A DNA stretch of 64,000 nucleotides, taken from contig JBIOKR010000001.1 in assembly GCA_044451945.1 (NCBI GenBank), forward strand, positions 7,672-71,671, read 5' to 3'. A program made the translations under genes and the position numbers. Below the pieces are notes generated by a model. That model was not told the DNA's origin. It saw only the letters and a list, made by a program, of their open reading frames with translations, and made no database searches. This stretch comes from Candidatus Lutacidiplasmatales archaeon (GTDB lineage Archaea > Thermoplasmatota > Thermoplasmata > Lutacidiplasmatales > UBA184). This document shows, piece by piece, positions 1 through 64,000 of the stretch (position 1 is its first letter; every line of letters starts with the position of its first letter).

Positions 1-2
1 TC

Positions 3-200
3 TTCGAGGGGAAGCAGCCAGCCTACCCCCCATTCCGAAACGTGACGTTCAAACCCGCCCCCGCGGCACCCACCCCGAAGCCGAAGCCCAAGGGTCGGAT
101 GAGGAAGCTGAGTCTGCCCGGGTTCGCAGGCCAAGGAGTCCTCCGAGCGGAAGCGGCCGACCCGAAAGACGACTCTGAACACCCGCCTGAGGGCGACTGA
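3..200 (+). CDS. C-terminal end of an unidentified protein entering from the left edge (partial)
   Basis: Frame is open from base 3 to TGA at 198-200 with mostly G/C at codon position 3. It ends ...PKPKPKGRMRKLSLPGFAGQGVLRAEAADPKDDSEHPPEGD. No motif recognised. Confidence 0.3.
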   Translation, partial: FEGKQPAYPPFRNVTFKPAPAAPTPKPKPKGRMRKLSLPGFAGQGVLRAEAADPKDDSEHPPEGD

Positions 201-236
201 TCACGCCAACTCCCCCTGAAGAAATGGACCTCGGCT

Positions 237-1247
237 ATGCGAACCCTACGTCCGGTACTGGTTTTTTCCGGGCTAGTGATCGCAGTCGCGGGGATAGTTG
301 CCGCGATACTACTCCAGCAGTCCGTTATTGCCGTGACGGCAGTCTTGGCAGCGGTCCTGACCGGTCTATCTCCCAGCTTTGTGCCGTCGCTTTCCGACGA
401 GATTCAGTCGAACAACGACCGCTACAGAAGGCACAGGGAGTATTTCGCCGACGCAATCTTGCCTACAGCCGGAGCGATGATCCTCGTACAGGGCGGTTAT
501 GTCCGGCGGCTCGGAGCAGGTCGTCTCGCTTGGAAGATCGCATCCGACGAAGAGCGCAGTCCAAGTTCACCAGGCCTGGGGGAGGACTACATTCCTGCAT
601 ACGAAGACGTCTTCCTACCTCACATCTCGGGAGTGCACTCAGGTCCAGTCTGGGAGCGGCTGACCACCGCATGGTTCGGCGCGAGATCCGCGGTCGCCTC
701 GTACACGGCCGCTCGCCGGGCCTTTGACGAGACGTTCTTCAGCAAGATGGACCAGCTAACTCGCGACAAAGTCGGCGCTTCGTACGAGGCCGATTGGAGC
801 GACACGCGAATTCAGTTTTCTGACGGAAAGAACCGCCCAAGATACCAAGCTGCCCAGATCCAAGACAACTGCGAATACTGGTATGCCGGGAGATACGAGC
901 TGCCGGGATGGCAGTGGCTCACCCCGGTCGCTAAGCCCCCGAACCCCGCCCAGAATACACCTTGGGAGATTTCGATGGGCACCTCCTCAATCCCATTTGT
1001 CTGGGGTGGGGGGGCTCCAACTGACCTCGACTCCATGGCGGTCCGGTTTGGGGAGGTTCTCGACGCGCTGAGATATGACAAGAACCTCAAGCAACTCTAT
1101 CTCGCCGCGCGAAGCGCCGAGGACGAAGCCAAGCTGGGGCTGAATCCTTTGGAGAAGACGACTCTCGACGCAGCCCACCTCTTGAGGCATGGCCCAGACA
1201 TCCCTGGGGAGTGCGCCTATTGTAAGGCCTGGCGCCCCCGCTTCTGA
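237..1247 (+). CDS. Hypothetical membrane-anchored protein (element-borne)
   Basis: 336-aa ORF with an N-terminal hydrophobic segment VLVFSGLVIAVAGIVAAILLQQSVIAVTAVLAAVL. No catalytic motif recognised. Confidence 0.5.
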   Translation: MRTLRPVLVFSGLVIAVAGIVAAILLQQSVIAVTAVLAAVLTGLSPSFVPSLSDEIQSNNDRYRRHREYFADAILPTAGAMILVQGGYVRRLGAGRLAWKIASDEERSPSSPGLGEDYIPAYEDVFLPHISGVHSGPVWERLTTAWFGARSAVASYTAARRAFDETFFSKMDQLTRDKVGASYEADWSDTRIQFSDGKNRPRYQAAQIQDNCEYWYAGRYELPGWQWLTPVAKPPNPAQNTPWEISMGTSSIPFVWGGGAPTDLDSMAVRFGEVLDALRYDKNLKQLYLAARSAEDEAKLGLNPLEKTTLDAAHLLRHGPDIPGECAYCKAWRPRF

Positions 1248-1934
1248 GGGGGGTTTCCGACCACTCAGGAGAACTGAGGCTCTCGCGGCCGGACCGAAGG
1301 CTTTGACGGATTGGGGCGGGTTAGCCGACAGCCGAAGACGGGATGCCTGCCGGCCGCACGCCATTTCGCCCCCCGCCGCCACTGACGTGCTTTTCGAGGG
1401 AGAAAGTAGGCATTCTCTCGGCATTTGCGGGAGTCCGGCCGGAGTCCAGAGGCTATCCGGAGGGAGTGCAGTGGGTATTCTCGGATACCGACTGCTTTGC
1501 TACGGGACTCCGACTGCGATTGACCTCTCCGGAGGGGCACCTACGTTGGATTCCCTTGCGGCTCGGTCGGTCCCCTGTGCGGGCGGTCGAAATACGCTGG
1601 GAGAAAGGGGTCTCTCGGGTTTAGACCTCCTCGCAAGGTCCGAATGCCCACTTGCGCGACTGGTTCGCATGGTGGGCGTGGGTCGCGTTGGAGGCAATCA
1701 CCGCCGGTGGAGCCGTTTCAGCCGAATTTTCAGGCTCGGCCTTGATGGGCGGCAGGAGCGGGGCTAGAGTGGGGGCTGGAGTCGTTCAGGACGGGGGCTA
1801 GTGGACCTCGGGTCCTGCCCCTGACCAACCGCTGGACTCGGCAACTTCCCAAGCTTCCGCCGTTGTGAGCGGCGGTCGAAATGGGGAGGGGGGAACCGGC
1901 AGAGCTGGTGGATTCGACCAGCCGCTTGGAACTC

Positions 1935-2831
1935 CTACCGAACCAGGATACAGACCGAGGACCGCATCAGAACCAGGTCATTCCAATCCTTCACGAATCG
2001 GCGGCGATCCTTCGCGCCAAGCCGCTTGAGGAACTCGAGGCCGGCGCAATCGTCTGATCCGATTTGCGACTGCTCCCGTTGTATCCGTTCGACAGTTTGG
2101 GCCATCTCCGAGGGGACGTATCGGCCCTGGGTCACCAGCCTCAGTTTCGGATCGAAAGGCGCTCTCCCTTCCGCCAACAGTCCAGCGGCGCGAGCCATCC
2201 TCCGTTCGAATTCGGCCGATGGTCCCCCAAGAACTCCGAGCCCTGTTCTCATCGCCCCTAAGGCTCTCCAACGCCGGCGGAGGTCGCGCTCGAAATCGAC
2301 GCCAAGGTGTCGTTCAGTGGCCCCTCTCGCCCTCCGAGTAGCGCTTCGGATGAGGCGGTCTGCCTCGGTGTCCATTGATTCGACGAGGGACCTCCGAAAC
2401 GTGCCGATTCGTCTCGCAAGGCTCCCGCCAAGACGGGCCTGAAGGCCGGGAGGGAAGCCAAAGACGTACGGCTGCGAGTCGAAACCGAATACTCCGAGTG
2501 GAGCCCCCTCATGAATCCACTTGGCCGCGACCTCGGCCATGATTTCCCGCCTCTGGCTAACTTGGGCAGTCGGCTTGAGAGTGTACCAGGACTCGGCTCC
2601 CTTGCGCGTTCGAGTAAGTTCCTTCGAGCTCTCAAGGCTGTGGAGCGCTCGGCGAAAGGTCTCACGATTGACCGAGGGCCAGCGTTCTTGGATCTCGCCC
2701 CAAAGATCACGCCAACGCAACGGCGGGTAGCATTTCGTCCGGCGCTCGAGTTGAGCGTGCAGGAAGACCCCCTTCACCGCGTTCTTTGCCGTGGCAAGGG
2801 CCGTCCCTTCCCTGATTCTACGCACAAACAA
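1935..2831 (-). CDS. Hypothetical protein with putative winged-helix DNA-binding segment
   Basis: Segment RWRDLWGEIQERWPSVNRETFRRALHSLESSKELTRTRKGAESWYTL looks like a wHTH. The track ORF runs to 2942, but that would overlap the divergent prim-pol gene, so the start was trimmed to TTG 2831 (GTG 2825 is also possible). Confidence 0.45.
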   Translation of the reverse strand: MFVRRIREGTALATAKNAVKGVFLHAQLERRTKCYPPLRWRDLWGEIQERWPSVNRETFRRALHSLESSKELTRTRKGAESWYTLKPTAQVSQRREIMAEVAAKWIHEGAPLGVFGFDSQPYVFGFPPGLQARLGGSLARRIGTFRRSLVESMDTEADRLIRSATRRARGATERHLGVDFERDLRRRWRALGAMRTGLGVLGGPSAEFERRMARAAGLLAEGRAPFDPKLRLVTQGRYVPSEMAQTVERIQREQSQIGSDDCAGLEFLKRLGAKDRRRFVKDWNDLVLMRSSVCILVR

Positions 2832-2874
2832 TGGGCCCTCCCTGTGCGTCCTCTCCTCAAGAAGGACCCACCGT

Positions 2875-5484
2875 ATGTCAGGTCGTCGAGGTGGCGAGGC
2901 CGTGGTACCGACGAGGTTCGAGGGATTCCCGCCCATTCTCATTCACTGCCTCGGCAAGGGCTGGGCGATCTTCCCGGTTCGGGGAAAGGAGCCGCTCACC
3001 GAACACGGGCACAAAGATGCCTCTCGAGACCCGGGGCAATGGATTCGCTGGCTAGACCAGTTCCCCGACTGCGGTTGGGCAGCTCCGACGGGTGAACTCA
3101 ATGGCTTCGACGTCCTCGACGCCGACACCGCCGAGGCCGTGGCCGATCTTTCCGGGCGCCTCCGTCACGGCCCGCGTGTTAGCACCGCCCGCGGTATCCA
3201 CTTCTACTTCAAGCACTCCCCAGGCGCTCGCTCTTGGGCCAAGCGACTCAAGGGTTGCGACTTCAAAGGGGAGGGTGGCTACGTCGTTCTCGCTGGCAGC
3301 CCTCACGAGAGCGGGACTCACTACGAGTGGGTTGAAGGAACGGCGGAGATCGCTCTTCCCGAGACTCCTGCATGGGTATTCGACCTTCACCTCGGGGGTT
3401 TCTCCTCGACCGTACCGGGAGCAAAGTACGTCGAGGGGGAGAGGAACGACCGGCTCTTCCGGCTGGCGTGCGCGATTCAGAGGAAGGGCGGGGAAGTTCT
3501 CAAGGAGGTCCTGCGGGCGAACGATGAGCTCTGCGCACCGCCGCTAGATCACGCCGAGGTCGTTCGGGTCGCAGCCTCCGCGGAGAGGTATCCCCGCGGG
3601 GTGGCAGGGCTCAAATCGCCCGAGTCTCCATCTCGAGGATCAGGGGAGAGCGCTGCCGACCGCTTGGTCGAGATTGCCTCAGGGGCCGAGCTCTTCCACG
3701 ATGACCAGCTCGAGGCCTTCGCCACGGTCGAGGCCAACGGGCACTTCGAGACGTACCGAGTTCGCTCCGTGCCCTTTCGCCGGTGGCTCGTCTTCCGCTA
3801 CAGGTCGGCTTACGGCAAGGTCCCCTCGCCCCATACCGTTCAAGCGGCAATCCTGTCAGTCGAAGCGGCTGCCCAGATAGAAGGGCAATGCGTCAACGTC
3901 CACACGCGGGTTGGATGGGACGGGGAAGCTCTCTGGATTGACCTCGGAGGGCCGACGTGGCGCACTGCAAAGGTGACCACCATGGGCTGGGAGATCTGCG
4001 ACTGGGCTGCCATCAAGTTTGTCAGGGGGAAGTCGCAGGCGCCCCTCCCCATCCCGCGACGCGACGGTTCCATCGCCGCCCTTGTGCCGTTCCTGGGGGC
4101 CGAGAGCGTCGAGGACGAGCACTTCGTCCAGGCGGTTTCATGGCTCGTTGGCAGCTTCCACCCTTTCGGCCCCTACCCCGTCCTCTACCTGCTCGCAGAA
4201 CAGGGCAGTGGGAAGAGTTCAGCCGCGAGATACCTCCGAGGACTAATCGACCCATCATCGATCCCGACCCGGTCGCTTCCTCGTGAGGAACGGGACCTCG
4301 CCGTCGCCGCGCGCGGCTCTTGGGTTCTTTCGTTCGACAACGTCAGCACCATCTCCGGGTGGCTGAGCGATGCGTTGAGTCGCCTCTCCACAGGCGGCGG
4401 TTTCGGAACTCGAACCCTGTACACCGACGACGACGAGACGTTGTTCGGGGGTCGCAGACCAGTGCTGATGAATGGGATACCCCAGGCCATCGTGGAGCCC
4501 GATCTTCGGGACCGGGCGCTCGTGGCCCACTGGCCCCGCATCGCGTTGCGCCGCAGCGTCCGGGACCTGGACGGCGAGTTCGAAGCCAAGGCCGGGGGAA
4601 TCTTCGGAGCGCTCCTTGACGCCCTCTCCTCGGCAATCAGGTCCTTGGCGCTAGAGGCTGCCCAACGAAAGGACCTGCCCCGAATGGCCGACTTTGCCGT
4701 CTGGGTGGAAGCAGCCGAACCGCGGTTGCCTTGGCGCAGTGGGCGATTTGCGGAGGTCTTCGAGTCGACCCGGGCGAGCGCCACTCAGTCGGTGCTTTCC
4801 GAGAGCCTTGTGGCTCAGTCCGTAATCCAGTTCATCTCGGACGTCCGGAATTGGGAAGGCACCGCCACGTCACTCCTCGACGAACTGACGGAAACCTCCG
4901 GGTTCTCACCCCTGACGGGTCGCCGTTCACCGAAGGACTGGCCCGCGAGCCCCAAGACGCTCAGCCAGTCACTGCGCAAGCTCGCGCCGGACCTCCGATC
5001 AGTGGGCATCTGGGTGACCTTCGACAAAGCGGGGAAGGAGCGGACGCGGCTCATTCGGCTGTCAACAGGCCCCGGGCAGAATGACCGCGATTCTGCGTCC
5101 GCTGCGTCCGCTCCGTCCGCCATTGCCACGATCCCTGACGGGGGCGCACCGTTAGCGGCAGGTGCAGAGGCAGACGCAAAGGACGCAGCGGACGCAAGAT
5201 TCCCCCCCTTCTACTCGCGCGACGAGGGGGAGGTCGAGCCCCTCGCCGAAGCTGCGGACCGGGAGCTGTCCAGCGTTTTCGCCCGCTTCGGCCTTGATGG
5301 AGGTTCGGCGTTCCCGGGGCTCCACTTCCTACGCGTCAAGCGGGATCCGGCTAGGGTTGCAGTCGTAGCAGGCGAGAGCGGTCGCCAGTTGGGCCGTCCT
5401 TGGCACGCTCCCGTCCTATCAGGCGGGACAAATCCCCCGGCAATTGATACCGCAACGTCCCGACCCTCAGGGGAGGCCGGATGA
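2875..5484 (+). CDS. Bifunctional DNA primase-polymerase (Prim-Pol) with PriCT-like domain and C-terminal P-loop NTPase/helicase-like domain
   Basis: Prim-Pol motifs: GWAIFPVRGKEP, FDVLDADT, RGIHFYFKH, KGEGGYVVLAGSPHESGTHYEW. PriCT-like: EGERNDRLFRLACAIQRKG...PPLDHAEVVRVAASAERY. Walker A: AEQGSGKSS. Start taken at ATG 2875 (GTG 2902 possible); the track start at 2791 overlaps the divergent gene. Confidence 0.9.
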   Translation: MSGRRGGEAVVPTRFEGFPPILIHCLGKGWAIFPVRGKEPLTEHGHKDASRDPGQWIRWLDQFPDCGWAAPTGELNGFDVLDADTAEAVADLSGRLRHGPRVSTARGIHFYFKHSPGARSWAKRLKGCDFKGEGGYVVLAGSPHESGTHYEWVEGTAEIALPETPAWVFDLHLGGFSSTVPGAKYVEGERNDRLFRLACAIQRKGGEVLKEVLRANDELCAPPLDHAEVVRVAASAERYPRGVAGLKSPESPSRGSGESAADRLVEIASGAELFHDDQLEAFATVEANGHFETYRVRSVPFRRWLVFRYRSAYGKVPSPHTVQAAILSVEAAAQIEGQCVNVHTRVGWDGEALWIDLGGPTWRTAKVTTMGWEICDWAAIKFVRGKSQAPLPIPRRDGSIAALVPFLGAESVEDEHFVQAVSWLVGSFHPFGPYPVLYLLAEQGSGKSSAARYLRGLIDPSSIPTRSLPREERDLAVAARGSWVLSFDNVSTISGWLSDALSRLSTGGGFGTRTLYTDDDETLFGGRRPVLMNGIPQAIVEPDLRDRALVAHWPRIALRRSVRDLDGEFEAKAGGIFGALLDALSSAIRSLALEAAQRKDLPRMADFAVWVEAAEPRLPWRSGRFAEVFESTRASATQSVLSESLVAQSVIQFISDVRNWEGTATSLLDELTETSGFSPLTGRRSPKDWPASPKTLSQSLRKLAPDLRSVGIWVTFDKAGKERTRLIRLSTGPGQNDRDSASAASAPSAIATIPDGGAPLAAGAEADAKDAADARFPPFYSRDEGEVEPLAEAADRELSSVFARFGLDGGSAFPGLHFLRVKRDPARVAVVAGESGRQLGRPWHAPVLSGGTNPPAIDTATSRPSGEAG

Positions 5485-6371
5485 GCGCGGTTGGCCTCGA
5501 CCGCCACCGCGACCTGTTCTATCTCTGCGACCGCTCCTACGTTGGCGGCAAACGGCGGCATTGGGTCCTGGAAGCATACGGAAGGCACCGGCCAACTCTC
5601 TACCCGCCTCAGGTTCGCTCCGGGATCGCCGCCGACCTTCTCTCGCAATTGCCTTCCGAGAGTTTCAGCCTGGTGTATCTCGACCCGCCATACGGAACGA
5701 CCGACGGGGACTGGGACCGCGCCCCCGACTGGAAGGAGCTGGGGAGGGCGGTCGCTCGGCTGCTCAAGCCGACCGGGCAGGTGGTGCTCCACGGCTCAGG
5801 CTCTATGGGCTGCGAGGCCGTCGCCTCGTTCCTCGGGCCGCTCAGGTATCGCTTCGAGATAGTCTGGGTCAAGACCTCGGAGAACGGCTGCCTGATGCCT
5901 ACATCTTGGATTACCGACTTCGAGCCTCTCAGGGCTTTCGAGCAGATTCACGTCATGGCTAAGTCCGGCTCCAAGACGACCGAGCTCACCTTCAACCGAG
6001 GCGCAATCCACCGCCGCGTACCGGCCGGGCCTCGCTCAGCACAGAAGCGACCACCGAGTCATCAACTCAAAGGGGGCTGGAGCGGTAGGCTGCGCCCTCG
6101 GCGCGACGGCTATGGGTTTCCGGTCAACGTGATCTTCCAAGCCCCGGCCCGGACGGGGGACCTCTACGCCGCGAAACCGGAAGACCTGACCCGGCAACTG
6201 GTTTCGGCGCTCACCAAGCCCGGCGACTGGATACTCGACCCGTTCGCGGGGAGCGGCACCACCCTGCGGGTCGCGTACCGGCTCGGGCGACGCTCTCTCG
6301 GAATCGAAGCCTCCCCGGTGAACTTCGCTCTCCTCAAGCGACGGCTCTCCGAACTAGGGCAGGGGTCCTGA
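5481..6371 (+). CDS. DNA methyltransferase, beta-class N6-adenine/N4-cytosine type (orphan)
   Basis: Motif IV LVYLDPPYGT lies N-terminal to motif I LDPFAGSGTT, which is beta-class order. The ATG overlaps the prim-pol stop (ATGA). No nuclease gene is adjacent. Confidence 0.85.
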   Translation: MSAVGLDRHRDLFYLCDRSYVGGKRRHWVLEAYGRHRPTLYPPQVRSGIAADLLSQLPSESFSLVYLDPPYGTTDGDWDRAPDWKELGRAVARLLKPTGQVVLHGSGSMGCEAVASFLGPLRYRFEIVWVKTSENGCLMPTSWITDFEPLRAFEQIHVMAKSGSKTTELTFNRGAIHRRVPAGPRSAQKRPPSHQLKGGWSGRLRPRRDGYGFPVNVIFQAPARTGDLYAAKPEDLTRQLVSALTKPGDWILDPFAGSGTTLRVAYRLGRRSLGIEASPVNFALLKRRLSELGQGS

Positions 6372-6385
6372 TGCTGGTGGGTCCG

Positions 6386-6895
6386 TCACTGGAGGCGGAG
6401 TGGGGCGGAGTTCGCCCCGGTCTCCTCCGTCGGGAAGACCGCCTTGGCAGCCTCGAACTGCTTCGGGCTAAGGATGTACGACATTCCATTTCGGCGGCCA
6501 GCGAGGCCGAAGTCCCCCGGCGGGCGAGGGCGGAGGACCAGCGAGTCGCGGGGAATAGTGAACTCCGCCCCGCTCGATCTCCGCACGACAATCCCGGAGG
6601 GGATCACCCGAACCGCGGATGGTCGGAATACCATCCAGAAGTAGAGGTCAATGAGGGCCGAAGCGACCGCGGTGATGATGACGACAGCGAGAGCGACCTC
6701 GAACCCGTACTGGGGAATGAGGACCTTGAACCAAAGAAATGCGAGAACAATCACGAGGACGGGAGCGCTGCCGACGACCTGGTAGACAAAGAGCGGGTGC
6801 GTTCGCTCGGTCGGAATCCAGCCATCGGCCCCAATCCCCATTCGGAAGAGTCCGAATCGCCCGGGGTAGAAAAACCATGGCTCCTGCCAGCGCAA
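6386..6895 (-). CDS. Two-TM membrane protein with C-terminal soluble (PH-like?) domain
   Basis: Hydrophobic helices APVLVIVLAFLWFKVLI and VALAVVIITAVASALIDLYFWMVF, then about 80 aa of soluble sequence. The antisense frame here is acidic junk. A start at the internal ATG 6841 is possible. Confidence 0.6.
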   Translation of the reverse strand: MRWQEPWFFYPGRFGLFRMGIGADGWIPTERTHPLFVYQVVGSAPVLVIVLAFLWFKVLIPQYGFEVALAVVIITAVASALIDLYFWMVFRPSAVRVIPSGIVVRRSSGAEFTIPRDSLVLRPRPPGDFGLAGRRNGMSYILSPKQFEAAKAVFPTEETGANSAPLRLQ

Positions 6896-7549
6896 GTCCC
6901 TATAGCTTGTGCCATCTACGCGCGGGTCAGCACCTCAGACCAGACGACGGAGCCTCAGGTAGCAGCCCTCATGGCGGAGGCGGAGCGCCTCGGGCTCACC
7001 GTCCCCTCGGAACGCGTCTACATTGACGATGGCTTCTCCGGTTCCCTCGCCGAGCGGCCCGCATTCGACCGACTGAAAGCTGCGATCGAGGCGAGGCAGG
7101 TTATGGCCGTACTCGTCACCAAGCTTGACCGGCTCGGCCGCTCGGTCCGAGGCGTCCTCGAGTTCTACGACTCCGCGGAGGTTGCAGGCGTTCGCATCGT
7201 GGTGATCGACCAAGGGATGGACACCGCGACCCCGGGCGGGCGGCTCATGCGAACGATCTTGGCGGCGATGGCCGAATTCGAGCGCGACCTGATCGTAGAC
7301 CGAACGAAGAGCCGGATGGCCGCCTTCAAGGCGGGAATGCCCACCCGGTCCGGGCGGCCGGTAGGTCGGCCCCGTCGAGTGACTCGCGAGAAGGTCGAGG
7401 AAGCGCGCCGACTGCGGTCCACCAACCCGCCCCTCAAGTGGGCGACCGTCGCTCAGCGAGTGGGGCTGCCGAAAGAAACCCTGCGGAAGGCCGTCCGCGA
7501 GGCCCAGCGTTCCACGGCCGCGGGTGTTGCCGCGGGAACAATGCAGTAG
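6797..7549 (+). CDS. Serine recombinase (resolvase/invertase family)
   Basis: Catalytic-Ser motif CAIYARVSTSDQ, LVTKLDRLGRS, AEFERDLI, and a C-terminal HTH (WATVAQRVGLPKETLRKAV). The track start at 6371 adds a junk-like 140-aa extension over the opposite-strand gene. GTG 6797 is the nearest in-frame start, so the start is uncertain. Confidence 0.85.
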   Translation: MRSLGRNPAIGPNPHSEESESPGVEKPWLLPAQVPIACAIYARVSTSDQTTEPQVAALMAEAERLGLTVPSERVYIDDGFSGSLAERPAFDRLKAAIEARQVMAVLVTKLDRLGRSVRGVLEFYDSAEVAGVRIVVIDQGMDTATPGGRLMRTILAAMAEFERDLIVDRTKSRMAAFKAGMPTRSGRPVGRPRRVTREKVEEARRLRSTNPPLKWATVAQRVGLPKETLRKAVREAQRSTAAGVAAGTMQ

Positions 7550-7686
7550 AGGGATTGGACCATGCTGGAAAGCCCCTACCCCAGACCCCCAAGCGGGAAC
7601 AACCCTCAGTTGGGGGAAACTCCCGCCGACCGGGGAGGCGGGGCCGGGGAGCCTTCAGCGGCGGAAACCGCCCCCTTGTCCCCATG

Positions 7687-7923
7687 TCAGGAGTCGGCCC
7701 AGAACCCCTTCCGGCTTAGCGCGATAAGCGTCGCTCCCAACACCGGGGCCACTGGAGCGACCGCCCAAGCGGAAGGGTTCCACAGCAGAATCGCGAGGAC
7801 CACGTACGCGCCTAACGCGAGGAGTCCCGCGCCGGCAATCAAGGCGATCCGCCCACGCAAGCGGGAGTATCTCCGAAACTCCTCTGGGTCCATCGAGTCC
7901 AGACTCGGAACCAGTGCGCCCAT
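7687..7923 (-). CDS. Small two-TM membrane protein
   Basis: 78 aa with hydrophobic segments IALIAGAGLLALGAYVVLAILLW and VAPVAPVLGATLIAL. Codon position 3 is G/C-rich. Confidence 0.5.
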   Translation of the reverse strand: MGALVPSLDSMDPEEFRRYSRLRGRIALIAGAGLLALGAYVVLAILLWNPSAWAVAPVAPVLGATLIALSRKGFWADS

Positions 7924-8020
7924 TTACCTGCCTAGCGCCCTCCGACCCGCCCCGGCGCCCTCGGAATCGCCACGACAGCATTCATTAGTCGGGAGGTCGA
8001 CCGCCCTCTCGGAGGAACCC

Positions 8021-8983
8021 TTGCCCTCAACGGCAAGGGGTGGGAGAGAGAGGATCGAGTGGTATGCGGAGAAGCGGAAAGCAGGGATATCGAGGCGGCA
8101 CTACTTGGAGATTCGGCGGGTCTTGTCAGAGGCCGCCGATCTCCTCGAACAGGTAGGACTAGCGTGCCACCCGGGACGGTTCGGCGACGCCGAATTGGAC
8201 GCGCTACTGAACGGCGGTTGGCGCCCAGCCACCTCCGAGCAGGTGGGCTTGGCGCCGAGGACCAGGGCGTACAACGTCTGCCTTCTGAACGGCTTTCTCA
8301 AGGCCCACAGCAACCTGGCGGTGGAAAACCGGCACCTCCACTTCCCGAACGTGGGAGTTCGGCGTCGCGACTACCTGAAGCCGGACCAAGGTGCCCGGCT
8401 CCTGACGGTCGCCGAGACGCAGGGCATCCAGAGCCACGCGGCCGTGGCCTTGGAGATGCTGATGGGTCTTCGGAGATGCGAGATGCTCCGTGTGCGGACG
8501 ACAGAGTTGGACCTCGATGCGTATCCCGATGCGCTGCGCGTCCACGGCTCGCTGAAAGGCCAATCGGGCGAAAAGATACGGAAAGTCCCGTGGCACGACG
8601 AGGTTCGTCGGATCGTCCCGGAAGTTCTAGCCCACCGAAATCAGGAGGCGCGCAGGCTGAAGGGGCCCGATTCGGGGTTTGCCTTTGTCCATCGGACCTC
8701 CCAAGGGCTCAGGGTGTGGTCCAAGTCCTACGTGGACCGCATGTGGATGGGGCCGGCCTTCGACGCAGCGGGTATCAAGCGACCCGACGGGCTAAACCAC
8801 GTGTTGCGGCGCACGTTCGGCAGGACCCTGTGGGACAACGGGGTCCCCATCGAGAAGATCGCCTACCTGATGGGGCACGAGGATACTCGCGAGACGAAGA
8901 AATACCTCGGCCTGAACGAAGAGGACGCGCTGGAATCGATGCGCGTTCTGAACCGGGTCTTCCCCGCCCGGGTCGTCGCGTAG
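8021..8983 (+). CDS. Tyrosine recombinase/integrase
   Basis: Catalytic signature: GLRRCEMLRV (Arg), HVLRRTFG (His-x-x-Arg), LMGHED (His), KKYLG (Tyr). The track ORF starts at 7562 but overlaps the opposite-strand small gene. TTG 8021 is proposed as start (TTG 8105 possible). Confidence 0.85.
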   Translation: MPSTARGGRERIEWYAEKRKAGISRRHYLEIRRVLSEAADLLEQVGLACHPGRFGDAELDALLNGGWRPATSEQVGLAPRTRAYNVCLLNGFLKAHSNLAVENRHLHFPNVGVRRRDYLKPDQGARLLTVAETQGIQSHAAVALEMLMGLRRCEMLRVRTTELDLDAYPDALRVHGSLKGQSGEKIRKVPWHDEVRRIVPEVLAHRNQEARRLKGPDSGFAFVHRTSQGLRVWSKSYVDRMWMGPAFDAAGIKRPDGLNHVLRRTFGRTLWDNGVPIEKIAYLMGHEDTRETKKYLGLNEEDALESMRVLNRVFPARVVA

Positions 8984-9028
8984 TTGGAAGGTGGTTCAAT
9001 TGGTCCGAGACGGCAGAAACGCTGACGG

Positions 9029-9053
9029 AGCGGTTCGAATCCGCTCGGGGCTA
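9029..9053 (+). repeat. tRNA 3'-end fragment (T-arm + acceptor 3' strand + discriminator); att-like copy 1
   Basis: AGCGG-TTCGAAT-CCGCT forms a perfect T-arm, followed by CGGGGCT and A. No complementary AGCCCCG 5' acceptor strand and no D/anticodon arms lie upstream, so this is a fragment. The core CGAATCCGCTCGGGGCTA is at 9036-9053. Confidence 0.8.
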
Positions 9054-9054
9054 T

Positions 9055-9077
9055 GGTCCGAATCCGACCTGGGCTAT
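9055..9077 (+). repeat. Degenerate tandem copy of the tRNA 3'-end unit (att-like copy 2)
   Basis: GGTCCGAATCCGACCTGGGCTAT matches 19/23 positions of GGTTCGAATCCGCTCGGGGCTAT (9032-9054) and sits exactly 23 nt downstream. Confidence 0.6.
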
Positions 9078-9135
9078 TCCTTCCTGAGGCAGTTGCAAGG
9101 AGGGGTCGAGCGCCCCATTAAAGTAAAGGGAACGC

Positions 9136-9143
9136 TTTATTAA
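9136..9143 (+). promoter_or_regulatory. TATA-like box for the ArsR-family gene (leaderless geometry)
   Basis: TTTATTAA is centred about 26 nt upstream of ATG 9165 in an A/T-rich gap. Confidence 0.35.
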
Positions 9144-9164
9144 GCGGATACTTTACCAGTAGCC

Positions 9165-9473
9165 ATGGATGCCTTTCGCGCCATGGCGGAACCGCGCCGG
9201 CGCAAGGTTGTGGAGATTCTTGCCCATAGAGGGACCCTTAGCGCGTCGCAGATCTGCGATGAGTTCGATGTGACTCCTCAGGCGATTTCCCAACACCTAA
9301 GGGTACTTCGTGAGGCGAATGTGATCCATATGGAGAGGAGAGCCCAGCGAAGGCTCTACACCTTCAATCCTAAGTCGACGACCCAGATGCAAGTGTGGGC
9401 CGCGGAATTGGCGAAGTTGTGGAACCGCAGGCTCGACCGACTCGAGAAGATTCTGAAAGAGGAGGAAGCATGA
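9165..9473 (+). CDS. ArsR/SmtB-family HTH transcriptional regulator
   Basis: EPRRRKVVEILAHRGTLSASQICDEFDVTPQAISQHLRVLREANVIHMERRAQRRLY is a typical ArsR wHTH. Confidence 0.85.
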   Translation: MDAFRAMAEPRRRKVVEILAHRGTLSASQICDEFDVTPQAISQHLRVLREANVIHMERRAQRRLYTFNPKSTTQMQVWAAELAKLWNRRLDRLEKILKEEEA

Positions 9474-9961
9474 ATCAAGAGAGGGGGAAGGGGTCAATGG
9501 ACAGAGAACGACGCGACGCGCAAGTGTCGCGGGACTTCGACTTCCCGCGGGCGATTGTCTTCAACCTGCTCACCGACCCGAAGAAAGGGGCGGTCTCTTG
9601 GAGCCCCGAGGGGGCGGTCAATCTCGTCTTCGAGTTGGACCCGAGGCCTGGTGGGACGATACGAATTCACGACCGCGACAGCGACGGCAACGTTGCCAAG
9701 ACGATCGGAACCGTCATGGAGATTGTAGTTCCCGAACTCCTCGTCGTCAGGACCGCAACGACGCCTCCAACAGGCACGGCCCCGTGGGAGGCGCTGCAGA
9801 CGCTGAGGTTCGAAGAGATCAGCCCGAGGAAAACGCGAGTGACCATCCTGGTAAAGGTTCTCGCGACCGGCTCCTTCCCCGGAGGCATTGAGCCCCTCGA
9901 GCGAGCGTACCAGGGAGGATGGGGAGAGGTCCTCGAGCACTTGCAAAGTGCGCTGCGCTAG
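9470..9961 (+). CDS. SRPBCC/AHSA1-like domain protein
   Basis: VSRDFDFPRAIVFNLLTDPKK...IRIHDRDSDGN... resembles the Aha1/SRPBCC proteins usually paired with ArsR. ATG 9470 overlaps the ArsR stop (ATGA). Confidence 0.65.
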   Translation: MNQERGKGSMDRERRDAQVSRDFDFPRAIVFNLLTDPKKGAVSWSPEGAVNLVFELDPRPGGTIRIHDRDSDGNVAKTIGTVMEIVVPELLVVRTATTPPTGTAPWEALQTLRFEEISPRKTRVTILVKVLATGSFPGGIEPLERAYQGGWGEVLEHLQSALR

Positions 9962-9968
9962 GTCCGTC

Positions 9969-10206
9969 CTAGTCGTTCAGCCGAAGCCGCTCGTCCCTAC
10001 CAGGCGACCCCCAAACCAGGCGGTACAGCCAAGGCAGGTGCTCTATGGGAACCTTGCGAGGGCACCCGGGTGTGCCTGTCGATCGGAGGGCGTGAGGGAG
10101 GTTGTCTGAAGTCCGCTGAGAGGCCTTGAGTTGGGCCCGCAAGATCATCCCGACGATCCCGTCCCCTCCCGTCAGCAGTGTGTTCAGTTTCCTCGGAAAG
10201 AGCCGG
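9969..10206 (-). pseudogene. Possible relic of a tyrosine integrase C-terminus
   Basis: HALRSTGTPGCPRKVPIEHLPWLYRLVWGSPGRDERLRLND loosely parallels HVLRRTFGRTLWDNGVPIEKIAYLMGHEDTRETKKYLGLN of the intact integrase. The catalytic His/Tyr positions are not conserved. The region ends at an att-like copy. Confidence 0.25.
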
Positions 10207-10224
10207 CGAATCCGGTCGGGGCTA
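10200..10224 (+). repeat. att-like copy 3 of the tRNA 3'-end sequence
   Basis: GAGCCGGCGAATCCGGTCGGGGCTA. The core at 10207-10224 matches 17/18 positions of the 18-mer. Its flanks resemble those of the copy at 15905. Confidence 0.6.
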
Positions 10225-10392
10225 GATCCCACCTCCCGCCGTCCCGCTACGGCGCTCCGCCGACGGTTCGTGGAGAACCGAGCCGGCCGCAAGGAGTGGG
10301 TTCTCGGCCAATCCCACGGGCAGCTGGCGACTGCCTGACTAAATGACCGACTTGATATACCCTGGATCCCATGGCCAACATGGAGGACCGCT

Positions 10393-10608
10393 ATGGCCAC
10401 TAGTAGCATCGCCGTGAGCCAAGAGACCCGAAAGCTCCTCGAGACGCTCAAGACCGGGGGTGAGACCTACGACGATGTCATTCGGGCCCTGGTGGCGACC
10501 CACCCGACTCGGTTGACCTGGGCGGAGATTGCCAGGCGGATACGCGAAGGTGAGCCGGAGGGCCCGATAGAGGAACTCATCGCCAAGAGCCGGAAGCAAC
10601 CCTACTGA
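10393..10608 (+). CDS. Putative antitoxin (archaeal VapB-like, pfam02697-type)
   Basis: IAVSQETRKLLETLKTGGETYDDVIRALV matches the I-x-V-x2-ET-x3-L-x2-LK-x2-GESYDDVI pattern of that family. 71 aa. The stop overlaps the start of the next gene. Confidence 0.65.
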   Translation: MATSSIAVSQETRKLLETLKTGGETYDDVIRALVATHPTRLTWAEIARRIREGEPEGPIEELIAKSRKQPY

Positions 10609-10964
10609 TGGCCTTCCGGATTCGTCGAAAGCTCTCGAGCGATTCGGAATTCTTGGCGCTGCCTCCCGAAGTGCGGGAGGTCTTCATCGTGGTCTTCCGG
10701 GAGTTGGCCGTATCCAAGAGCCCCCGTCTGAGAGGTCAAGGGTACTTCATCGAGGAGCTGCGCCAGCGACAGAAGATCGCTCCGGAGGGGATCTTCTCCG
10801 TACACGTCACGGAGCTCCCCCGCGAGGAGTGGTTCTGGCGAGGGGCGTTCTTCCGGCGACGAAGCGATCTCGTCTTCTTTGGGTTCGGACCCCGGTTCCC
10901 GGATTTCTACGTCCGCATGGCCCGGGCCCGAGCCGCCATGTCCCGGGTCGACGATGAACGATAG
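10608..10964 (+). CDS. Putative toxin, RelE/ParE-like
   Basis: 118 aa, 1-nt overlap with the antitoxin (TGATG). The C-terminal WRGAFFRRRSDLVFFGFGPRFPDFY resembles the RelE/ParE YRxxY...ixilxigxR..xY core. The assignment is tentative. Confidence 0.45.
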   Translation: MAFRIRRKLSSDSEFLALPPEVREVFIVVFRELAVSKSPRLRGQGYFIEELRQRQKIAPEGIFSVHVTELPREEWFWRGAFFRRRSDLVFFGFGPRFPDFYVRMARARAAMSRVDDER

Positions 10965-10979
10965 GGGTGCCGATTCTAA

Positions 10980-11597
10980 TTACCCGGGCCAATCGAGTGG
11001 GCAGCCGACCGAACCGAAGTCCGGCGAGACGAGGGACGTCAAAAACCTGTCCCCGGTAAACCGGATGTTCTGGAGGTCGGTGTCGAAGACCAGCTTGACG
11101 CTGGCATATGGGGTAGGGGGAATCGCCCAGTTACCCCCGAGCGTCCACGTCGATAGGGTCCAATTCCGAACTCCGACTATTGCGCCGGTTGAGCTGAGTG
11201 CGGTCACCCGCGCTGAGGGGCCCAACGCGACGGGAAGGCCGGATTGGATATTGGAGTTGTTCGTCGGTAGGCCCAAGACTTCAAAACGAAAGTCCGAGAG
11301 GATCCTCCCGGCGACGCCGGGGGTGCTGAGGCCGTATGAGTAGCAGTTCTCACCGGCCAAGTACTGACAGCCAGTTTGTCCAGAAGCTACGTAACCGAGC
11401 GGAGCGAGTGACCTTGCAGGGGGGCCCGGCCCGAGTTGTTCGTTAGGCACTAGTTGTCCCACCCACCACAGGTTGACGCAAACGGCCGCGGCAAGCGCGA
11501 GGGCCGCCACGGAGAACACGATGATAGACCGACGACGGGACTGTTTTCGGCCGGAACGGCTACCGTGCGAGGACGACTCGTCCGTCATAGCCCCCAA
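10980..11597 (-). CDS. Hypothetical N-terminally anchored extracellular protein
   Basis: Basic N-terminus followed by the TM helix SIIVFSVAALALAAAVCVNLWW, then a Ser/Thr/Gly-rich ectodomain. Confidence 0.55.
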   Translation of the reverse strand: MGAMTDESSSHGSRSGRKQSRRRSIIVFSVAALALAAAVCVNLWWVGQLVPNEQLGPGPPARSLAPLGYVASGQTGCQYLAGENCYSYGLSTPGVAGRILSDFRFEVLGLPTNNSNIQSGLPVALGPSARVTALSSTGAIVGVRNWTLSTWTLGGNWAIPPTPYASVKLVFDTDLQNIRFTGDRFLTSLVSPDFGSVGCPLDWPG

Positions 11598-11863
11598 CGC
11601 CTTGACTTAGAGGCCACCATCCATAACCTCATTGTGCGCAGAGCTTGATGCGGCACCGCGGTTCTGCTAAAGGCGGCGTGCGTAAAGGGTGGGTTTGCTG
11701 ATCCCCCCCGGGGGTTCGGATTGGGTCTCCGATGCGGTTGGGGCGGACCTGATTCCCCCGCTGGTTCAAGAAGCAGGACCGATCCTGCGCCCTTCCAGCG
11801 AGACTCCACGAGTTCACCGGTCGGAGCGTGTACGCACCCGGCAAACTCTAAGGTAAACCGAGC

Positions 11864-12355
11864 ATGTCAACCGCCGTGGGAGATTACCCGGACGATACCC
11901 CATGGCTGAGGAGTTCCATCATCTCCTTTTCCACCATTCTCTGGACCATCGGAATCTCGCTCGTGATCACCGTCCCGATTGCGGCAGCGTGGGCAGCAGG
12001 GTGGGTCGAGCTGGCATCGAAGGGAGTCCCGGATTTTCTGATACTCGGCGTCATCTATGTGGTGGCGTGGTTGGTCACTCTATTGGCAATGACCGTCCTC
12101 CTGAACCGCGACAGGAAGGTTCTGGCAGTCATGGCGGTTCATCGGGGTCTTAAGTTCGAACTGGCCTCCTCCGCACCCGAGCTCGTACCGTGGGAGGACC
12201 TCCTCAGAGCGTCCTCGGAGCCAAAGGATCGGTGGGTGCGCCTGACGTACCGATGCAGAGACGGAACCGGGACGGAGGGTTTCTTCCTCTTGAGCCACTA
12301 CCAGTTCGAGGGGGTGGCAAGGCATCCCCTGTTTCCCGCTCGCATCCACCATTAG
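11864..12355 (+). CDS. Two-TM membrane protein, distant paralogue of 6386-6895
   Basis: Two hydrophobic helices followed by about 80 aa soluble. The C-terminal GFFLLSHYQFEGVARHPLFP parallels MSYILSPKQFEAAKAVFP in the element-borne protein. Confidence 0.55.
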   Translation: MSTAVGDYPDDTPWLRSSIISFSTILWTIGISLVITVPIAAAWAAGWVELASKGVPDFLILGVIYVVAWLVTLLAMTVLLNRDRKVLAVMAVHRGLKFELASSAPELVPWEDLLRASSEPKDRWVRLTYRCRDGTGTEGFFLLSHYQFEGVARHPLFPARIHH

Positions 12356-12471
12356 CGTGCGTTCGGTGAGGGGGAGCCCGTGTCCCAGGACCTGCTACCA
12401 ATGAAGCTCATGCCCCACCCAAGAGACTCTACGATCTGTGGCGCTCGTGACCGGGCGATAAGGAGAGGTTT

Positions 12472-13026
12472 TTGACCTCACCCGAGAGTGCATCTTCCCA
12501 TCCGAACCGAGGAGAGCCGGTGTCTCAGTCGGTCCCAGGGTCCTCGTCGCCTCGGAAGATTGGCCGGGGGCTGGGATACGCCGGTCTGGCGATCTTGGGC
12601 TCCGCCGTCATCTTCGTGGCGGCTCTCTGGTCGATTTACGCGGGGGCATTGGGACCACGGGCCGTGGGCGGGCCACCGCCAATCGTTGTCGTGGCGACGG
12701 CGGGAACGACATGGAAGGTGAGGGCGGGTGGACACGAAGATGCCGGACCGATCGATATCAGCTCGGATACCTCTTGGCGAATGTACGGGACTTTCGCCTC
12801 CGCTAACGGGATTGCGGCGTACGTCCTGACCGCGAGCGACTTTGCACGATGGAATGGCTCACAATCTCCCCCAGCCGCCTACTCATGGAGCTCGGGGGGG
12901 AGTGTTGCTTCTGGGACTTTCGAAAATCTAATCCTCCCATCGGATACGTACTACATCGTCTGGGACAACACGAACCCGACCCTCCCGTCCTCGGTTGAAA
13001 TCACGGCGATGATCTATGCTTCATAG
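12472..13026 (+). CDS. Hypothetical N-terminally anchored extracellular protein
   Basis: TTG start, TM helix LGYAGLAILGSAVIFVAALWSIYAG, then a beta-rich ectodomain. Confidence 0.5.
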   Translation: MTSPESASSHPNRGEPVSQSVPGSSSPRKIGRGLGYAGLAILGSAVIFVAALWSIYAGALGPRAVGGPPPIVVVATAGTTWKVRAGGHEDAGPIDISSDTSWRMYGTFASANGIAAYVLTASDFARWNGSQSPPAAYSWSSGGSVASGTFENLILPSDTYYIVWDNTNPTLPSSVEITAMIYAS

Positions 13027-13387
13027 CCCGAGCTCGCACCGCCTGCGCAAACGGTCTGGTTGAGTGAAGGCTCGGGAGAGGTTCCAGCAGGGGATAGAAA
13101 TCGAGTCCCTTTCCAAAGGGCTCCCCCTTGCTTGTCCGGCGAGGAAGCGAATCGGATTGAGGCAGCTCGAGTGCTCGGGCTTTGGGTTGCTAGGGGGCGC
13201 GCCAAGACTTACGTCGACCCTGACCCGTTCAAGGAGAGGGCGACGGAGATCGGGAAGACGCTGGGAGGAAGTCGGAGGACGGGTTCAGTCGACGGAGCGA
13301 GGTGCGCGCCTGGAGCGGGCCACGTGTTCGACGTGGCGCGCCTTCTCCGGAGGAACTTTATCCTGAAGGGTATGAGAGCAACTCGGA

Positions 13388-13909
13388 ATGAAGGCATCCT
13401 CCAAACACCCTACGGAGACCCCGCGCAAGGTGCACTCGCCGAGTGTGACGTACGTTGAGGACAGAGGGGCCGTCTACAACGCGCCGATCGAAGTCGTTTG
13501 GGATTTCATGGAGAAGGACGAGACGTTCCATCCCAAGGCCCACAATGCTGCGGTGCGGAACTTCGAAGGGAGGGCCCTTTCCGAGGTTACGACCCTCCTT
13601 AGCTATGAGAGGCGAAAGGGCGGCCGATGGGAGAAGATGGTCTGTCGCATGACTGCAATTCGTCCTGCGGCGAGGATCCAGGAGGACCTCGATGGCCCGT
13701 TCGCAGGGTCGAAGACGGTGTTCCTCTACACGCCACAGGGCGAACGAACGGTCGTCGATGTATTCGGCTACATGCAGTCTCCCGAGCTCACCCCCGCGGA
13801 GATCAAACGGGACAGGAAGGAGACCTGGGCGAATGCCTACTCGGAGGACTTACCCTATTTCCGCCGCTATTCCAAGCAACACCCCTCCGTCCTGGTGAAG
13901 CGCAGGTAA
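13388..13909 (+). CDS. Hypothetical protein, possibly SRPBCC-fold
   Basis: 173 aa. AVYNAPIEVVWDFMEKDETFHP is SRPBCC-like. The assignment is weak. Confidence 0.5.
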   Translation: MKASSKHPTETPRKVHSPSVTYVEDRGAVYNAPIEVVWDFMEKDETFHPKAHNAAVRNFEGRALSEVTTLLSYERRKGGRWEKMVCRMTAIRPAARIQEDLDGPFAGSKTVFLYTPQGERTVVDVFGYMQSPELTPAEIKRDRKETWANAYSEDLPYFRRYSKQHPSVLVKRR

Positions 13910-14026
13910 ACATCTCGCTGTGGCCGACAGCCTGATGTTCCTGCACTTTCGATCCACCCCCGGGTCTTGATAGGCGTGGGTTTCTGCTGGTGAGGGTTCG
14001 CGACCCGTTTCGGTCCCCCCGAGTTC

Positions 14027-14974
14027 TCAGAAGATCACGGGCGGCCGAAGCTTCTCATGGCCCGTGGTTCCGCCTGCCGAGAACGTAGCAGCCGACCGGC
14101 CCAGGTGGTACATGAACGATTCCGCCGCTACGGATACGTTGAGTTCCACTACCACCATGTAACGGTGGCTCCCGTTGAAGCTGCCGTTGAGGAACCAGGA
14201 TGGAGAAAACGTGCCGACGAGCCGGGAGGAGGCACCGAAGCTGTAGTTCTCCGAAACCCAAATCGAGTAGTTTGAAGACCAGTAGGACCGGTTCGAATAT
14301 GCCCCGAAGTACCCGTAGCTGATCGTCTGCACCCCCGAAGCGAGGTGGACCCCCGACCAAGAATTGGCGGGGTGGATCGCCCCGCCCGTGGTGAGGTCCA
14401 GGAGCTCCGCATACCCGGCAACGTTGACGACCGCCTCCACGTCGCACCACTGGTAGGCGAAGGTGTAGGTGAAATTCGTGTGCGCGTAGATGAAGTGGTA
14501 TCGCGTCACGTTGAATGGGCATCCGAACACCGGCTTGCCGAACGAGGCGTTGGTCGACCCTGTCAGGGCAATGGACCAGCCCACCTCGACTCCGTGATCG
14601 GAGGCGTTCAAGCTCACCGGTACTCCGATGGAGAGTTGCTCCTCGGAGAGGGCGTACGAATCCGCGGCAGCCCCACCCCTCCCGGTAGGACATGCAAGGG
14701 CCCGACCCGAGGCCGACCAGCCTCCAACGTGGGTGGATCGATTGAACGCCACCGGTGCGGAGGTTTGATGCGAGCAGTTCCAGACCTCGATCGTGTGGCT
14801 CCGAGAAACGGACAACGGGGCTGGTAACCCGGAGCCGGAGACGGGCACGGACGAGGCTACGACGACGGCTCCCACGAGGACAAGCACCCCAATGGTCGAC
14901 CCCGGCCCGAGGAAGATCACACCCTCCAGGACGCCTTGGGAACGGTGCCCGAGGTTGCGTTGTTTCGTCCTCAT
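14027..14974 (-). CDS. Secreted/anchored sequon-rich protein (paralogue of 21770-22579)
   Basis: N-terminal TM helix VIFLGPGSTIGVLVLVGAVVVA and 12 N-x-S/T sequons in 315 aa. It shares the motifs LLD.T......PANSW and a C-terminal ...S.AG.....KL....I.F with the 269-aa protein at 21770-22579. Confidence 0.65.
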   Translation of the reverse strand: MRTKQRNLGHRSQGVLEGVIFLGPGSTIGVLVLVGAVVVASSVPVSGSGLPAPLSVSRSHTIEVWNCSHQTSAPVAFNRSTHVGGWSASGRALACPTGRGGAAADSYALSEEQLSIGVPVSLNASDHGVEVGWSIALTGSTNASFGKPVFGCPFNVTRYHFIYAHTNFTYTFAYQWCDVEAVVNVAGYAELLDLTTGGAIHPANSWSGVHLASGVQTISYGYFGAYSNRSYWSSNYSIWVSENYSFGASSRLVGTFSPSWFLNGSFNGSHRYMVVVELNVSVAAESFMYHLGRSAATFSAGGTTGHEKLRPPVIF

Positions 14975-15133
14975 CCCGGTCCGAGAACCGAGACCTCTCG
15001 CAAGCTAAACGCTTTCCGGACCGGACTCGCATCGATACGCTCGGAGCGAGTTCACCGTGAGTTCCCCCGAAAGCGAGCTTAACCATCCCTTTCCGATGGG
15101 GAGGGCCCCTCACGATGAGCACCTTCTCGCCGC

Positions 15134-15568
15134 TCACTCCATCGGGACGTGCCGGTCGGAGGATTGGAATCGCTTTGGAGGTTCCCAGAGTTCCAGTCGG
15201 TTTCCCTCCGGGTCCTCGGCCCAGCCAAACTTCCCGTACGCGGACGGTTCCGCATCGGGAGACACGCGTACCCCTTTCGCCCGAAGCTGCGTCAACAGCT
15301 GGTCGAGATTCGCTACGCGATAGTTCACCTCGGCAGACGGCCGGCCCCGACCCCACTCACGATCGCCGGCTCCGAGCGCCGCCCAGAGCGTGGTCCCCGC
15401 GCGCTTCCTACCTCTTGGACTAATCCACTTGTAGACGGCCATCTGATCCTTGATTTCCAACCCGAGATGGTCCCTGTACCACGCTGCGAGCTCCTCCGGA
15501 TTGCGAGCTCGTAGGAATACTCCGCCAATCCCTGTAACCCGTCCGACCTTCCGCTGCTTGCTCGCCAC
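15134..15568 (-). CDS. VOC-family (glyoxalase/bleomycin-resistance fold) protein
   Basis: VTGIGGVFLRARNPEELAAWYRDHLGLE ... YGKFGWAEDPEGNRLELWEP is a typical VOC beta-alpha-beta-beta-beta module. Confidence 0.8.
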   Translation of the reverse strand: MASKQRKVGRVTGIGGVFLRARNPEELAAWYRDHLGLEIKDQMAVYKWISPRGRKRAGTTLWAALGAGDREWGRGRPSAEVNYRVANLDQLLTQLRAKGVRVSPDAEPSAYGKFGWAEDPEGNRLELWEPPKRFQSSDRHVPME

Positions 15569-15904
15569 TACCCATCACCCGCCGGGGCTCTTCTACACGG
15601 CCATGGCAATAAGTCGTACGGTGGGCGGTCAACGATCACTTCTCTCGAGTCGCGTGCGCGGGTGCGCAAGGCTCGCCTTTCGCCATCTCGGGGGCCGGCG
15701 GAAGGCGAGGGACCTTTTCCGGAGGGGAGGGTTGACTACGGCCCCCCTGGACGGTAAACCGCGCCGAGAACCCTGCGCGCGCCTCATTCGCCGGCGACTC
15801 TTCGAGATCAGGCCCTGAAGACCCCGCGGGATGGACCCTGTGGCGGATGGCGCGGCGTACCGGCTCCTCCCCGACGACGTATCCCTTTGTCATGTAAAAG
15901 CAGG

Positions 15905-15922
15905 CGAATCCGCTCGGGGCTA
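15905..15922 (+). repeat. att-like copy 4: exact repeat of the tRNA 3'-end core
   Basis: CGAATCCGCTCGGGGCTA is identical to 9036-9053. There is no tRNA body upstream. Confidence 0.8.
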
Positions 15923-16312
15923 GACTTCACCAAGAGCCGGCTCGCCAGGGCGTTCCGCCGGCGGTCTGGGAGGAATCGTACGCCCCTAAGGGGGTCCTCG
16001 GTCAAGCGCCCGCCCCGAGGATTCGCGTAGCGAGTTTCTGGGGGTTTGAGGCCCAGGCGTCACAGTATCCGGGGATCGTCAACGCCTCCGGCTCCTTGAC
16101 GGGGTGAATCCAACTCTACTAACGATTGATATGCGACCCTCGGCTTCGGTAGAAAGAGGCCACGGCGGGTGGCGCTACAACCAGCCCATGGGGCGGGTTT
16201 CCGCCCCGGGGCCCTGATTCAACGGCCTTGGCACTGGAAGGCGGACGAGACCGAGCACTTCTGATTGCGGTCGTCACCCCCCAGATCCCAGAAATCGGTG
16301 GTGTTACGAATC

Positions 16313-17281
16313 ATGGTGAACTCCGAGAAGTCCTTCGCGATATCTACCGACGGACTTTCGAAATCCTACGCCTCCGTCACGGCCTTGAAAGGCCTCAACC
16401 TCAGGGTTCCTGAGAAGTCGATCTTCGGACTACTAGGGCCGAACGGAGCAGGGAAGACCACGACCATCAAGCTGCTTCTTGGGTTGCTTAGGCCGACGGC
16501 GGGCGGAGGCACCTTGCTCGGTCAGGACATCCTGAGGAACAGTGTGGACGTCCGGAGGCGTATCGGCTACTTGGCTCAGAATCCGAGCTACTACGGCTAC
16601 ATGACAGCTCGTGAAGTTCTGAGATTCAAATTTCGCTTCTACTGTTCGGGTGAAAGATCGGCGCTGGAGGAGCGTGTCGAAGAGACGCTCGACATGGTCG
16701 GTCTCAGGGACAAGGCAGATCGACCCATCAGCGGCTTCTCGGGTGGTGAACGACAGCGTTTGGGCCTTGCTCAGGCGCAAGTCCACCACCCGGAACTTCT
16801 CATTCTCGATGAGCCGGCCGCGAACCTGGACCCAATGGGGCGGCACGATGTGCTCAAGCTCATGGAAAGGCTCCGAGAGCATTCTACCGTCGTGTACTCG
16901 ACCCACATCCTCAACGACGTGCAGCACATCAGCGATACGGTGGCCATCCTCAAGGGTGGGGAGCTCCTGGCTCAGGCGCCGATCGCGGAGCTCCTCCGGG
17001 GCTCGGGTGGCGTCGTATACGACCTCACACTGAAGGGCCCGTACCAGGAGGTCTGCGACCGGATCCAGAAGTTGCCTTGGGTCACCAAAGTTCACGTCGT
17101 TCACTCCGATTCTCGGACGACATTAGAAGTCGGCGTGACCGACGAGGAGAAGGCGGAAGAGGAGCTTCCAAGGCTGGCGCTCCTCGGCGACAAATCGGTG
17201 CTTTCTGAATTCGGGAAGAAGCGCTACGCGCTCGAGGACATCTTCATGGACATCGTGGAGGGGGGGAAAAGTGGAGCCTGA
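16313..17281 (+). CDS. ABC transporter ATP-binding protein
   Basis: Walker A GPNGAGKTT, signature FSGGERQRL, Walker B LLILDEPAANLD. Start taken at ATG 16313 (MVNSEKSF). Confidence 0.92.
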   Translation: MVNSEKSFAISTDGLSKSYASVTALKGLNLRVPEKSIFGLLGPNGAGKTTTIKLLLGLLRPTAGGGTLLGQDILRNSVDVRRRIGYLAQNPSYYGYMTAREVLRFKFRFYCSGERSALEERVEETLDMVGLRDKADRPISGFSGGERQRLGLAQAQVHHPELLILDEPAANLDPMGRHDVLKLMERLREHSTVVYSTHILNDVQHISDTVAILKGGELLAQAPIAELLRGSGGVVYDLTLKGPYQEVCDRIQKLPWVTKVHVVHSDSRTTLEVGVTDEEKAEEELPRLALLGDKSVLSEFGKKRYALEDIFMDIVEGGKSGA

Positions 17282-18071
17282 GGTCCTGCTGCCTGCGACA
17301 GCCCCCTCCGGCATCTTCACCGGGCTTGGGAACAAGACACGCGAGGAAAACGCCCGGTGGTGGAACACCCGCGCCTGGCTGATCCAGGCCATGCTCTGGC
17401 TGGCCCTCATTGACGGGATCGCAACGATCGCGCTGATCCAGACGCGACACACCGAGCCGGGGTTCACCCTGAATGGCTTCATGAGCGTCTACATGGGCCT
17501 GATGGGTTGGTTCGTGGCCTTTGGAGTCATCATCCTGACCCAGAGCGACGTCATCGGGGAGAAGCAGTCGGGCACCGCCGAATGGGTCCTCTCCTCGCCC
17601 CTTTCCAGGGAGAGCTTCATCCTCTCCAAGCTGATCGTGAATCTCGTATGGCTCGTCGCCATCCTTGTCGTGCTCCAGGGAGTCGTGTTCAACCTGGTCC
17701 TCGGGGCTTTGGGGACTGGGACAATCGCGTGGTCGAGTCTCCTGGCAGGCCTGGGCCTTCAGGCATTGTACCTTGCCTTCTGGTTGACCTTGGTCCTGAT
17801 GCTCGGGACCTTTTTCCGGAACCGAAACGCAGTCATCGGTGTCCCGCTCATCCTGGTCTTCCTCCAAACCCTCATCCCGAGCATTGTGGGAGGGGCCGGT
17901 TCCTGGGTTTCGTTGCTCCTGCCTCAGAGGATACCGGACTATGCCATCGACCTAGTGCTCGGCAAGCCACTGCCATCACTTGCGCCCATACTCATCGTGA
18001 CGGGGGCGATCTTGGCGTTCGTCCTTCTCGCCATTCTCCGGTTCAACCGGGAGGAATTCACCGGGACCTAG
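17271..18071 (+). CDS. ABC-2 type transporter permease
   Basis: Multi-pass hydrophobic protein directly coupled to the ATPase; the GTG start overlaps the ATPase stop by 11 nt. Confidence 0.8.
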   Translation: MEPEVLLPATAPSGIFTGLGNKTREENARWWNTRAWLIQAMLWLALIDGIATIALIQTRHTEPGFTLNGFMSVYMGLMGWFVAFGVIILTQSDVIGEKQSGTAEWVLSSPLSRESFILSKLIVNLVWLVAILVVLQGVVFNLVLGALGTGTIAWSSLLAGLGLQALYLAFWLTLVLMLGTFFRNRNAVIGVPLILVFLQTLIPSIVGGAGSWVSLLLPQRIPDYAIDLVLGKPLPSLAPILIVTGAILAFVLLAILRFNREEFTGT

Positions 18072-18223
18072 TCAACGAGAAAGAGGGCCTGCCCTTCACG
18101 ACCAATGAAGGAAAGAGCGAGCGACGAGCTACGCGCCGGACCGCGATGACAGGCCGGTGAGTACTTCCTTAGGGCCCGTCGCCACTCTGATACGCGCACT
18201 CGCCTTGGAATCCGTCGGTCCGG

Positions 18224-18964
18224 ATGAAGTTCAACTGGGCGCGGTCGCTTCGTCTCACCCTCGCGACGACCGGAGCTGTGCTCCTTCTTCTTACCCTCTC
18301 GCTCGGATGGTGGACCATCACCACCGATTCGAACCCGTTGACTCTTCCCGGCGGTCACGACTACCATTTCCAAGCGACGGCGAGCTACCTTCCCGGTTCG
18401 TCCTTCCGATTCTGGTGTTCGGTGAACGACAGCTCTGCGCCGGGCTGGGGCACAATATGCCCCGGGACGCAGCCGATAGGGGAGCTCAATCCCTACAACG
18501 ATCCCATTTCGGGGTCGACTCATGTCGGGGCGCTGTACAATAACTTGGAGGTCGCGGTCTGGCTCATGGGCCTCATCGGGCTCGCGGGCGCCATCATGCT
18601 CGGGCTCCGGGGACTGATTTCGCCCGGTCGTCTCCGAACGGCGCTCGGTATCGGCTGGGTCGTACTCGTGGTCGCGGCGATACTCGCCTTCGCAGTCCCC
18701 CTCGGCGTACTGATGGCCCAGACGACCGCGTACTCGCAAGACCACCCCGGCGATTCCAGGTCGGTTGGCACATTCTGGGGCAGCTGCCAGTCCACGGGTG
18801 ATCCGACCGAATGCGGGTACAATACCACGGAGACTTGGGGGGCGGGTCCCGCTTGGTACCTCTCCTTCCTAGCTGGAGGCTTGCTGCTGACGGCCGCGTG
18901 CACAGAGCGTGCGTCCATCCGACGAGGTAATCCGGCGAGCTCCCCGAAGTCTCACGGCGATTAA
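18224..18964 (+). CDS. Hypothetical multi-pass membrane protein with Cys-containing ectodomain
   Basis: Signal/TM segment TGAVLLLLTLSLGWW and three further hydrophobic helices. No motif recognised. Confidence 0.6.
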   Translation: MKFNWARSLRLTLATTGAVLLLLTLSLGWWTITTDSNPLTLPGGHDYHFQATASYLPGSSFRFWCSVNDSSAPGWGTICPGTQPIGELNPYNDPISGSTHVGALYNNLEVAVWLMGLIGLAGAIMLGLRGLISPGRLRTALGIGWVVLVVAAILAFAVPLGVLMAQTTAYSQDHPGDSRSVGTFWGSCQSTGDPTECGYNTTETWGAGPAWYLSFLAGGLLLTAACTERASIRRGNPASSPKSHGD

Positions 18965-19208
18965 GGAGGGGTTCAGCAGAACCCCTCCCCCCATGTTGGC
19001 ACCACCGGCCGCCCATTGCCGACCCGCACGGTGGGGGGAGGAGGTAAGGGCCCTCTCCCCGCGGGCCGCCATCCCTCCACTTCGTGGCCATGGATCCCCG
19101 CGTTACGGTCCGCGGCTTGCTCGCATTCGATAGGGACCCTCGAGAGTTTGAGGCTCCCGCGCGGCGCACCGCAGCGGTAAGTAGGCTGCGAATCTGCCCG
19201 TCTCCTCG

Positions 19209-21650
19209 ATGCCGCGTCGGCCGCCTGTGCTTCGGGGTCTCGCCGCGACCTTGCTGGTCACGGCACTGTTCCTGCTCACGAGTGGGCCGCGTTCGATGGC
19301 TGCATGGCCCCCTCCTCCCTCCGGAGAGACTCACCAGGTGGGGGTGGTCCCCTCGGAGTACGTGAACCTCAGCGACCTCGCCTCGAATTGGACGTCGGAC
19401 TTCGAGTCCGTGGCCTGGCCCACCGGTACGTTCTCGGCGATCGAGCTCGAACTTACCCTCACCAACTACGGAGATCCATGGGACCGGGCAGAGTGGGTCG
19501 ACCTCAACAACGTGACGCTGATGGACGTGACGACATTGGAGAACTCCTCCAATAACAACAGAGTCCAGAGCTTCTCGGCGAACCTGACCGAATACGAGTC
19601 GCTGTTTGCCGCTCCCGGGCACATCTGGTGGGCGGCGATGCCGAACTGGATCTCCCCGTGCGATGCGAAGAGCACCGGTTGCTGGTCCGCCGTACTCTCC
19701 TTCCACTTCGAGAGGGGCCCCACTCCCCCCGGACTGCCGTCGGTCGTCCCCATCCTCCCGTTCGCCACCTTGAGCCGGGCCGCCCCCGCGGTCAATGGGA
19801 CCCTCAGGGTCCCTGGCTCCTTCTCGCGCGCGGAGGCGGTCGTCTTCCAGGAAGGTCAGAGCAACGACGAGTTCTGGTACGCCCAACCGTTCGCGAGCCG
19901 GGAGCTCCTCTGGCAGTGGAACAACCAGACCGTCCTGGCGGTCCTGCCGATCCCGTTCATCAACTCCGGGGGGGCGCTCGGGGGAACGAACGACCTTGCA
20001 GAATGGAACGGAACGCCCGCGCCCGGCACCGGGGCCCGGCCGGCGGTGACGGCCGACCTCACCCCCTGGCTGGGGCTTCTCGGCCAGAACCCGTGGTACA
20101 ACTTCACCGTCGTGGACAACGGGGACTATTGGCAGATCGGGCTCGCGATGTTCCTCTGGGCGGCCACCGATCATCGCTCACCGGGCGCTTCGGAAGGGTC
20201 CGTCAACGACACCCTGGGCTCCCGCTCGGGGCACATCGAGGGAAGCTCTCACGCCAACTTCACCGAACCGTTCGCGCTCGAGGAGTACAACCTGAGCTGG
20301 GCCCAGTTCCTGAACACCTCGGGGTCGTCTTTCTACCTCGCGACGGTGCAGTCGGCGACGGACCGGGTGGCCTCGACGAGTGTCACCCTCTCCCGCGTCT
20401 CCACCGTCCAGACCGTCTTTGACGTCCGGGTCGACAGTTCCGGCGCGGTGCACATCGACGACCTCGTCAACTGGAGCAATACTACCCGGGTCGAAGGGAA
20501 CGGGCAGAACGCGACCGTTTCCGAACTGGGTTGGGAGGCCTGGACGATCGACGGCACGACCGGCGGGCTCGCATCGACCGAGCACTGGAGCTCGACCGGC
20601 TCGTCCCGGGGGAATTACTCCGCCCCGACGTCGGCGTTCGCCGGTGCCTGGGGATTCTTTGAGAACCGAACCTCGAAGAACGGTGTGGGCAGCTCCAGCC
20701 CTCGAACCCACACGGCTTCCGGGGAGCCGCCGGTCGCACTTCCGGGCCGGTTCGTCGTCGCGCCGGCCGATGAAGCGCTGGTGCGGGGACCGCTCTTGGT
20801 AGACGTTTTGACGAGCCCCGTGTGCGCCGGAACGAGCGCGGTCACCTTCGGCGACGAGAATCTGTCGGTGCCGTCCAACGACGCGGTCGTGGTGAACGTC
20901 CCGTCGCTCCCGAACGGGACCTACCTACTGAACGTCTCCACCCCCACTCCCCTCGGGCCGTCTCAGGTGGCGCTCACGATACGGGTCACCGGGTGGGAGC
21001 CCCCGTACGTCTCACCGCTCATCGTGAACGCTTCCGACTCCGCCGACGCCGGAGAGGTCCCGTGGCTGGCCTCGTTCTCTGGTGCCGGTCAAGGAGGTAC
21101 GCCCCCCTACTCACTCGCCTGGACCTTTGGGGACGGAGGGGTCGCCAACGTCACGAATGCGACACATCGCTACACAACCACGGGAAACTTCGCGGTCCGG
21201 ATCACCGCCACGGACGCCGCCGGCCGCACCGCCCACGCCGACCTGACCGTCCAGGTCTTCCCCGCGTTGTCGGTCCGGCTCGAGAGCGCGTCGGTGCGAT
21301 GGACCGAGGGAGTCCAAACGATCGTACGCGCGAATGTCTCTGGCGGGGATGGGCCAATGAACTACTCGTGGGAACCGAGACCCACCGGTTGCCGGGTCGC
21401 CACTCAGGATGTGTTGAGCTGCGCTCCATCTGCCCTCGGAGCGGTCGATGTCCAGCTCACCGTAACGGACGCGCTCGGCTACTCGGCCGCCGCACAGTTC
21501 AATGCGACTGTGCTGCCCCCGAGATCGGTGGATACGGGCACCGGTGGACCTCTCCTTCTGACCGGAGGGGTAACGCTAGGGGCCAGCGCCCTCGCCGTCG
21601 CGGGCATCGTCAGGTGGCGATACCGAGGAAAGCGGCGGCGGTCTGGCTGA
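19209..21650 (+). CDS. Large secreted, C-terminally anchored glycoprotein with PKD repeats; N-terminal PNGase A-like region (tentative)
   Basis: Signal peptide LAATLLVTALFLLTSG. YGDPWDRAEWVDLNNVTLMDVTTLENS resembles the DR...v.l..TT.EP core of PNGase A. PKD signature YSLAWTFGDGG...THRYTTTGNFAVRITATDAAGR. C-terminal TM helix plus RWRYRGKRRRSG. Many N-x-S/T sequons. Confidence 0.8.
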   Translation: MPRRPPVLRGLAATLLVTALFLLTSGPRSMAAWPPPPSGETHQVGVVPSEYVNLSDLASNWTSDFESVAWPTGTFSAIELELTLTNYGDPWDRAEWVDLNNVTLMDVTTLENSSNNNRVQSFSANLTEYESLFAAPGHIWWAAMPNWISPCDAKSTGCWSAVLSFHFERGPTPPGLPSVVPILPFATLSRAAPAVNGTLRVPGSFSRAEAVVFQEGQSNDEFWYAQPFASRELLWQWNNQTVLAVLPIPFINSGGALGGTNDLAEWNGTPAPGTGARPAVTADLTPWLGLLGQNPWYNFTVVDNGDYWQIGLAMFLWAATDHRSPGASEGSVNDTLGSRSGHIEGSSHANFTEPFALEEYNLSWAQFLNTSGSSFYLATVQSATDRVASTSVTLSRVSTVQTVFDVRVDSSGAVHIDDLVNWSNTTRVEGNGQNATVSELGWEAWTIDGTTGGLASTEHWSSTGSSRGNYSAPTSAFAGAWGFFENRTSKNGVGSSSPRTHTASGEPPVALPGRFVVAPADEALVRGPLLVDVLTSPVCAGTSAVTFGDENLSVPSNDAVVVNVPSLPNGTYLLNVSTPTPLGPSQVALTIRVTGWEPPYVSPLIVNASDSADAGEVPWLASFSGAGQGGTPPYSLAWTFGDGGVANVTNATHRYTTTGNFAVRITATDAAGRTAHADLTVQVFPALSVRLESASVRWTEGVQTIVRANVSGGDGPMNYSWEPRPTGCRVATQDVLSCAPSALGAVDVQLTVTDALGYSAAAQFNATVLPPRSVDTGTGGPLLLTGGVTLGASALAVAGIVRWRYRGKRRRSG

Positions 21651-21769
21651 GCGAGCGCGGGACCCATAGTCTCGCCGGGCGGCAGCGCCGGCGTGCCCGC
21701 CCGTTTGGTGTGAGGCGCCGCTTCCGGTCCGGTCGAGTCTCGCCCTCCTCCAGGGGGTGGGGCCTTTGC

Positions 21770-22579
21770 TCACGTGAAGGTGATGGAGGTGAGCTTCGTG
21801 CTCTTCCCGGAACCGGCAAGGCTCAGGAGCGCGCTCGCGGTACTGGGCCCCTTCGAGCTCGCCTGGGCGTACGCCGAGATGTCGATGGCGGTCGTGATCG
21901 AGTATACGTGGCCCGACACGAGCGTTTGGTTGAGATACATCGAGACGGTCGCGGAGGAGATGTTGCTCACCGTGCCGTTGCTGATCGCGCTGAAGAAGCC
22001 CCAACTGTTCGCGGGCGAGAGGTACGTCAGGTTCGTTTCGTCCAGCAGCCAGAGCACCGCCACGACGAATGAGGAGGCGTAACCGCCCCCCGTGAACTTG
22101 GGTCCCTTGCTCACGGACACGGTCGAGCTCCACGCCACGGACCAGTGCGCCACGACATGGTGGACTCCGCTGACGTGGGTGAACGTCCGGGTGAAATACC
22201 CTGAGCCGCCCCCGATCTTCACCCAGTTGTACCCGAGCGGCGAACCGCAGGACTTGGCGGCGGCCTTGACGGCGACCTTGGCCACGCCGGAGGAGGTGGT
22301 GAACTTCGGGTGGGTAGTAATGGTCCCCTTCACGCCGCAGCCGAGCGTGGAGAGGGACGTGCTGACCAGCCCCTTCCCGTTGTACGGCGGCGCATACGTG
22401 GAGAGCGGATGACTCGGCGCCGCCTGGGCGATCGGCACGAGGAGCAGTAGGGCCGCCACGCCCGCCCCACCGAGGGCGGGAGCGATCTTCGACCAGATGG
22501 GTCGCTGAGGTCGCGCCCGTGGGGCTGTCGAGGTCGTGGTCTCGCTCACTATTCGCTTCATCGCATCCCGTGGATTCAT
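21770..22579 (-). CDS. Secreted sequon-rich protein (paralogue of 14027-14974)
   Basis: Signal/TM segment APALGGAGVAALLLLVPIAQA. Shares motifs with the island-borne 315-aa protein. Confidence 0.65.
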   Translation of the reverse strand: MNPRDAMKRIVSETTTSTAPRARPQRPIWSKIAPALGGAGVAALLLLVPIAQAAPSHPLSTYAPPYNGKGLVSTSLSTLGCGVKGTITTHPKFTTSSGVAKVAVKAAAKSCGSPLGYNWVKIGGGSGYFTRTFTHVSGVHHVVAHWSVAWSSTVSVSKGPKFTGGGYASSFVVAVLWLLDETNLTYLSPANSWGFFSAISNGTVSNISSATVSMYLNQTLVSGHVYSITTAIDISAYAQASSKGPSTASALLSLAGSGKSTKLTSITFT

Positions 22580-22870
22580 CGACGTCTAACCGGCCTAAGC
22601 CCGCGGCCTGACGGCGCGACAGGACCTGGTCCGTCCGCCCACTTGCCTCCCCTACTTATCGTGCGGGGCTGACGTATCGTTGCCGAGCCGCGCGCGAGAG
22701 GAAGAGCCCACAACGCCAAGGCCTTCGGTCGAGATGCCGGAGCGATCCTCCGCGGCCCGACCGCAACCCGTTCCGCAGGCGGTGCGAGGAGCCGCAGAGC
22801 ATCGCGACACGCCCCTACGGGCCAATTCGTTCTCGACCCTTCAAATACGGCCTCACCGCCAATTCACCGT

Positions 22871-24046
22871 ATGGCCCCGTCCCCCTCCCCGGCGCAGGCG
22901 TCCATCCCATCGGCGGCGTCGGAGGGCAGCGAGCCGTCGCAGCCGGGGCTTCCTCGCCATGGAGGTCTTGGAAAACCGTTCTCCCGCCTCGTCGCCTACC
23001 TGCGTGCCCGGCCCGCGCTCTGTCTTCTTCTGATGTCGCCGGGGATCCCCGAGTACCTCTCTGGTTCGTCCAAGCTCGGCCTCCTGGCGGTAAATCCGGG
23101 CGCGTTCCTGCTCTTTCTCGGACTCAACCTGGGGCTCTACGTCCCGGGAGTACTCCTCGTCCGGGAGGCTTGCGTGCGTTGGGGCAAGGGCTGGGCGAGC
23201 ATTCTGCTGCTCGGCGCGGCGTACGGGATCGTAGAGGAGGGGATTGCTCTCAACACAATGTTCAACCCGAACGCCTCGGTCGTCGGCGCGCTGGGCGGCT
23301 ACGGCCACTTCGACGGGGTCAACACCGTCTGGATTCCCGGCGTCCTCATCGTCCACATGGTCTACTCGATCGGACTTCCGATCCTGCTCCTCGGCTTGGC
23401 GGTTCCCGAATCCAAGGGACGGCGACTGCTCACTCGTCAGGGACTCGCCGCCGCACTGTCCGTCTTGGCCGTCGATATGACGCTGCTCCTGGTCGGATTC
23501 AATCTGCTCGCGGAGCACTTTTGGATGGGCTGGCCGATCTTCTTCGGCTCTCTCGCTGCGATCGCCCTGCTGGTCGCGGCCAGCTACTATCTGCCGGCGA
23601 CCTGGCCCCGATTGCGCAATCGCCCTCCTCCCTCCGTGACCCCGACCCGGGCCGGAGTCGTCGGCGCCGCGCTCCTTCCAGGGGTCTTCCTGCTCCAGGG
23701 GATCCTTCAGACGGTCGGGGCACCTCCCGAACTGGCGATCGTTGCGGTGATGACCCTCGGCGTTTCCGAGGCCGCCTTCGCCTACTGGTTCTTCGGCTCG
23801 GGGGGGAACCGACGGGGACTGCTCGGGTTCTCCCTCGGTCTCCTCCTGCCGATCGTATGCATCGGACTACTCGGGAACTTCCCCCTGGAGCTGGTCATCG
23901 TGGCGGACGCTGCCGTCTATATGCTCTTCCGCCACCTGTTTGCGAACGCTCCAGCGGTAGAGTCGGAAGTGCTTCGGCCGGGATCCCCCGAAGGAGTCCC
24001 TGGCCCTCCGCGCTACGTGCCGCGCCTCACTCGGCCCGAGGGCTAA
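22871..24046 (+). CDS. Hypothetical polytopic membrane protein
   Basis: About 9 hydrophobic helices across 391 aa. No motif recognised. Confidence 0.65.
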   Translation: MAPSPSPAQASIPSAASEGSEPSQPGLPRHGGLGKPFSRLVAYLRARPALCLLLMSPGIPEYLSGSSKLGLLAVNPGAFLLFLGLNLGLYVPGVLLVREACVRWGKGWASILLLGAAYGIVEEGIALNTMFNPNASVVGALGGYGHFDGVNTVWIPGVLIVHMVYSIGLPILLLGLAVPESKGRRLLTRQGLAAALSVLAVDMTLLLVGFNLLAEHFWMGWPIFFGSLAAIALLVAASYYLPATWPRLRNRPPPSVTPTRAGVVGAALLPGVFLLQGILQTVGAPPELAIVAVMTLGVSEAAFAYWFFGSGGNRRGLLGFSLGLLLPIVCIGLLGNFPLELVIVADAAVYMLFRHLFANAPAVESEVLRPGSPEGVPGPPRYVPRLTRPEG

Positions 24047-24196
24047 CGGGCCGCCGTCGGGCGATGAGAAGCCGGAGCCCCGACGCCCCCGCGGGAGGAT
24101 GGCCGGACGTCCGGGCGCCTCCCAAACCCGGAAGCGTTCCGACGCGCCGAGGGAACGGTTAAGGCCGCCGGCTCGTTCGACCCGCAGCGAGGTGCC

Positions 24197-25435
24197 GTGC
24201 CCCCCAAAGTTCTGACGATCGCGACATCGCTTGGCGTCCTTTTTCTCATGTTGGCGGGACAAGGCCTCTCGGCCGGAGCTGGTGGCTCGACCGCCCCCCA
24301 CTTCCTTTCCAGCGCATCGGCCGAACCGTCCATCATCGTGAGAGGTTCCGCCCACCCCGGGGCCATCTCGTGCTCCGGGAGCGGGCTCTGCCCCTCGCAG
24401 CTCCGCCAGGCCTACAATTTCACCGGACTTGTCAACAACGCGAGCACGAACGGGACCGGACAGTCGATCGTCATCGTCGACGCCTGCGGCGATTCGAAGA
24501 TCGCGAGCGACCTGACGACCTTCGACAAGGCGTTCCATTTGCCCGCGGCGACGTTGACCGTCTATCACCCGCAAGGGACCCCCTGCGCCCAGACGAGTTG
24601 GGCGATCGAGACCGCGCTCGACGTCGAGTGGTCGCACGCGATGGCTCCCGGTGCCGCGATCAACCTCGTCATCGCTTCGAAATCGACCGACGCGTCGCTC
24701 TACGCGGCCTGGAATTACTCGCTCCTAAACAAGCTCGGATTGCAGATATCGAACTCCTGGGGCGGCAACGGCGGGTGCAGTTCGGTTCCCAAAACGATCA
24801 TCGCCACTGCGGCGGCCGCTGGGGTGACCGTTCTCGCCTCCGCCGGAGACTCGGGGGCGTGGGGATCCGGAACGCGGGCCAAGGTGCAGCTTCCGGCCGA
24901 CTGCAACCAGACGATCGCCGTCGGCGGCACCACGCTCTCCATGTCGAAGGGCGGGGGGTACGGCTCCGAGTCGGCGTGGGGAGGCTCGGGCGGCGGCTAC
25001 GTCACCGGAACCGTGGAGCCGCTCGACCAAAAGGCCGCGAAGATCCCGGACAGCTACAAGCAGGTCGCCAAACCGGACGTCTCGGCGGTCGCCGACCCGT
25101 TGACGGGCGTGTGGGTCTACGAGCAGCGGCTCGGCGGGTGGACGGTCGTCGGCGGGACGAGCGTCTCCTGCCCGCTGTGGGCCGGGTTCGTCGCGGACGC
25201 GAACTCCTGGCGCGCGGCGAACTCGTTCGGGTCGCTCGGTGCGTTCGGCGCCTACCTGTATCTTCACGTCTACGGGGCGGGCGGCCTCTCTGCGAACTAC
25301 TCGGCGACGATCCACGACGTCACCACGGGCTCGAACGGCTGGTCCGCCGGAACGGGCTGGGATGCCGCGACCGGCATCGGCTCGTTCAACGCCTACCCGC
25401 TCGCGCAACAGCTCGGGAACGACCCCGCGGCCTAG
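24197..25435 (+). CDS. S53-family serine-carboxyl peptidase (sedolisin/kumamolisin-like), secreted
   Basis: SIVIVDACGD, ETALDVEWSHAMAPGA, SNSWGG, ASAGDSGAWG, GGTSVSCPLWAGF (catalytic Ser context). GTG start with signal peptide. Confidence 0.85.
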   Translation: MPPKVLTIATSLGVLFLMLAGQGLSAGAGGSTAPHFLSSASAEPSIIVRGSAHPGAISCSGSGLCPSQLRQAYNFTGLVNNASTNGTGQSIVIVDACGDSKIASDLTTFDKAFHLPAATLTVYHPQGTPCAQTSWAIETALDVEWSHAMAPGAAINLVIASKSTDASLYAAWNYSLLNKLGLQISNSWGGNGGCSSVPKTIIATAAAAGVTVLASAGDSGAWGSGTRAKVQLPADCNQTIAVGGTTLSMSKGGGYGSESAWGGSGGGYVTGTVEPLDQKAAKIPDSYKQVAKPDVSAVADPLTGVWVYEQRLGGWTVVGGTSVSCPLWAGFVADANSWRAANSFGSLGAFGAYLYLHVYGAGGLSANYSATIHDVTTGSNGWSAGTGWDAATGIGSFNAYPLAQQLGNDPAA

Positions 25436-25597
25436 GGGAATCCCTTCAGGCACTCCTCTGCGACCGTGACTCGGCGAGGGATACCTCGACCGCCCCCGGG
25501 GATCCCCGCCGCCGTAGGCAGATCGTCGCTCTCACCGGAGGGCGGAACGGTCCGCCCTCCCGCGAGAACTCATAAGTCGCATCTTCTACGAACGGGT

Positions 25598-27910
25598 GTG
25601 CGAGCGTGCGCCGACGGCTGCCGACGTCTCGGGCCGAGCCGGCTGCTCGCCATCGTCGGGCTCCTCATCGTCCTAACGCTCCCCCCCGTGGCCGCGGCCC
25701 ACTCCACGGCCTCCAACGCTGCTCCGCTCCCGTGGGTGCTGACTTCCCCGATCCGCCATGGTCTGGGAGCGGAGCCCCGGGCAACTCCGAACGGCGCAGC
25801 GTCGCCGCTCCGTCACCCGGGACCGGCCCCGTTGGCCCGCTCGGCCTCCTACTCCGGCCACTACTACTCGGGGTCGGCGTTCACCGGGACGCCCCGGAGC
25901 GCGAGCGAGGTGAGCGCGGAGATCAGTGTGCCGCGGGATTCCCCCTACAAGAACGACTTCTACTACGTCCTCGTCTCCTTGTGGGACAATGCCGGCTCCT
26001 ACGACCAGATCGGCTTCGCCGGGGAGGGCGGGATCTGGGGCCTGGTCTACTCGACGACTAGTCATTGCGCCGGGAGCTACTACAACAACAACGATGCGTG
26101 GAACCTGACCGCCGGAACCACGTACCGGTTCACGATGGCCGCGGCGAACGGAACGATCACCTTCCACGCGAGTATCCCGGGCTCCGGCAACTTCTGGAAC
26201 TACTCGAACTATACGGGCGCGACGGCGCTCGTGGTCGCCGACACGTACACCTGCGGCTCCACCGGTTTGGATTACACCGATTACGAAGAGGTCTACGGAA
26301 CCCAGGGGACCGTGCCGCCCTGGCCGTTCGTCTTCCAGCAGAACGAGGTCGACCAGAGCCTGGCGAGCTCGTGGACCGGGTTCAACTACTCTCTTCCGGC
26401 GACGATCCATGTCGCCGTCTCCGGGGCGAACACGACGATCGAGAACGTCCCTTTCGCCCTCGCCGTGCCGGCCACGCTTCCGGCCGATCTCGGCGCCAAG
26501 GTGACCAATTTCTCCGTCCCCATCGGCGTGGAGCACTTCTGGAACAACACGCAGATCGGCCTCACGGTCGCTGGCTCGGTGACGGGGGCGCTGCTCTCCG
26601 TCTCCCCTTCGTCCGGCAAAGCGCCGTTCGGGGCGAACCTGACGGTTCACCTCACGAGCTTCGCCACCTCGGGCAGCGCCCTCCTCGAGGTGTACGCCAC
26701 GGACCCGTCCGGGGTCTTCGCTCGCCTGCAGATCACGGTCGTCGTGAGCTCCCTGCCCTCGGTGGGAGCGCCGCAGGCGTCCCCGGCCCATGTCGACGTC
26801 GGCCAGAACACCACGCTGACGGTCAATCCCACTGGAGGTTCGCCCCCCTACCGCGTCGAGTGGGTCGGCGTTCCGACCGGTTGCCCTGGAACGGCGATGA
26901 CGATCGTCTGCCAATCGGCCACGGCCGGGAGCTACTCGATCTCGGCCCAGGTCACGGACTTGGCCGGAGTCACCGTCAACTCATCGACGATCTCGTTGGT
27001 CGTCTCCCCCGCGCTCGTCGCGAAGCTGTCTCCCCGACCTTCGAGCATCGACCTCGGACAATCCGTGCGCTTCTCGGTGGCGACCTCCGGAGGCTCCGGC
27101 GGTCTCCATTTCAACTGGTCGCTGCCTAAGACGGTGTGCGCCGGCGGCGCTTCGGTCTACGTCTGCACCCCGTCGGTCACGGGGGCGTTCAGCGCTCGCG
27201 TCACCGTCACCGACTCGAACGGCGGGAGCGCCTCGACGCCGTTGTCCACCGTATCCGTCTTCTCGGACCCTTCCGTCAATGTGACGGCCGATCGGCCCTC
27301 GATCGACGTCGGCCAGAGCGGGAGCTTCCGGGCGACCCTCGTCGGCGGAGCAGGAAACGACCAGGTGACCTGGTCCGGAGTCCCGCCCGACTGCACGCCC
27401 CGCAATCTGACGGCGTTCTCTTGCCCCTCCCAGCAGCTCGGGGCGTTCGCAGTGAGTGTGAGCGTCCTCGATGCGGACGGGTTCTCTGTGAACTCCTCGG
27501 CGCTGCCGTTCGTCGTCTACGCCGACCCGAGGGTCTCGCTCGAGGCAAGCTCCGCTTCGGTCTCCGCGGGCGCGCTGGTGCGCTGGAGCGCGACCGTGAG
27601 CGGCGGCTCCGGGGGCGAGACGTTCCTGTGGTCCGGTCTTCCCCCCGGATGCGCGAACGAGAACCGGTCGATCCTGAGCTGCACGGTCTCCGGAACCGGT
27701 CACTTCAACGTCCGCCTCAACCTCTCCGACTCGAACGGGCTCACATCGACCGCCGGGGCGACGCTCAACGTCACGATCCCCACCCCCACGGCCCTGACGA
27801 CCGGCACGCTCCTCCTAATCGCCGGGGGCGGCTCCGCGGTCGTCGTCGCCACGGCGGCGGTGCTCGTGCTGAGGCGCAAGCCACCCTTGGGACGTCGCTC
27901 GCGGCCGTAG
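25598..27910 (+). CDS. Large secreted, C-terminally anchored PKD-repeat protein with N-terminal G1 (eqolisin)-like / concanavalin-like domain (tentative)
   Basis: Signal LLAIVGLLIVLTLPPVAAAHS after GTG 25598 (the track ORF opens at 25466). The 25847-26366 region shows a G1-like pattern (SAEISVP...VSLWDNAGSYDQIGF...DYEEVYG). At least 5 PKD-like repeats, then a C-terminal TM helix plus RRKPPLGRRSRP. Confidence 0.75.
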   Translation: MRACADGCRRLGPSRLLAIVGLLIVLTLPPVAAAHSTASNAAPLPWVLTSPIRHGLGAEPRATPNGAASPLRHPGPAPLARSASYSGHYYSGSAFTGTPRSASEVSAEISVPRDSPYKNDFYYVLVSLWDNAGSYDQIGFAGEGGIWGLVYSTTSHCAGSYYNNNDAWNLTAGTTYRFTMAAANGTITFHASIPGSGNFWNYSNYTGATALVVADTYTCGSTGLDYTDYEEVYGTQGTVPPWPFVFQQNEVDQSLASSWTGFNYSLPATIHVAVSGANTTIENVPFALAVPATLPADLGAKVTNFSVPIGVEHFWNNTQIGLTVAGSVTGALLSVSPSSGKAPFGANLTVHLTSFATSGSALLEVYATDPSGVFARLQITVVVSSLPSVGAPQASPAHVDVGQNTTLTVNPTGGSPPYRVEWVGVPTGCPGTAMTIVCQSATAGSYSISAQVTDLAGVTVNSSTISLVVSPALVAKLSPRPSSIDLGQSVRFSVATSGGSGGLHFNWSLPKTVCAGGASVYVCTPSVTGAFSARVTVTDSNGGSASTPLSTVSVFSDPSVNVTADRPSIDVGQSGSFRATLVGGAGNDQVTWSGVPPDCTPRNLTAFSCPSQQLGAFAVSVSVLDADGFSVNSSALPFVVYADPRVSLEASSASVSAGALVRWSATVSGGSGGETFLWSGLPPGCANENRSILSCTVSGTGHFNVRLNLSDSNGLTSTAGATLNVTIPTPTALTTGTLLLIAGGGSAVVVATAAVLVLRRKPPLGRRSRP

Positions 27911-28046
27911 GGAGCGGAGCGGGGCAGCCCGGCCCGCTCCGTTCGGGCCGGGGGCGGAACCGGCGCGCTCCCCAACGGGCGAGAGGGAACTTCCCAAGCA
28001 GCCCCGCTATCCCACCCGGAGTTCTGGCCGCCCGGTGGCTGCGAGC

Positions 28047-28931
28047 ATGTCCGGTCAGCGCGAGTCCACGGGGGCCGATCCCGTGTGTGTCGTCACCGGG
28101 GCGACCTCGGGCATCGGCTGGGAGACGGCCCGCGCACTCGGCCGCCGAGGCGGAATCGTCGTCGTGCTGGGCCGCCACCCGGCCCGCACGGCCGCGGCGG
28201 CGTTGGCGCTCTCCCACGAGTTCCCGTCGGCCAAGTTTCTTCCGGTCGCGGGGGACCTCAGCGACCAGGTCGAGCTACGCAGGGTCGCCGCAGAGGTCCG
28301 AGCCGTGGCCCCGGCGATCGACGTGCTGGTCAACAACGCCGGCGCGATCTTCTCCCGCTTCGAGACGACGACGGAGGGGATCGAGCGGACCTGGGCACTG
28401 AACGTGCTCGCACCGTTCCTCCTCACGACGCTTCTCCTGGAACCGTTGAGGGGAGCCGCGCCCTCGCGGGTCGTCATGGTCTCCTCCGCCGCCCACCGGG
28501 GCGTTCACCTCCGGCTCGATACGCACGACACCCCGCGGCGTTACTCCGGTTACGGCACCTACGGCCGTTCCAAGCTGGCGCTTCTCCTCTTGACCCGGGA
28601 GTTCGCCCGTCGCCTCGACCCGCAGGAGGTCTGCGTCAACGCCGCCCATCCGGGGTTCGTGGCGACGCGCTTCGGCACGAACAACCCCGGATTCTACGGG
28701 CTGGGCTTTGGAGTCCTCTCGAGGGTCTTCGGCGTCTCGGCGAGCGCCGGGGCCCGGACCCCGGTCTATCTCGCGTCGGCCCCCGAGCTCATCGGGGTGA
28801 GCGGCGGCTACTTCGTCCGCCAGCGCCCGAGCCCGGGCTCGCAGGCATCGCGGGAGCTCGACACCGCCGCCCACCTGTGGACGCGGTGTCTCGAGCAGAC
28901 GGGCGAACGCACGCCGCTTGCCCGTCGGTAA
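28047..28931 (+). CDS. SDR-family oxidoreductase
   Basis: VVTGATSGIGWETARAL (TGxxxGxG), NNAG, catalytic YGRSK. Confidence 0.9.
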   Translation: MSGQRESTGADPVCVVTGATSGIGWETARALGRRGGIVVVLGRHPARTAAAALALSHEFPSAKFLPVAGDLSDQVELRRVAAEVRAVAPAIDVLVNNAGAIFSRFETTTEGIERTWALNVLAPFLLTTLLLEPLRGAAPSRVVMVSSAAHRGVHLRLDTHDTPRRYSGYGTYGRSKLALLLLTREFARRLDPQEVCVNAAHPGFVATRFGTNNPGFYGLGFGVLSRVFGVSASAGARTPVYLASAPELIGVSGGYFVRQRPSPGSQASRELDTAAHLWTRCLEQTGERTPLARR

Positions 28932-28960
28932 CCCGTCGGGCCGGCCGAGCCGGCGCCCCG

Positions 28961-29884
28961 TCAGATCTCGTTGATGACCTTCTGGCTGCGGATGAACGTC
29001 CCGCGCTCGAGGTCCCGCCGGGCTTCCAGGATCTCCTCGCGGGTGTTCATCACGATGGGGCCGTACCAGGCGACCGGCTCCCGCAAGGGGCGACCGGTGA
29101 CGAACAGGAATCGAAGCCCTTCATCGCCGGCGCGCGCCTCGACCGCGTCGCCGTCGTCGAACAACGACGTCTCCCCGGCCCGCGTGGCACCGGAGCTCTC
29201 CGGAGTCTCCCCCGGCCGAAGCGTTGTTGGAGGGTCTTTCGATCGAGGCGGCCCGAACGCACCCGAACCCGAGATCGCCTGGGCGAACGCCGTGTGGCCC
29301 CGGCGCGTCGGGAGACGGATAGCGATACCGGCGGGAAGTTGGACATCCAGATATGTCGGGTCGACGGGGATCCCCCGGACCGGACCCTCGACGCCGTTGA
29401 ACTCCCCTGCGACGACCTTCACAACGCTCTCGTCTTCCCGGCGGACGACCGGAATGTCATCGGCGCGAAGGCCGCGGTAGGACGGGACCTCCATCTTGAG
29501 ACGCCGCGGAAGGTTCACCCAGAGCTGGAAGCCGGACATCGTTCCCTCGATGCGTTTCGGCATCTCCTGGTGGAGGATCCCGCTCCCCGCGCTCATCCAT
29601 TGGACCTCGCCGCCGCCGATCACTCCGGAGTTGCCCAACGAGTCCTCGTGCTCGACGTTGCCGTTCAGCATGTAGGTGACCGTCTCGATCCCCCGGTGCG
29701 GATGCCAGGGGAATCCGGCCAGGTAGTCGACCGGGTTCGAGCTGCCGAAGTTGTCGAGCAGGAGGAACGGGTCGAGCAGCGGGACCTCGCCGTTGCCGAA
29801 CATCCGCCGCAGCCGGACTCCCGCCCCCTCGAGGGTCTCCGAACCGCCGAACTTCTGGACGACCTTGCGATCTGATGCGCTCAT
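28961..29884 (-). CDS. Pirin-family protein
   Basis: FPWHPHRGIETVTYMLNGNVEHEDSLGN ... VQWMSAGSGILHQEMP is the bicupin pirin signature. Confidence 0.9.
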   Translation of the reverse strand: MSASDRKVVQKFGGSETLEGAGVRLRRMFGNGEVPLLDPFLLLDNFGSSNPVDYLAGFPWHPHRGIETVTYMLNGNVEHEDSLGNSGVIGGGEVQWMSAGSGILHQEMPKRIEGTMSGFQLWVNLPRRLKMEVPSYRGLRADDIPVVRREDESVVKVVAGEFNGVEGPVRGIPVDPTYLDVQLPAGIAIRLPTRRGHTAFAQAISGSGAFGPPRSKDPPTTLRPGETPESSGATRAGETSLFDDGDAVEARAGDEGLRFLFVTGRPLREPVAWYGPIVMNTREEILEARRDLERGTFIRSQKVINEI

Positions 29885-29988
29885 CGATGCCTCGCCCCGG
29901 GAGTTCTACTCCTTGGGGGGATATGAGGCGGCCCGTACCTCCGGGTAAGCGGTTCTCGCCAGGGCCGGGCGGGGTCGATGGCCCGGCC

Positions 29989-30918
29989 CTACGAGAGCAT
30001 CGGCGGGGACGACTCGGCGGGCGGGTCGACGGGTATCGCCCCCCGCTCCGGCGCCGTGTGCCGAAGCGTCGGGAGCTTGGCGAGGGCGAGGTACGTCAGG
30101 CCCGCGAACACCGCGAACAGCACGACCATCACGACGTACCCCATGTTCGAGCTGACCCACTTGAGCTTCACGAGGACCTGGCTGAGTCCGTAGGAGACGA
30201 TCACGCCGTCCACACCCATCACGAACCGGGTGAAGAAATCCCGGGAGAACGACCGCAGGAGGAGCGTGCCGAGCGGCACGCCGACGATGACCGGGATGAA
30301 CAGGTACGGCAAGAGGCCGAGGGACGGGAGGGTGACCAGATTCGCCGAGAAGAACTGCGTGAAGAACAGGTAGGTGGCGAGCGTGAGCGACGACTCGGCG
30401 ACCCGGACCTGGGCGATCGTCGCCCGGAACTCGTCCTTCGAGAGACCCTGGTTGCGGAAGTACAGGGCGAGGGGTGGCCCCGAGATCGTCGTGAGGGCGT
30501 AGAGGAAACCGATACCGGGGCCGATCGCCCGCCCGCCGCGCTTCTCATTGCGAATCGGCCAAGCGACCCCCAGCAGCTGCAGGGTGACGAGAGGGGCCAA
30601 CAGGACGTAGAGGGCGAACTTCACGTCGTTGACGGCGAGGTAGGTGAGACCGACCGTCCCGAGCACGACCCCGGGAAAGAGCGTGGAGATCACGGGGCTC
30701 GCTCGGTGGAAGGTGCCGGGGACGAACTTGCGCTCCCGGAAAAGGAGCGTGACGTTCACGACCAGCTCGACCAGGACGAGCGCCGGGTTGAGCACCTTGT
30801 TCGAGTACCAAAGGACCGCGATCGGCGTGACGATCGAGGAGAATCCGTACCCGACGGCCCCGTTGATGATCGCCGCCCCGAGGGCGAGTATCGCGAGCCA
30901 GATCGCCGAAGCGTCCAA
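29989..30918 (-). CDS. TauE/SafE-family (DUF81) anion exporter membrane protein
   Basis: LGAAIINGAVGYGFSSIVTPIAVLW and about 8 TM helices are typical of TauE. Confidence 0.8.
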   Translation of the reverse strand: MDASAIWLAILALGAAIINGAVGYGFSSIVTPIAVLWYSNKVLNPALVLVELVVNVTLLFRERKFVPGTFHRASPVISTLFPGVVLGTVGLTYLAVNDVKFALYVLLAPLVTLQLLGVAWPIRNEKRGGRAIGPGIGFLYALTTISGPPLALYFRNQGLSKDEFRATIAQVRVAESSLTLATYLFFTQFFSANLVTLPSLGLLPYLFIPVIVGVPLGTLLLRSFSRDFFTRFVMGVDGVIVSYGLSQVLVKLKWVSSNMGYVVMVVLFAVFAGLTYLALAKLPTLRHTAPERGAIPVDPPAESSPPMLS

Positions 30919-31119
30919 TGCGTCTCCTACTCTCCTCCGAGCCGGCGACCTATTTGAGCGCTCGCGGAGTGTCTCAAGGGAAAAGTCGACGAAATGAGCT
31001 AATCAGCGCACGGATTGCACGATAATATGCGAGTTTCAGTGTTTTAGGCCATCCGCACATGCAGTTGGGGGAAGGGCGATTTTCCCCCCAAGGCCCCCCG
31101 AAGTCGCCCACCCGGGGCG

Positions 31120-32253
31120 ATGCCGTCGGCGCTCGACGACCGAATCCGATATCCCTCCCTGGCCCGCGAGCCCTGCGTCGGGGGCATGAGCATGCCGCGC
31201 GGGAGTGTACTCGAGATCGACCGGGCCTTGCTGGCCGGTTTCACCTTCTCCTGCCGGCCCGACTGCGGCCTCTGCTGCTTTGCGACGCCCGCGGTGACGC
31301 CCCGGGAGAAGGCTCAACTCATCCAGCTCGACCCGGCAACGCCGTTCGAGCCGGCGGGTCAGGACTACTCGCTCGTCAGAAGTCGACCGGAGGGAGGGGC
31401 GTGCCACTTCCTCTCCGACCTCAAGTGCCGTGCGTACGCCGGCCGTCCGTTCCCCTGCCGGACGTTCCCGGTCAGCGTCCATCTCGCGAGCCGCGCGCAG
31501 GCTACGGTCGTCCTCGGCTGCCCGGGCCTCCCCCTCGACCCTCTCCGATCGCCTCCCGGTCACCGGAGCGCTCGGGGGCCAAAGGGGTTGGACGAAGAGC
31601 TCAGCCTGTTGGAAGCCGCGCTCGCCGAAGACCCGGGGAGGGGCTGGAGGAAGCAGTGGGTCCGAAATCTGAAGGCGATGGGACTCTCCGAAATCGAGGC
31701 CGCCGATGCGCAGGACCCTGCACCGCTTCAGGCGCGCCTCGCCCAGGATCCGCCGATGCCCACCGACGCCGACATGCGACGGGTGGACCTCCCGTCCGTC
31801 GAGGAGGGAGTAGAGGGGTTCCCCCTCTTTTGGGAAGAGGGGACCGGGGTGGTGGCGATCGGCCGCCGAGGAGAAGACTGGGAGGCGGTCTCACTCAAGG
31901 AATCGGGCGGGGTCCGGGCCGAGCTCGGTCGGTTCCTTGCGCCGGATCACCTGCCTCGGCTCGAAGCGGGAGCGCAAGCCCTCCTCAAGGGATATCTTTC
32001 GTATGTCGCACGTCGGGACCACACCTTAGGTCACGTCCTCTTCGTGATCGCCGAATCCGGGACCGGGGAGCTCGGGGAGACGCTGCAGGCCGACGTGAAA
32101 GCGGCGGGCGCCACCGTGGTCGCCCGCGCCTCCCTGCGAGCCCTCTTGTCCGGTCGGTCCCCGGAGCCGCTTACCGAGCGCGACATCGACCAGGGGATCC
32201 GAGCGACCGACATGGAATGGTTGGACCGGCCGACGCTCGGCCGACTCCTGTAG
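31120..32253 (+). CDS. YkgJ/UPF0153-type cysteine-cluster (CxxCxxCC) protein with long C-terminal extension
   Basis: SCRPDCGLCCF ... GACHFLSDLKCRAYAGRPFPCRTFP. Confidence 0.75.
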   Translation: MPSALDDRIRYPSLAREPCVGGMSMPRGSVLEIDRALLAGFTFSCRPDCGLCCFATPAVTPREKAQLIQLDPATPFEPAGQDYSLVRSRPEGGACHFLSDLKCRAYAGRPFPCRTFPVSVHLASRAQATVVLGCPGLPLDPLRSPPGHRSARGPKGLDEELSLLEAALAEDPGRGWRKQWVRNLKAMGLSEIEAADAQDPAPLQARLAQDPPMPTDADMRRVDLPSVEEGVEGFPLFWEEGTGVVAIGRRGEDWEAVSLKESGGVRAELGRFLAPDHLPRLEAGAQALLKGYLSYVARRDHTLGHVLFVIAESGTGELGETLQADVKAAGATVVARASLRALLSGRSPEPLTERDIDQGIRATDMEWLDRPTLGRLL

Positions 32254-32392
32254 CGGCTTCGTAGAGATTCCCCCGACACCGCCAGCCCGAGGCTGCCGGT
32301 CCGGTCGCTCGTCGAGCGACCGGTGGAGGCGGCCGAGAAGACCGGGAGGGAGGGCTCGACACCCCGCGCCACGGACGGCGCTTTCCTACGGT

Positions 32393-33556
32393 TTACGGTA
32401 GCTTGAACCCAAGTCGCTCCGAGAGCTCGTGCACCAGGCGGTCGGTGCGATCGGCCGACCATGGCGAGTGCCCGGCGGGTCGTGGCGGCCGAAAGTCCGT
32501 GGGGGCCGGTGCGTCGAATGCGGCTTCGTACTCCGTGCGCCATCGGGCGGGCGTCGGTGAGCTGTCCGGTACTTCTTGCGGCGGCTCGAGCAGCTCGCGA
32601 ACCGAGCGAGCGAGCACGCGCGCCACGTTGCTCGAAGTGTACCCCCCACCCCCGGTCATGAGGAGCCGCCCTTCGCACAGCTCGTCAGCGAGCATCCGGA
32701 GGGTCCGGACCGCCGTCGTGTAGGAACGGGGGGTGTACTCGAGCTGGGCCAACTTGTCGTCCGCATGGGCGTCCGTGCCGTGCTGAAGTATGATGAGCCC
32801 CGGGCGAAACGATCGCACGAGGGGCGGGACGATCCGCTCGAACAGGGGAACGAACGCCTCGTCCCCGCTCCATGGGGGAAGCGGCACGTTGACCTTGAGC
32901 CCGCTGCCGTCGGCCCGTCCGGTCTCGCCGACCTCGCCGGTCCCGGGAAACAGCGTCCGTCCGTCCTGATGGAAATCGATGTCGAGAAGCCGGCCGCTCC
33001 CGTAGAAGCCGTACATCACACCGTCCCCGTGGTGCGCGTCGATGTCGACGTACGCCACCTTGGAGAACTTCCCCCGGGGCCTCAGCGCGCCCGCGACGGC
33101 GAGCGCCACGTCGTTGAAGATGCAGAAGCCGCTCGCTCGCTGCGGCTGCGCGTGATGGAGTCCGCCGGAGAGGTTCACCGCGCGCTTTGCCCCGCCCTCG
33201 GAGATCTCGGAGAGGGCGCGAAGCGTGCCCCCGGCGACCCGGGCCGACGCTTCGTAGCAACCCGGGAACGACGGGGTGTCGCCCCGGTCGAGGAGCTCCC
33301 CGCTCCCGGAATCGCTGAGCCGTTCCACGAGGTCGAGGTACCCCGGTCGATGGAACGAGAGAAGCACCTCCCTCGGCGCCGGGTCGACCTTGCGGACCCG
33401 GACGACAGCGCTTCCCGCGCCCCCGGCGAGCGAGCCGCTCTCCTCGAGGAGGCGGTGCGCGAGCCATCGGCTCGTCTGGGTGAACGGATGTCCGGGACCG
33501 AAATCGTACTCTCGGAACCGGTCGTCCCAGACTTCAAGAAGTGTCGCCCGAGCCAA
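32393..33556 (-). CDS. Histone deacetylase-family / AcuC-like deacetylase
   Basis: GGLHHAQPQRASGFCIFNDVALAV, YVDIDAHHGDGV, GGGGYT. TTG start. Confidence 0.9.
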   Translation of the reverse strand: MARATLLEVWDDRFREYDFGPGHPFTQTSRWLAHRLLEESGSLAGGAGSAVVRVRKVDPAPREVLLSFHRPGYLDLVERLSDSGSGELLDRGDTPSFPGCYEASARVAGGTLRALSEISEGGAKRAVNLSGGLHHAQPQRASGFCIFNDVALAVAGALRPRGKFSKVAYVDIDAHHGDGVMYGFYGSGRLLDIDFHQDGRTLFPGTGEVGETGRADGSGLKVNVPLPPWSGDEAFVPLFERIVPPLVRSFRPGLIILQHGTDAHADDKLAQLEYTPRSYTTAVRTLRMLADELCEGRLLMTGGGGYTSSNVARVLARSVRELLEPPQEVPDSSPTPARWRTEYEAAFDAPAPTDFRPPRPAGHSPWSADRTDRLVHELSERLGFKLP

Positions 33557-33647
33557 CTACTCCTCCTCGCGACGCGGGCGCCGGCGGCCCCGTTCCGCCC
33601 CGGTGGTTAAATAGGCGGCGTTTCTCCGAACGCCTGAGGGTCCGGCA

Positions 33648-33875
33648 ATGGGCATCGAGGACGAGGTCTCCCCCAACGCAGTCAAGGTCTACAAGGCCAT
33701 GAAGGATATGGGGTTCACGACCGAGGAGAAGCTCGGCGCCGCGGAGCGGATCACCATGACGACCCGCCTCCCGAAGACGATGGTGATGAACGCCCTTCAG
33801 GAACTTCAGACGAAGGGTTACGCCCGCCGCAAGGCCCGCGACAAGGTCGCCGGCTACCACATCGTCGTGAAGTAG
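33648..33875 (+). CDS. Small winged-helix DNA-binding protein
   Basis: 75 aa. TTRLPKTMVMNALQELQTKGYARRK..GYHIV looks like a wHTH recognition helix plus wing. Confidence 0.6.
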   Translation: MGIEDEVSPNAVKVYKAMKDMGFTTEEKLGAAERITMTTRLPKTMVMNALQELQTKGYARRKARDKVAGYHIVVK

Positions 33876-33886
33876 CGCCGGGTGCG

Positions 33887-34882
33887 CTACGGCGCCGCTG
33901 GGCGCTTCCAGATCCGCTCCACGAGGCGGCTGGTCGACCGGAGGGTTACCTCGGTCACGGCGCTGACCCTCGCCACCTGGGCGCGCGAGCGCCGCTCGCC
34001 GTTGCGCTCGGCGGCAAGGTAGACGAGCGCGGCGACCAGGCCGTGCGGGGAGAGCCCGGAGAGCTCCGGGTTCTGGTTCGCCTCGTCGAGCATCTCCTCG
34101 ACGGTCGACCGGACATGGGCGGAGAGGGCGAGCTCCTCCGCGTAGCGGGCGAGGAAGGCCCGCATCGTCACGGAGGGGATCGGCTGGTCGAGGCCGCGCT
34201 GGACGACCTTGAAGGCGCGGCCGACCTCGGAGCGCCGCGCGCCGAGCGCCTTCGATACCTCGTCGAGCGTGCGGGGGATCGAATAGCGTCGGCAGGCGGC
34301 GTAGACCGAGGAGCCGACGCTCGCCGGCAGGCTGCGGCCGCGGAACAGTCCCTTCGTCTTCGCCTCCCGGTAGATCCGCTCGGCCTCCTGGAGGACGAGC
34401 GGGGGAAGGCCGAGCACCGTGCCGAGCTGGAGGATCTCCCCGCGCGCCTGCGAGCGCTCGAGCGGTCCTTCCACGGCACGGGCGGTCTGGCGCTGCATGA
34501 CGCGCTTGAGGTGCTGGAACTGGTAGCGGCGGTCCCACTTCAAAAGCCGTCCCTGGCCGTCGCGCTTTCCGGAGAGGACAGAGCCGAGCGAGCGCTTGGA
34601 GCCTCCCGGCGAGACGAAAGGGCCGATCCCCCGGCCGCTCCCGTCGGAGCCTTCGGGAGAGCCGAGGCGGGGCGGGGCCGCGACGATGGCGGTGGCGCCG
34701 AAGACGAGGCCACACTCGGCGCAGTGGACCTCCTGGTGCGCCTCGTCCAGGACCCTTCGCGAGGCGCCGCACATCGGGCAGGCGCTGGTGGTGAGGTCGT
34801 CATCCGCTGCTTCCGATGGGACCGGGCGCTGCGGGGCTTCGGACACGTCGGTCGGAGCATGGAAACCCTGCGATTTATACAT
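33887..34882 (-). CDS. tfb: Transcription initiation factor IIB (TFB)
   Basis: N-terminal Zn ribbon CPMCG...HCAECGLVF followed by two cyclin-fold repeats (GRSLPASVGSSVYAACR..., SGLSPHGLVAALVYLAA). Confidence 0.93.
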   Translation of the reverse strand: MYKSQGFHAPTDVSEAPQRPVPSEAADDDLTTSACPMCGASRRVLDEAHQEVHCAECGLVFGATAIVAAPPRLGSPEGSDGSGRGIGPFVSPGGSKRSLGSVLSGKRDGQGRLLKWDRRYQFQHLKRVMQRQTARAVEGPLERSQARGEILQLGTVLGLPPLVLQEAERIYREAKTKGLFRGRSLPASVGSSVYAACRRYSIPRTLDEVSKALGARRSEVGRAFKVVQRGLDQPIPSVTMRAFLARYAEELALSAHVRSTVEEMLDEANQNPELSGLSPHGLVAALVYLAAERNGERRSRAQVARVSAVTEVTLRSTSRLVERIWKRPAAP

Positions 34883-34962
34883 CTCCTCGACTCCCTCGAA
34901 GCTGGAAGGCCCCCTCCCGCCCGGGGAAGCGTATTTCCGCCCTTCCGTACGTGCTTTAGGTC

Positions 34963-35568
34963 GTGCGGCCCGGACTGGTGGGTGTCGGTGTCGTTCTCGC
35001 CGTGCTCGGCGGCGGTGCCCTCAGCACGGTGTACCTGGCTCCCGCCCCGCGGCCGGTCAACGGGGAGGGGACGACGATCCCCTCGACCATCGTGCGACCC
35101 GGGTCGACCGGCTCGGCCCCCGTCGACGGACCGAACGGGAGCGGGGGCGACCTGCGTGTTCATTGGAGCTCGAGCGTCGGCATGGAGGTCTATCTCTATC
35201 CCAGCGCCGGATGCATCGCAACCGCCTACACATGTGGCTCGGAGACGGCGATGGTTCACTGGAGCAACTCGACGCACGGCGACTGGGCGGCCAGCGGCAC
35301 CTACACCTACCCGATCCTCCTCGTCTGGGTCGACCTCGGACCGGCCGCGGGAACCTTCGGGGCGAACGCCTACGCGACGGGCTCCTCGGGCGGCTCGTCG
35401 CTCACCGTGTCCGAACTCCTCGCGGACGCCGCCGCGTTGACGCTAATGGTCATCGGCGGGCTCGCTGTGTTCCTCGGGATCTTCCTTCGGGGCGGAGTGT
35501 TCCGGGGCAACCGTGAGCCCAAGGGCCCTACCGGCCGCGACGACCGGGGCCCCCCCCCGTTGGGTTGA
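34963..35568 (+). CDS. Hypothetical bitopic surface protein
   Basis: GTG start, N-terminal TM helix VGVGVVLAVLGGGAL and C-terminal TM helix AAALTLMVIGGLAVFLGIFL. Confidence 0.5.
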   Translation: MRPGLVGVGVVLAVLGGGALSTVYLAPAPRPVNGEGTTIPSTIVRPGSTGSAPVDGPNGSGGDLRVHWSSSVGMEVYLYPSAGCIATAYTCGSETAMVHWSNSTHGDWAASGTYTYPILLVWVDLGPAAGTFGANAYATGSSGGSSLTVSELLADAAALTLMVIGGLAVFLGIFLRGGVFRGNREPKGPTGRDDRGPPPLG

Positions 35569-37329
35569 TTACTGGCCCCAGAACGGTTCCTGGGCCCGCC
35601 GGATCTTCACGATCTCGTCGAGCACCGTCCGCTCCGTAGCGGTCAGCGGCTGGTCCTTGAACAGGCGCGCCGCCGCCTCCGGAACCGAGACGTAGAGCAC
35701 GTCGCCCTCCGAGAGGGTCCGACCGACCACGGCGCCGTCGATGGAGGCCGCGAGCTCCGTCAGCTCCTCGGCCTGGGCGACCGAGTCCCCGTCCTTCTGG
35801 AGGGCCTTGAGGACGCCGACCTCGACGCCGTTCGATTTCATCAGCCGCACCCCGGGTCGAAGCGTTCCGGCGAGGACCTTGATGCCGACGATCGCCGGTT
35901 TCGAGCTGCGGAAGACGAAGCCGGGGAGGACCGTAAGCTTCGCCGGGTGAACCGTCTCCAGTCGCCGACGGGCCGTAAGCTCGTGGGTCTTCTGCGTCCG
36001 CCAGGCCTGGTACTCCTCGATGATCCGGTACATGATGTCGCCCCGGAAGACCCGGACCGGGCTGGCCGCCCCCTCAGGTTGGGCGTCGGAAAGGACCGGG
36101 ACGCTGAAGGCGAGCACCGCACGGTGCGTCGGGTCCTTGACGGTCGCCATGCGAAGGATGGTCGGCCGCCCGACGGGTCCGACCCCCGTCTCGTGCACCG
36201 GGAGCGACGCCTCCCGGCACTCGAAGGCGAGCGCCTCGAGCCCGCCGAGCGTATCGGCAAAGATCGCGATGCCGCTCTCGGCGAGCTCGTTCACCGGTTG
36301 GGCTTCGCGGGCGAGCTCCGCCTTGACCGCCTCCACCTCCTCGGGGCCGTGGACGACCTTGAGATGTCCTCCGGGCATCGCCCCCTCGATCCCGGTCGCC
36401 GAGACGTAGACGCCCGCGGCGGCGACGACGTGATCGAGCGAGTCGAGCTGGCCGCGGCCGGTCCTTCCCCGGACGACCGGATGCGGCCGATAGATCCCCC
36501 GCACCTTCGTGACGAAGGGGGCCTCGCGCCCCGTGGCGACGATCTCGTCCCCGACCGCGAGCCGCCCCCGGTAGACGATGACGTTGGACACCGGCCCGAT
36601 CCCGCGCTGGTCGCTACGTTCGAGCACCGTCGCCTCGCCGCCCTCCGTGGCGACGGCGAGCTGCTCGCCTAGGAACCTCTGCGAGAGGCCGACCAGGAGC
36701 GCGAGGAGCTCGGCGATCCCCACCGAATGACGGGCCGACACGGGCACCAGCCCCACGTTGCGGGTGAAGTCGCTGACCCGGTCGTACCGCTCGCAGGAGA
36801 ATCCCAGGGCCGCGAGCTGCTCGGAAGCGGAGTAGAGGCGCTGGTCGAGCAGTCGGGAGTAGTCGGGGCCGCAGCGCTCGATCTGGGCGGCGAGCGTCAC
36901 CGGGCCCGTCGGTTTCTTCCACCCGCTCAACAGGTCGATCTTCGTGAGGGCGACCGCGAACGGGGTCTTCTCATGGCGAAGGATCTGGATCGACTCGCGG
37001 GTCTGCGGCATGACCCCGTCCCGGGCGTCGATGACGAGAATCGCGATGTCGGCGAGCGCGCCCCCGCGCTTTCGCATCGTCTCGAAGGAGCGGTGGCCCG
37101 GTGTGTCGATGACCAGAAGTCCCGGCACCTGGAACCGGGTCGTGTCGAGAATCCCCTGGCAGAGCTTGACGATCGTCGCCGAGGGGACCTCGATCGCGCC
37201 GATGTGCTGCGTGATCCCTCCCGCTTCGTGGGCGGCCTTGACCGAACCGGCGATCCGGTCGAGCAGCGTAGTCTTCCCGTGGTCGACGTGACCGAGGAGG
37301 GAGAGGATCGGCTGGCGCATCTCGGCCAT
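35569..37329 (-). CDS. infB: Translation initiation factor aIF5B (IF-2)
   Basis: G1 LLGHVDHGKTTLLD, G3 IDTPGH, G4 TKID. 586 aa, typical archaeal length. Confidence 0.95.
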   Translation of the reverse strand: MAEMRQPILSLLGHVDHGKTTLLDRIAGSVKAAHEAGGITQHIGAIEVPSATIVKLCQGILDTTRFQVPGLLVIDTPGHRSFETMRKRGGALADIAILVIDARDGVMPQTRESIQILRHEKTPFAVALTKIDLLSGWKKPTGPVTLAAQIERCGPDYSRLLDQRLYSASEQLAALGFSCERYDRVSDFTRNVGLVPVSARHSVGIAELLALLVGLSQRFLGEQLAVATEGGEATVLERSDQRGIGPVSNVIVYRGRLAVGDEIVATGREAPFVTKVRGIYRPHPVVRGRTGRGQLDSLDHVVAAAGVYVSATGIEGAMPGGHLKVVHGPEEVEAVKAELAREAQPVNELAESGIAIFADTLGGLEALAFECREASLPVHETGVGPVGRPTILRMATVKDPTHRAVLAFSVPVLSDAQPEGAASPVRVFRGDIMYRIIEEYQAWRTQKTHELTARRRLETVHPAKLTVLPGFVFRSSKPAIVGIKVLAGTLRPGVRLMKSNGVEVGVLKALQKDGDSVAQAEELTELAASIDGAVVGRTLSEGDVLYVSVPEAAARLFKDQPLTATERTVLDEIVKIRRAQEPFWGQ

Positions 37330-37397
37330 GCCGACGAACTACGGGAGGTCGCACTTTACCATTGCTCGCTGCGCCCTACCGGCGCATAGCGCCGGCG

Positions 37398-38711
37398 TCA
37401 GCCGAACTCGGAAAACCGGCCCGAGATGAGGGGGACGAGCAGCTCCCCCGCCTCGAGCCCCCCGTGGGCGCCCTCCGGCTCCCGGTGGCGATGCGCTCGC
37501 CGGCGCGGCGACTGCGTCAACCCGGATGGACTGCGAACGAGGACGATCATGTCGCCGATCCGTTCCCTGAGCTCCGGGTGGAACGGGGCCGGACCGAAAA
37601 GCCCCCATCCGAGAGCCTCCTCGGTAGCGATCACGCGAGCCCCGGGAGGAAGTCGTCGCTCCAGGGCCTTGAGCAGGGCGGAGCCACGCCCCCGCTTGGC
37701 ACGAAAGAAACCCGCGCGGCGGTCGCCAGCGAGCGGGCGGTCGAGCTCCCGAAGGATCGTCGGCTCCCGCGAAATGTCGATCTGGGAGCTGGGCCGGCAC
37801 GGCACCATGCCGTGGTCTCCGGTGACGAGGAGCGTCGTGCGCTCTCGCAGCCTCGGGGCGAGATGGCCCGAAACATACCGAAGCAGATCGGCAAGGCGGT
37901 CCATCTCGAGTCGCAACAGCTCCACGCTTGTCCCGCGCCGATGGAGACCCGAATCGAGCTCCGACCAGTAGGCGAAGACGACCGGAGGGGGTCGGGGCCG
38001 CTCGAGTATCTCCCCGAGGCAGAGGGCGAGGTCCGCGGCGGTAAGGTGGGACACATACTCCGCCCCGTCGTAGATCGCCCGAGTGAACCCGGTTCCTTCG
38101 AAGGCGCGATGCGAGAGCGCCGTCCCTCCGAGACCGCGACGGAACAGTGTGGGCGAGCCGCAGATCATCGACGGTCGGAACTTCGGCCCAACGAGCGATT
38201 CGGGCCGGTCCTCGCCTACCGGGGACATCCTCAGCATGTTGGCCACGACTCCGAAGCGGGGGAGGAACTGGTGGTATCCGACGATCCCGTGGGCTCCCGG
38301 AGCGGTGCCGGTGGAGAGCGAGGCCAACGCGGCCGCCGTGGTCGAAGGGAACACCGTCGTGAGCGGCCGGCCCGATCGCCAACCGTCGGGAATCGATGAG
38401 CCTCCGGCTCCCACCCAGTCCGGGTACCCGAGCCAGCCGAGCCCGTCCACGAGGAAGACCACGGTGGTCCCCTGCGCCGGCCGGCCCCGGAACGGGTCGA
38501 GCGAAGCTGCGAGCGCCGGCAGGATGGGCCGACGCCCCGGGGTGACACCGTGGGCGCGGAGGAGGGAGGCGGCGATGTTCGCGATGGACCGTCCCCCGTA
38601 CGAAGGGTTCGGGATGCCGCCGGGCGTGGACGGCAGGGTGAGCCCCTCCGCTTCGAGATTGAGCGGATCGATGCGCCCTTTGGACATCCTCGTTCCTCTC
38701 TCTCTGGCCAC
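37398..38711 (-). CDS. Alkaline-phosphatase-superfamily protein (type I phosphodiesterase/nucleotide pyrophosphatase family)
   Basis: VVFLVDGLGW, FPSTTAAALASLSTGTAPGAHGIVGY (nucleophile Thr context), LLVTGDHGMV. Confidence 0.8.
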   Translation of the reverse strand: MARERGTRMSKGRIDPLNLEAEGLTLPSTPGGIPNPSYGGRSIANIAASLLRAHGVTPGRRPILPALAASLDPFRGRPAQGTTVVFLVDGLGWLGYPDWVGAGGSSIPDGWRSGRPLTTVFPSTTAAALASLSTGTAPGAHGIVGYHQFLPRFGVVANMLRMSPVGEDRPESLVGPKFRPSMICGSPTLFRRGLGGTALSHRAFEGTGFTRAIYDGAEYVSHLTAADLALCLGEILERPRPPPVVFAYWSELDSGLHRRGTSVELLRLEMDRLADLLRYVSGHLAPRLRERTTLLVTGDHGMVPCRPSSQIDISREPTILRELDRPLAGDRRAGFFRAKRGRGSALLKALERRLPPGARVIATEEALGWGLFGPAPFHPELRERIGDMIVLVRSPSGLTQSPRRRAHRHREPEGAHGGLEAGELLVPLISGRFSEFG

Positions 38712-38758
38712 CTTGCCGAACCCTGACCCATCGAGATAACGCTCGCGGCAATCTCGAG

Positions 38759-39853
38759 CTACAGGTACTCGTCCAAGCGGCGTTGGGAGCCGGTCCGGGG
38801 CGTCAAGCGCTCCGCACGGACCGAGAGCGTCCTAACCCGTCGCTGGCGACCTCGGCGCTCCTCGCTGAGCAGTTCCCGCAACAGCCGGGCGGCCGGCGTT
38901 CGGAGCGGGGTCTCCCCCTCCACCGACGCCCCGAGGGTCCGGCTGCGGGACGTGCGGGAGAAGTCCTCCCAGCGGGCGGCGACGGAGACCGTCTGATACC
39001 GAAGCCCCTCTTCCGATAGCGAGCGGGCGAGATACGATGCGAGCTCCTCGGCGGTCCGCACGAGGACCGACTCGTCGCCCTCGTCGCGATCGAAAGTGTG
39101 ATCCGAGCTACGAGAGTGGGGCCCGGTCTCTCCCTCATCGTCCGTTTCTGGGGGATTTCCCTGGGCGAGCCGGACCAGGTAGGACGAGAAGGTTCCGAGC
39201 TTGCGAGCGACCTCGGGGCTGGCGCCTTCGGTCAGGTCCCCGATGCGTTCGATGCCGAGCGAATGCAAGAGCTCCCGGGTCTTCGGCCCGACGCCGGGAA
39301 CCACCTTGAGGTCCAGTGGGCCGAGGAACTCGGCGACCCTCTCGGGGGAGACAACGCAAACCCCCCCGGGCTTCGCCCGGTCCGAGGCGATCTTCGCCAC
39401 CACTCGGAAGGGGGCCGCACCGATCGACGCGGGGAGGTGGAGCTGGTCGGCGATGGCCTTCTGGATCTCCCGGCATTTCGCCTCGACGTCCGCCGGGGTC
39501 GCACATTCCACCGTCACCGCCGCCTCGTCGATGCTCAGGGGCACGACCCGCGACGAGAAGTGGGACAACAGATCGCGGACCTCTCGGGAGGCCCTCTCGT
39601 ACTTGGCAAAGTCCGGAGCGACCCAGTGGGCCTGCGGGGCGAGGCGCGCGGCTTGGACGGCCGGAAGCGCGCTGCGGATGCCCAGTGGCCGCAAATCGTA
39701 GCTCGCGGAGAGGACGACGCCCCGGTTCGGCGTCACCCTCGGGTCGGGTCCGACGATTACCGGCTTGCCGATGAGCTCCGGATGGTCTCGGAGTTCACAG
39801 GAGACGTAGAAGGCGTCCATGTCGACGTAGAGGGTCCAAGGGAAGGTCGGCAT
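38759..39853 (-). CDS. dinB: Y-family DNA polymerase IV (Dpo4/Dbh/DinB)
   Basis: YVDMDAFYVSCE, GVVLSASYDLRPLGIRSALP, VPGVGPKTRELL. Start at ATG 39853 (MPTFPW), not the track start at 39961. Confidence 0.92.
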   Translation of the reverse strand: MPTFPWTLYVDMDAFYVSCELRDHPELIGKPVIVGPDPRVTPNRGVVLSASYDLRPLGIRSALPAVQAARLAPQAHWVAPDFAKYERASREVRDLLSHFSSRVVPLSIDEAAVTVECATPADVEAKCREIQKAIADQLHLPASIGAAPFRVVAKIASDRAKPGGVCVVSPERVAEFLGPLDLKVVPGVGPKTRELLHSLGIERIGDLTEGASPEVARKLGTFSSYLVRLAQGNPPETDDEGETGPHSRSSDHTFDRDEGDESVLVRTAEELASYLARSLSEEGLRYQTVSVAARWEDFSRTSRSRTLGASVEGETPLRTPAARLLRELLSEERRGRQRRVRTLSVRAERLTPRTGSQRRLDEYL

Positions 39854-40024
39854 CACCACCTCGTCCGAGACACGGCGCCGACCCCCACGGGGTGTAGGCA
39901 CGCCCTCCACTTTTCCGTTCCCGCCTCGGACCCGGCCCCGGGTTGGGGAATGAGGACCCACGGGCTCGGGGACGTCGACGCCCTATCGCGGTCCTCCTCG
40001 GCGACCGGCTCCGAGGAGCCCGCT

Positions 40025-40750
40025 TCAGACCCCGCCCAGGTCGATCGCCTTGGCGTCGACCCTCAGCCCGCTCAGTCCGATGACGTAGGGTTGGACGCTT
40101 CTGAGGTGGGGCGTTCTTCGCATCTTGAGCACCCGGATCGACAACCCGACCCGGTGGCCGTCCGCCGCCGTGGTATACGTGAGGACGACGACGCCGTCCG
40201 ATACATACTCCGAGAGCCCGTCCCGGGAGATCCCCGGATGAGTCGGGTCCGCCTCTGCGGTGAGCACCGTCGTCGCCCCGGCGGAGCGGCAGGCCGCGGC
40301 GAGCGAGAAGAGGGTCGCGCGCCGACCCGCCTCGTCATCGCTCAGCATGTTGAGCAGGGAGACCGAGTCGACGACGATGCGCTTGGCCCCGAGCGCCTTG
40401 AGCTCCTTTCCGAGCTCCCCCTGGATCCTCTGGATGTTCTGCTTGGTCTCCTTCGGGTCCAGGCGGATGATCTTGAGCAGCTCGCGCTTGAGCGCGTCGT
40501 CCACCGGCCAGCCGAACTGGCGGGCGGTCTGGGTCAGTGCGGCGACGTCCTCCTCGAGCGAGAGGAAGACTCCCTTCTCTCCCCGCTGGGCACCGGCCAG
40601 GAGGAACTGGAGGCTCAGGCAGGTCTTCCCGGTTCCGGGGAGCCCCGTGACGAGGACGACGTGGCCGGCGGGAAAACCGCCCTGGAGCATCTCATCCAGG
40701 CCGGCGATGCCGGTGGGGACCTTCGGAACTCCGAGCTCAGATGCGCTCAT
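40025..40750 (-). CDS. KaiC-like / RecA-superfamily ATPase (single domain)
   Basis: TGIAGLDEMLQGGFPAGHVVLVTGLPGTGKT (intact Walker A) and Walker B RIVVDSVS. Confidence 0.88.
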   Translation of the reverse strand: MSASELGVPKVPTGIAGLDEMLQGGFPAGHVVLVTGLPGTGKTCLSLQFLLAGAQRGEKGVFLSLEEDVAALTQTARQFGWPVDDALKRELLKIIRLDPKETKQNIQRIQGELGKELKALGAKRIVVDSVSLLNMLSDDEAGRRATLFSLAAACRSAGATTVLTAEADPTHPGISRDGLSEYVSDGVVVLTYTTAADGHRVGLSIRVLKMRRTPHLRSVQPYVIGLSGLRVDAKAIDLGGV

Positions 40751-41654
40751 ACTGCGTGGTGACGAGGCCTCCGACCGCGCTCACCTGGATGACGAACCGT
40801 CCCTGGTGCTCCCGCGACATCCGGGAGAGCACCGGCATGAACTTCTCGATGAGCATCGTGCGCTGGCGATGCGAGTGGAGGGGATTGGTCGTCCACGAGA
40901 AGGAGAGCACGCCGTCGACCGAGTCGTAGAGCGCCTGCTCGGTCGCCGGCGGGTTGACGCCGCGCGACAGGAGCAGATAGACGAGGCCGTCGAGCTCCTT
41001 GGCCCTGCGACGCAAGCCCTTGACGAGGGTGAGGAGGTCGCTCGCCTCGACGCCGCGGCGTACCAGTAGGTCGGTGAGGGAGTCGACGATCACGAGGTTC
41101 GACCGGCCGTCCTGTTCGACCGCCTCCGCGATCCCCGCCAGCGGGCCGCCTTCGGCCGGTCGCTCCGCGGAGATGCCTGAGAGCACCGAGCCCCCTAGCG
41201 AAGCCCAGCTCGAGGGGACGACCGAGTCGCGGAAGTACGAGGGGGAGAGGTCGTGGAAGGTGAGATGCCGTTCGAGCGTCTTGGCGTAGTTCGCGTCGAA
41301 GGTGCTCGCGATCTCCCTCAAGAGCTGGGGCTTCGATCGGCTGGCGCTCACGTAGACGACCTGCTTTGGATACCGAAAGGGGCCCCGCGCGCTCCCGAGA
41401 TAGAACCGGTGCATCCGGGGGTCGTCGTAGCGCAGCATCAGGTGGACGGCACTGGTCAGGGCGAACTCCTGGTGGCCGCTTCCGGCCTCGCCGACCAACA
41501 GGACCACCGAACCCGCCGGCAATCCACCGGTAAGGTAATCGAAATCCGGCACACCGGTCGGGATCCGTGAGGAGGTCGCCGGCACCTCGTCCTCCTCCGG
41601 CCCCCGCTGGGCGAGCATCGGGGCGTACCAGGGTCTCGGAGCGTTGGCGGCCAT
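40737..41654 (-). CDS. KaiC-like paralogue with degenerate Walker A
   Basis: TGVPDFDYLTGGLPAGSVVLLVGEAGSGHQEF: the P-loop Lys-Ser/Thr is replaced by His-Gln. Walker B-like LVIVDSLT is retained. Overlaps the downstream KaiC-like gene by 14 nt. Confidence 0.75.
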   Translation of the reverse strand: MAANAPRPWYAPMLAQRGPEEDEVPATSSRIPTGVPDFDYLTGGLPAGSVVLLVGEAGSGHQEFALTSAVHLMLRYDDPRMHRFYLGSARGPFRYPKQVVYVSASRSKPQLLREIASTFDANYAKTLERHLTFHDLSPSYFRDSVVPSSWASLGGSVLSGISAERPAEGGPLAGIAEAVEQDGRSNLVIVDSLTDLLVRRGVEASDLLTLVKGLRRRAKELDGLVYLLLSRGVNPPATEQALYDSVDGVLSFSWTTNPLHSHRQRTMLIEKFMPVLSRMSREHQGRFVIQVSAVGGLVTTQYERI

Positions 41655-41695
41655 CGAAAAGTGATGCTCGAGGCGAATGCCCTTGCCCGCTTATT

Positions 41696-43066
41696 TCAAG
41701 ACTGGGTTTGACTCGCGGGCGCAACGCCCTCGACGGCCCCGGATTTGAGAAACTCGCGCAGCAGGACGGTCGCGTAGCACCCCTTCGGAAGCGCGAACGT
41801 CAACCAAACCCCGCCGCCCCGGGGAGTTGTCGCCGCCTCGGTCTTGGCGCTCTCCAATCGCAGCGCGATCGGGGGGATCGGGATCCAGGCCGGCCGGTAC
41901 GCGCCCGCGCTCGAGACCTCCGGGTTCTTCGGGAGCCTGAACTTTTCACGCGTCACTCCCTCCTCCTCGAGCAGCCTCTCAAGAAGCTCGCCCGCCTCGC
42001 CCTCGAGCGGCGGCGTGTCGTACCCGACCAAGGGCCCGGCCAGGCGGGCTCGCCCCCGCCCGACGAGGTCGACGCATTCGGGCAGGTTGTCCGCGCCGAC
42101 CGGGACGGCGTCCTTTCCCGAGACGGTTCCGTCCTTGAGCTGGCGAAGGATCCGGTCACCCGGGACGGGGGCGAGCAGCGAGATGCCCCGGTCATGTCGG
42201 GCAGTGAGCCAGCGATTGAAAAGCCATGACTGATAGGCGTGGATGAACAGTAACCGCAGCTCTCTCGAGAGACCTCGCAGGGCCCGGGAGGCGTCGTGGC
42301 CCTTGGCGAGGTGATCGAGCAGCACGCGTTCGAAGCGGAACTCGCGGGGAAACTCTGAGAGGGCCCGCGCCGCGTCGTGGTGCTCGGCGTAACTTCGGCG
42401 CGCTTCGGCGCCCAAAACCTCGCCCTCGACGGGAAGCCAGGTGAGGTAGACCTCGACGGCGGCTTCCGGGTCGCCGCGGACCAGCGCGCGGCCCACCTCG
42501 TGCGTCATCGGGCGGACCTCGCCGAAGCGCTGGAGACCGAAGAAATTCGGAAAGCCGCCGAGCCCGAGCAGCTCCAAGCGGGTCGTGCGGAGCCGGTCGA
42601 ACGCCGAGGGGAGAGGTTCTCCCAAGATCTCGATGCGGATGTCGAAGCCGTTCCCGTAGTGATGGCCCAGGCTCAATCCGTCGCGCGCTCGATAGGCCTC
42701 CGTGACCTCCACGTCGCGAAGCCCGAGAGGCCCCTCCGGGAGCGGCCCTCGGTACGAGAGAAGACGCTCGGCGAGGGCGCGTCGGTCCTTCGTGCCGGCC
42801 CAGGAGACCGCATGGGGAGGCAGGTGGAGGCGTTCGGCGATGCGTTCGGCGAGCTCATGCTGCTCCCAGTCGCGGGACGCGACGCGCAAGACCGTGAATG
42901 GACCGTCGGGGACCGGGACGGGGTACGAGGAGATCTCCCGGACGACGAAATCCTCGGACCGCGACTTCAGCACTCCGGTGACTCCGGGGCTCTGGGTGGC
43001 GTAGAAGCCGAGGCCGAGCGAGCGGTCGCTCTGCGGAGGCTCCCACGCGGTCCCTCCCATCGCCAC
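41696..43066 (-). CDS. truD: tRNA pseudouridine(13) synthase TruD
   Basis: LGFYATQSPGVTGVLKSRSEDFVVREI, GTKDRRA, NFFGLQRFG are TruD hallmarks. Confidence 0.92.
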   Translation of the reverse strand: MAMGGTAWEPPQSDRSLGLGFYATQSPGVTGVLKSRSEDFVVREISSYPVPVPDGPFTVLRVASRDWEQHELAERIAERLHLPPHAVSWAGTKDRRALAERLLSYRGPLPEGPLGLRDVEVTEAYRARDGLSLGHHYGNGFDIRIEILGEPLPSAFDRLRTTRLELLGLGGFPNFFGLQRFGEVRPMTHEVGRALVRGDPEAAVEVYLTWLPVEGEVLGAEARRSYAEHHDAARALSEFPREFRFERVLLDHLAKGHDASRALRGLSRELRLLFIHAYQSWLFNRWLTARHDRGISLLAPVPGDRILRQLKDGTVSGKDAVPVGADNLPECVDLVGRGRARLAGPLVGYDTPPLEGEAGELLERLLEEEGVTREKFRLPKNPEVSSAGAYRPAWIPIPPIALRLESAKTEAATTPRGGGVWLTFALPKGCYATVLLREFLKSGAVEGVAPASQTQS

Positions 43067-43257
43067 GCGATAAGGGCCGAGATATTTCCGCTACCTCCCC
43101 CGGACCGATCCTCCTGGGGAGGGGCGCGGGGGGGGCGCCGCCCATCTACCCCCGGGCGGCACACCGCAGAGGCGTTCCATGCCGCCGGGAAGACGGTCGA
43201 CCCGGGTTTCCACTGAACGGGAACCATGAACACCCCCCCGCCCGTCGCTCCGGCTTG

Positions 43258-43734
43258 ATGATCCAGGCGACCGCCCGGGTTCTCGAGAACGTCGTCGAGA
43301 TCAAGGTAGGCGAGGAGGTGTGGATCTGCCGACCGGTCGGCAGCAGCTCCCCGGAGCTCGGGCGGCGGATCGCCGCCCTATTCTCGACGGTCTACGAAAC
43401 GTTCCGCTCCTCGGAGCCGAGCACGGTCTACTCCACCGTATCCTACCACGCGAAGCGCGACGAGATCATCGTCCAGATCGGGGAGGAGAAGTGGCGCACC
43501 GTCTCCTCGGTGTTTGGCCCGATGACCTACCAGTACGGGGGGATCACCTACGCCATCCACGAGAAGCTGACGGGCAAGTTCGCTATCCTCCAGGGGTCGA
43601 CCGTCGTGGCGACCGGAGAGCTCGGGTTCCGCTCGTGCACGATCCGCGACTCACCCGCCGATCTCGAGGGGTTCCTGACCAACATCGCGCTCGGATACCT
43701 GATCCGGACCCTCGTCTGGGAGATATTCCGGTAG
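43258..43734 (+). CDS. Hypothetical protein
   Basis: 158 aa with coding-like codon bias. No motif recognised. Confidence 0.5.
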   Translation: MIQATARVLENVVEIKVGEEVWICRPVGSSSPELGRRIAALFSTVYETFRSSEPSTVYSTVSYHAKRDEIIVQIGEEKWRTVSSVFGPMTYQYGGITYAIHEKLTGKFAILQGSTVVATGELGFRSCTIRDSPADLEGFLTNIALGYLIRTLVWEIFR

Positions 43735-43803
43735 GCCGGGGCCAGGCAGAGCCACCCCGATACGCGGAGCTTCCCGGTGACGGGGCTTTCCCCGCCGTAG
43801 GGA

Positions 43804-44583
43804 TCAGCCGCGTGCCGGGGCGATGGGGACCCGGACGCCCCCCAGGTCGTGGTCGAGCTCCTCGTCGCCCGCGAGCGAGCGCGCGGCGATGAAATCCGGC
43901 CAGGCCCGGCAGGTGTGGATGTCGTGCGAGAGGAGCAGACCGTTCGGCCGCAGGTGCGGGAGCGCGGTCGTGTACTCCCACGTCATCGTGTCGTACTGGT
44001 GGCGGCTATCGTGCAGGAACAGATCGAGCGGCTGGGCGAGCGAGGTGAGCAGTCCCGGCATCACGTCGTCGCTACGGCCGAAATGCAGATGCCATCGGGC
44101 CCGTAGCCGCTCGCTCACGAGGTAGCCGATCGGTCGGGCGGCGACCGCGTCCCCGAGCCCGTCGGAAGATCGTCCGGCGGCGACCTGGGCGACGCCGATG
44201 GAGTGGAGCTCCCCGGAGCCGTTCGCCTCGAGCGCCTCCAAGATCAACCGCGAACTGAAGCCCGAGGAGACCCCGGTCTCTAGAGCGAGCGCCGGATGCG
44301 TTGCACGGACGATGAGGTAGAGGAGCGGGGCTTGCATGAGGGCGCTCGCTCCCTGGAGCCGTCCCGCCTCGGCCTCGAGCTGGCGGTGGATGGGGGCGAG
44401 CTCCCGGTAGAACCGGTCGAGCTCCTCGGGCGTGCGACCGGTAAGCCGGGCGAGCGGCTCCCTCGCCACCCTGTACATCGGTTCCCAGTCGGCGAACCGA
44501 GGGTTGTCCATCAGCCGGACGTCCTCGTGGCGAAGGTCGTGGCGGTAGAGGAAGCGCGCCCAGAGCAACGGATGGGCGCTCAT
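43804..44583 (-). CDS. Class I SAM-dependent methyltransferase (Methyltransf_24-like)
   Basis: ALETGVSSGFSSRLILEAL is motif I-like; DLFLHDSRH. The real gene is the C-terminal 259 aa (ATG 44583) of a 752-aa run-on track ORF. Confidence 0.7.
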   Translation of the reverse strand: MSAHPLLWARFLYRHDLRHEDVRLMDNPRFADWEPMYRVAREPLARLTGRTPEELDRFYRELAPIHRQLEAEAGRLQGASALMQAPLLYLIVRATHPALALETGVSSGFSSRLILEALEANGSGELHSIGVAQVAAGRSSDGLGDAVAARPIGYLVSERLRARWHLHFGRSDDVMPGLLTSLAQPLDLFLHDSRHQYDTMTWEYTTALPHLRPNGLLLSHDIHTCRAWPDFIAARSLAGDEELDHDLGGVRVPIAPARG

Positions 44584-44669
44584 GTGGATGAGGCGGCGAC
44601 GCAACCGTGCGCCCGCGCCTTCGGCGATGCTCCTTCCCCCCGAGAGGGGCGGCGAGCGTCGCCGCTCTC

Positions 44670-46181
44670 TTAACGATGCCGTCGGGCGTCGGCCGGCGCC
44701 AACGGGAGGAGCTTGCGGGAAGGCCCCGGCACGGCGGCGCGGATCGCCCTGAGCGGGTGGCGACGCACGTAGGCGTGCGGCGGGACGAACATGTGGTAGG
44801 GGATCGGAAGGAGAAGCGCGGTGCCGGCGACCACGGTCACGGAGGCGACCAAGTAGGCCAGGTGCACGCCGTAGCCCGCGAACATCCAGCCCCCGAGCAG
44901 GGTCCCGAAGAGACCGCCGGCGCCGGCGACCGCGTTGTAGAGACCGAGCGCCCGGCCCCGGCTCGCGCGGCCGACCAGCCGCACGAGAAACAGCGTGCTC
45001 GCGGTGCTGATGAACGCCCAGGTGATCCCCATCAGGGCGTTGAGGACGGTGATCCAGGCGACCAGCGCCGGGGAACCCATGCCGAATAGCACGTAGATCG
45101 GGGCCCATAGGAACAGGAGCATGAGCAGGACGCGGGCCCCGAGCGACTCGAGGAACACGGACTTCGGTGAATGACTCTCGACCGCCTTTCCCGAGTGGAA
45201 GAAGAGCGCGGTCGACGCGGCGCTCGAGGCGAGATAGACGACGAAGATGTAGGCGTCCGCGTGCGTCGCGCTGCTGCCGAACGCCTGCCAGAGGAAGACG
45301 GGGAACGGCCCGTAGAAGATGTCGAAGCCGACGGTCATCACGAACAGCGAGAGAAGGAACAACGCTTCGCGAGAGGGAAGCGGCTCTCGGGAGGAGCGGG
45401 TCAGGTCGACCAGGTTGAGGACGCGGCTGCGGAAGTGCCGGACCCTCTCGACGACCCCGCGGTGCAGGTTCAGAAGATCGGAAAGGCTCGAGCGGTCGAG
45501 CCGGATCGTCGGCTCCTCGATCCACAGCCAGGCGATCGCCGCGGAGAGGATCGCGAGGACCCCGGAGAGGAGCAGGAGCGCCGTCATCACCTGGACGATC
45601 GGCGCGTTCACCTCGATGACGAACATCCAGACGAAACCGATGCCCAGGCCGGCCGTCGTGCCGAGGCCCGAGATCAGCCCGAAGAAGCCGATGTCCTGCG
45701 GCCACCATTTCCGATGCCGGGTCTCGAGAAGCAGCATCGTGCCGATCGGCGCGCTCGCGGCGCAGGCGAGCCCTTCGACGACGTTGAGCCAGAAGTAGGT
45801 GATCAGATCGTGGGCGAGCGCGATCAGGATGATGCTGACTCCGGTCGCCAGGAACGAACCGATCAGGAAGAACTTGCGGTGTGCGACGCGGTCGGAAAGG
45901 TTCCCCCAGATGATCGTGAACGGCACCTGGCTCATCGCGCTCGCGGCGATGATGATCGTCACCGCGAACGCCCCGGCGCCGAAGTGCTGGAGAGCGAGGA
46001 GCGGGATGAGCGGGGTCGCTATTCCGTCCGAGATCGCGAGCGGAAGATACGCCAAGAACCACAGGTCGCTGCTCGAGGGGCGGATCCTGACGGGTGCGTT
46101 GACTTCCACGTCGCCCCCCGGAACCCGAGCGACCGGGGAAGACGTGTTTGGAGCGGGATAAAGGCTCGCGCGCGTCGGCAA
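44670..46181 (-). CDS. MFS transporter
   Basis: About 12 TM helices and GNLSDRVAHRK (MFS loop 2-3 motif). The exact start is uncertain. Confidence 0.85.
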   Translation of the reverse strand: MPTRASLYPAPNTSSPVARVPGGDVEVNAPVRIRPSSSDLWFLAYLPLAISDGIATPLIPLLALQHFGAGAFAVTIIIAASAMSQVPFTIIWGNLSDRVAHRKFFLIGSFLATGVSIILIALAHDLITYFWLNVVEGLACAASAPIGTMLLLETRHRKWWPQDIGFFGLISGLGTTAGLGIGFVWMFVIEVNAPIVQVMTALLLLSGVLAILSAAIAWLWIEEPTIRLDRSSLSDLLNLHRGVVERVRHFRSRVLNLVDLTRSSREPLPSREALFLLSLFVMTVGFDIFYGPFPVFLWQAFGSSATHADAYIFVVYLASSAASTALFFHSGKAVESHSPKSVFLESLGARVLLMLLFLWAPIYVLFGMGSPALVAWITVLNALMGITWAFISTASTLFLVRLVGRASRGRALGLYNAVAGAGGLFGTLLGGWMFAGYGVHLAYLVASVTVVAGTALLLPIPYHMFVPPHAYVRRHPLRAIRAAVPGPSRKLLPLAPADARRHR

Positions 46182-46233
46182 GCGCGCACGCTCCGGCGAG
46201 CCGTATAGCTCGCCGTTCGAGGGGAGAGTCGTC

Positions 46234-46758
46234 CTATTTCGCGGGGACCTCGAGTTCGTTCAGGAGCTCGAGATATTCGGCGTCCGTGATCCATTCCACC
46301 TTGAGGTACTCTCGGAGCACCTCGTCCGACACACCGAGCTTGCGCGCCTCGACGACGACGAAGCGGTACGCCTCGACCTCGGTCGGCCGGCGGACGTAGC
46401 TCTCGTTGCGGTCGAACAGCTCCATCCCCGCGTGCCGCTGGCGGATGTGGCACAGCTCGTGGAATATGTCGAGAAAGAGGATGAGCGCGGGGCTTTCCCT
46501 CAGGTGGCTTTCGCCGATGACGATGGTGTCGGTCCCCGGGGAGACGACCGGTTTCCATCGCCGGCGCAGCCCCTTGGGAAGGTCGTGGGGGGCGACGTAC
46601 ATCCAGAGGTCGTCGGCCACGAGCATCACGGACGTCTCGGCGAAAAGTCTCTTCCGGATTCCCGCGTCGTGCTCCTGGCGACGCGCGGTGGGAAGGCGGT
46701 CGAGGCCGGGGAAGGCGTCGAGGATCGGATGGAGCCCGAGCGCAAGCTTTCGTTGCAC
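46234..46758 (-). CDS. HExxH zinc-metallopeptidase-like protein (ImmA/IrrE-like?)
   Basis: LFLDIFHELCHIRQRH. The coding part is the C-terminal ~174 aa of a 589-aa run-on ORF. GTG 46758 is proposed as start (internal ATG possible). Confidence 0.55.
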   Translation of the reverse strand: MQRKLALGLHPILDAFPGLDRLPTARRQEHDAGIRKRLFAETSVMLVADDLWMYVAPHDLPKGLRRRWKPVVSPGTDTIVIGESHLRESPALILFLDIFHELCHIRQRHAGMELFDRNESYVRRPTEVEAYRFVVVEARKLGVSDEVLREYLKVEWITDAEYLELLNELEVPAK

Positions 46759-46875
46759 CTCGAAACCGTCGGGCGGCTCGCCGGTCTTCGTGCGGGGCGC
46801 GCTGGGCACGGCGCCCCGGAGACGGCTCGGCGGATAAGTTCGCGCGCCTAGCGAACGGAAATAACCCGAAGCGAG

Positions 46876-47844
46876 GTGGCCGGTGGAATGGCGAAGCCCC
46901 GCGCGACCCTCACCCGGGTCCCCGGGCTCAGGGTCGGCCACGCCGAGACCAGCGGACGCGACCGCACCGGCGTCACCGCCGTCCTCTTCGACGCGGCCGC
47001 CCCGACGGTCGTGAAGATCCTCGGTGGAGCGACCGCCACCTACGACACCGCCTCCCTCGACCTGAGCGCGACCTTCGGGCGGCGCTGGGCGCTCTTCTTC
47101 TCCGGCGGCAGCGTCTTCGGTCTCGATGCCGCGCGCGGCGTGCGCACCCGGGTCTTGGAGACCGGGGGCGGCCACAGCGTGTTCGGCAACTCGAACCGCG
47201 TCGCTCCGGTCTCGGGCGCTGCGCTTTTCGACCTGCCGAGTGGCCCCGCGCAACTTCCAGACTACACCGAGCTCGGCTATGCGGCGGCCCGTTCCGCGAC
47301 GAAAGGAGCCGTGGCCCACGGCCCCGTGGGCGCCGGAGCGGGGGCCCGCGTCGGCAAGTACCTCGGTCGCGCCCGCTCCGACCCGGGGGGTGTCGGCTCC
47401 GCCGCGCGCCGGCTTCCCGGCGTCGGATGGGTCGGAGCACTCGCCGCCGTGAACAGCGTCGGCGCGATCCGCGACCCGTCGACGGGAGCATGGGTCGCCG
47501 GGGCCAGGGATTCCCGCGGAGCGTTCACGCCCCCGGAATCGGGCGAGTTCGGTCGGCGCAGGTCCTCTCGTGAACGCGGCACCACGCTGCTCATCGTCGT
47601 CACCGACGCCCCGCTCGACCGGCCCGGGCTCGAGCGTGTCGCGAGCTTTTCGGCGACCGGGATGGCCCGCGCGGTCGTCCCCACCCATACCGCCACCGAC
47701 GGCGACCTCGTGTTCGTCGCCAGCACCGCCACCCGTCCTCTCCCAGCGTCGCGCGGCCGGGCCGGCTCCCTCGAGGACCGCCTCGGTGCCGTGGCCGCCG
47801 ACCTGATCGTCGAGGCCGTGCTCTCGGCGGTCGCCCCGGGCTAG
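46876..47844 (+). CDS. P1/S58-family peptidase (DmpA/BapA-like aminopeptidase)
   Basis: GLRVGHAETSGRDRTGVTAVLF, FSGGSVFGLDAA, GTTLLIVVTDAPL. Confidence 0.85.
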   Translation: MAGGMAKPRATLTRVPGLRVGHAETSGRDRTGVTAVLFDAAAPTVVKILGGATATYDTASLDLSATFGRRWALFFSGGSVFGLDAARGVRTRVLETGGGHSVFGNSNRVAPVSGAALFDLPSGPAQLPDYTELGYAAARSATKGAVAHGPVGAGAGARVGKYLGRARSDPGGVGSAARRLPGVGWVGALAAVNSVGAIRDPSTGAWVAGARDSRGAFTPPESGEFGRRRSSRERGTTLLIVVTDAPLDRPGLERVASFSATGMARAVVPTHTATDGDLVFVASTATRPLPASRGRAGSLEDRLGAVAADLIVEAVLSAVAPG

Positions 47845-48434
47845 CTGTTGGACGACCCGCTTCCCGGAGAGCGGCGTAGCGAGGTTCCCCGCAACCCGCG
47901 GATGAGGTCGGTCTTCGTGATGATCCCGATGAGCTGCCCGCGATGAACGACGAGGACGGCTGGGTACCTCGACAGGAGGCCCGTGAGCAGTTCGGCCGGG
48001 CACGCCTCGTCGACCTGCGGGTAGGCGCCTTCCTGGATGTCGTGGACGTGGGAGCGTGCGCGGGAGGGCTGCGCGAGCGCCTTGAGAAGCGCGCTCTCGG
48101 AGATCGCGCCGGTGACCCGTCCGCCGTCGAGCACGGGAAGCTGGGAGAACCCCCCGCGTTCCATCAGCTGGGAGGCGGCCGAGATCGGAGTGTTCCCGTC
48201 GACGGTGATCACCCCGCGCTTCATCAGGTCGGCGGCGCGTAACGTCGGGGCCGCCACCCCCTCCTGCTCCTCGAGGTATCCGAGAATCCGCTGGACGAGG
48301 TCGTAGGAGGGGCGGATCTGTCCTCGCTCGATCCGGGAGAGCGTGGCGTCGCTCCGACCGACCGCACGGGCCAGCTCCCCGAGGGGGATCCCCAGCGACA
48401 GTCGCCGCTTGCGAATCTCCGCGACCGCGTCCAT
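47841..48434 (-). CDS. XRE-type HTH regulator fused to a CBS-domain pair
   Basis: IRKRRLSLGIPLGELARAVGRSDATLSRIERGQ is an HTH_3 motif. Two CBS modules follow (MKRGVITVDGNTPI..., GQLIGIITKTDLIRGL). Start at ATG 48434. Confidence 0.85.
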   Translation of the reverse strand: MDAVAEIRKRRLSLGIPLGELARAVGRSDATLSRIERGQIRPSYDLVQRILGYLEEQEGVAAPTLRAADLMKRGVITVDGNTPISAASQLMERGGFSQLPVLDGGRVTGAISESALLKALAQPSRARSHVHDIQEGAYPQVDEACPAELLTGLLSRYPAVLVVHRGQLIGIITKTDLIRGLRGTSLRRSPGSGSSNS

Positions 48435-48585
48435 CGTGCCACCCCTCAAGCCGAGACGGGCCGATATCTTCGTCGGGGCCTCGTGGTGCTTCCAGGGCAC
48501 CCGGGTGCCTCGGGGGCGCTCGAAACGATGCCTCGCGGCGCTCCGAAACCTACAAGACGACTGACCCCCGTCCGACCTTCAAGCG

Positions 48586-48846
48586 ATGTCGGCCCCGCCG
48601 CGCCGCATTTCTTGGATCGTCGCGCCGCCGGAGATCTGCTGCCTCTGCAAGGAACCGCTGTCCAACCCGGCCGAAGCGAGCACGTGGAACGGCTCTCCCG
48701 CCCATCGGGACTGCGTGCGAGTCCACCTGATCCAGCGCGATCCCGCGTTCCGCGAAGGCGGGGAGCACGAGGAGACCACCGAGGACTCCTCGGAGTCGAT
48801 CGACGGGATGATCCCGCGGGACGACGACGACGGCGACCCGGGGTAG
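48586..48846 (+). CDS. Small Cys/His-containing protein with acidic tail (hypothetical)
   Basis: 86 aa with strongly G/C-biased third positions. Contains CCLCKEP...HRDCV and the tail EHEETTEDSSESIDGMIPRDDDDGD. Confidence 0.4.
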   Translation: MSAPPRRISWIVAPPEICCLCKEPLSNPAEASTWNGSPAHRDCVRVHLIQRDPAFREGGEHEETTEDSSESIDGMIPRDDDDGDPG

Positions 48847-49015
48847 GGCGTCGAGTCGCCCCGCGCCCTCCCGCCGGGCCCACCCCGCGGCCGACCGGCA
48901 GACCGTTCGACCGTAGAGGAGCCCCGGCGGAAGGCCGAGAGCGCTTCTTTCGTCGAAATCCATAATAACCACGCCGGCGTCTTGCCGACAGCCTCGGGGG
49001 AAATCAGGGGGGTCC

Positions 49016-50608
49016 ATGCCGGAAGTCGTCATCACCTGCGACTGGACGATGATGAGCAACCACCACGGGAAGGAGTTCTTGGGGTTCGGCACGACCACGG
49101 CCCCCTACGTCTTCCCGGAGTCCGTCTACCAGCGCCTCTTCTACCCGACGATGCCCGTCGATGAGAACGGCTACCCGGACCAGGCCCCGTACGGGATGCG
49201 CAAGGTCGAGGCGGCCCTCATGGACGCCGGCTTCGACGCCCGGATCGTCCACCCGAGCCACCTCGACAAGTACATGCCCGGGAAGGCGAAGGTGCTCCTG
49301 GTCTCCGGGCACGACTACTTCGGCCTCAATCCGCCCTCCTCCACCTTCGGCGGCGTGATGCGCAAGGAGACGCTCAACTGCATCAACTTCAAGCGGATGC
49401 TCACCCAGCCGCACGTCCTCGAGGCGCGCAAGCAGGGGATGAAACTGCTCGCCGGCGGCCCGTGCGCCTGGCAGCTATCCCCGGCGACCCGCCAGAAGGT
49501 CCCGTGGATCGGCGAGTTCGTGGAATCGATCGGCGGCATCGACAGCGTCGTCGAAGGGGAGGCGGACATCTTCGTCCGCGACCTGGTCAAGAAGGCGCTG
49601 AACGACGAGTTCCTCCCTCCGCACGTCGTGCTTACTCCGAAAGAGGCTCCGAAGATCGAGCAGATCTCCTCGATCCGCTTCCCGAGCGTCAACGGTTTGG
49701 TCGAGATCGGCCGGGGTTGTTGCCGGGGATGCTCGTTCTGCTCGGTCACGACCCGCCCCACCCGGTGGTATCCTCTCTCGAAGGTCGAGGAGGAGCTCAA
49801 GGTCAACCGGGCCGCGGGGATCCGAAAGGGCCTGCTCCACTCGGACGACGTCTACTTCTACGGCAGCCCGAACGTGATGCCGCGCGAGGAGAAGCTCCTC
49901 CCGCTGCTCTCGCTCGCCAAGCGCTACTACGACGAGGTCGGCTGGAGCCACGTGGCGATCGCTTCCCTCATGACCAAGCCCCGGCTCCTCGCCAAGTGCG
50001 CCGAGATCCTCATCGACGACCGCCAGGACTGGTGGGGCGTCGAGGTCGGGGTCGAAACGGGGAGCCCGAGGCTGATCACCGCCGCGATGCCCGGCAAGGT
50101 CGCCCCGTTCAAGGCCTCCCAATGGCCCGAGCTGGTCGTCCAGGCGGCCGGCCTCATGAACGACAACCACGTCTTCCCGGCCTGCACGTTCATCATCGGG
50201 CTCCCGCAAGAGACCGAGGACGACGTCCTGAAGACGATCGACCTCATCGACGACCTCTGGGACTTCCGGGCGATCCTCGTCCCGATGTTCTTCGTCCCGT
50301 TGGGCCACCTCAAGTCGAGGAACTGGTTCCGGCGCGACCAGGTCTCCGAGGTCCAGGTCGAGCTGCTCCGCCGCGCGCTCACGCACGGTCTTCGGCAATC
50401 GAAGAACCTGCTGCACGACTTCTTCAGCTGGGAGGGCGCCCACACCTCCGCCTACCGGTCGACGTTCCGCGGGTTCATCGCCTTCCTGGAGGTCGTGGTC
50501 CGGATGAACGGCCTGTGGAGCGAGCCCAAGGGGCCGACCTCCCCCCTCCTCGACCCGTTGCTCTTCCCCGAGCGGCTGCCCGTCCCGACGATCCCCGTTC
50601 GCGAGTAG
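49016..50608 (+). CDS. Radical SAM protein with N-terminal B12-binding-like domain
   Basis: CxxxCxxC cluster in GRGCCRGCSFCSV. The N-terminal VLLVSGHDYFGLNPP region is Rossmann-like. Confidence 0.85.
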   Translation: MPEVVITCDWTMMSNHHGKEFLGFGTTTAPYVFPESVYQRLFYPTMPVDENGYPDQAPYGMRKVEAALMDAGFDARIVHPSHLDKYMPGKAKVLLVSGHDYFGLNPPSSTFGGVMRKETLNCINFKRMLTQPHVLEARKQGMKLLAGGPCAWQLSPATRQKVPWIGEFVESIGGIDSVVEGEADIFVRDLVKKALNDEFLPPHVVLTPKEAPKIEQISSIRFPSVNGLVEIGRGCCRGCSFCSVTTRPTRWYPLSKVEEELKVNRAAGIRKGLLHSDDVYFYGSPNVMPREEKLLPLLSLAKRYYDEVGWSHVAIASLMTKPRLLAKCAEILIDDRQDWWGVEVGVETGSPRLITAAMPGKVAPFKASQWPELVVQAAGLMNDNHVFPACTFIIGLPQETEDDVLKTIDLIDDLWDFRAILVPMFFVPLGHLKSRNWFRRDQVSEVQVELLRRALTHGLRQSKNLLHDFFSWEGAHTSAYRSTFRGFIAFLEVVVRMNGLWSEPKGPTSPLLDPLLFPERLPVPTIPVRE

Positions 50609-50615
50609 GCGAAAG

Positions 50616-51149
50616 CTACTCCTCGTCGAGCAGCTCGGGCTTTTCGGAAAGCCCTTCGGGCCCCCGGTGCACGGGCCGCACCCGGTAGGTCCCGCTCGGG
50701 ACCGGGGTCGCCGGCTCGGGCCGACCGATCACGTCCAGGTGGACCTCTCGTCCGTTCCCGTCGTACGCCCTCCAGGAGCCGGAGTCGTAGGGCCGTCCCA
50801 GGATGATGTGCCGCCGGCCCCAGTGGCGGAAGAGGGTGACGTCCGCCTCCGACGGGTGGAGCGCTCCGGAGGGATGCGAGTGCACGGTCCCGGCGACCCC
50901 GAGGTCGACCGGCAGCATGTGGAGCTGGAAATTCGCATGTCGTCGGCCGGCGGTGGTGCCGGGGAGAAGGAGGAGGTCGGTGATCACCCCGGGGTCGTCC
51001 GCGCGCAGGATGCCGCCGAACTCGTTCGGCAGGGCGGAGCGGGCGCAAGCGAGCGCCGTGTCGAGGCATCGCCGGGTGATCGCCTTGGGCGCATCGCCGA
51101 TGCGGCCGTACCCCTCGGGCCGCTTACGGTGGGGTCGAAAGATTGGCAC
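50616..51149 (-). CDS. JAMM/MPN+ metalloprotease (Mov34 family)
   Basis: EFGG ... HSHPSGALHPSEAD is a complete E...HxHx7Sx2D JAMM motif. Confidence 0.85.
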   Translation of the reverse strand: MPIFRPHRKRPEGYGRIGDAPKAITRRCLDTALACARSALPNEFGGILRADDPGVITDLLLLPGTTAGRRHANFQLHMLPVDLGVAGTVHSHPSGALHPSEADVTLFRHWGRRHIILGRPYDSGSWRAYDGNGREVHLDVIGRPEPATPVPSGTYRVRPVHRGPEGLSEKPELLDEE

Positions 51150-52008
51150 GTCCCCTCCCTTCCGACTCCGGCACGTCCTCTCCCCAGGGGAGGATCCGCT
51201 TTCCCTGGAGGCGCTGGAAGAACCCCGAGCCGAACCTGAGGAACGACGCCCTCCGGGGGGATCGGTAGGCGACCAGCGCCTCGCTCCCGGGGAGCTTCGA
51301 TTCGTGCTGGCCGTCCACGACGACCACCCCCTCCTTTCCCGGGGCGAGCAGGCGCACCGAAACCGTGCGCGCGGGGTCGAGAAGGACCGCCCGGTGCGAC
51401 GCCTGGAACGGGGCGAGCGCCGTCACGACGATCAGCTCGAGCGCGGGATCGACGACCGGTCCCATGGCGGCGAGCGAGTAGGAGGTGGAGCCCGTGGGGG
51501 TCGCGACGATCACGCCGTCCGCGCGCAGTCGGCCGACCGGGCGGCCGTCGACGCCGATCTCGAACTGGCGCATCTTGGCGACCTGGCTCGTGTGGATGAC
51601 GACCTCGTTGGTCGCGTCGGGAAGATTGACCCCTCCCACCTGGGAGGCGATCTTCATCCTTTCTTCGACGAAGTATCGCCCGGAGAGCAGGCGCTCGAGG
51701 GCGGCATCGAACGCGTCCAGCTGGTCGCCGTCGACCTCGGCGAGGAAACCGACCGTCCCGGTGTTCACGGGGAACAAGGGGATCGAGGAGCGCTGGAGGG
51801 TCGAGAGGAAGGTGCCGTCTCCCCCCAGGGCGATCAGCACGTCGGCGGAGAGCGCCTCCACGGGGGCGTGCGGGAGCGCGAGCCCGAGGGATTTCGACGT
51901 CTCGCTGCTGAGCACGAGCTCTGCCCGGTCCCCGAACTTCGTGATCGCACGACGCGCGAGCTCGAGGGCGAGCGGCTTGTTCGGATTGGCGTTGATCGCA
52001 ATCCTCAC
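51124..52008 (-). CDS. nadK: NAD kinase
   Basis: ALGGDGTFL, NTGTVGFLAE, ATPTGSTSYSLAA. Confidence 0.93.
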   Translation of the reverse strand: MRIAINANPNKPLALELARRAITKFGDRAELVLSSETSKSLGLALPHAPVEALSADVLIALGGDGTFLSTLQRSSIPLFPVNTGTVGFLAEVDGDQLDAFDAALERLLSGRYFVEERMKIASQVGGVNLPDATNEVVIHTSQVAKMRQFEIGVDGRPVGRLRADGVIVATPTGSTSYSLAAMGPVVDPALELIVVTALAPFQASHRAVLLDPARTVSVRLLAPGKEGVVVVDGQHESKLPGSEALVAYRSPRRASFLRFGSGFFQRLQGKRILPWGEDVPESEGRGRANLSTPP

Positions 52009-52817
52009 AGGTATCCCCCCGACTTCGCGCCGTCACGGAACGCGCGGTCGCCGTAGGCGAATACGGTGGTGCGGTGGCCGAGTGCCAGGGGGAAGTGGTC
52101 GAGCGGTTCGAGCTGGGCGTCGCACATGCCGCCCCCCGCTTCGACGAGGATCCGGTAGGCGGCGGCGATGTCGGTGACCCTCAGGTTCCTGAGTTCGGTA
52201 TCGTTCTCGAACAGGTAGGCGTCGGCGCCGCCCTGCGCGACCAGTGCGACCTCGAGCGATGCACACCCGAGCGAGCGGATCCTGCGGCCCTTCGAGGCGA
52301 GGGCGACCGACCGGGGCGTCGAGTGCCGCCCCAGGTTCACGAAGAACATCTCCGAGCGTGCCTCCCAGGGGCGCGTGCGGATCGGTCGACCGTCGCGGAA
52401 CGCCCCACCGCCCCGGGAGGCCCAGTACGAGGTTCCGCTCGACAGGTCCTGAACGATCCCCACGTCCACGCCGGAAAGGTCCTTGCTACCGAGCGCGAGC
52501 GACACGGTCGAGAACGGAAGGGCGCGCAGCGCATTGTGGCTCCCGTCGATCGGGTCCATGACCAGGAGGCGGTCGCCGCCCCGCTCGACGAGCCCGATCT
52601 CCTCGCTGAGCACATTCCAGTCGACCCCTTCCGCCTCGAGCGCCCTCAGGACGTGGCTCTCGACGAGCCGGTCCATCTCCTCGGTGGGGCTCCCGTCGGC
52701 CCCCATGGCAACGACGTCTCCCCGGTGCGGCGAGGTCGCCGCCTGCCGGAAGGTCGTGCGCACGGAGGCGCAGACACGGAACAGCACCTCGAGCTCGGGC
52801 GTCGGCTCCTGGGTCAT
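52005..52817 (-). CDS. suhB: Inositol monophosphatase / FBPase-family phosphatase (possible NADP phosphatase)
   Basis: EEMDRLVE, VMDPIDGSHNA, and a WDxAA-equivalent TDIAAA. This is the C-terminal 270 aa of a 667-aa run-on ORF. Start at ATG 52817 (52874 possible). 4-nt overlap with nadK. Confidence 0.85.
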   Translation of the reverse strand: MTQEPTPELEVLFRVCASVRTTFRQAATSPHRGDVVAMGADGSPTEEMDRLVESHVLRALEAEGVDWNVLSEEIGLVERGGDRLLVMDPIDGSHNALRALPFSTVSLALGSKDLSGVDVGIVQDLSSGTSYWASRGGGAFRDGRPIRTRPWEARSEMFFVNLGRHSTPRSVALASKGRRIRSLGCASLEVALVAQGGADAYLFENDTELRNLRVTDIAAAYRILVEAGGGMCDAQLEPLDHFPLALGHRTTVFAYGDRAFRDGAKSGGYL

Positions 52818-52840
52818 CGTCGCGTACACGCGCCGGCGGG

Positions 52841-52846
52841 TAAAAG
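52841..52846 (-). promoter_or_regulatory. TATA-like element for the IMPase-nadK-JAMM unit
   Basis: CTTTTA on the minus strand, centred about 26 nt upstream of ATG 52817. Confidence 0.3.
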
Positions 52847-52890
52847 CGGTGAGCCCGCCCGGCGGCGAGCTCATGAATTTCCTCCCAGAG

Positions 52891-52896
52891 CTTAAG
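52891..52896 (+). promoter_or_regulatory. TATA-like element for the beta-CASP RNase gene
   Basis: CTTAAG centred about 26 nt upstream of GTG 52920. Confidence 0.3.
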
Positions 52897-52919
52897 TCGG
52901 GCACCTCGCTCGCGCGCCC

Positions 52920-54155
52920 GTGGAGTTCCAGTTCCTCGGCGGCGCCTCCGAGATCGGATCGCTGGGCTTGGTCGTCCGCGACCAGGGGCGCACCCTCCTG
53001 TTCGACTACGGGATGACCCCGACCGACCCGCCGCAGTTCCCGAGGCCCGCCCCCGTCAACGTCGACCTCGCCTTCCTCTCCCACGCCCACCTCGACCACT
53101 CCGGAATGACCCCGGTTCTGAGCCGGCTCCCGCACGCGAAACTGATCGCGACGCCGGTCACCATCGCCGTCGCCGACCTCTTGACCCGCGACGCGCTCAA
53201 GGTCGCGCGGCTCGAGGGGTACCTCCCGCCGTTCGACCCCGAGGACATCCGCGCCCTCTCGCACCGCACGGTCGCCGTCGACCGGAAGGAGACGTACCGG
53301 TACAAGGGGATCGAGGTGGAGCTCACCCCGGCCGGCCACATCCCCGGCGCGACGATGTACCTTTACCGCGGCGAGAAGGATGTGCTGTTCACCGGCGACG
53401 TGCAGACGATCCCGACGCATCTGGTCGGCGGCGCCGTGCCCGTCCAGTGCGACATCCTCGTGATGGAGTCCACCTACGCGGGCAAGGAGCACACCGACCG
53501 TGCGGAGACCGAGCGGCGCTTCCGCGACAAGATCTCCGAGACGATCGAGCGGGGGGGCAAGGCGATCGTCCCGGCCTTCGCCGTCGGCCGCGCCCAGGAG
53601 GTGCTCATGGCGCTCGCCTCCGCCGGCTTTGAGGTCTGGCTCGATGGGATGGCCCGCAAGGTCAATCAGATCTATCAGAGCGCGCCGGAGTACCTCGCCG
53701 ACGGAAAGAAGTTCCGCCGGGCGCTCGAAGGCGTTCACGTGGTCGAGCACAGCGGCCAGCGACGGGAGGCACTGCGCTCGGCGGATGTGATCGTGACGAC
53801 CGGAGGTATGCTCGACGGCGGCCCGGTCCTCTACTACATCGGGGAGAAGTACCGGGACCCGGCGAGCTCGATCCTTCTGACGGGCTACCAGGTGGACGGC
53901 TCGAACGGCCGCCAACTCCTGGATGACGGTACTCTCACGATCGACGAGGTGACGATCCGCCCTGAATGCGAGGTACTGAAGTTCGACTTCTCGGCGCACG
54001 CGGCCCACTCGGAACTATTGAAGCTCGTCCGGGCGACCCACGCCCGCACGGTGGTGCTGATGCACGGCGAGGAGCGCGAGCGGCTCGCCGAGGCGCTCGC
54101 CGGCGAGTGCGAGGTCCTCATGCCCGAGAACGGTCACAAGTTCACGGTGACCTAA
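52920..54155 (+). CDS. MBL-fold beta-CASP ribonuclease (aCPSF2-like)
   Basis: FLSHAHLDHSGM (HxHxDH), ESTYAG, FDFSAHAAHSEL, VLMHGE. 411 aa. Confidence 0.9.
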   Translation: MEFQFLGGASEIGSLGLVVRDQGRTLLFDYGMTPTDPPQFPRPAPVNVDLAFLSHAHLDHSGMTPVLSRLPHAKLIATPVTIAVADLLTRDALKVARLEGYLPPFDPEDIRALSHRTVAVDRKETYRYKGIEVELTPAGHIPGATMYLYRGEKDVLFTGDVQTIPTHLVGGAVPVQCDILVMESTYAGKEHTDRAETERRFRDKISETIERGGKAIVPAFAVGRAQEVLMALASAGFEVWLDGMARKVNQIYQSAPEYLADGKKFRRALEGVHVVEHSGQRREALRSADVIVTTGGMLDGGPVLYYIGEKYRDPASSILLTGYQVDGSNGRQLLDDGTLTIDEVTIRPECEVLKFDFSAHAAHSELLKLVRATHARTVVLMHGEERERLAEALAGECEVLMPENGHKFTVT

Positions 54156-54267
54156 CGGGGCCGTTCGCCGGCACCGGCGATCTCGAGACCCTTTGGGGGC
54201 GGCGCCCGCCGCTACCCTGGACGACTGTGCGTTACTGCACGAGCTTGGGCCGTCGTCCCCGGGGCGC

Positions 54268-54606
54268 TCAGTCTGGTAGGTCGAGCTGGATCATCCCATC
54301 GATGGTCTTCGTCGGGAACGTCTTGAGGGGTGCGGCGCCGCCCGCCGGGGGTACGATGCCGTCCGGATCCGCCAGCACTCGGCCGTCCTTGAGGGCGTAG
54401 GTGGCCCCATGAAGTGGGCAGACGACCGATTCGCCGTTCAACGTCCCCTCGCTGAGAACGCCGCCCTCGTGGGTGCAGATCCCGTCCAGCGCGTAGATAT
54501 TCGAACCGATGCGGGCCAGAAGTATCGTCGCGGCGTCGATCGTCACCTCGCGCAGGGTCCCTGGAGAGAGGGTCACTGCGGCGACCCCGGTCTTCCTCCA
54601 CGCCAT
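54268..54606 (-). CDS. Rieske [2Fe-2S] ferredoxin-like protein
   Basis: CTHEGG ... CPLHGATY (CxH / CxxH ligands). 112 aa. Confidence 0.88.
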   Translation of the reverse strand: MAWRKTGVAAVTLSPGTLREVTIDAATILLARIGSNIYALDGICTHEGGVLSEGTLNGESVVCPLHGATYALKDGRVLADPDGIVPPAGGAAPLKTFPTKTIDGMIQLDLPD

Positions 54607-54678
54607 GCGCGTCCCTACACTCCGAGATTGATTAGCTTGCGACCCGCGTCGAGCGGGTCGGCCGGGAGACGGGGCCGG

Positions 54679-55728
54679 TCACTCGCCTTCGACCGCCGGT
54701 TCGAAGGAGGTCTCCAACTCGTCTCCGGGGGTCGTCGGGGCCGGGATGGCGGAGAGCGTCTGGTCGATCCACGAGCGCAGGCGGGTCAGCCCGGTCCCCG
54801 TCTTCGCCGAGACCTTGAGCCTCGGCCCCTTGCGCGTCAACAGGTCCGCCTTCGTCTCCACCTCAAGCATCGGGGTGTTCGGGAACTCCGCGCGCCACTT
54901 CTCCAGGAGCGCCTCCTGCTCGGCGAGCGTGTGGCCGCAGCCCTCGGTCGGATCGAGGACGAACAATACCGCCGACGCCGCCTGGCCGACGGCGACCTCG
55001 GCCTCGACCTCCGCGGGGTTCGCCCGTTTGCCACGCCCGAGGACCCCCGGGGTATCGAGCACCTGCAGCCGGTCGAAACCGAGGTCGGCGTGCCCGACGG
55101 AGATGGCCAGCGTCGTGAACGGGTACGGGGCGACCTTCGGCCGGGCCGTCGAAAGCCGGGCCACGAGGGAGGATTTTCCGACGTTCGGAAAGCCGGCGAC
55201 CACCAGCGTGCGGGCCGTCGGGTCGAGCTTCGGGCGCTCCTTGAGGTAGAAGGCGACGTCCCTCAGCACCTTCAGGTCGGGGTCGACCTCGCGCACGAAG
55301 CTCGCGAGCCGGCCGTAGAAACGCCGCACCGAGACGGCGTACTGTTCGGTCTCGGTCGAGCGGGAGACCGTCCGTTGCTCATCCTGGGAGGCGCGTCTGA
55401 TCCGCGAGCCCGCCTCCTGGACCCGCCGGGCGGCACGCTCGAGCTTACCCGCGCCGAAATGCTTCTCGACCAGCGTGAACTCGAACGGGGTAAGCCGGCC
55501 CGGAGCGACCGGCCTAAGCTCGAGGGAGAGGTGGCGAAGGACGACGGCGCCCGCCCGGATCACCTTGAGCTGGGCACGTCGCCGGGCGCGGTCCAGACGA
55601 TCCGCGCCCCGGGGAGTGGCCCGGTACGCCTTGCGGAACGCCGCATCGAGGATTGCCGAGGACGGCTGGACGCTCCGGTCGCTGCGTGCCGCGGCGCCCC
55701 GGTCCTCCCTTCCCTTTCCGGTCGGCAT
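54679..55728 (-). CDS. NOG1-family GTP-binding protein
   Basis: G1 AGFPNVGKSS, G2 PFTT, G3 DTPG, G4 TKADL, with the N-terminal NOG1 helical region. Confidence 0.88.
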   Translation of the reverse strand: MPTGKGREDRGAAARSDRSVQPSSAILDAAFRKAYRATPRGADRLDRARRRAQLKVIRAGAVVLRHLSLELRPVAPGRLTPFEFTLVEKHFGAGKLERAARRVQEAGSRIRRASQDEQRTVSRSTETEQYAVSVRRFYGRLASFVREVDPDLKVLRDVAFYLKERPKLDPTARTLVVAGFPNVGKSSLVARLSTARPKVAPYPFTTLAISVGHADLGFDRLQVLDTPGVLGRGKRANPAEVEAEVAVGQAASAVLFVLDPTEGCGHTLAEQEALLEKWRAEFPNTPMLEVETKADLLTRKGPRLKVSAKTGTGLTRLRSWIDQTLSAIPAPTTPGDELETSFEPAVEGE

Positions 55729-55762
55729 GGTCGCTGCCGAACCTCGGGCGGCCCGAGTCCCT

Positions 55763-57049
55763 CTACGGTATGAGTCTTTCGTTTCGGTAGTCGGTCGTGA
55801 TGCCGCCGAAGAATTTGCTCAGGATCCACACCGTGACGAAGGAGAGGGCGAAGACGGTCACGAGCACGGCGGCCGCGCCCAGCGCCTCGATCCCGAGCTG
55901 GTGGACCGCCGCCATGCCGCCCCCGAACAGTAGACCGTTCGGCAGCGACGGGGCGCCCGCCCCCGCGGCGAAGGAGCCTTGCGCGAAGAACGCGATCATC
56001 GAAAGGCCGAACAGGCCACCCAGCAGATGGCCGGGGAGTAGGCCGATCGGGTCGGCGATCCATTTCGCCTTCCCGAGCAGCATCTCCCCCACGTAGAACA
56101 GGGGCCCACACAGAAGGCCGAGGATGATCGCGCTCCCCGGGCTGACAAAGCCGGCGACCGGCGTGATGACGATGAGGCCCATCAGGATCCCGTTGCCGGC
56201 CCCGAGGAGTCCCGGGTCCTGGCCGGTGACCCAGTAGAGCACGAGCATCAGGGAGACGAATCCGGTCGCCGCGGCAAGGAAGGTCGTGAGAACGACCGTC
56301 ATCGCACTATCGTTGAAGGCGAGTACGCTTCCCGGGTTGAAGCCGAACCAGCCCACCCACAGGAGGAGTATCCCCAAGGTGAACCAACCGGCCGAAAGAC
56401 GGTAGGGGATCTGCGGGCTCTCCCTGAGCCCCTTCGCCTTCTCCTCTCGCCATATCTGGACCAGGATGCCGAGACCGGCGGCGCCCGCGGCCCCGTGGAC
56501 GACCAAGCCCCCGGCGAAGTCGACCATTCCCATCTTCGCAAGCCATCCGGACGGGTTCCAGATCCACGCGGCCGGTAGGTTCCAGATGATCGCGAAGTAG
56601 ACGACGCTGTAGAGGGCGAAGACGGCGGGCTTGACCTTGCGGAGCACGACGACCCCGACCAAGGCCAGGGTCACCGCGGCGAACGCCGTCTCGAACAGGA
56701 AGTAGGTGCCGGTGGTGAGGCCGGTATTGAATCCGGTCGAGGTCATCGACCACCAGATGTCCTGGGTCGGGTCGACGCTCGAGGTGCCGAACCCGCCGAG
56801 GAAGAGGCCGGGACCGTACGAGGGATTCCCGATGATCCCGTTCCAGGTCGGTGCGAACGCCGTGTTGAAGCCGACGATCGCCATCACGACGACCCCGAGA
56901 CAGGTCATCAGGACCGTCTTGAGCAGGCTCACGTTGAGCGCCTCGCCGAGCTCGCCGACCTCGAGGAAGCCGACGGCGATCGTCATCGTGAAGACGAGCA
57001 ATCCGCAGACGAGCACCCAGAGGTTGTTGACGAGGAATTCGGCGATCAT
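55763..57049 (-). CDS. amt: Ammonium transporter (Amt)
   Basis: 11 TM helices. DFAGGLVVHGAAG and GLLGAGNGILMGLI are Amt signatures. Start at ATG 57049 (MIAEFLV). Confidence 0.92.
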   Translation of the reverse strand: MIAEFLVNNLWVLVCGLLVFTMTIAVGFLEVGELGEALNVSLLKTVLMTCLGVVVMAIVGFNTAFAPTWNGIIGNPSYGPGLFLGGFGTSSVDPTQDIWWSMTSTGFNTGLTTGTYFLFETAFAAVTLALVGVVVLRKVKPAVFALYSVVYFAIIWNLPAAWIWNPSGWLAKMGMVDFAGGLVVHGAAGAAGLGILVQIWREEKAKGLRESPQIPYRLSAGWFTLGILLLWVGWFGFNPGSVLAFNDSAMTVVLTTFLAAATGFVSLMLVLYWVTGQDPGLLGAGNGILMGLIVITPVAGFVSPGSAIILGLLCGPLFYVGEMLLGKAKWIADPIGLLPGHLLGGLFGLSMIAFFAQGSFAAGAGAPSLPNGLLFGGGMAAVHQLGIEALGAAAVLVTVFALSFVTVWILSKFFGGITTDYRNERLIP

Positions 57050-57289
57050 CCGACCGCCCTCCCGGACCGGACCGAACGAGGGTGACCCATCCGAGCGTCC
57101 CCTTGCCTGCTGAGAGCGAGCCCGATTCTCGCTATTTATTCGTTCTTCTCGAGGGGGCCGCACTCCCCCGAGGGGAAATCCCGGCGAAAGCCCACGGTTT
57201 CCGCCGGGGACGAGCGCCCAACTCGTCGCGTCCCGCTAACGGACAACCGTTTATTGCCTGCCCGGTCTGAGCGCCCCCCGGAGCTACTT

Positions 57290-58675
57290 GTGACAGGCTG
57301 GATCCGCACGGTTCCCGGGGAGGAAGAAGCCCTCGTCATCGCCCTCGGGCTGAAGGACGTCGAAGAGCTGTTCGCCGACGTTCCCCGCAAGGTCCGCCTG
57401 GGCCGGATGGGCGTCGGCCCGGGGCACGAGGAAGCGGCCCTCGTCCGTGCGGTCGACAAGATCCTCGAGCGGAACCGACCGCTCTCCAAGTTCTCGTCGT
57501 TTGTCGGCGGCCGTATCGCCTCTCGATTTGTCCCCGCCGCGGTGGACGCGATCATCTCCCGGAGCGAATTCTACACCGCCTACACCCCCTACCAGCCCGA
57601 GGCGAGCCAGGGGCTCCTCCAGTCGCTCTTCGAGTTCCAGAGCCTCTGGGTAGAGCTCACCGGGATGGACGCGGCCAACGCTTCGATGTACGACGGGGCC
57701 ACGGCGATGGGCGAAGCCCTGCTCCTGTGCCACCGGCTGCACGAGGGCCACCGATTCCTGATTCCGGCGAGTCTTCCCTGGGAGGAGAAGAGCGTCCTTC
57801 ACAACTACGCCGCGGGCTTTCCCGTCCAGATCGATGAGATCCCGTTCGATCCATCGACCGGTCGCGTCAACCTTGACTGGCTCAGGGCCGAGGTGGGCAA
57901 GGGCGACGTCTTCGGCGTCCTCCTCGACCTACCGAACGGCTTTGGCCACCTGGACGAGGGCCTCTTCGAGGCGAAGTCGCTCATCGGGGACGTCCCGTAC
58001 GTCGTCGCCGCCGACCCGCTCGCCCTCACCGCCGTCGAGCCCCCGGGAAGCTACGGCGCGGACATCGTGGTCGGCGAGGGCCAGGGGTTCGGCGGGGCAC
58101 CGAACTTCGGCGGTCCGCTCCTGGGGCTGTTCGCCTGCCGTCAGGAGCATCTCCACTACAGTCCGGGGAGGATCGTCGGCGCAACGCAGGACGCATCGGG
58201 ACGGCGCGCGTTCACCCTGACCCTGCAGACCCGCGAACAGCATATCCGGCGCTCTCGGGCGACCTCGAACATCTGCACGAACCAGTCGCTGCTCGCCCTC
58301 GCCTTCGTCAGCTATGCAAGCGTCGTCGGACCGAAGGGTCTCGCCTCCCTCCAGCGTAAGCTCGCCGAGAAGGCCCGCACCCTCTCCTCCGCGCTCGCCG
58401 GCATCGACGGGATCGCCTCCCCACGGTTCGAGGCGCCGTACCTCGGAGAGTTCACGCTTGAGGTGAAGCGCGGGACCGCAAGCGCCTTTTTGGACGGTCT
58501 GCGCCGGCGCAAGGTGCTCGGGGGCGCCCCGCTCGCCGACCCGAGGCCCGGTGCAGCCCACCTTAACGGAGAGCTCGTGTTGGTCGCCCCGACCGAGGCG
58601 AGCGACGAAAAGGACATTCAACGCTACGCCCGAGCCGCGCGGGCCGTGGCCGCGAGCCTGGGAGGTGCGAAGTGA
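57290..58675 (+). CDS. gcvPA: Glycine dehydrogenase (decarboxylating) subunit 1
   Basis: YTPYQPEASQG, MYDGATA, and N-terminal WIRTVPGEEEALVIALGLKDVEELF. GTG 57290 is preferred because the track TTG 57254 lies inside a TTTATT box. Confidence 0.92.
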   Translation: MTGWIRTVPGEEEALVIALGLKDVEELFADVPRKVRLGRMGVGPGHEEAALVRAVDKILERNRPLSKFSSFVGGRIASRFVPAAVDAIISRSEFYTAYTPYQPEASQGLLQSLFEFQSLWVELTGMDAANASMYDGATAMGEALLLCHRLHEGHRFLIPASLPWEEKSVLHNYAAGFPVQIDEIPFDPSTGRVNLDWLRAEVGKGDVFGVLLDLPNGFGHLDEGLFEAKSLIGDVPYVVAADPLALTAVEPPGSYGADIVVGEGQGFGGAPNFGGPLLGLFACRQEHLHYSPGRIVGATQDASGRRAFTLTLQTREQHIRRSRATSNICTNQSLLALAFVSYASVVGPKGLASLQRKLAEKARTLSSALAGIDGIASPRFEAPYLGEFTLEVKRGTASAFLDGLRRRKVLGGAPLADPRPGAAHLNGELVLVAPTEASDEKDIQRYARAARAVAASLGGAK

Positions 58676-60159
58676 CGTTCCGTCAGGCCCGCTGGGACGA
58701 GCCGATGATCTGGGATATCTCCCCCCCGAACCCCGGCGAGGCGGTCGAGCCAATCCCCGGACTTCCCGAGCGGATGCGTCGCAAGACACCCGTCGCCTGG
58801 CCCGAGCTCAGTGAGCTCGAGGCGGTCCGCCATTTCACCCGCCTTTCGCAGATGAACTTCGGCATCGACACGAGCGCCTACCCGCTGGGCTCGTGCACGA
58901 TGAAGTACAACCCCAAGGTCTCCGAGCAGCTCGCTCGGCGTCCGGGCGTGATGGACGTCCATCCGTACCAGCCCGAGGAGACCGTCCAAGGATCTCTCGA
59001 GGTCATCTGGCGGCTCGAGAGGGGGCTCGCGCGCGTGACGGGCCTCTCCGAGGTGTCGCTCCAGCCGGCGGCCGGAGCGCACGGGGAGTTCGCGGCGCTC
59101 CTCATGACCCGGGCGTATTTCCGGGACAAAGGCGAGCTCGAACGGAGAACCCAGGTGCTCCTTCCGGACACCGCGCACGGGACGAACCCGGCCTCGGCGA
59201 AGATGGCCGGCTTCGAGACGCTCGAGATCCGTTCGAAGGACGGGTGCGTCGACCTCGCCGCGCTCAGAGCCGCCGTGAGCGACCGCACCGCGGCGTTCAT
59301 GCTCACGAACCCGAACACCGCCGGACTCTTCGAGACCGAGATCGTGGAGATCGCCGAGACCGTCCACGACGTGGGCGGCGTCCTCTATTATGACGGCGCG
59401 AACCTGAACGCGATCCTCGGGGTGACGAACCCCGGGCGCATGGGGTTCGACGTCGCCCACCTGAATCTCCACAAGACGTTCGCGACCCCGCACGGTGGCG
59501 GCGGACCGGGCGCGGGCGTGCTCGCCGCCGGGGAACGGCTCGCCGATTACCTGCCGGTCCCCCGGGTCGTGAAGAAGGGCCGCAAGTTCCACCTCGACTA
59601 CGACCGGCCCAAGTCGATCGGCAAGATCAAGACCGGCTACGGCAACTTCGGCCTCGACCTGCGGGCGTACGTCTACCTCCTGGCGTACGGAGAGGAAGGG
59701 CTCAAGCGGGTCTCGCGGCGCGCGGTCCTCAACTCGAACTACCTGGGAGCCCGACTCGGCAAGTTCCTCCCGAGACCGTTCAAGCCCCTCGTCAAGCACG
59801 AGTTCCTGCTCTCAGGGGCCCCGCTCCGCGCCAAAGGCGTGCGCACGCTCGATCTCGCCAAGCGCCTACTGGACGAGGGCGTCCACGCCCCGACGATCTA
59901 CTTCCCGTCGCTCGTCGAGGAGGCGCTGATGTTCGAGTTCCCCGAGACGGAGAGCAAGCGCGAGCTCGATCTGTTCGCCGAGGCGTTCGAGCGCGCGGTC
60001 ACCGATACGCCGGAGCGCCTGCACGCATCCCCGCACAATCTCTCGGTGGGCCGGGTCGATGAGGTGCTGGCCGCCCGGCAGCTCGTCCTCTCCTGGAAGG
60101 ACATGCGATCCCCGCCCGAGAAGCTTGAAGCCCTCCCGACCGTAGGGGGGCCGGCATGA
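58672..60159 (+). CDS. gcvPB: Glycine dehydrogenase (decarboxylating) subunit 2
   Basis: LGSCTMKYNP, NLHKTFATPHGGGGPG (PLP-Lys context). The GTG start overlaps the gcvPA stop. Confidence 0.93.
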   Translation: MTFRQARWDEPMIWDISPPNPGEAVEPIPGLPERMRRKTPVAWPELSELEAVRHFTRLSQMNFGIDTSAYPLGSCTMKYNPKVSEQLARRPGVMDVHPYQPEETVQGSLEVIWRLERGLARVTGLSEVSLQPAAGAHGEFAALLMTRAYFRDKGELERRTQVLLPDTAHGTNPASAKMAGFETLEIRSKDGCVDLAALRAAVSDRTAAFMLTNPNTAGLFETEIVEIAETVHDVGGVLYYDGANLNAILGVTNPGRMGFDVAHLNLHKTFATPHGGGGPGAGVLAAGERLADYLPVPRVVKKGRKFHLDYDRPKSIGKIKTGYGNFGLDLRAYVYLLAYGEEGLKRVSRRAVLNSNYLGARLGKFLPRPFKPLVKHEFLLSGAPLRAKGVRTLDLAKRLLDEGVHAPTIYFPSLVEEALMFEFPETESKRELDLFAEAFERAVTDTPERLHASPHNLSVGRVDEVLAARQLVLSWKDMRSPPEKLEALPTVGGPA

Positions 60160-61262
60160 AGGACCGCGTGCGCCGCGTCATGGAGTCGCTCTCGCCCAAG
60201 GCCGATGCGCTCGTCCTCGCGAACTCGGTCGAGCCCCACCTCGACATGAGCTTCTTCTACCTTTTCGACGCGCCGAGCGGGCTATTCGAGGGGAGCCACG
60301 CCGTGGCGTTCCCGGACGGCCGGCTCCACGTCTTCAGCTCCCCCCTCGAGGAGGAGAGCGCGCGTCAGGCGGCGAAGGGAGACTCGTCGGTCGAGGTCCA
60401 CACCGAGACCGGGGACGAAAAGCAGAAGGTCTTGAAGGGCCTGCTCGGCTCCTCGAAGAACGTCGCGCTCAACTTCCACGAGCTGACGCACGAGTCGTAC
60501 CTTGCGATCGCCAAGGCGTTCCCGAAGGCGAGCTTCAGCGACGCGAGCGAGGCGCTTCGCAGGGTCCGGCGGATCAAGGACAAGAAGGAGGTCGAGCGGC
60601 TGGAGCGGGCGGCCGGCTTCGCCTCGAAGGTGGCGACCGAGATCCCCTCGATGCTGCACCGCGGGATGACCGAGCTCGAGCTCGCCGCCGAGATCGAGCA
60701 CCGGATGATGCTGGGCGGCGCGGCCGGGCGCAGCTTTGCCACCATCGTCGGCTTCGGGCCGAAGAGCGCCGAACCCCACTACGCCCCGGCCGACCGCCCG
60801 CTGACCCCGGGCGTCTCGATCGTGTGCGACTTCGGGGCGCTCTGCGAGCGCTACGCCTCCGACATCACCCGCTCCTTCCGATTCGGTCCGCGCGATGACG
60901 AGCTCAAGCGGGTGCACGAGACGGTCGCCCGCGCCCAGGCGGCCGCCCTCGAGGTGATCCGCCCCGGCGCGATCGCCAAGGACGTCCACGGCGCCGCGCA
61001 GGCGGTCGTCGACGCATCCCCGTGGAAAGGTCGCTTCACCCACGGGCTCGGCCACTCGATCGGGCTCGCGGTGCACGACGGCTTCGCGATGAACCACTTG
61101 ATCGACGTTCCCCTCGAGGAGGGGATGGCGATCACCGTCGAGCCGGGGATCTACCTCCCCGGCCGAGGGGGCGTCCGGATCGAGGACGACATCGTCGTCA
61201 CCCGCAACGGGTACCGGTTCCTCACCACGGCCCCCCGGGAGTACATCGAGGTACCCGCGTGA
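60156..61262 (+). CDS. M24-family Xaa-Pro dipeptidase/aminopeptidase
   Basis: CDFGALCERYASDITR, GHSIGLAVHD, TVEPGIYLPGRGGVRIED. ATGA overlap with gcvPB. Confidence 0.9.
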   Translation: MKDRVRRVMESLSPKADALVLANSVEPHLDMSFFYLFDAPSGLFEGSHAVAFPDGRLHVFSSPLEEESARQAAKGDSSVEVHTETGDEKQKVLKGLLGSSKNVALNFHELTHESYLAIAKAFPKASFSDASEALRRVRRIKDKKEVERLERAAGFASKVATEIPSMLHRGMTELELAAEIEHRMMLGGAAGRSFATIVGFGPKSAEPHYAPADRPLTPGVSIVCDFGALCERYASDITRSFRFGPRDDELKRVHETVARAQAAALEVIRPGAIAKDVHGAAQAVVDASPWKGRFTHGLGHSIGLAVHDGFAMNHLIDVPLEEGMAITVEPGIYLPGRGGVRIEDDIVVTRNGYRFLTTAPREYIEVPA

Positions 61263-62281
61263 GGTTCGGGGTCCTGACGGGCGGCGGCGACTGCCCCGGG
61301 CTCAACGCGGCGATCCGGGGCGTCGTCTATCGGGCCAACCGTCTGGGCCACGAGACGATCGGGTTCCGGGACGGCTGGAAGGGGGTTCGCGACGGACTCT
61401 CTCGCCCGCTCACCCCAGGGGAGCTGTTCGATTCCGTCACCCGCGGGGGCACCGTTCTCGGCACCTCCCGCACGAATCCGTTCAAGAGCCCGGAGGACGC
61501 GGCGAAGGTGTCGGGCACGCTTTCGAGCTTGAAGGTCGACGCGCTCGTCGCCATCGGGGGGGACGATACGCTCACCGCCGCCCGCGAGCTATTCCGGCGC
61601 GGCGGCAAAGTGGTCGGCGTGCCGAAGACGATGGACAACGACGTCGCCGCGACCGACTGGACGTTCGGCTTCGACTCCGCCTCCTCGGTCTCCACCGAAG
61701 CGCTCGAGCGCCTTCGCGACACGGCATCGAGCCATCACCGGGCGATCGTCCTCGAGGTGATGGGCCGTGAGGCCGGGTGGGTGGCCCTCGCCACCGGGCT
61801 CGCGGGGGGCGCCGACGCCACCCTCGTCCCCGAGGAACCGTACGACGAGGCGCAATTGATGCGGCGCGTTCGCTCCGCCCATGGCGCCCGCGGCTTTGCC
61901 ATGGTCGTCGTCTCCGAGGGGGTCGACCTCGGGGCGGCGAAGGGCTCGGCCGGCGGGGCCGACCAGTTCGGCCACGAGCTGCTGAGGGAGCGGCAGGTCG
62001 GCCAGCTCCTCGCGGAACGGATCCAGAAGGAGACCGGCATCGAGACCCGCAGCGCCCAGATCGGGCACATACAACGGGGCGGTCCCCCGACGCTCTTCGA
62101 CCGGCTGCTCGCGACGCGGCTGGGCGTGAAGGCCGTCGACCTTGCGGTCGAGGGCCACTTTGGCCAGGTCGCCGTGCTGCGGGGCGAAGCGGTCCGGGGC
62201 GTCCCCTTCGACGAGGCGCTCCAAGGGACGAAGCGGGTCGGTGCCGACTGGCTTGAGCTCCTGCACACCTTCGAGCCGTAG
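61259..62281 (+). CDS. pfp: 6-phosphofructokinase, sequence signature of the PPi-dependent type
   Basis: FGVLTGGGDCPGLNAAIRG, AIGGDDTL (Asp at the Gly104 position), VPKTMDNDV (Lys at the Gly124 position). The GTG start overlaps the preceding stop (GTGA). The track ORF start at 61022 is upstream read-through. Confidence 0.88.
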   Translation: MRFGVLTGGGDCPGLNAAIRGVVYRANRLGHETIGFRDGWKGVRDGLSRPLTPGELFDSVTRGGTVLGTSRTNPFKSPEDAAKVSGTLSSLKVDALVAIGGDDTLTAARELFRRGGKVVGVPKTMDNDVAATDWTFGFDSASSVSTEALERLRDTASSHHRAIVLEVMGREAGWVALATGLAGGADATLVPEEPYDEAQLMRRVRSAHGARGFAMVVVSEGVDLGAAKGSAGGADQFGHELLRERQVGQLLAERIQKETGIETRSAQIGHIQRGGPPTLFDRLLATRLGVKAVDLAVEGHFGQVAVLRGEAVRGVPFDEALQGTKRVGADWLELLHTFEP

Positions 62282-62287
62282 GCTCCG

Positions 62288-63280
62288 ATGCCGGTTCGTG
62301 CGCTCTGGCGGGAAGGAGAACGCCTCGCGCTCATCGACCAGCGCCTGCTCCCCGGGAGGCTCAAGGTCCTCAGGCTCTCCCGCGCCGCCGACGTGGCGAT
62401 GGCGATCCGCAACATGACGGTCCGAGGCGCGCCGGCGATCGGTGTCGCCGCCGCCTATGGGATGGCGATCGCCTCGAAGGAGAAGCGCTACACCGTCGCC
62501 CGCGCCGCCCGGTTGTTGGGCTCCACCCGACCGACCGCCGTCGATCTGTTCGTCGGGATCGAGCGGGTCCGAAAGGCCTGGGCGCAAGGGGAGGACACAT
62601 TTCCGGCGGCGGATCGTTACCGTGACGAGATCGTGGGGGAGTGCCGACAGATCGGCGAGGCCGGCGCGAAATTGTTCAAATCGCACAGCAAGGTGCTCAC
62701 GCATTGCAATGCCGGAGCGCTCGCCACCGTCGAGTGGGGGACGGCGCTCGCCCCCCTGCGCGTCGCGCACGACCGGGGCGCCGAGCTGTTCGTGTGGGTC
62801 GACGAGACCCGCCCGCTCCTCCAGGGGGCGCGCCTCACCGCGTGGGAGTTGGGCCGCGAGCGGATTCCCTATGCGGTGATCGTCGACAACGCCGCCGGTC
62901 ACTTCATGGCGACCGGCGAGGTCGACTCGGTGATCGTCGGTGCCGATCGCATCGCACGCAACGGGGATTTTGCCAACAAGATCGGGACGTACGAGAAGGC
63001 GGTCGTGGCGAAGGAGAACGGGATCCCGTTCTACGTCGCCGCCCCGTGGAGCACGTTCGATTCGCGCCGGCCCAACGGAGAGGCGATCCCGGTGGAAGAG
63101 CGGCGACCCGAAGAGGTGCTGAGCTACGCCGCAAAGGTCACGGCGCCCAAGAACGGGCGGGCGCGCAACCCGGCGTTCGACGTCACTCCGAACCGCTTCG
63201 TCACGGGGTTCGTAACACCGGACGGTGTGGTCACGCCGAGGCGCTTGGCGAAGACGTTCTCGGCACGCGGCGGGAACTGA
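62288..63280 (+). CDS. mtnA: S-methyl-5-thioribose-1-phosphate isomerase (eIF-2B alpha/beta/delta-like family)
   Basis: MTVRGAPAIGVAAAYG, THCNAGALAT, VDETRPLLQGARLTAWEL, GADRIARNGDFANKIGTY. Confidence 0.88.
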   Translation: MPVRALWREGERLALIDQRLLPGRLKVLRLSRAADVAMAIRNMTVRGAPAIGVAAAYGMAIASKEKRYTVARAARLLGSTRPTAVDLFVGIERVRKAWAQGEDTFPAADRYRDEIVGECRQIGEAGAKLFKSHSKVLTHCNAGALATVEWGTALAPLRVAHDRGAELFVWVDETRPLLQGARLTAWELGRERIPYAVIVDNAAGHFMATGEVDSVIVGADRIARNGDFANKIGTYEKAVVAKENGIPFYVAAPWSTFDSRRPNGEAIPVEERRPEEVLSYAAKVTAPKNGRARNPAFDVTPNRFVTGFVTPDGVVTPRRLAKTFSARGGN

Positions 63281-63322
63281 ACGACGCTCTCGGCCTTGCG
63301 AGCGGGGCCCTGTGGGCCCAGC

Positions 63323-63466
63323 CTATAGGGAGGTGCCGAGGAGGTGGACGATCCCGTGGAACCAGGAGCCCACGGCCGGGGCGAGGTTCAAGCCGATGTA
63401 GCTCAGCACGACCACGCCGGAGAGAAGGACGACGACCGTCGTCAGCCACGCCATCGCTGCTCCCAT
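63323..63466 (-). CDS. Small (47 aa) membrane protein
   Basis: MGAAMAWLTTVVVLLSGVVVLSYIGLNLAP..., with GGAGG 9 nt upstream of the ATG. The longer track ORF (to 63589) is unsupported. Confidence 0.55.
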   Translation of the reverse strand: MGAAMAWLTTVVVLLSGVVVLSYIGLNLAPAVGSWFHGIVHLLGTSL

Positions 63467-63615
63467 CGTTTCTTCCTCCGATGCGAGGGGCTTTTTCGTG
63501 CGAGGCGATAGATAAACTGTTCTTTCCACCCGCACGGTGGGTCCCCGGTAGTCGCGGGGGCGTGGGTAAAGGCCCGCGGGGGCGCGCAAGATTCAAGAGA
63601 CGCCACCGCTAGGGC

Positions 63616-63720
63616 GCAGCGAGCTGCCCTGGTAGTCTAGTGGTCTAGGATCTAAGTCTGTCGAGCTTGGGACTCGGGTTCGAAGACGGGTGCGGCCCGA
63701 CCGCTCCCGCCGAAACTCCC
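63616..63720 (+). tRNA. tRNA-Asp(GUC) interrupted by a 32-nt intron in the T-loop (between positions 59 and 60)
   Basis: Hand fold: acceptor GCCCTGG/CCAGGGC plus G73; D-arm GTCT-AGTGGTCTA-GGAT; anticodon arm TAAGT-CTGTCGA-GCTTG (GTC at 63650-63652); variable loop GGAC; T-stem TCGGG/CCCGA; T-loop TTCGAA[intron]T. No encoded CCA. Confidence 0.8.
63675..63706 (+). other. tRNA intron with bulge-helix-bulge splice motif
   Basis: T-stem (5 bp), then a 4-bp helix TTCG/CGAA flanked by the 3-nt bulges AA|G and AC|T, then an intron hairpin CGGGTGCGG-CCCGA-CCGCTCCCG. Confidence 0.7.
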
Positions 63721-63824
63721 GACCAGGGCGCTCTCCCCGCCGCGCCGCCGGCTCGACGGCGGCGCATTTCGGGCCGTCCGGCCGGGCCCTGAACTGTTAA
63801 TCCACCGGCCCCTTTCCGTCGCTC

Positions 63825-64000
63825 GTGGCCGAGGGGGACAAGCGCCCTGCCGAGTCGCCCCAGTACTTCTCGCACGCGGTCGCCGGAGCCCTGCGCGGAG
63901 CGCAGGAGCGTCGCCTTCTCGAGCTGGTCAAGAAAGGGCCGGTCCCCCGGCATCTCGCCATCATCATGGACGGGAACCGACGGTTCGCCTTCAGCCAAGG
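63825..64000 (+). CDS. uppS: Undecaprenyl/di-trans,poly-cis-prenyl diphosphate synthase, 5' part (truncated by window end)
   Basis: PRHLAIIMDGNRRFA is the cis-prenyltransferase N-terminal signature. The frame opens after TAA at 63798-63800 and GTG 63825 is the first start. Confidence 0.8.
   Translation, partial: MAEGDKRPAESPQYFSHAVAGALRGAQERRLLELVKKGPVPRHLAIIMDGNRRFAFSQ

Follow-up and report, generated by a model that had tools for sequence, protein, structure and literature searches.

The first 9,053 nt of the 64,000-nt stretch of DNA analysed here (the window) probably belong to a plasmid-like element of 13.5 kb, integrated in the genome of a Thermoplasmata archaeon, which can be classed as a cryptic integrated element. 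This assignment is supported by borders made of a tRNA gene and a direct repeat, by an intact integrase gene beside the right attachment site, by a low G+C content and by a replication gene of patchy distribution. As the original prediction had claimed for the visible part, no virus hallmark (capsid, portal, terminase, packaging ATPase) was found by Pfam or PHROG matching in any ORF of at least ~125 aa between the att sites. The set expected of a tailed provirus (terminase large subunit, portal, HK97-fold capsid) was likewise not found in the 13.5-kb block; the same search recovered TerL in the IMG/VR contig L059, used as a positive control. Also, conjugation genes (VirB4/VirD4-type ATPases, relaxase) gave no Pfam match, the sole P-loop protein being a primase-fused NTPase.

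The contig runs 7.7 kb further to the left of the window, and inspection of this leftward extension revealed, instead of ordinary syntenic host genes, an intact tRNA-Gln(TTG) gene and a fall in G+C content. The final 25 nt of this tRNA are duplicated exactly at window positions 9029-9053 (attR, plus strand), the other copy (attL) being located at 3169-3193 of contig C1, 4.5 kb left of the window. As the tRNA-Gln gene and the exact 25-nt repeat mark both borders, the element can be delimited as a 13.5-kb block with attL and attR, the spacing between the two being 13,531 bp. The repeat occurs only twice in the whole genome, and 100 shuffles of the window gave zero matches to it. The left end had correctly been placed outside the window; the second methyltransferase gene that lies towards it, a fusion with an Mrr domain, had been missed. 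The initiator tRNA had been proposed as the integration target, which is rejected in favour of tRNA-Gln(TTG).

Next to attR, a degenerate tandem copy of the att core (9055-9077, plus strand, ~72% identical) is absent from all other tRNAs of the genome and is probably the relic of an older integration. At the tRNA-Gln locus, att copies are arrayed in tandem, and decayed islands lie downstream of them. The genes to the right of this array did not adjoin tRNA-Gln in the 13 relatives examined, so that synteny yielded no reconstruction of the site before insertion. At 63.3% G+C, the element falls below the genome mean of 67.7% (sd 1.7%, windows of element size) and ranks in the lowest 2.6% of genome windows; at the tRNA, G+C falls from ~70% to 61-63%. 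A search with the attP junction and the right arm gave no match in two public contig collections (metagenome and viral), a negative which is uninformative. A crude scan detected no CRISPR arrays in the genome. Short high-identity matches in relatives were considered as spacers and rejected, as they correspond to a conserved methyltransferase motif.

The replication protein is encoded at 2791-5484 (plus strand), its probable start being the ATG at 2875. The predicted combination of Prim-Pol, PriCT and P-loop domains was recovered by Pfam matches and Walker motifs: Prim-Pol (PF09250) at aa 52-195 (E 9e-27, 94.9 bits for a cut-off of 22.8) and PriCT_1 at aa 213-267 (E 1.7e-7, 31.2 bits for a cut-off of 21.1), followed in the C-terminal half by a Walker A (GSGKS) and a Walker B-like motif. 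These motifs are part of a C-terminal NTPase domain of ~460 aa, in which GSGKS and a downstream D/N are invariant or nearly so across 27 homologues, as expected of a P-loop NTPase. Sequence searches of Pfam, NCBIfam, PHROG and PDB with this domain were all negative, also for superfamily 3 (D5-like) helicases such as D5_N, DUF5906 and Pox_D5. A comparison by hhalign with the D5-type fusions of relatives gave a weak match (E 1.8e-3, probability 15%) restricted to the region before Walker A (D5_N/SF3). Judged from its sequence, the P-loop domain appears to be a member of no named helicase family, and a helicase role for it is putative.

The gene for this protein was found in 17 of the 186 genomes of the order, with full-length identities of at most 44%; it is not a conserved chromosomal gene, the finding that would have refuted the original prediction. 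The NTPase domain has a wider distribution, as it also occurs in bacterial islets, in a tailed prophage and in the free 12-kb Methanothrix plasmid pH6Ac. All matches in the genome collection were bacterial, and the bacterial matches span the NTPase domain only.

The replication gene is followed by a beta-class N6/N4 DNA methyltransferase of 296 aa (5481-6371, plus strand; Pfam N6_N4_Mtase, E 5.8e-24, 85.7 bits), whose DPPY motif (aa 68) precedes FAGSG (aa 255), the beta-class order. Its start overlaps the PrimPol stop in the ATGA at 5481-5484, an overlap noticed earlier and confirmed here. Copies 52-75% identical were found in G008 and G041, after the replication gene or before the serine recombinase. 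This enzyme had been described as an orphan, which is true only locally, because a methyltransferase fused to a putative Mrr-type nuclease is encoded 5.5 kb upstream. The fusion protein (613 aa) is encoded at C1 6030-7871, and its 3' end occupies window positions 1-200 (plus strand). It comprises an N6_N4_Mtase domain at aa 64-389 (E 8e-43, 147 bits; PADLOC MTase_II, E 5e-67) and a Mrr_cat domain at aa 447-521 (E 8e-7, 29.6 bits), in which the motif DSGIDG...IQVK (PD-D/QxK) would fit a nuclease; the 'inactive REase' family NA-iREase1 scores as well as Mrr_cat in this domain.

The succession of a serine recombinase and a tyrosine integrase was borne out by Pfam matches to both. The serine recombinase is of the small resolvase/invertase type (~215-250 aa; 6797-7549, plus strand), with the motif YARVSTSDQ, a Resolvase catalytic domain at 6911-7330 (E 4e-38, 131 bits) and a C-terminal HTH. 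The start of the gene most likely lies near 6797-6911 and not at 6371, because codon-position G+C favours an antisense ORF for a small 2-TM protein (6386-6895, minus strand, at most 169 aa), which opposes the 5' extension of the long recombinase ORF; GC3 is 0.78 in this frame and 0.63 in the opposite one. The genes of relatives encode 235-246 aa, and homologues with 34-67% identity occupy the same position in related elements. An invertible segment around the recombinase was considered and rejected, no convincing inverted repeats being found there. The tyrosine integrase is encoded by an uninterrupted 473-aa ORF (7562-8983, plus strand) which ends 45 bp before attR. Its catalytic domain (aa 271-453) matches Phage_integrase (PF00589; E 2e-15, 57.4 bits for a cut-off of 27.1) and the PHROG integrase (E 3e-21), and the catalytic R...HxxR...Y residues can be read by eye. 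SSV-type integrases are split by integration; the gene described here is not. In G059 and G158, homologues with 83-90% aa identity are likewise encoded beside this att core.

The remaining genes of the window portion are less easily classified. The ORF at 237-1247 (plus strand) encodes a membrane protein of 336 aa in which two N-terminal TM helices precede a helical bundle interrupted by a small beta insert; the motif HGPDIPGECxYC is conserved at the C-terminus, and only 6 homologues were found among 5.8 billion proteins. Foldseek, applied to its AF2 model (pLDDT 78), retrieved nothing from PDB or BFVD with an E-value of 0.001 or less. The best fold, a four-helix bundle (Z 7.3), was rejected as generic and below the meaningful level for helical proteins. 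In G177 and G114, relatives of this protein are encoded by islands of low G+C devoid of PrimPol, and the protein is probably cargo. The minus-strand ORF at 1935-2942, divergent from the PrimPol gene, encodes a winged-helix DNA-binding protein of at most 335 aa, its start being uncertain, with 11 remote homologues among 1.84 billion representatives. Its AF2 model has a wHTH core at aa 50-125 (pLDDT 85-94), and its Foldseek matches are all winged-helix proteins (MarR, PadR, Cdt1 WH, SSV1 F-93; probability ~1, E 0.03-0.3); it is a putative regulator or origin-binding protein. Neither of these two proteins matched Pfam, NCBIfam, PHROG or PADLOC. Taken earlier as possible lineage-specific element functions, the two proteins are not specific to this element family; their few relatives sit in other low-G+C islands without PrimPol.

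Between these two genes, ~690 bp (1248-1934) contain no convincing ORF, and codon-position G+C indicates no coding frame. This stretch is a candidate regulatory or origin region. A search for an origin there met only weak repeats and no A+T-rich dip, and no Rfam family reached the gathering score. The 2-TM ORF at 6386-6895 has no family match; it had been grouped in one family with the 2-TM protein at 11864-12355, which BLASTP (E 1.2) does not support. The left part of the element also encodes a GAF-like membrane protein and a ClpP-like SDH protease, the latter with a match (E 6e-34) to an uncharacterised PHROG family. A haloarchaeal host, considered on account of the high G+C content and of weak matches to haloarchaeal DUFs, was rejected, as the proteins are not acidic and the named relatives are Thermoplasmata archaea. 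A bacterial host, considered because of the bacterial matches in the genome collection, was rejected as well, since the named close relatives are Thermoplasmata; the SSU rRNA matches the archaeal model at 1483 bits, which is weak evidence by itself, this model also scoring on bacterial control genomes.

Related elements indicate that the order PrimPol-(MTase)-serine recombinase recurs in relatives. In G008, a 16-nt tRNA-Ser repeat delimits an element of 12.6 kb that has the same gene order, with identities of 41% for PrimPol, 52% for the methyltransferase and 37% for the serine recombinase. In G041, the same succession is formed by a methyltransferase (75%), a serine recombinase (67%) and a gene resembling an integrase. 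The elements of G008, G041 and G037 have in common only the replication-methyltransferase-recombinase core and share no candidate structural gene. Other genomes of the genus have near-identical integrases and a conserved left arm of 164 bp at their tRNA-Gln; G059 and G044 retain only remnants of 3-3.5 kb, in which the integrase, or part of it, persists. Apart from one weak partial serine-recombinase-like match in G182, no gene of the element was found beside tRNA-Gln in 13 relatives. The unpublished genomes G161-G163 were counted in tallies only.

On this basis, the integrase would have recombined a circular element at an attP bearing the tRNA 3' end, an event which would have restored an intact tRNA, the displaced end becoming attR; excision could be carried out by the same integrase. 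Once episomal, the element would be primed and unwound by the PrimPol-PriCT_1-NTPase protein at an origin perhaps located in or near the 690-bp stretch, and host polymerases would finish replication. The divergent winged-helix protein may regulate or mark the replication module, and the translationally coupled methyltransferase would modify the DNA of the element. From its size and position, the small serine recombinase may resolve multimers. The left third, with the MTase-Mrr fusion, the ClpP-like SDH protease, the GAF-like membrane protein and the 2-TM protein, would constitute cargo.

Other readings of the same block were weighed against that of a plasmid-like integrated element. A set of ordinary host chromosomal genes beside a coincidental tRNA-like repeat is hardly credible: its sole point in favour is that the block sits in a chromosomal contig, whereas the repeat was matched in 0 of 100 shuffles, the integrase adjoins it, the G+C content is deviant, PrimPol is absent from 169 of the 186 genomes of the order, and the genes are not found beside tRNA-Gln in the 13 relatives, the weak partial match in G182 excepted. 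We also find it unlikely that the block has become fixed as a genomic (defence) island, an immobile relic of a formerly mobile element now kept for restriction-modification and other cargo. The decayed islands of the att array at tRNA-Gln, the short remnants in G059 and G044 and the MTase-Mrr nuclease fusion would fit such a history. However, the att repeats are still identical over 25 nt, the integrase, serine recombinase, PrimPol-NTPase and methyltransferase genes of the core are open over their full length and retain their catalytic motifs, and the G+C content shows no amelioration towards that of the host.

It appears quite improbable that the element derives from a non-tailed archaeal virus with a membrane, as its provirus or as a helper-dependent satellite, the structural proteins being those of 237-1247 and 6386-6895 and the GAF-like TM protein. 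A size of 13.5 kb together with an integrase, a PrimPol-type Rep and a wHTH protein would also suit small archaeal viruses and satellites, no function can be assigned to five ORFs, two of which encode membrane proteins (three such proteins on this reading), the replication module is also present in a tailed prophage, and the ClpP-like protease has its PHROG match. Yet no match to a capsid, spike, portal, terminase or packaging ATPase was obtained in PHROG or Pfam, or by fold with the model of the 237-1247 protein, the relatives of the 2-TM protein are not linked to PrimPol or integrase, and no candidate structural gene is common to the G008, G041 and G037 elements. We give similarly little credence to a broader scheme in which the PrimPol-(MTase)-small serine recombinase cassette would define a lineage-specific Thermoplasmata replicon family, the primase-associated NTPase a new replicative helicase family common to bacterial islets, plasmids and phages, and some members, possibly this element, viruses or satellites with membrane virion proteins.

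The plasmid-like integrated element described here closely resembles the archaeal cryptic integrated elements (CIE), a category that Krupovic et al. (2019; PMC6563490) established in Thaumarchaeota. Like these, it has an integrase and att sites in a tRNA gene, a size below 20 kb, hallmark genes of neither viruses nor conjugation, putative restriction-modification and other cargo, and tandem arrays arising from the re-use of one att site; some CIE also encode a replication protein of the primpol-helicase type. It differs from them by its host, a Thermoplasmata archaeon, by a PrimPol-fused NTPase which is not a recognisable superfamily 3 helicase, and by the small serine recombinase which its conserved core contains besides the tyrosine integrase. 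The pTN3/TKV-like elements of Thermococcales, to which comparison had been suggested, are similar in being plasmid- or virus-like and in occupying tRNA genes of Euryarchaeota; no sequence relationship to them came to light.

The circular plasmid pH6Ac of Methanothrix harundinacea 6Ac (NC_016637.1, 11,991 bp) is of similar size and also encodes a site-specific DNA methyltransferase. The P-loop NTPase domain recurs in its 1124-aa AEP-type protein, with 37% identity over aa 285-771, whereas the N-terminal primase region of this protein has no detectable BLAST similarity to that of the element. Also, pH6Ac exists as a free plasmid from a host of a different class, and neither an integrase nor a serine recombinase is annotated on it. 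In small bacterial tRNA islets (for example in Rubrobacteraceae and Terriglobia MAGs), the NTPase (36-43% identity) lies beside a tyrosine integrase and a tRNA gene. In bacteria it is either stand-alone (545-720 aa) or fused to Toprim/DnaG, zf-CHC2, DUF3854 or RepB primase, and not to PrimPol and PriCT_1. The layout AEP, PriCT-1, P-loop ATPase is that of the PrimPol/AEP-helicase fusions of the pRN1 ORF904 type, known from plasmids and viruses. Fusions of AEPs to several uncharacterised ATPase families, predicted to be novel helicases, have been reported (Kazlauskas et al., 2018; PMC5862659). The ATPase of the element matches none of the families named in that work at Pfam thresholds (D5/SF3, VirE, DUF927, DUF3987, RepA, DnaB, MCM). 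Both the element type and the modular AEP-ATPase fusions are already described, and current views are not overturned.

An apparently intact and cleanly delimited mobile element is thereby described from an uncultured Thermoplasmata lineage of high G+C, whose mobilome seems so far to have provided neither a plasmid nor a virus. Its exact att sites, its tRNA-Gln-specific integrase and its compact replication module constitute raw material for a genetic vector. The element also draws attention to a widespread primase-associated NTPase without a family name or a solved structure. The recurrent methyltransferase-serine recombinase pair, which occurs four times in this genome, is equally worth functional attention.

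The left border of the element lies upstream of the window, at an intact tRNA-Gln(TTG) gene detected with ARAGORN and Rfam at positions 3121-3195 of L001 (the first 18,000 nt of the contig, in which coordinates are those of the window plus 7671). The 3'-terminal 25 nt of this tRNA (L001 3169-3193) are repeated exactly at L001 16700-16724 (window 9029-9053), 45 bp past the integrase stop codon, and the two copies are spaced by 13,531 bp. This repeat is present in only these two copies in the whole genome, and none of the shuffled windows searched for an equivalent 25-nt match gave one. At the tRNA-Gln, the G+C content drops from about 70% to about 61%; over the whole element it is 63.3%, among the lowest 2.6% of equal-size windows of the genome. 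The latter (2.28 Mb, 87 contigs, 94% completeness, 67.8% G+C), in which the window occupies 7672-71671 of contig C1, carries an SSU rRNA with a full-length match to the archaeal model (1483 bits), and its close relatives with a name in public sources are given there as 'Thermoplasmata archaeon'. The block between the two repeats has all the defining features of a cryptic integrated element.

Additional att copies were detected downstream of attR: a degenerate one at window 9055-9077, one with a 17/18 match at 10207-10224 and one with an 18/18 match at 15905-15922. The tRNA-Gln is therefore a re-used integration hot spot followed by two decayed islands. The att array (window 9054-15922) flanks these islands of low G+C content (60-62%), one of which contains ArsR and AHSA1 genes and the other several ORFs without Pfam match in addition to a VapB-like gene; no integrase was found in the VapB-bearing island. 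Att arrays of that type are known for tyrosine-recombinase elements (PMC6563490). Also, the first 164 bp past the tRNA-Gln (L001 3194-3357) show 77-89% identity with the sequence directly following tRNA-Gln in five genomes of the same order (G158, G066, G064, G150, G044), and probably constitute a conserved left att arm of tRNA-Gln-specific elements. In G065, the counterpart of this stretch comes after a partial tRNA copy. ARAGORN also proposed an 88-nt tRNA-Glu(CTC) inside an MFS transporter gene (L001 2018-2105), a probable false positive since Rfam did not support it at the gathering score.

In its part left of the window, the element encodes a ClpP-like SDH protease on the minus strand (L001 3625-4713) and a GAF-like protein whose N-terminus has transmembrane helices (L001 4914-5552). 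The same part contains a 127-aa ORF and the gene of a 613-aa protein (L001 6030-7871) in which a beta-class methyltransferase is fused to a nuclease domain of the Mrr type displaying a D...QxK motif. The final 200 bp of this last gene are the start of the window. Thus, the methyltransferase at 5481-6371, originally described as orphan, is so locally but not at the scale of the element, because of the fusion encoded upstream. Its class was correctly assigned, as it matches N6_N4_Mtase in Pfam and has DPPY before FAGSG, the beta-class order. The ATGA overlap between the PrimPol stop and the methyltransferase start (5481-5484) is real, and the two predicted recombinases were both recovered with Pfam, as a Resolvase domain in the long ORF at 6371-7549 (aa 181-320) and a Phage_integrase domain at aa 271-453 of the tyrosine integrase (7562-8983). 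The methyltransferase stop codon overlaps the ATG (TGATG, window 6369-6373) of the long ORF (392 aa), which runs into the serine recombinase. Over its first 180 residues, this ORF is of low complexity and antisense to a better-scoring ORF with two transmembrane helices (6386-6895), whose GC3 is 0.78 versus 0.63 for the 5' extension of the recombinase. Such codon-position composition argues for a recombinase start that is probably near 6797-6911, giving a protein of about 215-250 aa, a size matching that of its relatives.

The Prim-Pol and PriCT_1 domains anticipated in the 2791-5484 ORF were located by Pfam at aa 52-195 (E 9e-27) and aa 213-267, respectively. The protein also presents Walker A (GSGKS) and Walker B-like motifs, which are conserved in 27 homologues. 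It is present in 17 of the 186 genomes of the order, with a full-length identity of at most 44%, and in several relatives a 55-61% identical PrimPol-PriCT_1 part is joined to a D5_N-DUF5906 helicase instead of the C-terminal P-loop domain (hereafter NTPase). This NTPase domain, of about 460 aa, gave no sequence match in Pfam, NCBIfam, PHROG, PADLOC or PDB; compared with the D5-type fusions, it showed a weak profile match in the pre-Walker-A/D5_N region. Homologues with 36-43% identity occur as stand-alone proteins beside integrases and tRNAs in MAGs from many bacterial phyla, and others are fused to Toprim/DnaG, zf-CHC2, DUF3854 or RepB-primase domains. In a tailed prophage (IMG/VR contig L059, IMGVR_UViG_3300048588_000882), a PrimPol and the same NTPase (40% identity) form the replication module. 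This contig has 69% G+C and encodes a large terminase, a ParB-methyltransferase and two integrase-like genes. In a quick midpoint-rooted tree, the PrimPol-fused NTPases of Thermoplasmata grouped in a single clade (SH-aLRT 99) branching within bacterial sequences, which fits a single PrimPol-NTPase fusion event. AEPs joined to uncharacterised ATPases, predicted to be new helicases, have already been described (PMC5862659).

Related elements were found in other genomes of the order. In G008, a 12.6-kb block between 16-nt repeats of a tRNA-Ser 3' end has the gene order of the element for the PrimPol-NTPase (41%), the methyltransferase (52%) and the serine recombinase (37%), and further encodes a Vsr-like nuclease and another methyltransferase. 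The order is also kept in G041, from the methyltransferase (75%) through the serine recombinase (67%) to an integrase-like gene, and G037, G138 and G051 present a PrimPol followed by a serine recombinase. Integrases with 83-90% amino acid identity to that of the element adjoin the same att core in G059 and G158. The source genome itself contains three further pairs of a beta-class methyltransferase (about 55% identity to that of the element) and a small serine recombinase (34-42%), at C45 167-1815, at C17 29818-31493 after a tRNA-Thr and a tyrosine integrase, and at C7 53820-57201 near a tRNA-Met (loci L069, L070 and L071, respectively). Such pairs thus seem to recur as a module of the integrated elements of the lineage. 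Serine recombinase homologues (37-47% identity) were also observed 0.2-2 kb downstream of tRNA-Gln in G064 (L061 1240-1848) and G182 (L044 2808-3125, a match covering a partial stretch only); in the stretches examined beside these two tRNAs, the search gave no homologue of the tyrosine integrase of the element.

A plasmid-like life style is probably the best reading of the element, since its replication protein has a free-plasmid counterpart and no virion or conjugation genes were detected in it. This counterpart is found on pH6Ac, a free 12-kb plasmid of Methanothrix harundinacea, where the NTPase domain lies within an AEP-type protein of 1124 aa annotated as hypothetical (L084 1608-4982, NC_016637.1), with N-terminal AEP-like motifs and a Walker A GEQGSGKS in the NTPase domain. 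This protein probably acts in the replication of the plasmid, as its unannotated replication protein. The PrimPol and NTPase are likewise shared with the tailed prophage, and the element could, although this appears quite improbable, be a provirus or a satellite with structural proteins that escape recognition. It could also be a fixed relic: only remnants of 3-3.5 kb are left in G059 and G044. The predicted attP junction had no match in the public contig collections scanned, a weakly informative result. We regard a fixed relic as unlikely, and retain the plasmid-like reading.

The protein encoded at 237-1247 has two N-terminal transmembrane helices and only 6 homologues among 5.8 billion proteins, all with a C-terminal HGPDIPGECxYC motif. 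AF2 predicts a bundle of helices carrying a small beta insert (pLDDT 78). This model had no significant match in PDB or BFVD; generic four-helix-bundle sensor domains came closest, at Z 7.3. Within the order, it is full-length only in the source genome, G177 and G114; in the last two it is at the edge of low-G+C islands devoid of PrimPol, methyltransferase and recombinases. We read this protein as cargo. For the protein at 1935-2942 (minus strand), a search of 1.84 billion representatives gave 11 remote homologues, and its relatives are also found in low-G+C dark-matter islands, none adjoining a PrimPol. Its proposed wHTH-like nature was borne out by a confident winged-helix core in the predicted model, all Foldseek matches being winged-helix DNA binders. 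From its position, it may be a regulator or an origin-binder of the divergent replication operon.

Follow-up and report, generated by a model that had tools for sequence, protein, structure and literature searches.

A probable tRNA-Gln integration hotspot with an array of small integrase-less cassettes in an uncultured Thermoplasmata archaeon

Streptococcal CIMEs are att-flanked units without a recombinase, found in tandem with an integrase-encoding element that could excise or mobilise them; they are bacterial, linked to conjugation, and usually comprise one or two units. In Archaea, integrative elements whose tyrosine integrase is intact target tRNA genes and reuse the same site to give tandem arrays, and two reviews explicitly describe tandem integration at one locus (PMC8371274; PMC6563490). 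In Prochlorococcus, tycheposon islands are anchored on tRNA genes and have partial tRNAs scattered within them (bioRxiv 10.1101/2020.12.28.424599), and integrons have been reported in Archaea also (PMC9668308).

The locus described here lies in a window of 64,000 nucleotides, the whole stretch of DNA that was analysed. The window is archaeal, since it encodes TFIIB, and the host is an uncultured high-GC Thermoplasmata archaeon. We conclude that the locus is probably a tRNA-Gln(UUG) integration hotspot carrying a cassette array, built by repeated site-specific insertion. The process is ordinary; what is unusual is the packaging, in very small cassettes that have no integrase. GC content is 60–64% over 1–19 kb (60–67% for the element at 1–9053), staying near 60% until ∼18.5 kb, compared with 66–71% beyond, and synteny with relatives returns only at ∼30–31 kb.

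The core sequence, CGAATCCGCTCGGGGCTA, occurs exactly at 9036–9053 (copy 1) and 15905–15922 (copy 3) on the + strand, as a search of the window confirms, and this pair is its sole exact 18-mer direct repeat. The preliminary description, which gave this pair, overlooked two further copies, one with a single mismatch at 10207–10224 (copy 2) and one with three mismatches at 9059–9076, 5 nt past copy 1. The match of copy 1 to Thermoplasmata tRNA-Gln(UUG) lengthens to 25 nt (9029–9053, AGCGGTTCGAATCCGCTCGGGGCTA) and spans the T-arm, the 3′ acceptor strand and the discriminator; dozens of Thermoplasmata and DPANN contigs have a tRNA-Gln(TTG/CTG) whose 3′ end is a 22-mer of this sequence. ARAGORN finds no tRNA gene in the window, and Rfam finds none at E ≤ 10 on 1–22000 or at gathering thresholds over all 64 kb. 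Copy 1 is, as had been proposed, a tRNA 3′ fragment and not a gene. No core copy is present in 1–9028 when up to 4 mismatches are allowed, or in 15930–31000 at ≤5 mismatches, and both strands of the remaining 57 kb outside the 6.9-kb cluster give one 4-mismatch match, which is chance level.

An exact 18-mer repeat is by itself poor evidence in this GC-rich window. Some such direct repeat is present in 58 of 300 first-order Markov simulations with the base composition of the window (∼0.19), and the earlier chance estimate of 0.03 was too low. That ∼19% of random 64-kb sequences of the same composition hold one could suggest a chance repeat, or one dispersed genome-wide, with no integration involved; this is scarcely credible, however, given that the repeat is the 3′ end of tRNA-Gln, that four copies lie within 6.9 kb with one 4-mismatch match elsewhere in the window, and that the flanks are conserved between genomes. 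We regard the repeats as non-random because of their tRNA identity, the extra copies, the similarity of the surroundings of copies 2 and 3 (73% over 83 nt) and the matches to a site-family profile described below.

The DNA to the left of copy 1, and its junction, contain the following features.

1–9053, + strand: type-A integrated element, at least 9 kb long and truncated where the window begins, with copy 1 as its right end
2791–5484, + strand: primase-polymerase (Prim-Pol + PriCT_1), 897-aa ORF (PF09250, E 9e-27; PF08708, E 2e-7)
5481–6371, + strand: N6/N4 DNA methyltransferase (PF01555, E 6e-24; phrog_67, E 1e-36)
6371–7549, + strand: serine recombinase (PF00239, E 4e-38; resolvase/invertase domain at residues 181–320)
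7562–8983, + strand: tyrosine integrase ORF (PF00589, E 2e-15, profile positions 2–170 of 172)
8984–9028, + strand: type-A P arm, separating the integrase stop codon from the tRNA-identical core
9029–9053, + strand: copy 1, type-A attR core, 25 nt identical to the tRNA-Gln(UUG) 3′ end
9055–9076, + strand: degenerate second tRNA-Gln 3′-end copy, GGTCCGAATCCGACCTGGGCTA

The primase-polymerase also matches PHROG DNA primase/polymerase families and has a 40%-identical relative on IMG/VR contig L120. The ORF start of the serine recombinase is probably over-extended; its homologues, of 193–227 aa, lie immediately 5′ of the integrase in loci L122 and L123. The integrase is intact and ends 52 nt before the 18-mer of copy 1, as previously described, with its stop at 8983. 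Its first ∼140 residues are of low complexity and may be untranslated, the conserved stretch running from ∼7990 to 8983, and homologues are 69–90% identical across residues 143–473. The translation shows the R...K...HVLR...H...Y residues, and scores fall well under the cut-offs for integron integrases (20.8 against 265 bits) and for XerA (47 against 220 bits).

Comparison with homologous loci places this integrase at the right end of an element that stops at copy 1. The integrase of L165 is 90% identical, and L165 aligns to window 8008–9053 at 84.8% nucleotide identity; the homology halts precisely at the final base of copy 1, 9053, with unrelated DNA beyond. In L123 an intact tRNA-Gln (4624–4696) and a fragment at 11651 flank a homologous resolvase-integrase unit of 7 kb. 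The core follows the integrase by ∼15–55 nt in all homologous loci (L121, L122 in two cases, L123, L140 and L165–L169), and the 8984–9028 arm aligns with its counterparts in L121, L122 and L123 (...ACGGCA(A/G)AA.C.CT..CGGAG...). Judged by these alignments, copy 1 is the attR of the element of at least 9 kb to its left. The other end of that element, a predicted attL, and the intact tRNA would then lie left of the window; an intact + strand tRNA there had been anticipated, and this expectation is supported. The view that the repeats are tRNA 3′-end copies left by site-specific integration is likewise upheld. The degenerate motif also comes after an intact tRNA-Gln in L142 (94% identity to window 9029–9082), L021, L024 and L029, and, more diverged, in L075. 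Positions 9055–9076 are part of the old flank found downstream of tRNA-Gln in relatives.

The exact repeats had been taken to be the att sites (9036–9053 and 15905–15922) of a single 6.9-kb island served by the adjacent integrase. They are the only exact pair, and the integrase does adjoin copy 1; this reading is nevertheless very unlikely. The exact copies are the first and last members of a four-copy array, in which the 10207 site splits the interval and the 9059 copy lies beside its left end. The integrase is not within the interval but across copy 1 from it, and belongs to the separate element ending at 9053: L165 shares DNA only to that base, and the L123 integrase sits inside its tRNA-fragment interval, at the right end. 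Nor is the DNA from 15923 shown to be the chromosomal flank, as had been supposed; a left arm of the cassette type begins there. The interval instead comprises at least two cassettes, because copies 2 and 3 are type-B sites, and a third unit follows.

9054–10224, + strand: unit 1, a 1.17-kb cassette without integrase, encoding an ArsR-type regulator and an SRPBCC/AHSA1 protein (Pfam)
10171–10224, + strand: copy 2, type-B junction (P arm GTGTTC, ∼20 nt, GCCGG; 1-mismatch core at 10207–10224)
10225–15922, + strand: unit 2, 5.7 kb, without integrase, ending in a type-B site
10225–10315, + strand: P′ arm at the left of unit 2; the palindrome CTCCGCCGACGGTT lies 30 nt past the core
15870–15922, + strand: copy 3, type-B junction (P arm GTATCCC, ∼20 nt, GCAGG; exact core at 15905–15922)
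15923–18111, + strand: start of the third unit, with P′ arm at 15923–16013, ABC ATPase at 16265–17281 and ABC-2 permease at 17271–18071 (Pfam)

Much of the cargo had been correctly recognised. The ArsR match lies at 9165–9473 and that of SRPBCC/AHSA1 ends at 9961, and the VOC/glyoxalase gene of unit 2 lies on the minus strand at 15134–15568 (E 1.3e-7). Unit 2 also contains a VapB-like ORF at 10393–10608, a 118-aa ORF and several membrane or unknown ORFs. The antitoxin of the proposed toxin-antitoxin pair is a weak assignment, with sub-cut-off Pfam matches to DUF7557/VapB, and the proposed toxin ORF (10608–10964) matches no family. The DNA between the repeats is absent from relatives and is thus accessory, as suggested. 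Neither tblastn nor family HMMs detect an integrase, resolvase or primase remnant in unit 1, and a search of unit 2 found no integrase remnant. Against the type-B profile, copies 2 and 3 give nhmmer E-values of 2.4e-10 and 2.8e-15, respectively, and the copy 3 site is 72–89% identical to sites in L160, L130, L135, L161, L132 and L136. The P′ arm of ∼90 nt is common, with equal spacing, to 10225, 15923–16013, L122 (15235 onward), L130 and L160. No recognisable site marks the right end of the third unit.

Type-B sites form a family that ends small integrase-less units in more than 50 Thermoplasmata loci. Each site, of ∼47 nt, consists of a degenerate tRNA-Gln 3′ half (GTATCC and ∼20 nt that end in GCAGG) and then the exact core; in 70 distinct sites GTATCC lies 26–27 nt 5′ of the core, together with ...ctG.Aa.aGCAGG. 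The metagenome loci were fetched with a pattern requiring GTATCC, so that part of this arm conservation is built in; an unbiased genome scan gave 15 sites with the same arm. The 47 units ending in type-B sites range from 441 to 5680 bp, with medians of 1687 bp and, by crude GC3-based calls, 2 ORFs; unit 2 is the largest. PIN/RHH, methyltransferase, glyoxalase, transporter and PEP synthase genes are among their cargo. The longest arrays have 5–8 sites (L122, L133, L127 and L129). Integrase genes or remnants occur in none of the 47 units, but solely beside type-A or type-C arms. Homology between genomes breaks at the cores: L133 5173–8055 and L151 5965–8847 match at 90.5%, ending at the core, and this shared unit occupies third place in one array but directly follows the tRNA in the other. 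Core-bounded mosaicism is also seen between L007 and L153, and between L129 and L143.

Small cassettes with conserved end sites and a tyrosine recombinase nearby recall a classical integron, in which an IntI-type integrase captures cassettes via folded single-stranded attC sites, and toxin-antitoxin, glyoxalase and methyltransferase genes are similarly frequent in the cargo. Such an origin is most improbable, given the low integron-integrase score noted above. The sites derive from a tRNA, and their single-strand hairpins are no more stable than expected (z = +0.4, −0.3 and −0.9); genes lie on both strands (68 versus 41), and the anchor is a tRNA gene rather than an attI beside intI.

The units could also be decayed, now immobile remnants of once-autonomous integrase-carrying elements, the conserved 47-nt arm being the mark of one extinct or unsampled element family. 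Consistent with this, the units have no recombinase, and many arrays, such as those of L129, L133 and L127, have no integrase within the 12–14 kb sequenced. Secondary cores carry 0–2 mismatches, with 1–2 about as frequent as none, as expected of neutral scars; the L132 and L161 units differ by indels unrelated to site boundaries; and in L046 an integrase has decayed in place, to a 49-aa remnant beside a type-A arm. That decayed type-A unit does retain its remnant, however, whereas not even a pseudogene is found in the 47 type-B-ended units, and the smallest of these (441–800 bp) hold single genes. The type-B arm is also unlike the integrase-adjacent arm, so that type-B units did not arise from type-A units by deletion. 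L121 and L122 have type-B units on the tRNA side of the integrase-bearing unit, a position that would make them the younger, given tRNA-proximal insertion, and in the window the distal core (copy 3) is exact while the proximal one (copy 2) is mutated. We consider decay possible but doubtful.

Under repeated site-specific insertion, the window would begin a short way past a tRNA-Gln(UUG) gene that acts as a hotspot where tyrosine recombinases integrate DNA. At every event the core of 18–25 nt, identical to the tRNA 3′ end, would recombine with its match on the incoming DNA, rebuilding the tRNA and adding one 3′-end copy downstream. The array would grow because every insertion leaves another such copy. 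The units would have arrived as circles through site-specific recombination, and we tentatively suggest that an integrase-bearing element like that at 1–9053 may provide their recombinase in trans. No circular or excised form was found, with no terminal overlaps in any contig, and neither was a strain-level empty site; the 20-mer is not present in IMG/VR.

As in CIMEs, recombinase-less att-flanked units stand here in tandem with an integrase element; unlike CIMEs, no transfer genes are seen, and each array has many cassettes, of 0.4–5.7 kb. The locus resembles archaeal integrative elements in its tRNA 3′-end target, its direct repeats identical to that end and the intact integrase gene beside an att site (PMC8371274; PMC6563490), and the thaumarchaeal cryptic integrated elements in its primase-polymerase replication module (PMC6563490). 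It differs in its host, from the Thermoplasmata of peat and acid soil, in its tRNA-Gln target, in the pairing of the integrase with a serine recombinase, and in arrays of up to 8 sites made mostly of very small integrase-less units. The HxxR box is canonical (HVLR), in contrast to YxxR in the pNOB8 type and KxxR in the SSV type (PMC8371274). Integrons share the cassettes of one to three genes, each closed by a recombination site (PMC9668308), and the toxin-antitoxin, glyoxalase/VOC and methyltransferase cargo, but here the integrase is non-IntI, attC-like folding is absent, genes lie on both strands and the anchor is a tRNA. Tycheposons have a bacterial host, and the comparison is one of organisation: in both, tRNA-anchored islands contain partial tRNAs, variable cargo is combined with a small integration module and a replication module of the primase/helicase kind, newer insertions shift older ones inward, and remnants pile up alongside (bioRxiv 10.1101/2020.12.28.424599). 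Tycheposon remnants hold fragmented integrases (bioRxiv 10.1101/2020.12.28.424599), whereas the type-B units hold none and are marked by a separate, conserved 47-nt site family of their own.

The sequence CGAATCCGCTCGGGGCTA occurs in exact form twice on the + strand of the window, at 9036-9053 (copy 1) and 15905-15922 (copy 3), and this pair is the sole exact 18-mer direct repeat present. The preliminary description located both copies correctly and took them to bracket a single 6.9-kb island, with a chance expectation of 0.03, overlooking two further copies: one with a single mismatch at 10207-10224 (copy 2) and a degenerate one at 9059-9076, 5 nt past copy 1. Its chance estimate was also too low. 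Some exact 18-mer repeat arose in 58 of 300 first-order Markov simulations at the composition of the window (67% GC), and the exact pair by itself is therefore weak evidence; the case stands on the identity of the repeat and on its conserved context.

Copy 1 can be extended to 25 nt (9029-9053), in which a perfect T-arm is followed by the 7-nt strand of the acceptor stem and the discriminator base; these 25 nt are identical to the 3′ terminus of Thermoplasmata tRNA-Gln(UUG), for which the gene sequence is AGCCCCGTGGTGTAGTGGCCAAGCATGCTGGCCTTTGGAGCCGGCGACAGCGGTTCGAATCCGCTCGGGGCTA. No tRNA gene was found in the window by ARAGORN, nor by Rfam at E ≤ 10 (positions 1-22000) or at gathering thresholds (the full 64 kb); copy 1 is a tRNA 3′ fragment and not a gene, as had been proposed. 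The 22-mer GGTTCGAATCCGCTCGGGGCTA, scanned against a genome collection with one genome per species, occurs at a minimum of 119 loci; among the matches listed, tRNA-Gln (TTG or CTG) terminates in this sequence in Thermoplasmata and DPANN archaea, and tRNA-Glu(CTC) does so in some Actinomycetota. The DNA of the window is archaeal, since it encodes TFIIB at 33887-34882, and its 31.1-34.6 kb region is collinear with the Thermoplasmata MAG L121 (L-numbers denote the loci or contigs of relatives).

Two Actinomycetota loci, L019 and L035, contain the 22-mer with no detectable tRNA, the intact gene being found in L028 from the same MAG as L035, suggesting that bacteria have comparable scars derived from tRNA fragments. 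Three tRNA-Gln 3′-end copies lie about 100 nt apart in a Euryarchaeota MAG (L020, 2944-3158), and two at a spacing of 90 nt in a Micrarchaeia MAG (L003, 2539-2629). In several MAGs the intact tRNA-Gln immediately precedes a diverged second copy resembling GGTTCGAATCCGACCGGGGCTA, which is found in the window at 9055-9076 and is also placed after some junction sites (L142, L021, L024, L029, L075, L084, L136 and L153); this copy may represent either an old scar or a part of the attachment site.

The following features lie upstream of copy 1.

2791-5484, primase-polymerase
5481-6371, DNA methylase
6371-7549, serine recombinase
7562-8983, tyrosine integrase ORF

The catalytic domain of the integrase is complete (PF00589 positions 2-170 of 172, E 2e-15), with the residues R, K, HVLR, H and Y all present, and 52 nt separate the integrase stop codon from the core, in agreement with the earlier report of an intact integrase at that spacing. 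The first ~140 residues of its ORF (7562-7990) are of low complexity, rich in Pro, Ala, Ser and Gly, and fall beyond the coverage of the homologues; the serine recombinase ORF likewise has ~180 extra N-terminal residues (6371-6900). Both starts are probably over-extended, owing to the high GC content. The arrangement of a serine recombinase directly upstream of the tyrosine integrase (6371-7549 and 7562-8983 in the window) recurs in L122 (8543-10879) and L123 (9321-11599); in L140 the two genes (about 4159-4779 and 8293-10215) are ~3.5 kb apart.

Homologues of the integrase, 69-90% identical across residues 143-473, were compared together with their flanks. In all of those fetched, a 3′ fragment of tRNA-Gln with a homologous arm comes within ~15-55 nt after the stop codon. 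In L123 a 7-kb unit that ends with a resolvase and an integrase lies between an intact tRNA-Gln at 4624-4696 and a fragment at 11651-11668; this homologous element also bears a TIR-domain gene (CAP12-PCTIR_TIR, 7485-8234), a possible defence cargo. Two other loci place the boundary of the element at the core, L165 being the decisive case. L165, with an integrase 90% identical, aligns with window positions 8008-9053 at 84.8% nucleotide identity, the alignment ending at the last base of copy 1, and continues into an unrelated one-gene cassette; it shares the element without the flank. L142 shares the flank, with an intact tRNA-Gln fused to sequence like that at 9054-9082 (94% across 54 nt). Because homology to L165 ends at 9053 and L142 joins tRNA-Gln to the same flank, copy 1 is the attR of an element that covers at least 1-9053; the predicted attL, with its intact tRNA, must lie beyond the left edge of the window. 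The arms of this type of element are, in L123 and L046, inverted repeats flanking the core (GGGCAAA..CTCT.TCGGA / TCCGA.AG.G.TTTTGCCC), the partner arms being TCCGAGAGAGATTTTGCCC in L123 and GGGCAAAATCTCTATCGGA in L046. From this arrangement we predict that the source genome carries, on the + strand, a tRNA-Gln(UUG) ending ...AGCGGTTCGAATCCGCTCGGGGCTA, directly followed by the inverted partner of 8984-9028 (approximately CTCCGTCAGCGTTTCTGCCGT).

Downstream of copy 1 the organisation is different from the single island first envisaged.

9054-10224, unit 1, with ArsR and SRPBCC/AHSA1 genes
10225-15922, unit 2, with a weak VapB-like ORF, several ORFs without a family match, and a VOC/glyoxalase gene
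15134-15568, minus strand, the VOC/glyoxalase gene of unit 2
15923, start of unit 3, with an ABC ATPase and a permease

The integrase-bearing element stops at 9053, and what had been described as an island consists of separate cassettes, units 1 and 2, each with same-core att sites on both sides. The ArsR/SRPBCC and VOC genes were recognised correctly in the preliminary description; of its toxin-antitoxin pair, the antitoxin match is only the weak VapB-like one. A ~90-nt arm is common to the starts of units 2 and 3 and is also found in L122, L130 and L160. Because of this match to the start of unit 2, position 15923, previously expected to begin the flank of an empty site, is read here as the opening of another unit, not chromosomal flank; the cassette-type arm is followed by the ABC ATPase and permease. 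Within this arm a palindrome, TTCCGCCGGCGGT, lies at a fixed distance of 30 nt past the core (10255-10268 and 15953-15966) in this one cassette subfamily, including L122, L130 and L160, and may be a protein-binding site.

No recombinase gene or remnant was detected in 9054-31000 by tblastn or by family HMM. On its right side the variable region has no recognisable end: no further site was found beyond 15922, either by profile or allowing up to 5 mismatches, GC content remains ~60% up to about 18.5 kb, and synteny with relatives returns only at about 30-31 kb. Overall, GC content is 60-65% in 1-19000, compared with 65-73% in 19000-64000. Very large secreted proteins of the PKD/PNGase type (19209-21650 and 25466-27910) are encoded in the 19-28 kb region, which has no synteny with relatives. 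A 44-nt motif, CTAGTCAACGAGAAAG.GG.CC.GCCCTTCACGA..AATGAAGG, is 89% identical between the window (18068-18111) and L069 (903-946), with one copy in each. It follows the stop codon of the ABC-2 permease in the window and that of a VOC gene in L069; the window homologue of the latter gene is 2.9 kb from the motif, on the opposite strand.

Copies 2 and 3 have a common upstream arm, in which a GTATCC-like sequence precedes ~20 nt with GCAGG at their end; this arm is not related to the integrase-adjacent (type A) arm. The same arm precedes tRNA-Gln cores located downstream of tRNA-Gln in L014, L021, L024, L029, L032, L068, L097, L121 and L122, all from the unbiased genome scan and among the matches listed. 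A profile built from these loci matches the window at 10171-10233 (E 2.4e-10) and 15870-15931 (E 2.8e-15), and nowhere else in it; we refer to these ~47-nt sites as type B. With the arm plus core as query, 41 additional loci were recovered from metagenomes of peat-type samples, the longest arrays having five sites. In a set of 70 distinct sites, GTATCC lies 26-27 nt before the core and the positions ...ctG.Aa.aGCAGG are conserved. By visual comparison, the arm resembles a degenerate 3′ half of tRNA-Gln (CGGCGACAGCGGTTCGAATCC compared with CGGCAACAGCAGG-CGAATCC). That the arm forms the beginning of a conserved minus-strand ORF was ruled out, as both frame and start codon vary among sites.

The 47 type-B-ended units in relatives are 441-5680 bp in length (median 1687 bp), with a median of two ORFs, and carry PIN/RHH pairs, methyltransferases, glyoxalases, transporters, PEP synthase and HxlR. 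In a search of 60 loci, integrase genes or remnants are located only next to type-A or type-C arms, and none is inside a type-B-ended unit; a decayed integrase unit, L046, retains a 49-aa remnant adjoining its arm. Cassettes recur across genomes at differing array positions, with homology stopping at the core. L133 5173-8055 and L151 5965-8847 are 90.5% identical, the unit being in third place in one array and first after the tRNA in the other; further matches link L007 with L153, and L129 with L143, L149 and L154. These comparisons provide evidence for the sites as real recombination junctions. In L121 and L122, type-B cassettes sit between the tRNA and the integrase-bearing unit and, if insertion is tRNA-proximal, would be later arrivals than that unit.

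On the best-supported account, the array was built by successive site-specific recombination events at the 3′ end of tRNA-Gln, which would have left an autonomous element (1-9053) upstream of older integrase-less cassettes. We infer, further, that the cassettes may still be mobile through an integrase supplied in trans. In favour, their conserved site is a distinct one, any integrase remnant is lacking, some of them are very small, and, as indirect evidence of excision or integration, mosaicism among genomes is delimited by the sites. Against it, certain arrays have no integrase nearby, mismatches build up in the cores in the manner of scars, and neither circles nor empty sites were found: there are no terminal overlaps in any retrieved contig, and the 20-mer is absent from IMG/VR. 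The type-B pattern is also absent from that collection, which contained no close relative of the integrase and only a distant relative of the primase (L120), so that a viral nature is without support; phage and plasmid databases yielded bacterial recombinases only, 23-31% identical.

A more ambitious reading, which we consider rather doubtful, is that the tRNA-Gln(UUG) 3′ flank in uncultured peat and acid-soil Thermoplasmata acts as an integron-like gene-capture platform. A tyrosine integrase provided in trans from a resident primase-polymerase element, perhaps jointly with its conserved serine-recombinase partner, would insert, reshuffle and excise small circular integrase-less cassettes, each with a ~47-nt tRNA-Gln-derived site. 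Were this so, the locus would represent an archaeal analogue of integrons that is anchored on a tRNA and works through double-strand sites, and trans mobilisation, if true, would in itself amount to a simple, sequence-defined gene-capture system in Archaea. The integration target is identified as an archaeal tRNA-Gln, and at this locus many uncultured soil Thermoplasmata keep a hypervariable stock of accessory genes, including regulators, toxin-antitoxin modules, VOC enzymes and transporters. With a core of 18-25 nt and adjoining arms, the att sites are sufficiently well defined to be tested directly, and the integrase-less cassette family is the feature most deserving follow-up.

An integron is ruled out by the IntI model TIGR02249 (20.8 bits against a cut-off of 265), by genes on both strands and by the lack of attC-like folding at the junctions (DNA folding z = +0.41, -0.33 and -0.93 for the three sites). 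Sites of the attC kind form imperfect hairpins when single-stranded; the sites in the window are homologous to tRNA-Gln. An SSV-type ('suicidal') element, whose att site is internal to the integrase gene so that integration splits it, is likewise ruled out, as the att site here lies outside an intact integrase gene, nothing interrupts the catalytic domain and the box reads HxxR in place of KxxR; identification of the integrase as XerA was also rejected. As in tRNA-targeting integrative elements, a complete tyrosine recombinase is associated with a direct repeat of a tRNA 3′ end at one end, and the intact tRNA expected at the other (attL) is present in the homologous L123 unit. Units 1 and 2 resemble cis-mobilisable or satellite cassettes in having same-core att flanks and no recombinase or remnant inside. 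Re-use of tRNA att sites in tandem by tyrosine-recombinase elements is established in both archaea and bacteria (PMC8371274, PMC6563490), and the tycheposon islands of Prochlorococcus likewise combine scattered partial tRNAs with successive insertions (10.1101/2020.12.28.424599), a likeness to the present locus that is one of architecture only.
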